DNA of 32,000 bases from Mycobacterium leprae TN (lineage in GTDB: Bacteria > Actinomycetota > Actinomycetes > Mycobacteriales > Mycobacteriaceae). The stretch spans positions 2,370,001 through 2,402,000 of the forward strand of contig NC_002677.1 of NCBI RefSeq assembly GCF_000195855.1. Reading direction: 5' to 3'. The position numbers and the translations under genes are program-made. Under the pieces are notes generated by a model. The model searched no databases and was not told the origin of the DNA. It was given only the letters and a program-made list of their open reading frames with translations. Each line of letters opens with the position of its first letter. The stretch's first letter is position 1. Of the stretch, positions 1 to 32,000 are shown in pieces.

Positions 1-2090
1 TTGAAGCGGTGCACCAGCCAGAAATGGATCAAGGTCATCAGTCGCTTCTGGCGAAGCTTTTCGGCGAAGGTGTTCTGGTCGCGCACTTGAAGGATGCTGC
101 GGCCGCGGCGATCCTTGATCGGATCAACGATGACGTTGGCCAGCTGCTCGTCACCGTTGCCGTAGATCCCGAGTTCGAGCACATCCGAGCCGGCGCGGCG
201 TGGCCGCAGTTGCACGCGGAGTTTCTCGCCAAGCTGGTAGTGCTCACTCCACAATGCCAGCCATTCCTCTAGCAGCTTCTTCGGCACCTCGGTCTGCACA
301 AGATGCTGGTGCTGGGTCGAACCTTTGCCCATGGCCTTGGTTGTCGCCGTACGTCCGGAGGACGCAGCCAGCGCTGCATCGCTACGCGGGCCGCCGACCA
401 GGGTCTGCGGTGTGCGGTAGGGCGATTCGACCAGGCGCATCTTGCGTTGCAACCGAGCCAACGCCAGCATGCCGTCCTGCCGCAGCGCGGTGGCGAACTC
501 CTCGGCAGCGACGCCGTCGATCTGATGTCCGCCATAGGTAATGAAGTTGAAGACGAAGCCCATTTTCCCAAGCTCTTCGGGAAAGCGCTTCATCTCCTCA
601 TCACTCATACCGGTGGTATCCCAGTTGAACGACGGCGAGAGATTGTAAGCCAGCATTTGCTCTGGGAACTCGGCGTGGATCGCCTCGGCGAACTGCCGGG
701 CGTCGGCCAAATCAGCGGTCTTGGTCTCCATCCAAAGGATGTCGGCGAACGGCGCTGCCGCTAACGACTTGGCTATCGCATACTGAATACCGCCGCGGAT
801 TTGGTAGTAGCCTTCTGGAGTCTTCGCCAGCTCGCAATCCCAACCGGGGTCGACACCCAATTCCTTGGCCTTTTCGCGTGCAGCGTACAGAGACGCCCGC
901 CCAACAAATCGCCGCCACTCCTCGGGGCTCATGCCGATCAGCTCGCCTTCGCTCTCGCCGAATTGGAGCATTTCTTCCACGGCTTCGCCGTAGGTCATCA
1001 GCCCGGCGTCCTTCTCCCAAGCGGCCAATAACCGATATTCAACTTGTTCGAAGAGATCGTCGATCGATTGCTTTCCGTTTTCCTGCCAAGCATTGACGGT
1101 ACCGGAGACCTGGGCCAGAATCCCTTGGCGATCAAGCCACGCGCTCGCAGCAGCATATTCGCCATCGCCTAACGCGTAGAGGAGATGGCCATGGAGTTCC
1201 TTAACTCCCAGCTCGTAGAAACACCGCACCAACGCCAGGAAACAAGCCTTGTAAGAAGGAATCTTCAGATTGGTGGCGCCCAGCAAGAACGGCTGGTCTC
1301 GCTCATCGGCGCGACTGTCGATCAAGTTGGCCGCCTCGGCATCTGTACGCGCGACGATGATGCCGGGCACCCGCATAATGTCGAGCTGGAAGCGGGCGGC
1401 GTTGAGGCGCTTGATTTGTTCGTCCGAAGGCACTAGAACCTTCCCGCCCTGATGGCCACACTTCTTGGTACCCGGGCGCTGGTCCTCGATGTGGTATCCT
1501 GGAACGCCGATCTCAACAAATCGGCGGATCAGGTTGCGTACGTGCGAGTCACCGCCATGTCCCGTGTCGGCGTCGGCGATGATGAATGGGCGGTAGTCAT
1601 ACGCCGGAGTGGCGGCACGCTGCTGTTCAGTCATGTGTAACCGCAGGTACTGCTGATTGCGGTCAGCAGCCAGCAGGGCGCGCACCAGTACCGCGGCATC
1701 ATCTGGCACCTGGCTCAGGGGGTAGCTGGCGAGATCAGGACCGGGATCTTCGGTGATGGAACCCTTAGCTGAGGTTGCCCAGCCGCCTAGATAGATCGCC
1801 TCGATGCCCATCCGCTTAAGGCTGACTGCTTGCCCTGGCGAATAGGGGCCGAACGTCGTAACGCTCTTGCCGGCCGCGAATAGCTCGCGCAAGCGAGCGT
1901 AGAAAGCTGTCGCGGCGTCTCGTGCCACGGTGTAATCGGTGGGGATGGTGCCGCGTTGTTCTACGACCTGGCGGGCTGTATAAAGGCGAATAATCCCGGC
2001 AAACCGTGGGTCGTCAAAGTATTGCTGCGTTGCGGCGACTTCCTGCGTAAACAGTGTGTGGACCTCGGTGTTCGTGTCCATGATGGCCAT
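1..2090 (-). CDS. aceA: Isocitrate lyase, long Icl2/AceA form. The first 696 codons are present and the 3' end lies beyond the left edge of the window.
   Basis: Found by reading the minus strand; it is missing from the ORF track because there is no stop in the window. ATG at 2090, with AAGGAGG 10 nt upstream (ctcctcctt at 2101-2109 on +). The translation begins [30 protein letters not shown]. The ICL signature [10 protein letters not shown] is encoded at ~1440-1469. The frame (codon starts = 2 mod 3) is still readable at nt 3-5 (..LVHRF). Confidence 0.9.
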
Positions 2091-3339
2091 GGGATTGCGC
2101 TCCTCCTTAGCCCGGTCCCCTAACGGAGAGTAGTGTAGTCTATCGTCCAGGTTAGTTGAGTTACATCGCTGGACGACCGTGGCCGGTATGCCTGCCAATC
2201 GACATCGGGGGCATTCCCGCGGACTACTCCATCACGTTGGTTGCCAGAGTGATAGGAAGGCGGGTTGCTAGACAACGACACCCGGACTGTTGATGCACCA
2301 ACGGTTCCCAATTTCCAGTGCTTAAAGTTTATAGACTCGACAAGCGCTAAGACGCACTGTCTGAGAACTGGTATTTTGAACGGCAACAACGGATTTCCAG
2401 TGGGTGTCAGTGCGCATGCGGCCAGCTGCACCCTGCTTTTCTCGCCAGGCAATGTTGCTGGCCGGTAGTCGGTGCGGTGCGCCATATCCACCTTCGAGGT
2501 TGGTCGGCTGCAACACTGGTCTGGAAGTCTCCTCTAGCACGGGTTTCGGCAACCATAAACACATGGGCTTCCTCTGTCCAGGCCGAACCAGAACATCATG
2601 TGGATGGCGCCTGCCATCGGCCGTGACATGAATGAAAAAATTTCCAAGGCGCAGGGCGCGCGCTACGCTGACTCGGAGTAGACTTCGTAGTTGATCGCCG
2701 GCAGTAGATTATCGCGAACGCGTGCCACCCAGGAACGACCACCCGGCAGTGAATGGCGCCGACGGGGCACCCACAGACCGCGACCGGCTTCGGTATAGGT
2801 ACAGACCCAGCACCTGCGTGAGAACCAGCGCTTCGCGACACTCCCACCCCAGCCCATCAAGCAGAATGCGGATTTCCGCAGTGTTCTCGACCTGACCCCC
2901 GTGACAGCCCAGCCCAAGCGGGTCGTCGAGATCGGCCACGTGCGCGGTTCGTGATCTGCTTGCGTTGTAGCAGATCTGATCAACGACTGCGCGGCGGGCA
3001 ATCGACAACAGCTGTCCGAGCCGTCGACCGTCCTGCGAAACAGGAGCAGGAAACAGAATGCCTACAGAAACGTTTCCTGGGTTAGGTCATCGGCGCTGTC
3101 GTAATCGGTAAAAATTGGTCACCATACGCCACACATCGCGCTGTGTGGCAGGGATCAGCTATGACAATGTGGCCCGATAGCCCTGTCCGGCAGGGTTTGG
3201 CGAACCGAGTAATATTGTCGTCATCTATCGACATGCATAGCGCGTAAGCCACGCGTCCCGGAAACTTGTGGATAGGTCGTGACGACCTTATTTCTGGGTA
3301 GAGTCTTCCAGGAAAATAGTGTGCAGGAGGTGAAAAGCT

Positions 3340-3426
3340 ATGATGTCGGTGACGACCACCGCAATTGGGGGAGAACCCTTTGCCTGTGCAGCGGATACAG
3401 CTGAACATCACCGGGATGTCCTGTAG
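3340..3426 (+). pseudogene. ctpA: Orphaned ancestral 5' end of ctpA: start codon plus a frame-scrambled HMA metal-binding loop
   Basis: AGGAGG at 3325-3330, then ATG at 3340 nine nt later. This frame reads MMSVTTTAIGGEPFACAADTAEHHRDVL and stops at TAG 3424-3426. The expected HMA text [14 protein letters not shown] lies in a second frame (GTG 3386 to agt 3425-3427). ACAKRVE lies in the third frame (3429-3449). Confidence 0.7.
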
Positions 3427-5727
3427 TTGCGTGCGCCAAACGGGTGGAATAACTTGCCCAACAAGCTGTCGGACTTTTCGACGTTAGTTAATTCCGCCAC
3501 CCGAGTGGCGGCGATTAACCTCAGCGAGGTCACCCAGACCGCTGAGGTATGTGAGGCGGTCCGTCGAGCAGCACTGTGCACAGATGGCGGTGAGGCCTTG
3601 CAACGCAGGCAAGCCGACGCCGATAACGCACGATATCTACTGATTCGGTTAGCGGTCGCTGCCGCACTCTTCGTGCCCCTAGCCCACCTGTCGGTGATGT
3701 TCGCTGTGCTGCCCAGCACCCACTTCCCCGGCTGGGAATGGATGCTGACCGCGCTGGCCATTCCGGTCGTGACTTGGGCGGCGTGGCCATTTCATCGAGT
3801 AGCGATACACAACGCACGCTATCACGGTGCTTCCATGGAGACACTCATCTCGACCGGGATCACCGCCGCCACGATATGGTCGCTCTACACCGTGTTCGGC
3901 CATCACCAGTCCACAGAGCACCGCGGCGTTTGGCGGGCACTGCTGGGCAGCGACGCCATCTACTTCGAAGTCGCCGCAGGCATCACGGTATTCGTGCTGG
4001 CAGGTAAGTATTATACGGCTCGTGCCAAGTCACACGCGAGCATTGCGCTGCTGGCCCTGGCAGCGCTGAGCGCCAAGGACGCCGCTGTTCTGCAGCCTGA
4101 CGGTTCAGAAATGGTCATTCCGGCCAACGAACTCAATGAGCAGCAGCGTTTCGTGGTGCGCCCCGGGCAAACGATCGCCGCAGACGGGCTAGTCATCGAC
4201 GGGTCGGCCACCGTCAGCATGAGCCCGATCACCGGAGAAGCCAAGCCAGTCCGGGTGAACCCAGGCGCACAAGTCATCGGTGGCACCGTGGTGCTTAATG
4301 GGAGGCTGATTGTGGAGGCCGCCGCAGTAGGTGACGAGACACAGCTCGCCGGCATGGTCCGTCTGGTCGAGCAGGCACAACAACAGAATGCCAACGCCCA
4401 GCGGCTGGCTGACCGCATCGCTTCAGTTTTTGTACCCTGCGTGTTCGCTGTCGCGGCCTTGACCGCTGTTGGATGGCTGATCGCCGGGAGCGGACCCGAC
4501 CGAGTGTTCTCGGCCGCAATTGCCGTTCTCGTCATCGCTTGCCCGTGCGCACTGGGACTGGCGACCCCTACCGCCATGATGGTGGCCTCCGGCCGCGGCG
4601 CCCAACTGGGAATATTACTCAAGGGCCATGAGTCGTTCGAGGCCACCCGCGCTGTGGACACTGTCGTGTTCGACAAGACCGGTACGCTGACAACGGGCCA
4701 ATTGAAGGTCAGCGCTGTGACAGCTGCACCGGGCTGGCAGGCTAACGAAGTCCTCCAAATGGCGGCGACAGTTGAATCGGCGTCCGAGCACGCCGTCGCG
4801 CTCGCGATCGCCGCGTCAACGACTCATCGAGAACCAGTCGCCAACTTCCGTGCAGTACCCGGCCACGGAGTCAGCGGCACCGTGGCCGAGCGGGCAGTGC
4901 GGGTTGGCAAACCATCATGGATCGCTTCGCGGTGCAACTCGACCACGCTAGTCACGGCCCGACGTAACGCCGAATTGCGCGGCGAAACAGCGGTTTTTGT
5001 CGAAATCGACGGTGAACAATGCGGTGTCATCGCGGTCGCCGACGCCGTGAAAGCTTCGGCGGCAGACGCTGTCGCCGCACTCCACGATCGTGGTTTTCGG
5101 ACCGCGTTGTTGACCGGCGACAATCCAGCATCAGCGGCCGCTGTGGCTTCCCGTATAGGTATCGACGAGGTGATCGCCGACATCCTACCCGAAGACAAGG
5201 TCGACGTTATTGAGCAGCTGCGCGACCGCGGGCACGTGGTTGCCATGGTCGGTGACGGCATCAACGACGGGCCTGCACTCGCACGCGCCGATCTCGGTAT
5301 GGCCATCGGCCGTGGGACCGACGTCGCGATTGGTGCCGCCGACATCATCTTGGTCCGCGACAATCTCGACGTCGTACCCATAACACTCGACCTGGCCGCT
5401 GCAACGATGCGCACTATCAAATTCAACATGGTATGGGCATTCGGCTACAACATAGCCGCCATACCAATTGCCGCCGCTGGATTGCTCAACCCACTAGTAG
5501 CCGGTGCGGCCATGGCGTTCTCATCGTTTTTTGTCGTCTCAAACAGCCTGCGATTGCGGAACTTCGGGGCCATACTGAGCTGCGGCACTAGTCGGCATCG
5601 GACAGTCAAACGATGGCGTTGTCCACCGCCCACTCGGCTCCGTTCAACTGCGTGTAGTCCTGTGGACGCTTCCCCATTGCGACCCGTCGCACACAGGACG
5701 GGGGTTAAACCGCCGACCCATCGGTAG
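3427..5727 (+). CDS. ctpA: P1B-type (copper-family) cation-transporting ATPase CtpA. The catalytic core is intact and the N-terminal HMA domain is disrupted upstream.
   Basis: 766-codon ORF beginning at TTG directly after a TAG. Motifs read in the translation: ITGEAKP (TGE), [11 protein letters not shown] (CPC), FDKTGTLT (DKTGT), [18 protein letters not shown]. Collinear by eye with M. tuberculosis CtpA (Rv0092). Confidence 0.85.
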
Positions 5728-6478
5728 GCCATAGATGACCGCGTCGTCGCCCACGAGAGGCGTTCCGGGGCAACACAATATCGAGATCGACGTCGACTTC
5801 ATCATCGAATGTCGGCCGTGGAGTCGAACTGTGTCGCCACACTGCGATAGCAAGGACCGCACCGATCGCCACCGGCAGATGCATCAGAATTCGCAGCGTG
5901 ATGGTGGCACCGGCGACTACATCTACGACGACGTAGACTGTCAACAAACCGACGAACACCGTCAAAACGCCCGCAAGCCCGGCAGCGACACCCGGCCACA
6001 GAACCGCTGCCATCATGATCACACCGAGCGAAGCCGACCACGCCGTTGACTCGTGGAGCAGGTAACTCCCGAAACTCATCGCGCGATCGTGTGTCAGTCC
6101 GACGCTTACGCCGAGCCCCTGCACAGTTGCCAGGACGATTTGTGCGATGCCCACGCAAAGCAACGCCCAGCGCTGCCACGTCATTAATGGACGTCGCCGC
6201 CGCGGCGGCGCCACGATCCCGAGAGCATCAACAGGTGTGATAGCAGGCCGGGAGTCGACCAGCTGACGCAGGTCGCGTGCTTGGTCAGCTACCTGATCAA
6301 ACCACGCACGACACGCACTGCACTCACCAAGGTGCTCATCGACACGCACCGATGGCACGGCCTCTCTCTCGCCATCAAGTCGGGCCGACAATGCTTCTCG
6401 GGCCACCTCGCAATCCATACCCCTATCGTCGCGCATACGCCAACGGAATGTCCTGTCGGTGCTCATGTCGACGCGCAA
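5705..6478 (-). CDS. Polytopic membrane protein with an N-terminal zf-HC2 (anti-sigma-factor type) zinc finger; Rv0093c-like
   Basis: 257-aa ORF. The N-terminus reads [31 protein letters not shown], which carries H-x3-C-x2-C. Several hydrophobic helices follow ([50 protein letters not shown]). The true start is probably the ATG at 6418 rather than the TTG at 6478. The 3' end overlaps the ctpA 3' end by 23 nt. Confidence 0.65.
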
Positions 6479-7310
6479 GATGCTAATGAGACGGCAGGAG
6501 CGTTCCGCCGAATTTCATTCGGCCTAATCCCCGAATCGTCGGTTGAAGTGACTGCTCACCCCGGACTGATGCTCACCACCGCATCCACTGCGATTGCACC
6601 GACCATACCAGCGTAATCACATCCATAGGCCAAAACCACCATCGTGCCGGTAGCACCAGATCCAATTCCACCTGGGGTCGTGCTGTGCTAGTTAGGTCAT
6701 TATGTTGCGACAGTTGAATAGGCAACGTCGACAACTATATTTTTAGCTTTATTCCAATGGTCGACAAATTTACGTAATTTGTGGATTTCGTCGAGTAGAT
6801 CTCTGGCTGCGGATTGCTGTGCAGCAAATCGTCGGATGGGCTGTTGCTGGTGGTTTTCGCTGACCATACCAACGCGAGCCTAACCATTTGTTGAAGCAGC
6901 AGATTGCCGTCAGCTGCGCGGATAGCAGCTTCGTTTTGATGGCCAGCGTAGCGGAACAGAATCAGGATGCAGTCGCGAATCGCTACGACGGTCCGGTGCA
7001 AGTAAACGTCGGGAGCGATTGCTCGCCAGATTGCCATACTCCCAGATAAACGATCTCCGAACAAGCAGTCGCCAAATCGCGCCACAGCGGCAGCAATCTG
7101 CGGCGCTGGAGGGAGAATCTGTCGAGAAGCAGTTCCTCAAGTAGCCGTGTGTATGCGGAAACAACTATGGACTCTCCCACCCCTGTGGGGGGTAGAACAG
7201 CAAGCTCCATGCGTTGACGAATCCGACAGTGTCAACATTAAAATTAATAGTGTTGTGTCGTCCGGTTGCTACTACATTGGTAGCAATGGAAACCGCTGCG
7301 GCCTGTGCGA

Positions 7311-7361
7311 GAAATCCGACAGCGATAACTGTCATGCTGACAGTTATCGCTGTCGGATTTC
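7311..7361. repeat. Perfect inverted repeat with 24-bp arms and a 3-nt spacer
   Basis: GAAATCCGACAGCGATAACTGTCA (7311-7334), tgc, TGACAGTTATCGCTGTCGGATTTC (7338-7361). The arms are exact reverse complements. A related motif, ATCCGACAGTGTCAAC, occurs at ~7221-7236. Confidence 0.9.
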
Positions 7362-8487
7362 TGTATATTTCTCGAATGCATAGAATGAAAAGCATTACGG
7401 AAAACAAATATCAGAGGAGCGAGTTGTAGGAGATCGCCGCCTTCACAGTGGCTTCCGATGAACTGGAACATGAATTCTGGCCTAGCCTAGCTGGATGGCT
7501 GGATACGCCACATTACGATCACGCATCCCACTGCAAAATTAGATCGACGATTGTGCTCACAGTCACGGTAGAATAAGTTAACAAGCTCACCTTAGTTAGA
7601 TAACGAGACATCGGATCGCTTGAGCCAAATGTACGCCACGAGAAAAAGGATGTCGCGGTCGAACATTGCTGCGAGTTCGCCGCGTGCATATAGCAGCTTA
7701 GGTCTATAGCCGTGACAGCGACCAATTGATGATTGCCGTCTATACTGCTCGGTTTTGAAGAGCACAGCTTGCCACCACAAACTCAGCAAGCTATTGAGCC
7801 GTTTGTCCTTCACAATCAAATTCAGTAGCGCAAATCGCAGAATCAAAGAAATGAGCAAAAAATAAAAGAAATACGCTCAACAACAAAGCGGCAATCGCTG
7901 AATTCGTGCCACCTGTAATTGTGGCTCGGCATGCGATTTAACGTGTGAAGTAGTGTAGCACGGTCGATAGCAGATAGCAACCCCTAGGGTCGACGCTGCA
8001 TCACCAGAATCAAGACCAGTAGGGTGTTCAAGCAACGGGTGCCCGAGGCCGCGCAAAATGAGCAAAGTGATTTGTTGAACATGGCAATCCAAAGTGGAGT
8101 TAGTTGCGTCCGCGAGGCGACGGTCTCCAACGAGTTCTGCCGACTCCAGTTGCTAGACGCACAGGTGCAGCCGCACCCTGGCCGGTGTTTTCATCGATCT
8201 ACTTTAAGACTTTAGGCCGGGAATGCGCTGGCGCCTCAGGCTGCCCCCGCCCAGCTGCGGCGACTGAGCGTTATCAATATCAGCCGCAGCCATAGGTCGA
8301 TGGCGAGTGTCAGCGCGCCCCCGCAGACAATCGAGTGCTGGGCATCACATACGTTATTCCTAGGCAGGGGGAACTTTTTGCGCGCTTTCGCCGACCAACA
8401 CCGGGAAGTGACGGCAAAGCCATGCTTTGAGTGCATACAGTCGAGCGCTCTACACCCATGAAAGGAGGTGAAGCTCTGACAGGCCCG

Positions 8488-9900
8488 ATGTGGATGGCCA
8501 TACCTCCGGAGGTGCACTCGGTTCTGTTAAGTGCTGGACAGGGGGCTGAATCATTGCTTGTTGCCGCTACTCAGTGGCAGGAGCTTAGCAAACAATACAC
8601 TTACGCAGCTGCCGAGCTGACTCGGCTGCTGACTCATGTTCAGGCCACCAGCTGGCGGGGAACCAGCGCCACACGGTTTGTGGCGGCGCATGGTGCCTAT
8701 CTGGTCTGGCTCGAACAAACTTCAATCAACAACGCAATCACCGCTAAACAGCATGAAATCGCGGCAATCGCTTACAGCAGCGCGCTAGCCGCCATGCCCA
8801 CGTTGGCAGAACTTACCGCTAACCGCGCAACTCGTGGTTTCTTGATTGCCACCAACTTCTTCGGCATCAATACCATTCCCATTGCCCTCAACGAAGCCGA
8901 CTACGTTCGGATGTGGGTGCAAGCCGCCGACACTATGGCGACCTACCAGGCCATCAGCGAGGCGGTGACGGCAACAATACTACCTACCCAAGTAGCGCCA
9001 CCTATCCTTGCGCCGGGCAGCGCAACCCAAAACGTCCTGCAGTCCGTACCGGATTGGATTGTTCAACTACTGACGGACATCTTGGATTTTATCGCAGATC
9101 CATACAAATATTTTCTAAGATTTTTCCAACGATTGGGATTCAGACCCGCTATTGCTGTTGTCCTTGCCATTATTGCTTTGCAATTGTACGACTTTCTTTG
9201 GTATCCCTATTATGCCTCGTACGGAATGCTCTTGCTTCCCTTTTTCGCGCCGGCATTGAGCGTCCTGGGTACACTGTCCGTGTTGTGGAACGGACAGCTT
9301 TCAGCCGGACTGCCTCCCAATCCCGCAGGATCTCACCCAGACAATAACGCTGGCCCACGCATCCACGTTGGAGTCGCGCCACCTGCCTCGGCTACTTCCA
9401 GTGGAAACTCATACACGAGCAACTCCGCACCCAGCACATCCGCATCGGCTACGACTGACAACCCCCTATCTTCACCCAGCATCAGATACGCCATACCCGG
9501 CTTGTCGCCACCAGAGGTCAGCTCTGGCCCCAAAGCCGGCACAAAGTCACCTGACACTGCCACCAACACGATCGGGATCACTGCCGCGGCAAGAACAAAC
9601 TCGCCTTCCGCCCGGGCGCACCGTAAACGAGGAAACAAGACCAGAGGTGGCGCACGCGGTTACCGTTACGAATTCGTTGAAGGAACCGCCACCATGGCCG
9701 ATACTGTCGACGCCCCCGACCACTCCGAACCCACGTCGCACACAATAAGTAACCACAGCGCCGGCCCCATCGGCTTTGCCGGCACCGTGCCGACAACCGC
9801 CAGCACTCCCACCGGAATGGCTGCCAGTACAAGCAGTAGCGTCCCACTGCTCCCCACTACCTGGATAACTGGCACCAGCGAAACGGCAGTACACGAATAG
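8488..9900 (+). CDS. PPE-family protein; PPE1/Rv0096 orthologue and first gene of the operon
   Basis: The ORF is open from 8431. The PPE N-terminus MWMAIPPEVHSVLLSAGQG starts at ATG 8488 (or 8494). It has a conserved ~180-aa PPE domain (..NFFGINTIPIALNEADYVRMWVQAA..), then a hydrophobic hairpin and a Ser/Pro/Thr-rich tail. Confidence 0.85.
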   Translation: MWMAIPPEVHSVLLSAGQGAESLLVAATQWQELSKQYTYAAAELTRLLTHVQATSWRGTSATRFVAAHGAYLVWLEQTSINNAITAKQHEIAAIAYSSALAAMPTLAELTANRATRGFLIATNFFGINTIPIALNEADYVRMWVQAADTMATYQAISEAVTATILPTQVAPPILAPGSATQNVLQSVPDWIVQLLTDILDFIADPYKYFLRFFQRLGFRPAIAVVLAIIALQLYDFLWYPYYASYGMLLLPFFAPALSVLGTLSVLWNGQLSAGLPPNPAGSHPDNNAGPRIHVGVAPPASATSSGNSYTSNSAPSTSASATTDNPLSSPSIRYAIPGLSPPEVSSGPKAGTKSPDTATNTIGITAAARTNSPSARAHRKRGNKTRGGARGYRYEFVEGTATMADTVDAPDHSEPTSHTISNHSAGPIGFAGTVPTTASTPTGMAASTSSSVPLLPTTWITGTSETAVHE

Positions 9901-10048
9901 AGAAACTTTCACTAGCTTGTCCGACTGCTTACTCTTCGCATGAGCAAAATGCAACCGATTTTTCATCAAGGAGGTATGGATCGTGACGGCGAGAGATGCT
10001 CAAAGATGTGGACCAAAAACAGTAAGTAAATGAGGAGAAAAAGAATCA

Positions 10049-10918
10049 ATGACGCTCGATGTGAAAGGTGATGGACTTGGTGCACAGGTCACAGGGGTTG
10101 ACCCCAAAAACTTAGACAGTATATCCACCGCCGAAATCCGCAAAATAGTTTATGTCAATAAGCTTGTTGTTTTAAAAGACGTCCACCCAACTCCAGAAGA
10201 ATTTATAAAACTTGGCAGGATAATCGGAGAAATCGTTCCTTATTACGAACCTATTTATCGCCATAAAGATTATCCTGAAATATTTGTTTCTTCTACCGAG
10301 GAAGGGCAGGGTGTTCCGAACACCGGCGCCTTCTGGCATGTCGACTATATATTCATGCCGGAACCTTTTGCATTTTCTATGACTCTGCCTCTTGCGATGC
10401 CCGGACACGACCGCGGGACTCATTTTATCGACCTCAGCCAGGTTTGGGAATCGCTTCCCAACGCTATGAAAGACTCGGTGCGGGGAACGTATAGTAATCA
10501 TTCTCCTCGGCGCTATATCAAAATACGCCCAAGCGATGTTTACCGACCTGTAGGAGAAGTCCTAGCCGAGATCGAAGAGGTCACTCCCCCGCAGAAGTGG
10601 CCTACAGTGATCAAGCACCCGAAGACCGGGCAGGAAATCCTTTACATTTGCGAAGCAGCCACCGTTTCGGTCGAGGACAAAAACGGAAATCTACTTGACC
10701 CGATGGTGCTGCAAGAGCTCCTAACCGCGTCGGGCCAGCTTGACCCCGACTGCAAATCGCTGCTTATACATACTCAACACTACGAGGTTGGTGACGTCGT
10801 CTTGTGGGATAACCGGGCTCTTGTGCACCGGGCGAAACACGGCACGGTCTCGGGCACCTTAATCACGTACCGTCTGACCTTGCTGGATGGCCTCAAGACA
10901 CCGGGATATGCCGTATGA
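10049..10918 (+). CDS. TauD/TfdA-family Fe(II)/2-oxoglutarate dioxygenase (Rv0097 / ScoE / MmaE type; isonitrile-forming enzyme)
   Basis: 289-aa ORF. GAGGAG at 10033-10038 lies upstream of ATG 10049. HxD facial-triad text FWHVDY, with a distal His in ALVHRAKHG. The length matches Rv0097 (289 aa from memory). Confidence 0.85.
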   Translation: MTLDVKGDGLGAQVTGVDPKNLDSISTAEIRKIVYVNKLVVLKDVHPTPEEFIKLGRIIGEIVPYYEPIYRHKDYPEIFVSSTEEGQGVPNTGAFWHVDYIFMPEPFAFSMTLPLAMPGHDRGTHFIDLSQVWESLPNAMKDSVRGTYSNHSPRRYIKIRPSDVYRPVGEVLAEIEEVTPPQKWPTVIKHPKTGQEILYICEAATVSVEDKNGNLLDPMVLQELLTASGQLDPDCKSLLIHTQHYEVGDVVLWDNRALVHRAKHGTVSGTLITYRLTLLDGLKTPGYAV

Positions 10919-11466
10919 GCGCCGAGTTGGCCCCTTCTCTGCAGAACGCGGCGGAATCCACAAACACCTTTCCTATGGCAGAAGATTTGCTTGGCAGCAT
11001 ACTGGAACCCTACTCTTACAAGGGATGCCGCTACCTCATTGACGCACAGTACAGAGCCAGCCCTGATTCGGTCTTCGCTTATGGCAATTTCGGGATTGAA
11101 GAGTCCGCTTACATTCGAGGTACAGGCCACTTCAATGCGGTGGAGCTGATGCTGTGTTTCAATCAGTTAGGTTACAGCGCGTACGCTCAAAGTGTCGTCA
11201 ACAAGGATATTTCCGCACTTCGAGGTTGGTCAATCGCAGATTATTGCAGGAACCAGCTTTCCGGCATATTGATTAAAAACACATCATCGCGATTTAAAAA
11301 GCTGATCAACCCTCAAAAATTTTCTGCACGTTTGCATGTATATGATCTCCGCATCGTCGAACGAACATGGCGCTATCTCCAGTTATCGAACACCATCGAA
11401 TTTTGGGACGATAACGGAGGGTCTGCGATAGGGGAATTCGAGGTCGCGATACTTAACATCCCGTAA
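10915..11466 (+). CDS. fcoT: FcoT-like hotdog thioesterase (Rv0098 / ScoD / MmaD type)
   Basis: 183-aa ORF whose ATG overlaps the upstream stop (ATGA at 10915-10918). The strings YSYKGCRYLIDAQY, GHFNAVELMLCFNQLGYSAY and NPQKFSARL match my memory of M. tuberculosis FcoT almost residue for residue. Confidence 0.85.
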   Translation: MSAELAPSLQNAAESTNTFPMAEDLLGSILEPYSYKGCRYLIDAQYRASPDSVFAYGNFGIEESAYIRGTGHFNAVELMLCFNQLGYSAYAQSVVNKDISALRGWSIADYCRNQLSGILIKNTSSRFKKLINPQKFSARLHVYDLRIVERTWRYLQLSNTIEFWDDNGGSAIGEFEVAILNIP

Positions 11467-11495
11467 TTTACTTGTAGGAGATTCGCTTTACAGCT

Positions 11496-13094
11496 ATGTC
11501 GCACTTACCGCCTACAGTCCTGGAACGGATACTGAAGCAGGCACACGAGCGTCCGGAGGCAATCGCCTTGCGTCGCAGCGACGGGACAAGCGAGCTGCGG
11601 TACGGTCAGCTTGTTGCCGAAGTCAATGGGCTTGCCGCGCATCTTAGTGCTCAGTCGGTTTCTCAAAGATCCCGGGTTCTCGTCATTTCGGACAACGGTC
11701 CCGAGACATACCTGTCGGTGCTGGCTTGCGCGAAGCTCGGAGCGATCGCAGTCATGGTGGACGGCAATCTTCCGCCCGCAACCATCAGTCGTTTCAGCGA
11801 AATCTGTGACCCCAGTGCGGTCCTTGTCGCGCGAGAGTGCAGAATAGACTCTTCCTCGCTGCCGGAAATACTACACTCAATACCGGCCATAACGGTCAAT
11901 ACCACCGCTGATGCAACGTATTCCGCTTGCTCGTTGGATATAGATTATTTAGCCGGTAACCTAAACTACGGCACCGATGACCCGTTGGCGATGACCTTCA
12001 CCAGCGGTACAACCGGCGAGCCAAAGGCCGTGCTGCTACCCAATCGCACCTTCTTTGCTATTCCAGACATTTTACGGGAAAAAGGTCTGGCCTGGATCGA
12101 TTGGGTCGTCAACGAAACCACCTACTCACCTCTGTCGGCGACGCATATCGGCGGCCTCTGGTGGATACTCAACTGTTTAATGCATGGAGGGTTATGTATC
12201 ACCGGCGGTGAGCACACGTCGTCGTTAACGGAGGTTCTTAACGCGAATAAAGTCGCAACAACATGCCTAGTTCCAACCCTTCTTTCGAAACTGGTTTACG
12301 AACTGAAGTTCGGCGATGTGGTGACTCCGCCGTTGCGACTAATTGTTTACGGTGGTTCGCGGGTAATTGCAGCTGATGTGCGATTTATTGAAGCTGCGGG
12401 TGTGCGCACCGCACAGTTCTACGGTTTGAGCGAAACGGGCTGCACCGCCTTGTGTTTACCAACCGATAATGGATCAATCTCCAAAATCGAGGCTGGCGCT
12501 GTTGGACGTCCATACCCTGGTGTGGAAGTGTATCTGGCAGATCCAAATGGTGGCGGACCCACTGTCGCAGACACTGCTTCTTCCGCATCCTTCGGCACGC
12601 TGTGGATTAAATCACCAGCAAACATGTTAGGGTACTGGAATAATCCGGAACGCACCCGAGAAATTCTAGTTGACGGGTGGGTGAACACCGGCGACCTTGT
12701 GGAGCGACGCGAGGACGGTTTCTTCTATATCAAAGGAAGATCCTCGGAGATGATCGTCTCCGGTGGAGTCAACATTGTGCCCGATGAGGTTGATCGCATC
12801 GCCGAAAGCGTTTCGGGCGTTGGTGAGGCCGCATGCTACGAAATACCCGATGCGCATTTCGGAGCGCTAGTCGGTTTGGCCGTAATCCCATCGGCAGAGC
12901 TGAACGAGTCAACAGCGATCGAGCTCAAACGAAGGATTGCGGCTCGTTATCGGCGTGAGTCGGAATCGATGGCGCGCCCGTCTAAGATCGTGATCGTTGC
13001 GGATATTCCTCGCACGCAGTCCGGCAAAGTCATCCGTGCAACACTAGCAGCAGCGCTGAACGGAGAGCAACTCGGAATGGTCGTTCGTGACTGA
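11496..13094 (+). CDS. fadD10: Fatty acyl-AMP ligase FadD10 (Rv0099 / ScoC type)
   Basis: 532-aa ORF with AGGAG upstream. Adenylate-forming motifs FTSGTTGEPKAV, YGLSETG, GDLVERREDGFFYIKGRSSEMI and PRTQSGKV. Collinear with M. tuberculosis FadD10. Confidence 0.9.
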   Translation: MSHLPPTVLERILKQAHERPEAIALRRSDGTSELRYGQLVAEVNGLAAHLSAQSVSQRSRVLVISDNGPETYLSVLACAKLGAIAVMVDGNLPPATISRFSEICDPSAVLVARECRIDSSSLPEILHSIPAITVNTTADATYSACSLDIDYLAGNLNYGTDDPLAMTFTSGTTGEPKAVLLPNRTFFAIPDILREKGLAWIDWVVNETTYSPLSATHIGGLWWILNCLMHGGLCITGGEHTSSLTEVLNANKVATTCLVPTLLSKLVYELKFGDVVTPPLRLIVYGGSRVIAADVRFIEAAGVRTAQFYGLSETGCTALCLPTDNGSISKIEAGAVGRPYPGVEVYLADPNGGGPTVADTASSASFGTLWIKSPANMLGYWNNPERTREILVDGWVNTGDLVERREDGFFYIKGRSSEMIVSGGVNIVPDEVDRIAESVSGVGEAACYEIPDAHFGALVGLAVIPSAELNESTAIELKRRIAARYRRESESMARPSKIVIVADIPRTQSGKVIRATLAAALNGEQLGMVVRD

Positions 13095-13323
13095 GACAGC
13101 ACGGGAAAGGATTCTCACGGCTGTCTGTGAGGTGTTGTACATAGCAGAATCAGATTTGGTTGACGGCGATGAAACCGATCTTCGCGACCTCGGGCTAGAC
13201 TCTGTTCGGTTCACGCTCTTAATGAAGCAACTCGGTCTGAGCCAAGAAGCTGAGATGCAATCCAAATTGATGGACAATTTTTCGATTGCAAACTGGGTTC
13301 GCCAGCTGGAGAGTTCTACGTGA
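13087..13323 (+). CDS. Acyl carrier protein (Rv0100 / ScoB type)
   Basis: 78-aa ORF. GTG start at 13087 overlaps the fadD10 stop by 8 nt. The phosphopantetheine-site text is LRDLGLDSVRF (GLDS). Confidence 0.8.
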   Translation: MTETARERILTAVCEVLYIAESDLVDGDETDLRDLGLDSVRFTLLMKQLGLSQEAEMQSKLMDNFSIANWVRQLESST

Positions 13324-16300
13324 CGGCGCCAAACACACGTCGCGTCGATCGTGTTCCCTTGAGTCGATCTCAGCAGAACATTTACAACGGAATGTTGCAG
13401 GACAACGATCCCGCTTTGTATTTTATCGGTAAAAGCTATCGATTCCACCAGCTGGAGCTGTCGGTGTTCCTGGCGGCTCTGGAAGCAACGATCCTCAAAA
13501 ACCCTGGGCAACTTTGCGTTCTTGAGGCGCCCTCGACAGAGGGTGACTATCCGGATCTCGTGCCGAGGCTGCAGTTCGGCGACATCGTGCGCGTGCGGTC
13601 CGACGAACAGCCGCAGACAGACAGTCGTGACTACGACCTTATGCACGCCTGGTCTCCTGACATCCTCGCCAAGCCACTCGTGCGGTACACCGTGCGGACC
13701 GACAAGAACGGCTTTGTGGCACGTCTCGATGTCTTCACCCATCACATACTGGTTGATGGCGGCGCGATTAGGATCATTGAGGAAAATTTGGCACATCACC
13801 TTGACACCGATAATCGACTCGAGATCCCTTGTATCCGACAAGCTCTGGACAAACTTGCAGAAGCACACCGTCGTGAGGCGACCAAGGTGGAGGAATCGCT
13901 ACAGCGTCTGGCCAATGTCGTGCAACGTGAGCTAGCCGACGAAGTGCGTAACGGTGGGTATGGTCAAGTCTCAAACGACGCCCCCGGGAACGCTGCCCGG
14001 GGAGTGCTTCACGAATCAATGATAATCTGCGGTAAGGCATTTGATAATATTATCGCCTTGTCAGAGACTAAACAGGTGCCACTTAACATATTGGTGGCCA
14101 CGGCGGCAGTAGCAGTGGACGCTAGCCTTAGGCAGAGCACCGAGGGCCTGCTGGTTCACGCTGTGGACAACCGCTTCGGAGATCCCTATCTGGACGTTGC
14201 TACATGCCTGGTCAATTCGGTTGCACACTCGATCCGTTTTCCTCCATTTGCGTCGGTGCAAGATGTCGTCCGAACACTTGACCGGTCCTACGTCAAGGCA
14301 ATTAGACTCCGCTGGCTTCGCGAGGAATATTACCGACGAATATATTTGGCGCTCAACCAGACATCTCACATTGAGGCTTTGACGCTCAATTTCATACGCG
14401 AGCCATGCGCGCCCGGCCTTCGCCCTTTCTTGTCGGAAGTACCGACGGTGACGGATATCGGTCCGGTCGAGGGCATGACCGTGGCTTGTGTTCTGAACGA
14501 AGACGAGCGCACACTTGATCTGTCGATCTGGAACAGAGTAGATCTGCCCCAGGGAAAGTCATGTACCCGTGTCGCAAAACGAATCGCTGCAGCGTTGGAA
14601 TTGATGGCAGCGGCGTGGGATCAGCCGATCGCCATGATTGTCAACGAATGGTTTGGGATCAGTTCAGACGGTGCCCTCTGCCTAGGTAATGAAGTTACCC
14701 AGACAACGCGACCACTGGCTCCGGCATGGTTTCTGGACCCTGGGGGAAGCGTTCACCTGACTGTTGACAAACGTCGCTACGTCCATCCATGGATTGCCTG
14801 GCTGGTAAGGGGCAGCGTCGTGCCAGGTGACGTGCTGGTGTTCACTGACGACAACACGGACAAGACCATCGACCTCTTGATCGCGTGCCATCTTGCGGGC
14901 TGCGGCTACAGTGTCTGTGACACTGTAGCCGAGGTTCCCTTGCGGGCGAAGGCGATTACCGACCACGGTGGTGGTGTCTCTGCCCGCGTGATCGATGTGG
15001 CTGCTACCCAGCTCGCAGTGACCCCGGATAACGAGCAAAGCAAGCTCGCTGACAAGCTTATTAAGCAAGCAGCACAAGATATTTCACTAGCAGACAAAAC
15101 CGCGTACATCATGCCGACATCAGGTTCAACCGGGCAGCCCAAACTCGTCCAAGTTTCACACGGGTCGCTTGCGCTCTTTTGTGACGCGGTGAGAAACGCA
15201 TATGGGTGGGGAGCACACGACACCATACTCCAGTGCGCGCCATTGACATCGGACATCAGTGTCGAGGAGATCTTTGGTGGAGCGATTTGTGGATCGAAGT
15301 TGGTCCGATCCACCGCCATGAAAACTGGTGATCTAGCGGAACTCGCACGAGATATCTTCGTGCAGAGGGCAACAGTCATCGACCTACCGACCGCAGTGTG
15401 GCATTTGCTGTGCGACCACAGCGACGCGATTGACGAGATCAACCGTTCTTGCCTTCGACAGATCGTCATTGGGGGTGAAGCCGTTCGTCCCTGCGCTGTC
15501 GACAAGTGGATTGATTCCGGTGCTTCACAAGGTATTTCACTTATGTCGACCTATGGACCGACAGAGACTACGGTCGTTGTCACGTATTTGCCGATCGTCT
15601 GCGCTCCGATGACCGTCGAGAGTGACGCTCGCCTCAGGCTGGGCTGGCCGATAGTGCCCAACACGGTGTTCATCGCCTTCGGCGAACTCGTTATCGTTGG
15701 TGATTTGGTCTCTGTTGGCTATCTCGGGATCGATAGCCGCAACTTCGGCACTGTGACCACCACGGACGGTTCGTGCCGTCGCGCGTTTGCTACTGCCGAC
15801 TGTGTGATCCTCGATGACGAGGGTTTTCCGGTGTTCTCCGGACGCAAAGACGCCGTCGTCAAAATCTCCGGCAAGCGTGTCGACACCGCCGAGTTAATTC
15901 GGCGTATCTCCACGGACCCTAACGTCTCCGATGTTGCTGTCGAAGTTTACAACGGTCGTCTCGGAGTGTGGTTCGAGACGAAGCTGACCCGCGAAGGCGT
16001 CGACGATGCTGCGGCAGCGACACGGAGCAGGCTAATTCTTGCGAGCTTGGGAGTGTCCTCGTTTTTCGTGGTAGGCGTGCCGTGTATTCCGCGGAAGCCT
16101 AACGGGAAAATTGACCGCGACAACCTGCTGGTGATGCCCCAGCTTGTCGACTCTGTACAAAACTATGCCGGGTCGGGTGAGGGGGCAGCCGGTCTCGCGG
16201 AAATCTGGAGTCGGCACCTAGGCAGGGCTATCCTCCCGGACTCATCGCTACTCGATGAGGGGATCGGCTCGGTGGATCTCATCAGGATACTTCCCGACAC

Positions 16301-17525
16301 TCGTAGACATCTGGGTCGGCACCTCTCGCTTCTGGATCTAATCAGCGCCGATAACGCCGCCAACCTGACTGCCGCGCAGACAGCCAATGTATGGATGGAC
16401 GTCGGCACCGCCGCCGAGATAGAACGTGATCTTGCTTCACTGTGCAGGCAACGAAACGCTACGGAGTTCAGCGTCAAACAGACCCGGAATAGCCACCAAA
16501 AACAGGCGATCGTCGTGCTGGGCGCGTCGGGAATTTTGGGCACTGGCTTTGCCCAAGCAGTCCTCGATCTAAGACAGTCAGGAGTGTTGTGTCCCGAGGT
16601 GGTCTTGGCTACGAGGGCGAGACTCCCCGAAGGCGATCCATGGACAGCGCTGCAAGGCGTTGATGGGGTTCGGATCGAACGTATCTCTTTTGAGAATGGC
16701 CCTGGAGAGCTGGAGGCACTAATACGTGACACTGACGCCGGAACCCTGGTGAACGGTGTCGGCAATACCAACATGCTAGTGCCATACCGTGAACTGCGGC
16801 TGGCCAACGTAGAGCTGGTTTCCGCGATAGTCGATATATGCGCGAGTTATAGTACCAGGTTGGTACATTTGTCGTCATTCGTCGTCAATGCGGATGTCAC
16901 TGTGCCTCAGGTCACCGATCCCCGTGAAACGCCTTATCCGTATGCGGCATCCAAGTCACTCGCGGAGCTAGTCGTTGCCGGATCACCATCTGCGCTCGAT
17001 TTCACCATCGTGCGCCTGCCCCGGGTACTTGGCGAAGACTATCAATTACGCAATTCCTCTGACATTCTACTCTCGATTGTTGATGCCTGTATTGCGTTGC
17101 GCGCCTACCCTTCCGCAACAGTGACGGAAGAAGTCACTACCGGCCGAGCCGCGGCGAAGGCGATCTTGGGCGTGGTGTCGGCGTTAGCTAGATCGGGTCA
17201 GCTGGGGAGCGGAATTTCCGTGGTACGTGGCGAGGCGGTGGCATACGCGGATTTTCTCAGTGAGTTCGCTAGCGATGAACTCAATATGGCGGAGTGGAAG
17301 TATCGACTGGATCAAAGCGACTGGGCGAAGAGAAATCCACGAAGGTGGTCGGTGATCGATGCGTGGTTCACCTTGGGTATGATGTTCGAGATGCGATCCT
17401 ACGCAGAATATCCGACCATGGCCCTCGGCGTCGAGTCCGTCGCCGAGCTTGCCGCGCCACCAGAGTCGATTCGAGCCCTACTAGCGCACGGATGTTCACA
17501 GCCACTGAAATATACTGGCAGATAG
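13320..17525 (+). CDS. nrp: Non-ribosomal peptide synthetase, single module C-A-T-R (Rv0101/nrp orthologue; MmaA-like architecture)
   Basis: 1401-aa ORF. GTG start overlaps the ACP stop (GTGA at 13320-13323). Motifs: HHILVDG (aa 141-147), YIMPTSGSTGQPK (A3), STYGPTETT (A5), GRKDAVVKISGKRV (A8), PRKPNGKIDR (A10), carrier GIGS (Ser984), GASGILG (aa 1068-1074), and Y1208-x3-K1212. Confidence 0.9.
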   Translation: MTAPNTRRVDRVPLSRSQQNIYNGMLQDNDPALYFIGKSYRFHQLELSVFLAALEATILKNPGQLCVLEAPSTEGDYPDLVPRLQFGDIVRVRSDEQPQTDSRDYDLMHAWSPDILAKPLVRYTVRTDKNGFVARLDVFTHHILVDGGAIRIIEENLAHHLDTDNRLEIPCIRQALDKLAEAHRREATKVEESLQRLANVVQRELADEVRNGGYGQVSNDAPGNAARGVLHESMIICGKAFDNIIALSETKQVPLNILVATAAVAVDASLRQSTEGLLVHAVDNRFGDPYLDVATCLVNSVAHSIRFPPFASVQDVVRTLDRSYVKAIRLRWLREEYYRRIYLALNQTSHIEALTLNFIREPCAPGLRPFLSEVPTVTDIGPVEGMTVACVLNEDERTLDLSIWNRVDLPQGKSCTRVAKRIAAALELMAAAWDQPIAMIVNEWFGISSDGALCLGNEVTQTTRPLAPAWFLDPGGSVHLTVDKRRYVHPWIAWLVRGSVVPGDVLVFTDDNTDKTIDLLIACHLAGCGYSVCDTVAEVPLRAKAITDHGGGVSARVIDVAATQLAVTPDNEQSKLADKLIKQAAQDISLADKTAYIMPTSGSTGQPKLVQVSHGSLALFCDAVRNAYGWGAHDTILQCAPLTSDISVEEIFGGAICGSKLVRSTAMKTGDLAELARDIFVQRATVIDLPTAVWHLLCDHSDAIDEINRSCLRQIVIGGEAVRPCAVDKWIDSGASQGISLMSTYGPTETTVVVTYLPIVCAPMTVESDARLRLGWPIVPNTVFIAFGELVIVGDLVSVGYLGIDSRNFGTVTTTDGSCRRAFATADCVILDDEGFPVFSGRKDAVVKISGKRVDTAELIRRISTDPNVSDVAVEVYNGRLGVWFETKLTREGVDDAAAATRSRLILASLGVSSFFVVGVPCIPRKPNGKIDRDNLLVMPQLVDSVQNYAGSGEGAAGLAEIWSRHLGRAILPDSSLLDEGIGSVDLIRILPDTRRHLGRHLSLLDLISADNAANLTAAQTANVWMDVGTAAEIERDLASLCRQRNATEFSVKQTRNSHQKQAIVVLGASGILGTGFAQAVLDLRQSGVLCPEVVLATRARLPEGDPWTALQGVDGVRIERISFENGPGELEALIRDTDAGTLVNGVGNTNMLVPYRELRLANVELVSAIVDICASYSTRLVHLSSFVVNADVTVPQVTDPRETPYPYAASKSLAELVVAGSPSALDFTIVRLPRVLGEDYQLRNSSDILLSIVDACIALRAYPSATVTEEVTTGRAAAKAILGVVSALARSGQLGSGISVVRGEAVAYADFLSEFASDELNMAEWKYRLDQSDWAKRNPRRWSVIDAWFTLGMMFEMRSYAEYPTMALGVESVAELAAPPESIRALLAHGCSQPLKYTGR
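13347..14639 (+). other. nrp: nrp condensation (C) domain
   Basis: HHxxxDG is encoded at 13740-13760. The boundaries are approximate and were set by eye. Confidence 0.65.
14757..16124 (+). other. nrp: nrp adenylation (A) domain
   Basis: Core motifs A2 (HLAGCGYSVCD), A3, A5, A6 (GELVIVGDLVSVGYLG), A8 and A10, read in order. The boundaries are approximate. Confidence 0.7.
16182..16379 (+). other. nrp: nrp thiolation (T/PCP) domain
   Basis: LDEGIGSVDLIRIL, with the Ser codon at 16269-16271. The motif deviates from the canonical GGDS/GGHS. Confidence 0.55.
16506..17522 (+). other. nrp: nrp terminal reductase (R, SDR-type) domain
   Basis: Rossmann text VVLGASGILGTGF and the catalytic YAASK. No TE or second C domain follows. 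Confidence 0.7.
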
Positions 17526-17531
17526 CAACTG

Positions 17532-18164
17532 CTAAACGTGAAACAGCAGAACACCGAACATAATAGCCATCCCGGTCGACATCATAGCCTGACCTGAGGG
17601 ATGCAGCGAACAATAGCGACTGAAGCCTGCATTCCTTCGCGATGTCGCGAAAGAACGGTACGTCCAGAAGACTGTCGCGATACAGAAGAACGCGAACCAG
17701 AGCCAGTTTATAATACTGATCCATCCAGGTATTCCGCTTGCCGGCACCACCGTTGTAGTCATGTCCACGCCCAGCATCGACGTATGGGGCGATGTATGAT
17801 GGCCAGTGGCCCAATGGTCGTGAAGATGACTGTCCATGATGACGTACATCCAGACCATAGCCAGCATCATGAGAGCCGGATATGCATATGCCGCCCGTTC
17901 AGCGATCCTTCGGGACGAAACGGTGGCCAAGATCACGAACCACGCCCCAACTAGCCCGCAAAACACCACGGTCCCTGTCGTTGGTAGCTGAGCACCCCGC
18001 GGCCAGGCCATCACTGCCATCGCGATTGCCATCGCAAAATGCAATCCATTGCTCGGAACCAGTGTCCACGGCCGGCGGCAGGCCAAACACGCGAAGCCAC
18101 ATTCGGCAGCGCTCAGCACGAACAGCCCGGTGACAACCCAACGCAGCAGTAAGTCATCAATCAT
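17532..18164 (-). CDS. Small polytopic membrane protein with a His-rich loop; function unknown (possibly DUF5134-like)
   Basis: 210-aa ORF with about 5-6 hydrophobic segments. The loop MDSHLHDHWATGHHTSPHTSM (nt ~17760-17837) has 6 His in 15 residues. The gene is convergent with nrp (6-nt gap) and divergent from the CopD/CtaG-like gene. Confidence 0.65.
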   Translation of the reverse strand: MIDDLLLRWVVTGLFVLSAAECGFACLACRRPWTLVPSNGLHFAMAIAMAVMAWPRGAQLPTTGTVVFCGLVGAWFVILATVSSRRIAERAAYAYPALMMLAMVWMYVIMDSHLHDHWATGHHTSPHTSMLGVDMTTTVVPASGIPGWISIINWLWFAFFCIATVFWTYRSFATSRRNAGFSRYCSLHPSGQAMMSTGMAIMFGVLLFHV

Positions 18165-18276
18165 GCGAGGTGTCGCCGCTCGGAGGGAGGCATCTGGCTA
18201 CTGTAGGTTGGCGTTGACCAACCGACGCTTGCCGGCCACCTACGTGGTCTGCTGTTAGCATCCGTAAGCTCAAGCA
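18165..18276. promoter_or_regulatory. Divergent intergenic region, presumed to hold promoters and operators for both membrane genes
   Basis: 112-bp gap between two divergent starts. It contains GGTTGG-N6-CCAACC (18206-18223) with TTGACC embedded. No confident -10/-35 pair could be assigned. Confidence 0.3.
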
Positions 18277-20256
18277 ATGCAGACTGACGAGCCGACCGGA
18301 ACAGCGACGTCAGCTATACGGATTCCCCCGCTGATCTCCTTGAGAACCACACTGATGGTGGCTGGCCTGCTGGGTAACGTGGTCGCCGTTGCCGCCTACG
18401 GACTGTTTTCGCGAACTGAGCGTTATGGCGCTGTCGGCAATCCGGATCCCGGAAGTTTCATCGGCGTTGCCGAACCCGTGGGGTACTTCGGTGCGTCGCT
18501 GTCAAGTGCGCTGTGTCTTGGAGCATTGATTTACTTCGTGATGATGGTCTGGCCGCAAGCAGACGGCTTGATCGATGCTCAGGCTTTTCGGATTCACCTT
18601 GCTGAAGAGCGTGTTTCGATCGGCTGGCTGGCGTTTGCACTGACGATGGTGGTGGTTCAGGCTGCTAACGACTCCGGTGTAACACCGGCTGAGCTTCGAA
18701 CTGGCGCAGCACTATTCAATGCCATTACAACTTCGGAGACCTCACGGGCTTGGATCGTTGTGACGATCTGTGCGTTGCTTGTTACGTTGACGCTGCGAGT
18801 CATCATCCGATACTCCGACCACTTTGTGCTGCTGATCCCCGCAGTGATTGGTGTTATCGCGACCGCGGTGACCGGTAACGCAGGGCAGGGACCGGACCAT
18901 GACTACGCCACCAGCGCTGTGATTGTCTTCGCACTCGCCATTGCCGCATTGAGCGGGCTCAAGATTACCGCTGCGCTGACGGAGGTGACGCCAAGCCGCG
19001 CTGTGCTGATTGTGCAAGTTGTGTGTGGGGTGCTCGCGCTAGCGTATGGAGCCGAGCTGGTCTATCTACTTAGCCCGGGCGCGGCGATGATCGATTCGGA
19101 CTTCGGTCGGCTCGGTCTGGTGGCCGGAGTGCTGGTGACCTTGGTGTGCTTCTCTGACTGCTGGGCGTTGGTCATGGGTCGGCCGCACTCGGATCACCGG
19201 ACACGTCTTACCGCACTGGCCATGATGGCCGTCACGGCGGCGACGGCGGCAATGTCTGTTCAAACTGCGCCGCGATTCCTCACCCACAGGTTCACAGCCT
19301 GGGACGTTTTTCTGGGCTACGAGCTGCCGCAGCCACCTAACATTGTTAGGTTTTTCACCGTGTGGCGGTTCGACAGCCTCATTGGAGCTACTGCCATCGT
19401 CCTCGGGATCGGATATGTAGCGGGCTTTGTCCGTGTGCGGCGTGCCGGCAACACTTGGCCAGTGGGGAGACTGGTGGCGTGGTTGACTGGGTGTGTCGCA
19501 CTGGTATTCACCAGTAGCTCAGGCGTGCGAACGTACGGTTCGGCGATGTTCAGCGTGCACATGGCCGAACATATGACGTTGAATATGTTCATCCCGGTCC
19601 TCCTTGTTCTGGGCGGTCCGGTCACCTTGGCGCTTCGTGCTTTGTCCGCGGCTGGTGATGGACAACAACCCGGACCACGTGAATGGCTAACATGGCTAAT
19701 GCACTCCTCCGTTACGGCCTTTCTTTCCCACCCGGTCACAAACTTCATCCTGTTCGTGGGGTCGCCGTACATCGTTTACTTCACACCGCTGTTCGATACC
19801 CTGGTTCGCTATCACTGGGGACACGAATTCATGGCCATCCACTTCTTGCTGGTAGGATATATCTTCTACTGGGCAATAATTGGTATCGATCCAGGGCCCC
19901 GACGACTCCCCTATCTGGCACGAATTGGATTGTTGTTTGCAGTGATGCCATTCCACGCCTTCTTCGGGATAGCGTTAATGACAATGACATCGGCAATCAG
20001 TGCCGAATTCTACCGCTCCGTCAATCTGCCCTGGCTGGCAAGCATTGACGCTGACCAGCATATAGGTGGAGCGATCGCCTGGAGCGCAACGGAATTACCT
20101 GTAATCATCGTCATAGTGGCGCTGATGGCCCAGTGGGCACGCCAGGACCATAGAGTCGCCGTCCGTGAAGACCGGCATGCGGACAGCACCTACGCCGATG
20201 ACGACCTAAATGCATACAACGCGATGCTACGAGAGTTGTCCCGGATGCGTCGATAG
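18277..20256 (+). CDS. Large integral membrane protein: CopD-like N-terminal half fused to a caa3-type CtaG (cytochrome oxidase assembly) like C-terminal half; Rv0102 orthologue
   Basis: 659-aa ORF that is hydrophobic throughout. The CtaG-family text [28 protein letters not shown] is encoded at ~19555-19640. Later strings are [18 protein letters not shown] and MPFHAFFG. The size and position (between nrp and ctpB) match Rv0102. Confidence 0.8.
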
Positions 20257-20299
20257 ACAAGACCACCCGTTGTCGATGATACGACCTGACGCCCAGGCA

Positions 20300-21100
20300 T
20301 GTGGTAGTCATTGTCGAGGATGTGACTGTCCTGGTCAGGTCCAAGATTGCGGATTAAAACGTTGCAGGCGTATTGCCCTCCACGAAGTAGTGGGAAAAAT
20401 CCTCAAGGTAACATGTATAATCGAAGGCAGGTACCAGGCGGTAGGCTAACACTTTGGCGCCGAGGTCAGCGAACTGACGTGACGTTAACTAAAGGTCTTT
20501 CTCTGGCAGCTGCGTTAAAAACATGTTATGGGCACATCAATAACCTGAACTGCGGGGTTTCGATCTCCTCCGGCGTTTGTAGCATCTCGTATCACAATCA
20601 GGTAGCCGCCAGCGTAGGCGTAGTAGCGGGCTCAGTGCAGAACCTTGTCCAACCCGCTGTTCAACCAGGCATCAATGCGACCAAGTTATCAAGAAACTCG
20701 GCACTACTACGCGCGGCGGTCATGGCTTGAATCTTGGTGGCGTGATCTTCAGCGGAGGTCAATTCGATTCTACCCATTGCACCGCGCAACTTAGAGAAGA
20801 CCGTATCATCCAGATAGATCACGGCCACGCCACTGGCTCCGTACTCTCGCACAGTACGCGCACCATTGTTGCGGTTGCCGTAGCCGATGTCAGCATCGGC
20901 GATCACTGGCACCTGCACCGTCCGAAAACCGGACCGCTGAAAATTCTGGCAGCCAAACCATCATGGAAACCGGTTACCATCAGCAGATCCTCACACACCA
21001 ACAGCGACTTCAAACTTTCCACCGCATAACGACAATTAGCATGCCCTGGCATGACCTGACCGAAGTAATTACAGAAGCTCATATTCGAAGTCTTTACTTC
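20300..21100 (-). pseudogene. PEP mutase / isocitrate-lyase-superfamily gene relic (methylisocitrate-lyase-like)
   Basis: Minus-strand fragments in different frames: LKSLLVCEDLLMVTGFHDGLAARIF, then RSGFRTVQVPVIADADIGYGN..TVREYGASGVAVIYLDD, then IDAWLNSGLDKVLHWARYYAYAGGYLIVI. The segment expected between AGF and PVxADxDxGYG is missing. The boundaries are approximate. Confidence 0.6.
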
Positions 21101-21316
21101 GCACTTTGGCCATCACGAAGGCAAAGATTGCTACCTCCTGCAGTGGGGAGAGTCCGCGCTGCAGGAGCGATCACGCGGTCCTTACAGCTAGCCACCTTAG
21201 CCAACTACCGAAAAATTGCTGTTTAGCTCGATATTCGTGCAAATCCTTATGGTCGAGAAGGTCAAGGCATGGCTACGCATCTCTGGCAGTGGAATCCCTT
21301 GATAAAAGAAGTTTGT

Positions 21317-23569
21317 TCAGTCTGACGTTTGGGAAAGACCAAAATTACTTAGCCGCAAGCTGTTTGACACCACGAAAAACGACGAAAACGCCATGGCAGC
21401 ACCGGCGATCAAAGGATTGAGCAGACCACTGGAGGCGATGGGGATTGCCGCAACGTTGTAGCCGAACGCCCAGATCATATTAATCCGAATTGTCCGCATG
21501 GTAGCACGTGCCAGATCCAATGCCACCGGAACAACACCCAGGCTGTCGCGGACCAGAATGAGATCGGCGGCGCCGATCGCGACATCAGTACCGCGCCCCA
21601 TCGCCAAGCCTAAATCGGCACATGCCAAAGCGGGGCCGTCGTTGATGCCGTCTCCGACCATCGCGACGGTGTGCCCCTGATCACGCAGTCGTTGAATAAC
21701 GTCGACCTTAGCTTCGGGCAGCATATCGGCGATAACGGTGTCGATTCCTACCTGTGCTGCAACCGCACGCGCGGCGGCCTGATTATCACCGGTGAGCAAA
21801 ATTGTGTGCAACCCGCGGCTGCACAGTGCTGAGATGGCGTCGGCTGCTGAATCCTTGACGGTGTCGGCGATCGCGACAGCTCCACATGCAACACCATCTA
21901 CCGATACGAAAACTACTGTCTCTCCCCGTGATTCGCCTTCTCTCCGTGCGGATTCGAGAACGACGTCGCATGGCGCATTCCGGGTTACCCAGGACGGCTT
22001 GCCAATTTTGACATGGTGCTCAGCAACAACTCCCGATACACCGCATCCGGCAAACGCGACGAAGTCGGCAACCGGACGTGGATCTGCATAAGCGGCCACA
22101 ATAGCCGTTGCCACCGAATGTTCAGAGGCCGCTTCGACTGCGGAGGCGAGCGCCAGAACTTCCCCAGAACACCACCCGCCGGTTGACGTTACCGTGCTAA
22201 CGCTCAGCTGCCCAAGTGTCAACGTGCCGGTCTTGTCGAAGACCACGGTGTCAATCGCGTTGATAGTTTCCAGCGCTCGGTAACCCTTGATGAAAATCCC
22301 CAATTGAGCGCCTCTGCCGGAGGCAACCATCATAGCGGTGGGGGTAGCAAGCCCGAGCGTACATGGACATGCAATCACCAAGACCCCGAGCACCACAGAG
22401 AAAGCGCGATCTGGGCTGGCTCCAGCCAACAGCCAAGAGGCACCCGCCAATCCTGCGATGACAAAGACCATCGGCACGAACACGGCCGCGATGCGATCGG
22501 CGAGGTGCTGCACACGGGCCTTCTGTACCTGTGCGTCCTCGACGAGACGGACCATCGCCGCAAATTGAGTATCGCCACCGACTGCGGTAGCCTCGATCAC
22601 TAAGCGGCCGTCAAGCACTGTGGTGCCGCCCACCACGGTGCTTGCCGGCGACGCGTGTACTGGTCTGGCCTCGCCAGTGATAGCGCTCATATCGATCGTC
22701 GCAGTGCCATCGATGACCACACCGTCGGCAGTAATGGTCTCACCGGGCCTTACCAGAAAGTGCTGTTGCTTTTTGAGCTCTCCAGCCGGTATAGTAAGTT
22801 CTGCTCCATTGGGCAACAAGACCTCCACATTTTTGGCACCCCGAGCAGCGAGCGCTCGTAATGCACTACCAGCCTTGGACTTGGCGCGAGCCTCAAAGAA
22901 CCGACCCGCAAGAACAAAGACGGTGACTCCCGCAGCAACCTCAAAGTAGATCGAGTCGCTGTGCAGGATAGCCTGCCAAATTCCATGAGTCTGCCGTGGC
23001 TCTTTGTCGACGAAGATCGTCGACAAAGACCAACCGGTGGCCGCTAGGATACCAGCCGAAATCAACGTTTCCATGGATGCTGCCCGATAACGCGCGTTGC
23101 GCAACGCAACACGGTGGAAAGGCCACGCAGCCCATGTCACGATCGGGGCTGCTAACGCGGTAAGCAGGTATCCCCAGCCGGGGAATCTGTTCGTCGGCAC
23201 AATCGCAAACATGGTCGACAAATCGGCCAACGGCACGAACAGCAGCGCAGCGACAATGAGCCGCCGCAGCAGGTTGCGGGCATAGTCGGCGTCAGGATCA
23301 ATTTCTTCGACGGCAGACTCCGCGTGCGCAGTAGCACGATATCCAGCCTGTTCAATCACCTGACGCAGCTCATCAACCGCCACGTCGACGGCATCGATGG
23401 TCGCAACTCGGGTAGCGAAGTTGACTGATGCGCGGACACCGGGAATCTTGTTCAGCTTCGTTTCAACCCGGCTCGCACATGCCGCGCACAGCATGCCTGC
23501 AACATCCAGCTGAATACGTCGCACGGACTCATGATTATTATTAGTGTCCTCCACAAGCGAAGCTGTCAC
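21317..23569 (-). CDS. ctpB: P1B-type (copper-family) cation-transporting ATPase CtpB, with an intact HMA domain
   Basis: 750-aa ORF with a GTG start at 23569. Intact GMLCAAC metal site, plus [25 protein letters not shown] and [12 protein letters not shown]. Paralogous to ctpA over its full length. Confidence 0.92.
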
Positions 23570-23599
23570 GACCTTACCTCAAATCGGCGTTGGAGCACC

Positions 23600-24400
23600 C
23601 TACTAGCTTACAAGTGCAACCGCAGGCGGCTTTGACAAAGCACCCGCAGTTAGCCGGGCCCGCGGTCCGCGCGTTCCCGCAACCACTCCCGCTGGCGAAG
23701 GACAATGCCGCATCGACGACATGCCCATGACCTGGTACGTAGATGGAATCGAGGCCACCAGTTACGACTAATCGTTCAACGTTGCCGGCCACGCGGCTAC
23801 ATCGGAATCGGCGTCGACTGCGGGGTCGACGGACTCCTCGACCAGATCACCGGTAAAACACCACAACCGCGCCGCTGTCCGCGTCCATGCGAGGTACCAC
23901 CGCAACTAGATCCGAAGTGGTGTGTCCACGGCCCCAATGATGAGCAATGGTCACACTCCGGTCGCCGAAATTGATGACAGCGTCGTAGAGTCCGTGGTGT
24001 GGCGGGAGCATCGCCGCATAGCGGGTCGGTAGTCGACGACAGGTATTCGACCCACCTGAGGTGCACAGTGCATTTCAACTCCGACACAAACAGAATCGCC
24101 TAGGATGTTGTCGAAGTTCTTGTGCGTCAACACAACACGGAAGATCGGACTGCTGACAAGCTGCCAAACGTCGGTGTCGATCGCAGCCGCTTCGGCGAGC
24201 GTGGTGCTCGTGTCGACCAGCACTGCACCGGCATGGCACGCACAGCATCAGCCCGACTGTGATGTCGCAGACGGAAAGAGTCGATATGTCGGGTGTTTCC
24301 GACGTCGTGTACACATCTCGCGGCATCTTGACCAGGCAGCCGTTGTCCACGGAGGCTGGTGGCTGACGAACCGCAGAACCGTCAACACATCTACCAGCTG
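23600..24400 (-). pseudogene. MBL-fold metallo-hydrolase relic
   Basis: Minus-strand fragments across three frames: GAVLVDTSTTLAEAAAI..RVVLTHKNFDNILG (a decayed THxHxDH motif), ..VTIAHHWGRGHTTSDLVAVVP.., ..LDSIYVPGHGHVVDAA. The boundaries are approximate. Confidence 0.55.
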
Positions 24401-24519
24401 ACCGCTGAACTGTCGACGGAGCTAGGTGAATGGTTACATCTGTTAGAAACAGTTTCTGGCAGACAGGACTGGATGTACTCACCGAGACATCAAAGCCTGT
24501 TACGATCCTTAGTAGACCA

Positions 24520-24960
24520 AATTCATGGCGGCTCCGCTGGCGAAGGCGTGGCGGCTGCTAACCGAACCGGTGTTACGAGACTCTAGATGGGCAGCGGGTG
24601 AGGTGGCTACGGCGTTTGGCCACCAATTTACCCTCGACAGAACCGGTTACGGCAAACAACCCTAGCAAAGTGCTTGAAGTGGATCCACCCCACCGCTTTG
24701 TGTACACTTTCACTCCAAGCCTAGACGCTCACCTGGCACCTTGCCACGGAAGGTGCTGATACCAGAAGTATTTCTGAAACAAACGGTACGGGCTTTGATT
24801 TGGATGACAAACGTATGACTACGGCCTTCAAGCGCATGGGCCCTGGGTAGCGCGACGTCGTCCTCTCCCGTCTTGCCGAGGCTGCTTTCGCAGGCCGTTG
24901 CAAGGGCCACTTGGAAAATCAACTGACCGCTGCTTGCTGTACAACGCGACGCGTGTGCAA
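24520..24960 (+). pseudogene. SRPBCC / Aha1-START-like domain protein relic
   Basis: APLAKAWRLLTEPVLRDSRW..GHQFTLDRTGYGKQP*, then VLEVDPPHRFVYTF, then TWHLATEGADTR..GFDLDD..AFKRMGPG*. In-frame stops and frame changes are present. Confidence 0.5.
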
Positions 24961-25003
24961 CGATCACCAGGTGATCCTGCTAGCAGTATCCGGGTAGGAA
25001 ACG

Positions 25004-25930
25004 ATGCTCGCAGTCGCCATCACCAAGCACGGCAATTCATCGGTCTTACAGGTGCCGCAGCGGCCCAATCCACCCCCCCGCCGGGACAGGCCAGCGCGGG
25101 TCACTGTACGTGCCGCTGGAGTAAATTTTGCTAACAACCTCATCCGCATCGGCCTATATACAGACGCAGCAAAACTGCCGTCAGTAGTCGGTTACAAAGT
25201 CGCCAGGTCGGTGTAAGCCATTTAGAGACGGCGTCGATGAAAACCTTGTCGGAGAAAGAGTCTTGGCCGGTACACAATTCGTCGGCTACGCGGAAATCGT
25301 CAACGTTCCGGCGAGCGACACGACACGATAGTGTTCCCCGACGGGGTGAGCTGGCGCATAGGGAGCCAGCGATCCCGGTTAACTACGCGACTGCATAAGC
25401 AGCGCTGCTAACGCTACGAGTCCTGTGTGCCGTTGAGCAAGTACTAATTTCACGCAGCGTCGGGTAGTGTCAGCATCGTGGCCGTTCGACTCACTAAGGT
25501 CGCCAGCGCCGAAGTGCACGGCACCGCGTCGCCAGGAAAGCACCAGAAACTTGCTGAGTTGGATGTGAACCGGGGCGCCATCAACTACCGCCGCAACGAC
25601 TTGATGGAAAGGCCTCAGCCCCTATGATCTTGTTCTCGACGCACTTGGTGACACCTCGCTGCGGCATTCTTATGGATCTGCTGCGCGCTGAAGGAAGGCT
25701 TGTCGGTTATGGGATTTCTGCGATACAGCAGAACGAGAAGCGTTCGCTGCTCAGGGTGGCTCCACACACGTAGTCGATGCTAAAATCGATCATAGAGTGC
25801 TTAATAGGCGGCGTTGTGACCGGGCATGACGGTAGTGACTTGGACTCCATGGCATCCCTCACCACCGAGGTGGTAGCCGCGCATTGGAATAGGAAGATCA
25901 AAGAAGCCTTTGGAGCCAAGGCGATTTTTT
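25004..25930 (+). pseudogene. fadB5: Quinone oxidoreductase (MDR / zeta-crystallin type) relic, fadB5 (Rv1912c)-like
   Basis: MLAVAITKHGNSSVLQVPQRPNPPP..VTVRAAGVNFANNLIRIGLYTDAAKLPSVVGYKVA then stops at 25214. Downstream fragments (RVLAGTQFVGYAEIVNVPASD; GRLVGYGISA) lie in other frames. A C7 tract sits at 25073-25079. Confidence 0.6.
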
Positions 25931-25959
25931 AGTGACCACCAGATTCTGGCGCAATAGAC

Positions 25960-26668
25960 CATAACAAGCAATCACCAGTGGAAACAGATAACATGGCTTG
26001 CATACGGTAAGGAGCAAATGTGATGTACCGTAACATGGTATCTTTGAAATTGGTGACGAATCTGACTACAGTTTCGATGAAACTTTGTTTCATATCGTTT
26101 TTAAGTTGTTCCGTGCTGCTAGCGACTGGCTTCGGTGGGAAAGTGTAAGCAAACACATTTGCGGCGTGCTTACCGGGAGGAGTCAATACCTGTCTCATTC
26201 AACAACTCATGAGAGTGGAGTGCATTCGGTTAACCCATCCAGGACCAAGAGGATCTGCACGAAGGAGGCACGGTGATCACGGCAGGACACATGCAAGAGC
26301 AGTTCCACAGAGGCATGTTCGGGAACCGATGAGCTCGGTCAGAACAACGTCCGGCGCTAGGTTGGACACCACGGTTTAACCTTGGCACGGAATCTGATCC
26401 CGCTGCTGTGGTGCAGTTTCACTACGCCCGAGTGCGATCTGTGCAGTCGTACTCCCGCGCTGTCTACGCCCACGCTCATCGTGTCGTGTGGGGGAAGAAA
26501 GACATCGTGATCCCACTAAGCGCTGGGAGCGCCACCCATGACGCGATTGCTAGATCTCGGCTCGAGATCCTCGAGACTGGCCATATGTTTTTCTTGTCAG
26601 ATCCGTACGGCTTCTTCGCGGTCGTCGAGCAGTTTCTGCAATCGGTGGTGCTGCAACCATCCTCTTGA
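25960..26668 (+). pseudogene. Alpha/beta-hydrolase-fold relic
   Basis: The C-terminal piece (26408-26668) reads VVWGKKDIVIPLSAGSATHDAIARSRLEILETGHMFFLSDPYGFFAVVEQFL, the typical ..W.G..D..P......I......GH....E.P..F......FL pattern. The upstream part is interrupted by stops. Confidence 0.5.
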
Positions 26669-26754
26669 TCGCTGATGCGTTCAAACTTTCAGCTCTCATG
26701 CGCCTGAGTGGCTAGCTCAGCCCAGGATCAGCGGAGAGCCGACGTGAGGATAGC

Positions 26755-27690
26755 GATGCCGCTTAACACCCCTCTTACACAATTCTTCTAGATCGAACAC
26801 CCCGTCCTGCTTGCACCGATGACCGAGGTGTCCGGGGACCGGTTGGCCGCGATCGTGACCGCGGCCGGCGACCTCGGTCTCATCGGCGGAGACTACGGCG
26901 ACGCAAACTGGCTGCAGCACTAATCCGGCGAAGCGCAGCAGGAAAAGGTCGAAATCGGATTTCATCACATGCAGCCTCGCCCTTAACCCTGAGCGCTAAA
27001 CGCGATACTAGCGCGGCAACCAGCAACGCTCCATGTTGTCTTTCACTGATCCAGAGGCATTCGCCGTCCGTATTCACCAAGCTAATATTCCACTCTCATC
27101 TGCCAAGTGCAGACACTCAAGCAGGCACGCTTTGAACACCGAAGCGGACATAGTCATAGCCCAAGGCGGCGATACAGGTTGGCATGAAATAGGAGGTCGT
27201 TCAGCCTTCACCCTGGTGCCCGACGTCGTCGACCTCGTCGCCTAACAGTCGGCCAAAACGCTTGTGTTGGCCACAGGCGGTATCGCCGATGGTCGTGACG
27301 TCAAGACCGCACCGACCTTCGGTGACTATGGTACGCCGGTCGGGAGCCGATTATAATCCAGCACTGAGACGCCGGTTATGCCACAAGCTCAATAGCCAAT
27401 TATCCAGGACAACAGAGAAGACAGTGCCCGGACCTGAGTCTATGGCATTGTGCGGCAACGGAATTTATCCGAAATTACTACGCGCAGCTGGTTATTAACC
27501 CGTTGATCCAAGCATGGCATGGCAATGAGGATGGACTGTTTGGCGTTCCTACCGGAGACGGTGAGCGCCTTTGAGAAAGCGTTCGTCGAGTCAGGACTGC
27601 GATGTCGCCACTTCACTAGTTGGCGAGACTATAGGACTCATTCACGAAGTTCGCACCGCCGCACTGCTGTCGCTAGCTCGCCATAGTTGA
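26755..27690 (+). pseudogene. Nitronate monooxygenase (2-nitropropane dioxygenase) relic
   Basis: MPLNTPLTQFF*IEHPVLLAPMTEVSGDRLAAIVTAAGDLGLIGG. Later pieces are VIAQGGDTGWHEIGGRSAFTLVPDVVDLV, LATGGIADGRDV and VGETIGLIHEVRTAAL. There are multiple stops and frame changes. Confidence 0.6.
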
Positions 27691-28889
27691 TCAACCGCTC
27701 GTCGATTATTAGCCCGACCCGGGCGAGATAGCCAGCCGCGGCTGCGTCGAGGACCGTTCCCGTGTTTATTGCGGCACAGTATCCTTCAATAACACCTTAA
27801 TGCAGAGGTAAATCACTCGGAGGTTAGCAACAACCGGATGGTCGCCTACTAAATGCGCTGAATAAGAATCACCTCACAACGGCACGTAGCTGCCTAGGAT
27901 GGGCTGTAATGCAGCGTGCATTGTCAGCATGGACATCAGCTCGAAGCTCGTGGGTGCACGTCGCCGCATCTGACCATGTATTCCTCGCACTTGTCCTCAT
28001 AGGGCCACATGGCGCCTTCCACGCAAAGACTTATCTCGTGCTCTCGTCCATCGACCGACATCTCATCGAACAGATTTCAAACAGTGGCGACAACGGAAGT
28101 GCTACCAGCAGCTTCGCCTCCACCTGATGGCGAAGGGTGTTCAGGTCTCGCGTCTACTCCCGGAGATCACCTTTCTGGACCCACCGGGTACAAGCACTCC
28201 CATGCCATTCCGTCACGAACCACGGTTACCGTGATCACGGTGTAGGCGGGGCCGCTGCCGTGCGCTTGATTGGTGTACCACACCAGCCGGGCTTCGTCGC
28301 CCTCGACCAACATAGGCATCCAGCATTCTCGAAATGCGTTCTCGAACTCACCTTCCGCGCACCCGCCGTACCTTGTGCATGAACAGCACGCTGTGACCTC
28401 CCACCCCCTGACGCTGGAACCGGAGAACACCATCGTTCAAACGGACGTTATATGCCAACCGTTTTTGGTTTCAACGCTGGGTCTACATATGCACAACAAT
28501 GCCCAGTGGTGACCTAGACCGGTGCGTTGAGAATCTGATTTCCTCAAGTAGGTAAAAATCTTCACGTAACAGACGTTCCTCATGGCTCGACTCGACGTGC
28601 CCGACGTCCTCGGTGGCGAAGCCGTCATGATCTGGACACTACGGCTGCAACTCGGTGGCATGATCGAACGGATGATCCGCGGCACATACCAGCAAAATAG
28701 CCCTGCCGGCCGGCGAACGCGAGTTAGCCGTAAGGCGAATCGCGCAGATCAACCACTGCGTCGCGTACTCTAGCTTTCGGGACCAATTGGTACTGGACAG
28801 CCGATGTCTCAGCGGGGCTTTACGCCAACGTCGCCTCGATGGACAAAACGTTCTTCGTGCGTCTACGGGACCTGTCCTCCAATGAGGAA

Positions 28890-29450
28890 ATTCTCGATCT
28901 CACGCTTGTGCGTCGCGGTATAGATTGCGTGAACATCGCCATCGGTCGACGAACTGCTAGCCACCACACGGTTGGTGCGCAAACGCCTTGACCCGACCCA
29001 GCCGGTCGCAACGTCGTCCTCGAGTGCGCGCGCCGGGCGATGCAAGCCCCCACCGCAAGCAACGCACAAGATCGGCGCTGGCTGGTGATCACCGATGCCG
29101 ACAAACGTGCGGCGATCGCCGAGATCTAGGGCAGTGTCGACGCTGAGTACATCACTACAACCGCTAAAACCTTCTCAGATCAGCAGACCTGACGCGAGTA
29201 TAGCAACATGGTGAGTCTGACCAAAACGCTGGACCACGTTTCCGTACACATCATCCCTTGCCTGCAGTGCCGTTTCCATGACGCCGATCCGCTGTTCGAG
29301 CGTGGCGGGATCACCTATTGGGACAGCTGGATAGAAAGCTGATGCAATCCAGCACAGTGCGATTCCACATCTACGCATCCACGAAGAAAAGTGGGCAGGT
29401 ACTGCGTCCACCGGCGCCGCCAAACGCACCACGGCCACGGGTCCTCAAGT
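28890..29450 (+). pseudogene. Nitroreductase-family relic
   Basis: TTRLVRKRLDPTQPV in one frame, then VVLECARRAMQAPTASNAQDRRWLVITDADKRAAIAEI* in another, then HVSVHIIPCLQ. The extent downstream is unclear. Confidence 0.45.
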
Positions 29451-29905
29451 GGCCAAATAAGAGCATGTAAAATCCTGAAAGAAGGCAACTAGGCGGGTGA
29501 GGTCTAGTCCGCACTTGCATCTTCGAAATGCCCAAGTACTTGCTGTCCGGCGGCAAGAGGCGGTCGTGGGAAACTCGTTCCTGAAGCGGAGATCAACAAG
29601 CTGTCACGATATGTGGCGGTCAGCGCGCCAGTGTTGTCCGGTGCCGGAGGGCTATTACCAATTCGAAGAGTAGCTCTACGGCATCACGACGCTGACCTTC
29701 AACGAGACCTATGAGCGCAGGCTTGGCTACGCCGGCAACGTGCGGCGGCTGACCTAGACGTCAGAACTGCACGCCGTCTTAGTTGTGCCTGTTCTCACAA
29801 CAGGTTTCTTCGCACAGCTGTACGCAGCAACCGTCGTCGGTGAAATAGCAGATTTTACAGGCAAGGTGGTGTCAGCACGATGACCGCCACATGAAAGGAA
29901 CAACA

Positions 29906-30343
29906 ATGTGCTGGATATGTGACCATCAGGGCAACACCAAAGACAATTACTGGACGATGTTGTAATACGTGGAAAACGACCGAGTGCTCTACACGTATAT
30001 AGTCGTCCTGACCCATCATGGGTTGCCCGAATTCTTGGTGACTGGCGTCTAACCCCAGCAAACTGCGCGAATGTTGGGCGGCGTTGCCCGATCAGCTCCC
30101 GTTCTTCGCCCACCGAATCGCGGTGAATAACTAAGGTTAAGCGTCAGCACCGTGGTGGAAGTCGTCGCGATTGAGTATCCCGACGCGCACATGGACACCG
30201 CGACTGTGATTTACAGCAGCACAGTCAAAGCATTGCAGCTGGTGTGGACTTACAGACGTAGTCGCTGGCCCTGGGAACCGGGCTTCAACGATGGTCGAAG
30301 TATCCAGCCGGTGCTAGGCGTACGGTCCACACCAAACTCTTGA
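29906..30343 (+). pseudogene. DUF4262-family relic
   Basis: ATG 29906 gives MCWICDHQGNTKDNYWTMLL*, the characteristic MCWxCD start. The C-terminal piece at 30152-30343 reads ..ALQLVWTYRRSRWPWEPGFNDGRSIQPVLG. The family assignment is from memory. Confidence 0.45.
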
Positions 30344-30389
30344 TCTGCTCCAGAAAAGTCTAGAGTCATATCGGTCCGTGTTGTCCCCG

Positions 30390-30840
30390 ATGTCGAACTA
30401 CGCAAAGCAGTTGCGCATGGCTTATTTGCGTGTGACCCGTCCACAAATCGCCGTGTCCGAAGCAGTGCACACGCCCCCGCACGCCAACATTAAAACGAGC
30501 CGTAATGCCGTTCCGTGTTGAACTGCCCGCAGTGTCCCGGCAAACCGTGTACGACGTACTGCAATGGCCTGACTACCACAAGTCTGGTAAGGAGCGAATC
30601 TCTGGTAAGGAGCGAATCCAGTCCTCGGGTTCGGTTGCTTGCTACGAGTTACAGGCCGGAAAGAACCACCATCACATTGTGTGCCAATACTGCAGAGCGC
30701 AATCGCAGACGCTAATTATACGACCGGTGAGGCGCCGTGTCTCTGACTACCTCAGACCCTAACAGCTTCCCTATTAAGGAGGCTGAAGTCATCTACTGGG
30801 TCCTATGCCCGGACTGTTCGACATCAGACACTCCCGAAAG
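30390..30840 (+). pseudogene. furA: furA (ferric uptake regulator A) pseudogene
   Basis: MSNYAKQLRMAYLRVTRPQIAVSEAVHTPPHAN..* in one frame. A second frame gives SRQTVYDVLQ...GSVACYELQAGKNHHHIVCQYC. A third gives IKEAEVIYWVLCPDCSTSDT. This matches M. tuberculosis FurA text (..SRQAVYDVL..HHHHIVCRSCG..EAEVIYWGLCPDCS). Confidence 0.8.
30583..30618 (+). repeat. Perfect 18-bp tandem duplication (2 copies) inside the furA relic
   Basis: tctggtaaggagcgaatc at 30583-30600 is repeated exactly at 30601-30618. It encodes SGKERI twice. Confidence 0.9.
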
Positions 30841-30842
30841 GA

Positions 30843-32000
<1,158 letters not shown>

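Follow-up and report, generated by a model that had tools for sequence, protein, structure and literature searches.

The window analysed here, 32,000 nt of Mycobacterium leprae TN (NC_002677.1, positions 2,370,001-2,402,000), contains six consecutive uninterrupted open reading frames on the plus strand at 8431-9900, 10049-10918, 10915-11466, 11496-13094, 13087-13323, and 13320-17525, exactly as the first-pass annotation had claimed. These are the already annotated genes ML1991-ML1996, the ppe1-nrp operon of the isonitrile lipopeptide type. Exact protein identity was found for ML1992-ML1996, ML1998, ML2000, and ML1987 as well as for ML1991 and ML1997. In addition to the PPE gene, the operon comprises five co-oriented genes encoding an Fe/2OG isonitrile synthase, an FcoT-type enzyme, an acyl-ACP ligase, an acyl carrier protein (ACP), and an NRPS with a terminal reductase domain, and the gene order is identical in about 50 orthologous loci. 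The PPE, TauD, FcoT, AMP-binding, PP-binding, and NRPS A-T-R domains that had been proposed were all recovered, whereas Pfam Condensation was unmatched at the N-terminus of the NRPS. The proposed equivalence to Rv0096-Rv0101, mmaA-E, and scoA-E is borne out by ScoE-type and FadD10 NCBIfam equivalogs scoring above their cut-offs, by Rv0097, Rv0098, and FadD10 of M. tuberculosis as the closest solved structures, and by 62% identity of the NRPS over its full length to MmaA of M. marinum (1401 and 1416 aa, respectively). That M. leprae has retained the cluster, with a single-module nrp, has already been published (Harris 2017; Bhatt 2018), and the genomic fact of operon retention is not new.

The first gene is ML1991, the orthologue of ppe1/Rv0096 (8494..9900, plus strand, 468 aa; Pfam PPE, 1.2e-56; dN/dS 0.35, here and below against M. 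lepromatosis). Its reading frame is uninterrupted, but the start at 8431 given earlier merely marks the longest open reading frame. The gene most likely begins with the ATG at 8494 because the annotated M. leprae protein starts there and the proteins of M. haemophilum, whose residue 1 aligns at 8494, and all other orthologues align from this position. About 95 nt upstream of this start lies an ECF-type promoter-like motif, GGGAACTTT-N14-CGACCAAC (8369..8399, plus strand), and nowhere else in the window is GGGAAC-N15-19-CGAC matched exactly. Of 39 orthologous loci, 29 have the same motif in the same place ahead of the PPE gene; the background frequency is 0.015 per 250 nt. The ppe1-nrp operon of M. 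tuberculosis is inducible by copper starvation and is directly transcribed by SigC (PMC7924339). M. leprae retains just two ECF sigma factors, and SigC is one of them (PMC3544749). Between the PPE and isonitrile synthase genes, AGAAACTTTC-N11-CGACTG (9901..9927, plus strand) may, on weak evidence, represent a degenerate second promoter-like copy. Its first hexamer has two mismatches in the window and one in M. lepromatosis, and the stretch is missing from M. haemophilum; of 48 loci, 13 have an exact GGGAAC..CGAC ahead of the ScoE-type gene.

ML1992 (10049..10918, plus strand, 289 aa; dN/dS 0.17) is an Fe(II)/2-oxoglutarate isonitrile synthase of the ScoE/MmaE/Rv0097 type, which reaches 464 bits with the NCBIfam equivalog NF049937 (cut-off 400), aligns without gaps to the Rv0097 structures (526 bits), and matches the ScoE structures with 268 bits. 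Residues Y65, Y70, H97, D99, R122, K158, H260, and R275 (Rv0097 numbering) are retained and cover the Fe ligands HxD...H, the 2-oxoglutarate arginine, and the ligands of the substrate carboxylate and amine. The long-chain acyl pocket of Rv0097 and MmaE (M101, F102, H156, C201, T203, G204) is not matched. While F102 and C201 are kept, residues M101, H156, A202, T203, and G204 of both characterized enzymes are replaced by I, Y, E, A, and A, respectively. Position 204 is the gate residue, where M. leprae has Ala but 45 of the 46 other mycobacteria have Gly; the Streptomyces enzymes, which act on short-chain (C4) substrates, have a Phe gate (F239 in ScoE), and a G204F exchange in Rv0097 lowers its efficiency. 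This remodelling of the acyl pocket probably bears on the chain length of the substrate and not on membership in the pathway.

The next gene, ML1993 (10915..11466, plus strand, 183 aa; dN/dS 0.04), encodes an enoyl-ACP glycyltransferase of the FcoT/ScoD/Rv0098 type. The protein matches Pfam FcoT with 2.3e-63 (213 bits) and the Rv0098 structure 2PFC over its full length with 262 bits; the Streptomyces-derived NCBIfam ScoD equivalog gives 113 bits, which is under its cut-off of 250. It has Y33, Y66, and N74, which we take to have a role in the FcoT-type enzyme. ML1994 (11496..13094, plus strand, 532 aa; dN/dS 0.17) is the fatty acyl-AMP/ACP ligase FadD10, with 1087 bits for the NCBIfam FadD10 equivalog (cut-off 726), a gap-free alignment to M. 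tuberculosis FadD10 (4IR7; 859 bits), and the motifs TSGTTGEPK, YGLSETG, NTGD (containing the equivalent of the essential D408), and SGKV. The ACP ML1995 (13087..13323, plus strand, 78 aa; Pfam PP-binding; dN/dS 0.18) carries the motif LGLDS with the phosphopantetheine Ser39, a column that is at least 90% conserved across 48 orthologues.

The operon ends with ML1996 (nrp; 13320..17525, plus strand, 1401 aa; dN/dS 0.29), a single-module NRPS with the domain order C-A-T-R. Its start must be the GTG at 13320, rather than the codon-25 alternative of RefSeq, because residues 14-24 are at least 90% conserved. The A, T, and thioester-reductase domains were matched by HMM, whereas the C domain was assigned from its fold. 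Pfam Condensation (PF00668) gave no match in residues 1-490 even at E-values up to 10, and a precomputed match to PF00668 is found in none of 120 NRPS orthologues, among them the biochemically active MmaA with its similarly divergent C domain. An AlphaFold model of the N-terminal part of ML1996 (pLDDT 70, pTM 0.70) was compared with the PDB by Foldseek, and nearly all of the best 50 matches listed belong to the NRPS C-domain family, with E-values down to 1.5e-19 and TM scores of 0.55-0.70, spanning condensation, starter-C, heterocyclization, and X domains. Furthermore, the HHxxxDG motif is present as HHILVDG at residues 141-147, with H141, H142, D146, and G147 unchanged throughout 28 sequences. 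The predicted fold and this motif together identify the N-terminus as a C domain despite the Pfam miss. ML1996 also carries the motifs A3, A4, A5, A8, and A10, Ser984, GASGILG, and YAASK. The specificity code DIEDVGTVVK was read off the alignment with MmaA, and the same mapping returns the published MmaA code DIEDVGSVVK. The code falls between those of two enzymes shown to activate L-Lys, namely MmaA, from which it differs by one conservative exchange (S to T), and ScoA (DTEDVGTVVK), with which it shares T at position 7. Compared to M. lepromatosis, there are no indels in the 4206 nt of the gene, and dN/dS is even over the domains. Two exchanges at otherwise invariant positions, R330L and R828C, are common to M. 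leprae and M. lepromatosis.

Neighbouring genes of the operon overlap by ATGA at 10915-10918, by 8 nt at 13087-13094, and by GTGA at 13320-13323, as had been described, and these stop/start overlaps predict coupled translation. The first-pass annotation had further taken tight coupling as a sign of selection in M. leprae, which does not hold because the overlap architecture is inherited across the family. The 8-nt FadD10/ACP overlap is found in 44 of 47 orthologous loci and a 4- or 14-nt ACP/NRPS overlap in 31. The overlaps go back to the ancestor of the entire family and are not peculiar to the M. leprae genome.

All functions of the M. leprae operon are assigned through orthology, and the pathway steps are inferred from the reconstituted M. 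marinum and Streptomyces systems. FadD10 would adenylate a 2-enoyl fatty acid and then load it onto the ACP. The FcoT/ScoD-type enzyme would add glycine to the β-carbon, and the ScoE/Rv0097-type Fe(II)/2-oxoglutarate enzyme would oxidize and decarboxylate the glycyl group to an isonitrile. With its single C domain, the one-module NRPS would attach two isonitrile chains to both amino groups of a lysine held by the T domain, before the R domain would release a bis(3-isocyanoacyl)lysinol. The closest counterpart is found in M. marinum, in which mmaA-E and ppe1 (MMAR_0261) have the same gene order and MmaA is likewise a single C-A-T-R module. This cluster makes di-acylated lysinol isonitrile lipopeptides, as known from biochemistry, and is genetically needed in low copper. 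Rv0096-Rv0101 of M. tuberculosis is syntenic, including the equivalents of Rv0092 (ctpA), Rv0093c, Rv0102, and Rv0103c (ctpB). However, its nrp is bimodular (7539 bp compared to 4206 bp), the second module being predicted to use Phe, and its product therefore differs from the one predicted for M. leprae. The scoA-E cluster of S. coeruleorubidus and the SF2768 cluster of S. thioluteus share the five enzyme types and their chemistry with M. leprae but contain no PPE gene.

Since M. leprae and M. lepromatosis diverged, the six genes have remained intact and subject to purifying selection, while most of their neighbours decayed. Pooled dN/dS is 0.24 (95% bootstrap interval 0.20-0.29; 0.04-0.37 for the individual genes), which is separate from the value of 0.66 (0.47-0.88) for the flanking relics. 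At the nucleotide level, the genes are 0.91-0.95 identical to those of M. lepromatosis, compared with 0.84 for the relic zones. Only one frame-breaking indel was found in the six genes (8871 nt), at the extreme 3' end of fadD10, whereas adjacent relic zones have 42 in 2924 nt, a rate at which about 127 would be expected in the operon. All six genes are full length when compared with about 50 mycobacterial operons (39 orthologues matched the PPE gene in length and 46-49 the five biosynthetic genes), and M. leprae departs at none of 612 columns that are invariant in all other species. The catalytic motifs checked are kept across the operon, and neither hidden truncations nor lost catalytic residues were found in any of the six genes. 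It is very improbable that the reading frames are intact by chance or that a recent inactivation elsewhere, such as a dead promoter or a missing partner, has left the pathway non-working in M. leprae. The altered acyl pocket of the isonitrile synthase, the loss of the metal-binding domain from the neighbouring ctpA, and the fact that an M. leprae product has never yet been reported would fit such a scenario. It is opposed by the near absence of frame-breaking indels, the dN/dS interval, the invariant positions, and the conserved promoter motif. Moreover, the exact sequences of the M. leprae proteins turn up on 146-277 assembled contigs, and ML1996 mRNA has been detected in skin lesions of type 1 reactions, where it is among the ten most up-regulated genes (PMC10083373; array signal). 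The best explanation, which we hold with high though not full confidence, is that the M. leprae ppe1-nrp operon is an intact and selected pathway of the mmaA-E type for a predicted diisonitrile chalkophore.

The strong purifying selection proposed earlier is real with respect to the relics but no stronger than on adjoining intact genes, for which dN/dS is 0.23 (ctpA), 0.26 (anti-sigma), 0.24 (CtaG-like), and 0.22 (ctpB). Downstream of nrp, ML1997 (17532..18164, minus strand, 210 aa) encodes an intact DUF5134 membrane protein (Pfam DUF5134, 8.9e-43) with a dN/dS of 0.41 and four indels compared to M. lepromatosis; its equivalent in M. haemophilum likewise adjoins the CtaG-like gene. This latter gene is represented by ML1998 (18277..20256, plus strand, 659 aa), which encodes an intact membrane protein of the Rv0102 type with a Caa3_CtaG cytochrome oxidase assembly domain (3.9e-86) and has no indels. 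At least ten relics had been claimed between 20.3 and 32 kb. Eight were verified by frameshifts and/or stops, namely PEP mutase, Lactamase_B, Zn-ADH, NMO, a 232-aa hypothetical protein, DUF4262, furA, and katG; ten are plausible, but the count stops at eight. One weak hint of a nitroreductase was also seen in this stretch. Absent from the first-pass annotation was an intact gene within the decayed region, ML2000 (ctpB; 21317..23569, minus strand, 750 aa), which encodes a P1B-type ATPase with an intact HMA domain as well as E1-E2_ATPase and Hydrolase domains (Pfam). The ctpB gene of M. tuberculosis is induced by SigC together with ppe1-nrp and aids growth in low copper. In ML1987 (ctpA; 3260..5727 including an upstream motif, plus strand), the ATPase core is intact and the N-terminal HMA domain is broken: the region 3371-3460 is spread over three frames and has a stop in both M. 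leprae and M. lepromatosis, and Pfam HMA gave no match in M. leprae ctpA. The remaining intact genes around the operon, for CtpB, the CtpA core, and an assembly factor of the CtaG type, are copper-related.

In other mycobacteria, the diisonitrile is a Cu(I)-binding chalkophore whose use requires PPE1. The suggested role in the acquisition of copper and zinc stands for copper, as nrp, fadD10, and ppe1 have a copper-specific chalkophore role in M. tuberculosis and M. marinum, but not for zinc in these organisms (PMC9600254). It is nevertheless conceivable, though unlikely, that the M. leprae operon serves zinc homeostasis according to the 'kupyaphore' model, in which case the link between copper and the oxidase would be wrong. 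A zinc role has been published for the diisonitrile lipopeptides of M. tuberculosis (PMC8872721), zinc accumulation was lower in an mmaA-E deletion mutant of M. marinum, and a structural paper from 2026 still describes the identity of the metal as 'in debate'. In contrast, the cluster is induced by starvation for copper and not for zinc in M. tuberculosis and M. marinum, and mutants are sensitive to limitation of copper and not of zinc and are rescued by a copper-binding synthetic diisonitrile. The copper-related genes next to the operon (the CtaG-like gene and P1B ATPases with HMA domain) also speak against zinc.

For the chalkophore pathway as the preferred explanation, the main job of the M. 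leprae product may be to supply copper to the bcc:aa3 oxidase. The chalkophore keeps up bcc:aa3, and its loss is far worse, and synthetically attenuating, without cytochrome bd (PMC12140626). Cytochrome bd serves M. tuberculosis as a back-up oxidase but has been lost from M. leprae, as the first-pass annotation had stated and the literature confirms (PMC8888226). The rationale follows from Buglino 2022/2025 together with this known loss, and no paper stating it for M. leprae was found in the literature. If it is true, the diisonitrile would be indispensable to a bacillus without cytochrome bd, whose single respiratory oxidase depends on copper. Sequence cannot prove this rationale, since many other mycobacteria conserve the operon equally well. 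It is intact in M. uberis and M. haemophilum, and its conservation extends to at least 50 mycobacterial species that cover all lifestyles, environmental and fast-growing mycobacteria among them, so retention alone cannot separate a need caused by bd loss from general copper acquisition. Retention is also not specifically explained by bd loss, since the operon has about the same dN/dS as the intact genes beside it and as the free-living pair M. szulgai/M. angelicum. The operon may therefore be kept as in most mycobacteria, for copper acquisition under host or environmental scarcity, with the absence of bd being incidental; this is a realistic possibility, to which we give rather less than even chances. 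The operon, its overlaps, and the promoter motif are common to about 50 species of Mycobacterium, Mycolicibacterium, Mycobacteroides, and Segniliparus, and the leprae lineage shows no sign of extra constraint. General copper acquisition is compatible with the chalkophore explanation and drops just the special link to bd. As the chalkophore defect is strongly aggravated by bd loss in M. tuberculosis, some added dependence is expected in an organism without bd.

Promoter-like motifs were also found at both ATPase genes. About 80 nt upstream of ctpB, a search with a relaxed pattern found GGGAAC-N16-CGGCTAAC (23649..23678, minus strand), which is suggestive only of a promoter; its second element is kept in M. 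haemophilum and its first is not. Before ctpA, the window contains GGAAACTT..CGACC (3260-3287, plus strand), which in M. haemophilum is found as an exact GGGAACTT..CGACC.

Translation of the window yielded ORFs identical to annotated M. leprae proteins, as established by exact-sequence look-up. The ppe1-nrp operon encodes the PPE protein ML1991 (from ATG 8494), the TauD/TfdA dioxygenase ML1992, the FcoT family protein ML1993, the fatty acid-activating enzyme FadD10 (ML1994), the ACP ML1995, and the peptide synthase ML1996 (nrp). All six ORFs listed by the first-pass annotation are present and unbroken where it had placed them. Exact matches were also obtained for ML1997 (DUF5134; 17532-18164, minus strand), ML1998 (cytochrome oxidase assembly protein), ML2000 (ctpB), ML1987 (ctpA), and ML1988 (zf-HC2 membrane protein). 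HMM searches against Pfam and NCBIfam assigned the operon ORFs to the expected families, and the NCBIfam equivalogs for ScoE-type oxygenase/decarboxylase and FadD10 both exceeded their curated cut-offs. The nearest solved structures are those of M. tuberculosis Rv0097, Rv0098, and FadD10, with ungapped alignments for Rv0097 and FadD10 and one gap for Rv0098. When species-representative genomes were searched with FadD10, this operon turned up in at least 50 mycobacterial loci; the best FadD10 matches came from M. lepromatosis (92%) and M. uberis (85%).

All three overlaps between stop and start codons (ATGA, 8 nt, and GTGA) can be read in the sequence. They had been taken as an argument for selection, but 44 of 47 loci have the 8-nt FadD10/ACP overlap. 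Overlaps of this kind are thus family-wide and ancestral, and a sign of selection peculiar to M. leprae can be ruled out. For nrp, the RefSeq record WP_231846804 (1377 aa) places the start at the ATG of codon 25 and so leaves out 13320-13391 (plus strand). In the orthologues, NRPS residues 14-24 (LSRSQQNIYNG) show at least 90% conservation, which makes the GTG at 13320, overlapping the stop codon of the ACP gene, the better start.

By orthology with reconstituted systems, FadD10 would load a 2-enoyl fatty acid onto the ACP, to which glycine would be added by the FcoT-type enzyme. The glycyl group would subsequently be converted into an isonitrile by the Rv0097-type enzyme. The one-module NRPS would then acylate both amines of lysine and reductively release the product as an alcohol.

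Hidden decay of the NRPS had to be considered, as this protein shows no Pfam condensation domain even at E-values up to 10 and only a weak, partial match for the A domain. However, a precomputed Pfam C-domain match is present in none of 120 orthologues, including MmaA from M. marinum, the C domain of which is biochemically active according to its published reconstitution. Thus, divergence of the C domain is a trait of the family. An AlphaFold model of residues 1-490 (pLDDT 70, pTM 0.70) aligned in Foldseek with solved NRPS condensation domains at E-values down to 1.5e-19 and TM scores of 0.55-0.70, and the motif HHILVDG at residues 141-147 lies in invariant columns. With none of 212 invariant columns changed and a C-domain fold predicted, hidden decay was ruled out. 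A truncated nrp, suggested by its 1401 aa compared to 2512 aa in M. tuberculosis, was likewise rejected: in mycobacteria other than the M. tuberculosis complex nrp normally has a single module, and in most orthologous loci the NRPS (about 1380-1450 aa) aligns with the M. leprae protein in one piece. The check for lost catalytic motifs also came out negative, with A3 (TSGSTGQPK), A4 (SDISVEE), A5 (YGPTE), A8 (GRKDAVVKISGKR), A10 (NGKID), the carrier serine within GIGSVD, and the R-domain motifs GASGILG and YAASK all present. The specificity code derived from the alignment is DIEDVGTVVK, and the same mapping returns the published code of MmaA (DIEDVGSVVK); MmaA and Streptomyces ScoA (DTEDVGTVVK) both activate L-Lys.

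Across the six operon proteins, M. leprae departs at none of the 612 columns that all other species share unchanged. Setting the leprae/lepromatosis/uberis clade aside reveals a few changes common to this clade, such as R330L and R828C in the NRPS and P214S and V308F in FadD10. The two NRPS changes, R330L in the C domain (14307-14309) and R828C (15801-15803), are common to M. leprae and M. lepromatosis, at positions that are invariant in all other orthologues examined. In the A7 motif, R828C alters the residue directly after the conserved Asp (ATADRV becomes ATADCV).

The contrast between operon and flanks proposed in the first-pass annotation is real. Compared to M. lepromatosis, dN/dS is 0.35 for the PPE gene, 0.17 for the isonitrile synthase gene, 0.04 for the FcoT-type gene, 0.17 for fadD10, 0.18 for the ACP gene, and 0.29 for nrp, where it is even over C, A, and T-R. 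Pooled, the six genes have a dN/dS of 0.24 (bootstrap 95% interval 0.20-0.29), whereas codons recovered from two of the flanking relics give 0.66 (0.47-0.88). Nucleotide identity with M. lepromatosis is 91-95% for the operon genes and 84% for the relic zones. Only one frame-breaking indel was found in 8871 nt of the operon, located at the 3' end of fadD10, and none in the 4206 nt of nrp, compared to 42 in 2924 nt of the relic zones. The constraint on the operon is ordinary: it is level with that on the neighboring intact genes (ctpA core 0.23, zf-HC2 0.26, CtaG-like 0.24, ctpB 0.22), and operon dN/dS in the free-living pair M. szulgai/M. angelicum is at the same level.

Harris et al. 2017 and Bhatt et al. 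2018 have described the cluster as conserved in M. leprae and syntenic with that of M. tuberculosis, with a single-module nrp of 4206 bp. The genomic finding is therefore already known, with the operon annotated and discussed before, and it had been read correctly. What is added here is quantitative proof that the operon is under selection while its flanks, including furA and katG, decay neutrally.

Relics were identified by comparison to genes of M. haemophilum (loci L081 and L082), which is the closest relative whose genome has not decayed, and by scanning frames with masked stops. Frameshifts and stops relative to M. haemophilum mark the relics of DUF6545 (6706-7861, minus), PEP mutase (20336-21022, minus), Lactamase_B (23703-24235, minus), Zn-ADH (25004-25791, plus), a 232-aa hypothetical protein (27852-28364, minus), and DUF4262 (29906-30340, plus); several of both interrupt furA (30381-30838, plus) and katG (from 30848 to the window end, plus). 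In the unassigned stretches (24236-25003, 25792-27851, and 28365-29905), the plus-strand frames were scanned. At about 26768-27422 (plus), a relic of a nitronate monooxygenase gene is divided between two frames, and a weak, sub-threshold nitroreductase hint lies at 29010-29129 (plus); neither is syntenic with the M. haemophilum locus. Of the ten or more relics claimed for 20.3-32 kb, which is a plausible number, eight were verified, plus the nitroreductase hint. The furA and katG relics lie about 13 kb downstream of the operon, which means that the catalase-peroxidase system decayed while nearby copper genes survived.

Intact genes around the operon are ctpA, its zf-HC2 neighbor, the DUF5134 gene, a gene for a CtaG-domain protein of the Rv0102 type, and ctpB, and much of the surviving content of the region has ties to copper handling. 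At 8369-8399 (plus), about 95 nt upstream of the PPE start, lies an ECF-type motif, GGGAACTTT-N14-CGACCAAC; GGGAAC-N15-19-CGAC has no other exact match in the window. Of 39 orthologous loci, 29 carry this motif at the corresponding place before the PPE gene, compared to a background rate of 0.015 per 250 nt. Related copies are found upstream of ctpB (23649-23678, minus) and ctpA (3260-3287, plus), and a degenerate copy precedes the isonitrile synthase gene (9901-9927, plus); the general form is GGGAAC(TTT)-N15-18-CGAC(T/C)A. The ppe1-nrp and ctpB promoters of M. tuberculosis are nearly identical, and transcription from both depends directly on SigC (PMC7924339). The motif set fits SigC-dependent transcription of ppe1-nrp and ctpB, and these candidate elements are to be regarded as a lead rather than proof. 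In a scan of 8.0-20.5 kb, the counts of Sigma-70 promoters and intrinsic terminators equaled the shuffled expectation.

The isonitrile synthase ML1992 retains its catalytic and polar substrate ligands. In the leprae clade, however, the alkyl-chain pocket as defined on Rv0097 is altered by M101I, H156Y, A202E, T203A, and G204A (codons at 10349-10351, 10514-10516, and 10652-10660). Among 46 other mycobacterial orthologues, 45 have Gly at residue 204; M. haemophilum has G204F. G204 has been described as the gate for chain length, and in Streptomyces ScoE, which takes C4 substrates, the position is occupied by Phe. Because this gate is changed in the leprae clade, the chalkophore of the leprosy bacillus may carry acyl chains of different length. 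No earlier report of this pocket change was found.

The operon had been linked to acquisition of copper or zinc and its retention to the copper supply of aa3 as sole terminal oxidase. M. leprae cannot be cultured and has a single terminal oxidase, and because of this reliance it is exquisitely sensitive to telacebec. [quoted passage not shown] The chalkophore maintains bcc:aa3 function, and its loss is far worse without cytochrome bd (PMC12140626), which M. leprae lacks, as had been claimed (PMC8888226). The copper-to-aa3 rationale thus follows reasonably from what has been published. In type 1 reaction lesions, ML1996 mRNA can be detected and is up-regulated (PMC10083373). A literature search found no prior statement that M. 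leprae needs the chalkophore because bd was lost, although absence from such a search is not conclusive. The sequence cannot establish this rationale, since the operon is equally conserved in many other mycobacteria. Most of these are presumed to keep bd. Retention alone is no proof of a link to bd, and the physiological hypothesis is sensible and testable but unproven.

If the chalkophore does keep the oxidase metallated, the isonitrile-forming enzymes, for which we know of no human counterpart, would offer a second drug route to the same weak point in M. leprae and M. ulcerans. A more far-reaching reading, which we consider rather unlikely, is that M. leprae makes its own lysinol diisonitrile with different, probably shorter acyl chains (G204A and the four neighboring changes), indispensable for copper loading of its only terminal oxidase in a cell without bd. 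The surviving block of ECF/SigC-type promoters, ppe1-nrp, the DUF5134 gene, the CtaG-like gene, ctpB, and the ctpA core would then, just as tentatively, amount to a minimal regulon for copper supply and to a drug target that is synthetic-lethal with the bd loss that has occurred naturally. Experimental leads are the promoter motif, the altered chain-length pocket, and a ctpA without its metal-binding domain.

This N-terminal heavy-metal-associated domain of ctpA is destroyed (3371-3460, plus, at the 5' end of the gene): GMSC is followed by a frame shift, a stop, and a second frame shift, and the same holds for M. lepromatosis. The ATPase core at 3460-5727 is intact, and ctpB retains its HMA domain. 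ML1997 lies between nrp and the CtaG-like gene, an arrangement shared with M. haemophilum, and is the least constrained intact gene here, with a dN/dS of 0.41 and four indels compared to M. lepromatosis, two of which are not multiples of three. In M. haemophilum, a second PPE gene (520 aa), which has its own GGGAAC..CGAC motif, directly follows nrp, and a GH10 glycosidase gene adjoins ctpB (14392-15954 and 20121-21287 of L081 compared); the window has neither, and no relic of them was detected at 17526-18276 and 20257-21316. In M. simulans (11827-16044 of its locus), the NRPS gene contains in-frame TGA codons, and at least one of M. simulans and M. simiae has an in-frame TGA in the PPE gene, which may reflect sequencing error or local decay. 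Scanning for Rfam families and tRNAs gave no matches anywhere in the window. Upstream of ctpA, a stop-free stretch at 1338-1898 (minus) matches a PEP mutase/isocitrate lyase-family protein of M. haemophilum with 27% identity. The interval 1472-3426, in which the longer ORFs tested had no Pfam match, contains 23 frame-breaking indels compared to M. lepromatosis and is probably another relic zone.

Follow-up and report, generated by a model that had tools for sequence, protein, structure and literature searches.

The best-described relatives of the larger of the two proteins considered here are Rv0102 of Mycobacterium tuberculosis, MSMEG_4702, MMAR_0267, and CtiP (Cg2699) of Corynebacterium glutamicum, which share with the 659-aa protein of Mycobacterium leprae approximately 16 helices and a C-terminal Caa3_CtaG domain (alignment was made to Rv0102, while the comparison with Cg2699 is by architecture). 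The published roles of this group are in copper accumulation, with knock-outs of the Rv0102 homologs lowering cell copper approximately 4-fold (PMC11413399), and in biogenesis of the bc1-aa3 supercomplex, for which CtiP, of the same architecture, is required in C. glutamicum (Morosov 2018, as cited in PMC9145763). The closest described relative of the smaller protein is Rv0970 of M. tuberculosis, encoded by the last gene of the csoR-Rv0968/pacL3-ctpV-Rv0970 operon, which is copper-induced and also encodes a Cu(I) P1B ATPase on the same transcript (PMC4801387). Like the M. leprae protein, Rv0970 is a DUF5134 protein of 210 aa (51% identity), with Met ladders and a Met-rich loop, but it is a paralog in a ctpV-linked clade, has 0 His in the loop, and is controlled by CsoR, responding to copper excess, with no SigC-type motif (0/18 such loci). 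In M. tuberculosis, SigC, which drives expression of ctpB and of ppe1-nrp, wards off copper starvation (PMC7924339). Chalkophores keep the bcc:aa3 oxidase protected when copper is scarce, even if membership of the chalkophore-copper complex in the oxidase assembly system is stated as not known (PMC12140626). M. leprae does not possess cydAB and, having no cytochrome bd, depends entirely on the copper oxidase aa3, its sole terminal oxidase (PMC6355801). A copper role for the large protein and the chalkophore-to-aa3 link are thus already published, and the statement of a preliminary description of this locus, that no functional link had been described, is outdated (PMC12140626; PMC11413399; for CtiP, PMC9145763). 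As that description stated, the small protein has no characterized function: Rv0970 is described as being of unknown function (PMC13043812), the sole mention of DUF5134 in the full-text literature is a co-expression list, and no publication mentions a divergent DUF5134 partner of CtiP. The question for which DUF5134 is a candidate is the route of copper across the mycobacterial inner membrane to bcc:aa3.

The window analyzed here is the whole 32,000-nucleotide stretch of the M. leprae TN chromosome whose features are listed in Table 1. The two membrane protein genes are intact and divergent, sharing a 112-bp region, as originally described, and are placed between nrp and ctpB. The product of the DUF5134 gene, starting with MIDDLLLRW, is 100% identical to a “probable integral membrane protein” of M. 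leprae, and this gene ends just 6 bp short of the nrp stop codon (1401-aa ORF, 13320..17525). The gene order of the chalkophore cluster is identical in M. haemophilum. The ctpB product matches the copper-translocating P-type ATPase model TIGR01511 (E 4e-144) and is 91% identical to the M. haemophilum protein, and the PEP-mutase/ICL-like remnant, probed by tblastn with its intact M. haemophilum counterpart, is broken into three pieces that no single frame connects. The zf-HC2 gene is an ortholog of the gene that, in most other mycobacteria, is convergent with DUF5134 and directly downstream of it (44-69% identity to the genes downstream of DUF5134 in loci L025, L052, L054, and L069).

Table 1. 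Features of the M. leprae window, in window coordinates.
Feature	Position	Strand	Basis
ctpA-like P-type ATPase	3427..5727	+	Pfam E1-E2_ATPase and Hydrolase
zf-HC2 anti-sigma-like membrane protein, Rv0093c type	5705..6478	-	Pfam zf-HC2
SigC-type motif GGGAAC-N17-CGAC ahead of the PPE-nrp (chalkophore) operon	8369..8395	+	Strict pattern match, PWM 17.6
Isonitrile-lipopeptide (chalkophore) cluster, intact: PPE, TauD-type dioxygenase, FcoT, FadD10, ACP (13087-13323), single-module Nrp	8431..17525	+	Pfam, ACP ORF
DUF5134 gene, 210 aa, ctiP-linked subfamily ortholog, six predicted TM helices, both termini outside	17532..18164	-	ORF, Pfam PF17197, AF2 helices, positive-inside count, NJ tree
Codons of the His-rich stretch M110-M130, outward TM4-TM5 loop (loop residues 111-146)	17775..17837	-	Translation, loop alignment of 120 homologs
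Divergent control region, 112 bp	18165..18276	.	Sequence, cross-species comparison, PWM
Rv0102/CtiP ortholog, 659 aa, ~16 long helices, N-terminal domain and C-terminal Caa3_CtaG	18277..20256	+	Pfam, identity to M. tuberculosis Rv0102, AF2 model
Caa3_CtaG domain, residues 379-623, signature at 19558-19620	19411..20145	+	Pfam PF09678, invariant residues
PEP-mutase/ICL-like pseudogene fragments between ctiP and ctpB	20336..21022	-	tblastn with intact M. haemophilum protein
ctpB, copper P1B-type ATPase, N-terminal HMA domain, intact	21317..23569	-	NCBIfam TIGR01511
Degenerate SigC-like motif upstream of ctpB, GGGAAC-N16-CGGCTAAC	23649..23678	-	Motif scans

As to the large protein, it belongs to the CtiP/Rv0102 orthologous group, as judged from full-length identity (69% to Rv0102, at 100% coverage), the helix count, the C-terminal CtaG domain, and the synteny with ctpB, with Rv0102 occupying the equivalent position between nrp and ctpB in M. 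tuberculosis, as had been noted. The Caa3_CtaG match (288.7 bits versus a cut-off of 27.7, E 3.9e-86) extends to 18 of 18 homologs, and the family signature spotted earlier corresponds to residues 428-448, with H428, M429, H432, M433, N436, and M437 invariant in these 18. With the equivalog model for the Bacillus-type CtaG (TIGR02737), the protein scores 34.3 bits, below the cut-off of 279.35; it is a domain-level relative, and not an equivalog, of the Bacillus subtilis CtaG. The “CopD” part of the original label had to be abandoned, as neither residues 1-378 nor any of the 18 full-length homologs match Pfam CopD (PF05425) at E<=10. The similarity to CopD claimed for the Rv0102/CtiP proteins in the literature, undetectable with this model, rests on other tools (PMC11413399; PMC9145763). 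No solved relative of CtiP is found by sequence, and a Foldseek search returns weak PsrC/CydB-like matches only (E 0.04-0.7), for its N-terminal bundle, which may be taken as no more than a lead.

The small protein matches DUF5134 (PF17197, residues 35-205, 146.3 bits versus a cut-off of 29, E 8.9e-43), a family that the preliminary description had guessed correctly. A moderate AF2 model (pLDDT 69, pTM 0.62) places helices at residues 5-28, 35-53, 62-82, 87-120, 147-177, and 188-209. Among the homologs, loops 1-2, 3-4, and 5-6 carry a mean of 8.1 Lys plus Arg versus 1.5 on the opposite side, and thus, by the positive-inside rule, the loop between TM4 and TM5 (mean of 1.1 Lys plus Arg and 3.2 Asp plus Glu across homologs) should face outward. 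It is in this loop that the motif MDSHLHDHWATGHHTSPHTSM is found (residues 110-130), with His at positions 113, 115, 117, 122, 123, and 127, so that 15 residues contain 6 His, with M110 and M130 on either side, as first noted. In an alignment of 120 homologs, M. leprae has 6 loop His, M. haemophilum has 5, and Rv0970 has none, and 5 to 17 Met are present in the displayed loop region of every sequence. The proposed His loop is therefore upheld in its outward orientation but not in its conservation: the His-rich version is confined to the M. leprae/M. haemophilum lineage, and the trait conserved in the family is a Met-rich outward loop. Neither a profile search of the PDB nor Foldseek identified a relative of DUF5134, no fusions to CtaG, PepSY_TM, or an ATPase are present among the 150 best representatives (the longest being 284 aa), and homology between DUF5134 and CtiP was rejected (hhalign probability 0.1%).

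A second family-wide property, as defined in this analysis from 218 DUF5134 members, is a ladder, [H/Q]-x2-M-x3-[M/T]-x2-M, repeated on one helical face of TM2, TM4, and TM6, with the spacing of 0/+3/+7/+10 in all three. Conservation is high in TM2 (of 218 sequences, H42 in 205, M45 in 211, M49 and M52 in 215 each) and in TM4 (H96 in 194, M99 in 198, M100 in 211, M106 in 213), and extends to TM6 (Q192 in 159, M195 in 184, M199 in 188). Met makes up 8.5% of the protein, with mean counts of 3.1 in TM2, 4.2 in TM4, 3.3 in TM6, and 4.9 in the loop, versus 0.2 in TM1, 0.75 in TM3, and 0.04 in TM5, and the three helix hairpins align in register (hhalign E 3.5e-5, 2.6e-4, and 0.014). In M. leprae, the ladders of TM2 (H42, M45, M49, M52) and TM6 (Q192, M195, M199, M202) are complete, and in TM4 M99, M100, M103, and M106 are kept but the near-invariant His96 is replaced by Pro, a state found in 3 of the 218. 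Met thioethers are classic ligands of Cu(I), and because of the Met ladders and the Met/His loop we tentatively favor, at a little less than even confidence, a function for DUF5134 as an outer-face Cu(I) acceptor or conduit feeding the CtiP/aa3 route.

The genomic contexts of DUF5134 point in the same direction. At 49 of 85 loci the DUF5134 gene and ctiP diverge, and thus the pairing with a CtaG-domain gene is not an accident of M. leprae. Among these 49 loci, 37 encode a ctpB-like ATPase within 10 kb, 34 have a zf-HC2 anti-sigma gene and 28 have sigC in the vicinity (the neighboring ECF sigma factor being SigC by the NCBIfam equivalog model), while an nrp cluster within 10 kb is found in 9. 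What emerges is a conserved copper-acquisition island of sigC, ctpB, ctiP, duf5134 (in some cases preceded by pepSY_TM), and the anti-sigma gene, with ctiP and duf5134 as its core, into which the chalkophore (nrp) operon has been inserted in slow-growing mycobacteria. The island also marks Rv0093c as a candidate anti-SigC factor. The co-occurrence proposed earlier is thus seen with the CtaG-domain gene but seldom with the nrp cluster, and, as ctpB, sigC, and the anti-sigma gene accompany the pair far more often, a chalkophore-specific hand-off is not required for its function. The DUF5134-ctiP arrangement recurs across the mycobacteria, within what amounts to a copper-starvation gene island.

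In 21 further loci DUF5134 adjoins ctpV: 19 have it as the terminal gene after csoR-pacL3-ctpV (as in M. tuberculosis, Rv0970), and 2 have it convergent with ctpV. Homologs are strongly associated with copper genes, and the refutation tests that the preliminary description had set itself, on this association and on the orientation of the loop, favor a copper link. Distant members outside mycobacteria are translationally coupled to a PepSY_TM protein resembling heme reductases and matching FoxB; a PepSY_TM protein, CrpH, supports heme-copper oxidases in Bordetella (PMC13038864). Thirteen loci represent other contexts, seven of these being Lactamase_B-DUF5134-ICL2, with no copper genes in the immediate neighborhood. 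In a rough, unbootstrapped NJ tree, the M. leprae protein groups with the ctiP-linked sequences of slow-growing mycobacteria, outside the ctpV-linked clade, and this position, along with the divergent adjacency over 112 bp, assigns it to the ctiP-linked subfamily. M. tuberculosis has lost the ctiP-linked copy, no DUF5134 gene being present beside Rv0102.

These contexts also bear on the possibility that DUF5134 is not a copper protein, but handles another soft metal, buffers oxidants, or contributes structurally to a PepSY_TM redox complex, its linkage to copper being indirect. The literature holds no experiment linking any DUF5134 member to copper, a NicO nickel/cobalt permease gene is downstream at one locus (L016), and the seven Lactamase_B/ICL2 loci have no metal genes nearby. 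However, three independent contexts speak of copper (the CsoR operon, the SigC/ctpB/ctiP island, and PepSY_TM beside an HMA-domain ATPase), a SigC-type promoter is common to DUF5134 and ctpB, and the intramembrane ligands, Met and His with neither Cys nor carboxylates, are of the kind usual in Cu(I) pathways (Ctr1, CcoA, CusA). We consider a function unrelated to copper very improbable.

The SigC-type motif, GGGAAC-N17-CGAC, was sought within approximately 160 nt upstream of the genes, with a PWM trained on ctpB promoters only and a threshold of 9.7, the 99th percentile of the background. Of 55 ctiP-linked or PepSY-linked loci, 40 have it ahead of DUF5134 or of the PepSY operon to which DUF5134 belongs, compared with none of the 31 ctpV-linked or other loci (0/18 for the ctpV-linked type). 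Two paralogous branches thus appear to be under opposite copper regulation, by CsoR in excess and by a predicted SigC promoter in starvation. Within the M. leprae window the motif is present at the PPE-nrp and ctpA genes (for the latter, a SigC-like motif at 3260-3286, PWM score 12.3), but the 112-bp region is without it (scores of -1.3 and -0.3 versus 9.7), and a simple sigma-70 scan of this gap found nothing. The gap contains a -10-like TAAGCT at 18265-18270, 6 nt ahead of the ATG of ctiP, and the CGTAAGCTC/CGTAGACTC elements of the divergent control region are invariant in 8 species. A palindrome, GGTTGG-N6-CCAACC (18206-18223), was rejected as a conserved operator, since M. lepromatosis and M. 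haemophilum retain no more than part of it, and an 11-mer, GTGGCCGGCAA, shared between the upstream region of DUF5134 and the far upstream region of ctpB and partly conserved, is probably due to chance, given multiple comparisons. At ctpB, the degenerate SigC-like motif is followed by a 34-nt palindrome (23618-23651) and a -10-like TAAGCT.

The occurrence of one protein type under both regimes could be accounted for differently, with DUF5134 acting as a partner of a P1B ATPase (CtpV in the csoR branch, CtpB in the sigC branch) that accepts Cu(I) at its periplasmic exit and passes it to periplasmic targets, the adjacency to ctiP reflecting membership in the ctpB island. This would sidestep a difficulty that counts against the conduit reading, namely the paradox of the csoR operon inducing a Cu(I) importer along with an exporter, and it agrees with ctpV being immediately upstream of DUF5134 in 19 loci, sometimes with a 4-bp overlap, with the ctpB-like ATPases at 37 of the 49 ctiP-linked loci, and with the order of ATPase, PepSY_TM, and DUF5134 in a single direction in L091. 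On the other hand, the PepSY_TM-DUF5134 operons L085, L086, and L089 have no ATPase within 5 kb, four ctiP-DUF5134 pairs (L056, L057, L062, and L071) have none within 10 kb, and a Met ladder that crosses the whole bilayer fits conduction through the membrane better than docking at the exit side. No copper tolerance was gained from the complete ctpV operon, rv0970 included, and this absence of a copper phenotype in M. smegmatis when rv0970 was added counts against the conduit reading as well (PMC13043812). Overall, a partnership with the ATPases seems rather unlikely.

As to the retention of the gene in a reduced genome, the island genes are intact in M. leprae, and the neighboring genes for PEP mutase, Lactamase_B, and ADH have decayed. 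This cannot be taken as proof that DUF5134 is essential, an idea that we rejected, since in M. lepromatosis, in which ctiP is intact, DUF5134 is a pseudogene (ATG to ATA, a 12-bp deletion in the TM2 motif, two frameshifts). Because of this pseudogene, and because M. tuberculosis has no ctiP-linked copy, DUF5134 must be accessory and dispensable for the function of CtiP. In comparisons with M. haemophilum, it evolves faster than its neighbors (73% identity versus 85-91%), its dN and dN/dS being the highest among the non-biosynthetic island genes (dN/dS of 0.30 versus 0.15-0.19 for CtpB and CtiP and 0.26 for Nrp). Could the M. leprae gene then be a decaying remnant, its ORF still open without contributing anything and its His-rich loop a product of drift? 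The loss in the sister species, the replacement of H96 by Pro, the 112-bp region devoid of the SigC motif, and the elevated dN/dS would all fit. However, the 210-codon ORF is intact where neighboring genes collapsed, a ratio of 0.30 is far less than 1 and similar to the Nrp value, and all the ladder Met, H42, and Q192 are retained. Moreover, H96P and the His-rich loop are common to M. leprae, M. haemophilum, and a third species, and are therefore older than the genome reduction. Decay thus appears quite improbable.

For the Cu(I) acceptor or conduit, the following sequence of events may be envisaged. Copper, free or released from the chalkophore, would reach the outside of the membrane, where it would be reduced to Cu(I) if a PepSY_TM reductase is present; Cu(I) would be captured by the Met/His loop of DUF5134 and would travel down the Met ladder, either to CtiP or to the cytoplasm; and CtpB and the CtaG domain of CtiP would metallate the aa3 oxidase, DUF5134 improving this route without being essential to it. 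Family and topology, ladder conservation, genomic association, the SigC-type motif, retention of the island, and the dN/dS of 0.30 count in favor of this reading. Against it count the pseudogene in M. lepromatosis, the loss in M. tuberculosis, and, in M. leprae, the absent SigC motif, H96P, and the faster evolution, together with an AF2 model of only moderate quality. Of the copper hand-off originally suggested, the copper context, the outward loop, and the conserved pairing remain, while the conservation of His and the need for a hand-off from the chalkophore do not. DUF5134 is now a genetically addressable candidate, with defined ligand residues, a predicted reductase partner, and a conserved island; if the reading is true, it would be a new component of bacterial copper acquisition and a possible respiratory vulnerability of pathogenic mycobacteria.

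How does this compare with known copper uptake? In YcnJ of B. subtilis (CopC-CopD-YtkA) and in CopC/CopD, an extracytoplasmic capture element delivers to a polytopic importer, supporting heme-copper oxidases under copper starvation (PMC13344008). By analogy, DUF5134 beside CtiP could play a CopC-like capture role, with no relationship in sequence or fold. Whereas CopC is soluble, folds as a beta-sandwich, and binds Cu(II), DUF5134 is a membrane protein made entirely of helices, with Met ligands of the Cu(I) type running through the bilayer. Closer in motif logic, although with no homology detected by PDB profile or Foldseek searches, are the eukaryotic Ctr1, which operates with the Fre/Steap metalloreductases, and the bacterial CcoA, both of which share with DUF5134 an extracellular Met/His-rich capture motif and MxxxM-type motifs in TM helices. 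Their architectures differ, Ctr1 assembling as a homotrimer from 3-TM subunits and CcoA belonging to the MFS, with 12 TM helices; in DUF5134, the three Met-bearing helices could line one pore. A bolder version of this proposal, which we regard as unlikely, is that DUF5134 is a previously unrecognized bacterial Cu(I) channel, its three tandem Met-ladder hairpins forming a pseudo-threefold pore like that of the Ctr1 trimer, and that with PepSY_TM as a cupric reductase it would constitute a SigC-controlled reductive copper uptake in Actinobacteria, supplying the inner-membrane step that is missing between copper, whether bound to the chalkophore or free, and the metallation of aa3 by CtpB/CtiP. 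The coupling seen in the PepSY_TM-DUF5134 operons mirrors the reductase-plus-Cu(I)-permease uptake of the Ctr1/Fre/Steap systems (PMC13038864).

The preliminary description placed two divergent membrane-protein genes between a peptide synthetase gene and ctpB, and the ORF, motif and Pfam checks show every sequence detail of that observation to be correct. Both open reading frames are present, with start codons 112 bp apart, in a window of ~56% G+C; 6 bp separate the end of the DUF5134 gene from the nrp (chalkophore gene) stop codon, and ctpB lies on the ctiP side of the pair. The smaller product, 100% identical to a "probable integral membrane protein [Mycobacterium leprae]," is a DUF5134 protein as proposed (Pfam PF17197, E 8.9e-43), with the His-rich stretch at residues 110-130 (6 His in the 15 residues 113-127). 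In the larger, the caa3-CtaG signature lies at residues 428-448, and Pfam Caa3_CtaG covers residues 379-623 (E 3.9e-86).

Positions of genes, gene remnants and putative control elements in the window and at fetched DUF5134 loci (L handles)
Feature	Position	Strand	Remark
DUF5134 gene	17532..18164	-	ORF, 210 aa
ctiP (Rv0102 orthologue)	18277..20256	+	ORF, 659 aa
ctiP, part encoding residues 1-378	18277-19410	+	N-terminal multi-helix domain
nrp	13320..17525		ORF, single-module NRPS, 1401 aa
ctpB	21317..23569	-	Copper P1B-type ATPase
zf-HC2 anti-sigma-like membrane protein gene, Rv0093c type	5705-6478	-	44-69% identical to genes 3' of DUF5134 elsewhere
ctpA-like ATPase gene	3427-5727
SigC-like motif, GGAAAC-N17-CGAC	3260-3286	+	5' of ctpA-like gene; PWM score 12.3
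SigC-type motif	8369-8395		Before PPE-nrp
ECF sigma-factor pseudogene	~2688-3191	-	3 in-frame stops
Near-perfect palindrome, 34 nt	23618-23651	-	AACTGCGGGTGCTTTG T CAAAGCCGCCTGCGGTT
PEP-mutase/ICL-like remnant	20336-21022	-
Lactamase_B remnant	23653-24235	-
Zinc-ADH remnant	25004-25791	+
DUF5134 pseudogene, M. lepromatosis FJ924	L050:10001-10620
DUF4395 gene (also at neighbouring loci)	L052:11489-11974	+
NicO-type nickel/cobalt permease gene, Mycolicibacterium MAG	L016:6736-7896	+	After DUF5134, in place of copper genes

The larger protein shares 69% identity along its entire length with M. tuberculosis Rv0102, whose gene is likewise flanked by nrp and ctpB. The "CopD" half of its earlier label as a CopD/CtaG fusion did not hold, as neither residues 1-378 nor 18 full-length homologues gave a Pfam CopD match at E<=10, and the protein scores far below the cut-off of the NCBIfam equivalog of Bacillus CtaG. 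Its AF2 model has ~16 long helices; no solved relative was found by sequence, and Foldseek returned weak PsrC/CydB-like matches only. The N-terminal domain, modeled with high confidence (pLDDT 80-93) and containing an invariant loop at residues 200-210, matches in the PDB only PsrC (NrfD family) and CydB, both quinone-site subunits, and weakly so (E 0.04-0.7; TM-score to target ~0.45-0.55). In M. smegmatis and M. marinum, knocking out the homologue lowers intracellular copper ~four-fold and makes the cells copper tolerant (PMC11413399). In C. glutamicum an active bc1-aa3 supercomplex requires CtiP, which has the same architecture (Morosov et al. 2018, as cited in PMC9145763), and when copper is scarce the diisonitrile chalkophore that nrp encodes protects the bcc:aa3 oxidase (PMC12140626). 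Thus, of the original proposal that the pair passes chalkophore copper to the oxidase, the copper/oxidase role of the large protein and the chalkophore-oxidase link stand, but both are already known and the claim of novelty falls.

The DUF5134 protein is predicted to have six helices (AF2; pLDDT 69, pTM 0.62). In an alignment of 120 homologues, mean Lys+Arg counts are 2.2, 2.2 and 3.7 for loops 1-2, 3-4 and 5-6, and 0, 0.4 and 1.1 for the N-terminus, loop 2-3 and loop 4-5, the last being acidic, so that by the positive-inside rule both termini face outward, and so does the TM4-TM5 loop with its His, which had been described as exposed. His richness is not a family trait, however: most members have 0-2 His in this loop, with 6 in M. 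leprae, 5 in M. haemophilum, 8 in a third relative and none in M. tuberculosis Rv0970. What is common is Met, with 5-17 residues, in MSMPGMDM-type repeats, in the loop region displayed for 120 of 120 sequences. Within the membrane, 218 full-length members, distant cluster representatives included, share near-invariant H42, M45, M49 and M52 in TM2, H96, M99, M100, M/T103 and M106 in TM4, and Q192, M195 and M199 in TM6. The spacing of these Met ladders, 0/+3/+7/+10 in all three helices, puts them all on a single face of each helix. Met is almost lacking from TM1 and TM5 and scarce in TM3. Pro stands in place of His96 in only 3 of the 218: the M. leprae and M. haemophilum proteins and a single related sequence. 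By hhalign the three hairpins can be aligned in register (E 3.5e-5, 2.6e-4 and 0.014), which is only suggestive of a triplicated hairpin, as the compositional bias of TM segments weakens this support.

The association of the small protein with copper and CtaG genes was borne out by the 10-kb surroundings of 85 loci, 80 found by scanning a single genome for each GTDB species and the rest fetched by protein identity. DUF5134 and a CtiP homologue diverge in 49 of the 85, usually at 60-320 bp as measured from where the tblastn match ends. Of these 49, 37 have a ctpB-like ATPase within 10 kb, 28 an ECF sigma factor and 9 an nrp homologue; in 34 the next gene downstream is a convergent zf-HC2 anti-sigma-like gene. 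The ECF sigma factor attains the NCBIfam equivalog cut-off for SigC. Another 21 loci lie beside a ctpV-like ATPase gene, 19 as the last gene of csoR-DUF1490(pacL3)-ctpV-DUF5134, the context of Rv0970, and two convergent with ctpV. In a rough NJ tree the ctpV-linked genes form one clade; the DUF5134 genes of M. leprae and M. haemophilum group with ctiP-linked genes from slow-growing mycobacteria. Rv0970 is copper-induced and co-transcribed with the csoR-pacL3-ctpV operon (PMC4801387), and this co-induction alongside CtpV clashes with DUF5134 acting as an importer. The only functional test of any DUF5134 member in the literature searched, the addition of rv0970 to the ctpV operon, was negative, conferring no copper tolerance on M. 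smegmatis (PMC13043812).

A third context involves PepSY_TM. Outside Mycobacterium, DUF5134 is translationally coupled 3' of a PepSY_TM gene (4-11 bp overlap) in four of four distant members examined, one locus having the order CtaG-fusion, sigC, HMA-ATPase, PepSY_TM, DUF5134. In six mycobacterial loci the same gene separates ctiP from DUF5134, and in two more, with no nearby ctiP, it lies directly upstream of DUF5134. The linked PepSY_TM protein matches FoxB, a haem-dependent ferrisiderophore reductase (7ABW, E 2.5e-4), and the Bordetella PepSY_TM protein CrpH supports haem-copper oxidases and is a proposed periplasmic copper reductase (PMC13038864). DUF5134 might alternatively be a pure exit-side partner of an ATPase, and this fits poorly both with PepSY_TM operons that lack an ATPase and with ladders that span the whole membrane. 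Of the remaining loci, seven place DUF5134 between Lactamase_B and ICL2 genes, with no copper genes in the immediate neighborhood, and eight are of other kinds (four fetched from outside Mycobacterium, four mycobacterial). A NicO-type permease gene follows DUF5134 in one Mycolicibacterium MAG.

The motif GGGAAC-N17-CGAC(C/T) is common to the intergenic regions between sigC and ctpB in 28 loci. A motif of this type also lies upstream of M. tuberculosis ctpB, which is among the known targets of SigC (PMC7924339). A PWM trained on ctpB sites only, scoring as positive 160-nt upstream stretches above the 99th percentile of background, detected the motif 5' of DUF5134 in 31 of 43 ctiP-linked loci (two more have a strict motif just beyond these 160 nt) and 5' of PepSY_TM-DUF5134 in 4 of 6 ctiP-linked loci and in 5 of 6 without nearby ctiP (two mycobacterial, four non-Mycobacterium), with 0 of 18 at ctpV-linked and 0 of 13 at other loci. 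From this distribution, the ctiP-linked branch is predicted to belong to the SigC regulon of copper starvation; CsoR, which responds to copper excess, controls the Rv0970 branch. No SigC-type motif precedes ctiP itself; 6 nt ahead of its start codon lies an invariant -10-like TAAGCT/TAGACT. In the M. leprae window the motif precedes PPE-nrp, is degenerate before ctpB and is absent at the DUF5134 gene; the one before the ctpA-like gene, above the same percentile, raises the possibility that in M. leprae ctpA is part of the SigC regulon as well. Between the degenerate motif and a -10-like element 5' of ctpB sits a palindrome, kept in M. haemophilum and M. lepromatosis, which could act as an operator or fold into an RNA hairpin. 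More SigC-type motifs, on both strands, and a DUF4395 gene occur just past the anti-sigma gene at L052 and neighboring loci, and the predicted SigC regulon of fast-growing mycobacteria may thus extend beyond ctpB, PepSY_TM and DUF5134.

The zf-HC2 gene also lies just downstream of DUF5134 in L025, L052, L054, L068, L069 and L078, and in many of the 34 ctiP-linked loci with a convergent copy it is preceded by the same motif. The Rv0093c-type protein is a candidate cognate anti-SigC factor, a role not indicated in the titles and abstracts of papers mentioning Rv0093c. The ECF pseudogene in the window, with only 34% identity to a SigC-like probe, is probably a different ECF sigma factor.

Gene order in M. 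haemophilum matches that in M. leprae, and the ctiP-DUF5134 pairing is an ancestral arrangement rather than one peculiar to M. leprae; in slow growers an inserted nrp operon separates DUF5134 from the anti-sigma gene. In the window ctpA, the anti-sigma gene, PPE, the whole chalkophore cluster, DUF5134, ctiP and ctpB are intact, among fragments of genes that are intact in M. haemophilum (PEP-mutase/ICL-like, Lactamase_B, zinc-ADH); a GH10 remnant is absent, and the last 8 kb (24-32 kb) contain no ORFs of at least 150 aa. With no cydAB in M. leprae (PMC6355801), it makes sense that a copper-supply island serving the sole terminal oxidase has been kept. A dN/dS of 0.30 versus M. haemophilum (Nrp 0.26, CtiP 0.19, CtpB 0.15) indicates that purifying selection on DUF5134 persists, somewhat relaxed. 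The case for the retained small gene is tempered by its missing SigC-type motif, by M. tuberculosis, where only a 174-bp gap and no DUF5134 is found next to Rv0102, and by M. lepromatosis, where the orthologue has decayed to a pseudogene (start codon ATA in place of ATG, 12 bp deleted from the TM2 Met motif, frameshifts of 1 bp and 5 bp) beside intact ctiP, ctpB and nrp.

Overall, we rate DUF5134 as a putative Met-motif copper-trafficking membrane protein. Its Met/His loop would capture Cu(I) at the outer face and hand it along the Met ladders, with CtiP, the copper-uptake and oxidase-assembly protein, as third partner. Such an outer-face acceptor or conduit, feeding CtiP and ultimately the aa3 oxidase, would fit the family membership, topology and ligand pattern, the three independent copper-related contexts and the common promoter motif; the direction of transfer could be cytoplasmic import, lateral hand-off to CtiP or receipt from the ATPase exit. 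The family is uncharacterized and named in a single paper of the literature searched, and its association with ctiP, ctpB, sigC, the Rv0093c-type anti-sigma gene and PepSY_TM appears to be new. Evidence that close relatives can dispense with the gene limits its weight, but DUF5134 is a specific candidate for a missing step in the supply of copper in mycobacteria. Cu(I) pathways are typified by Met and His ligands that pass through the bilayer, as established for Ctr1, CcoA and CusA, and those of DUF5134, we infer, may form another.
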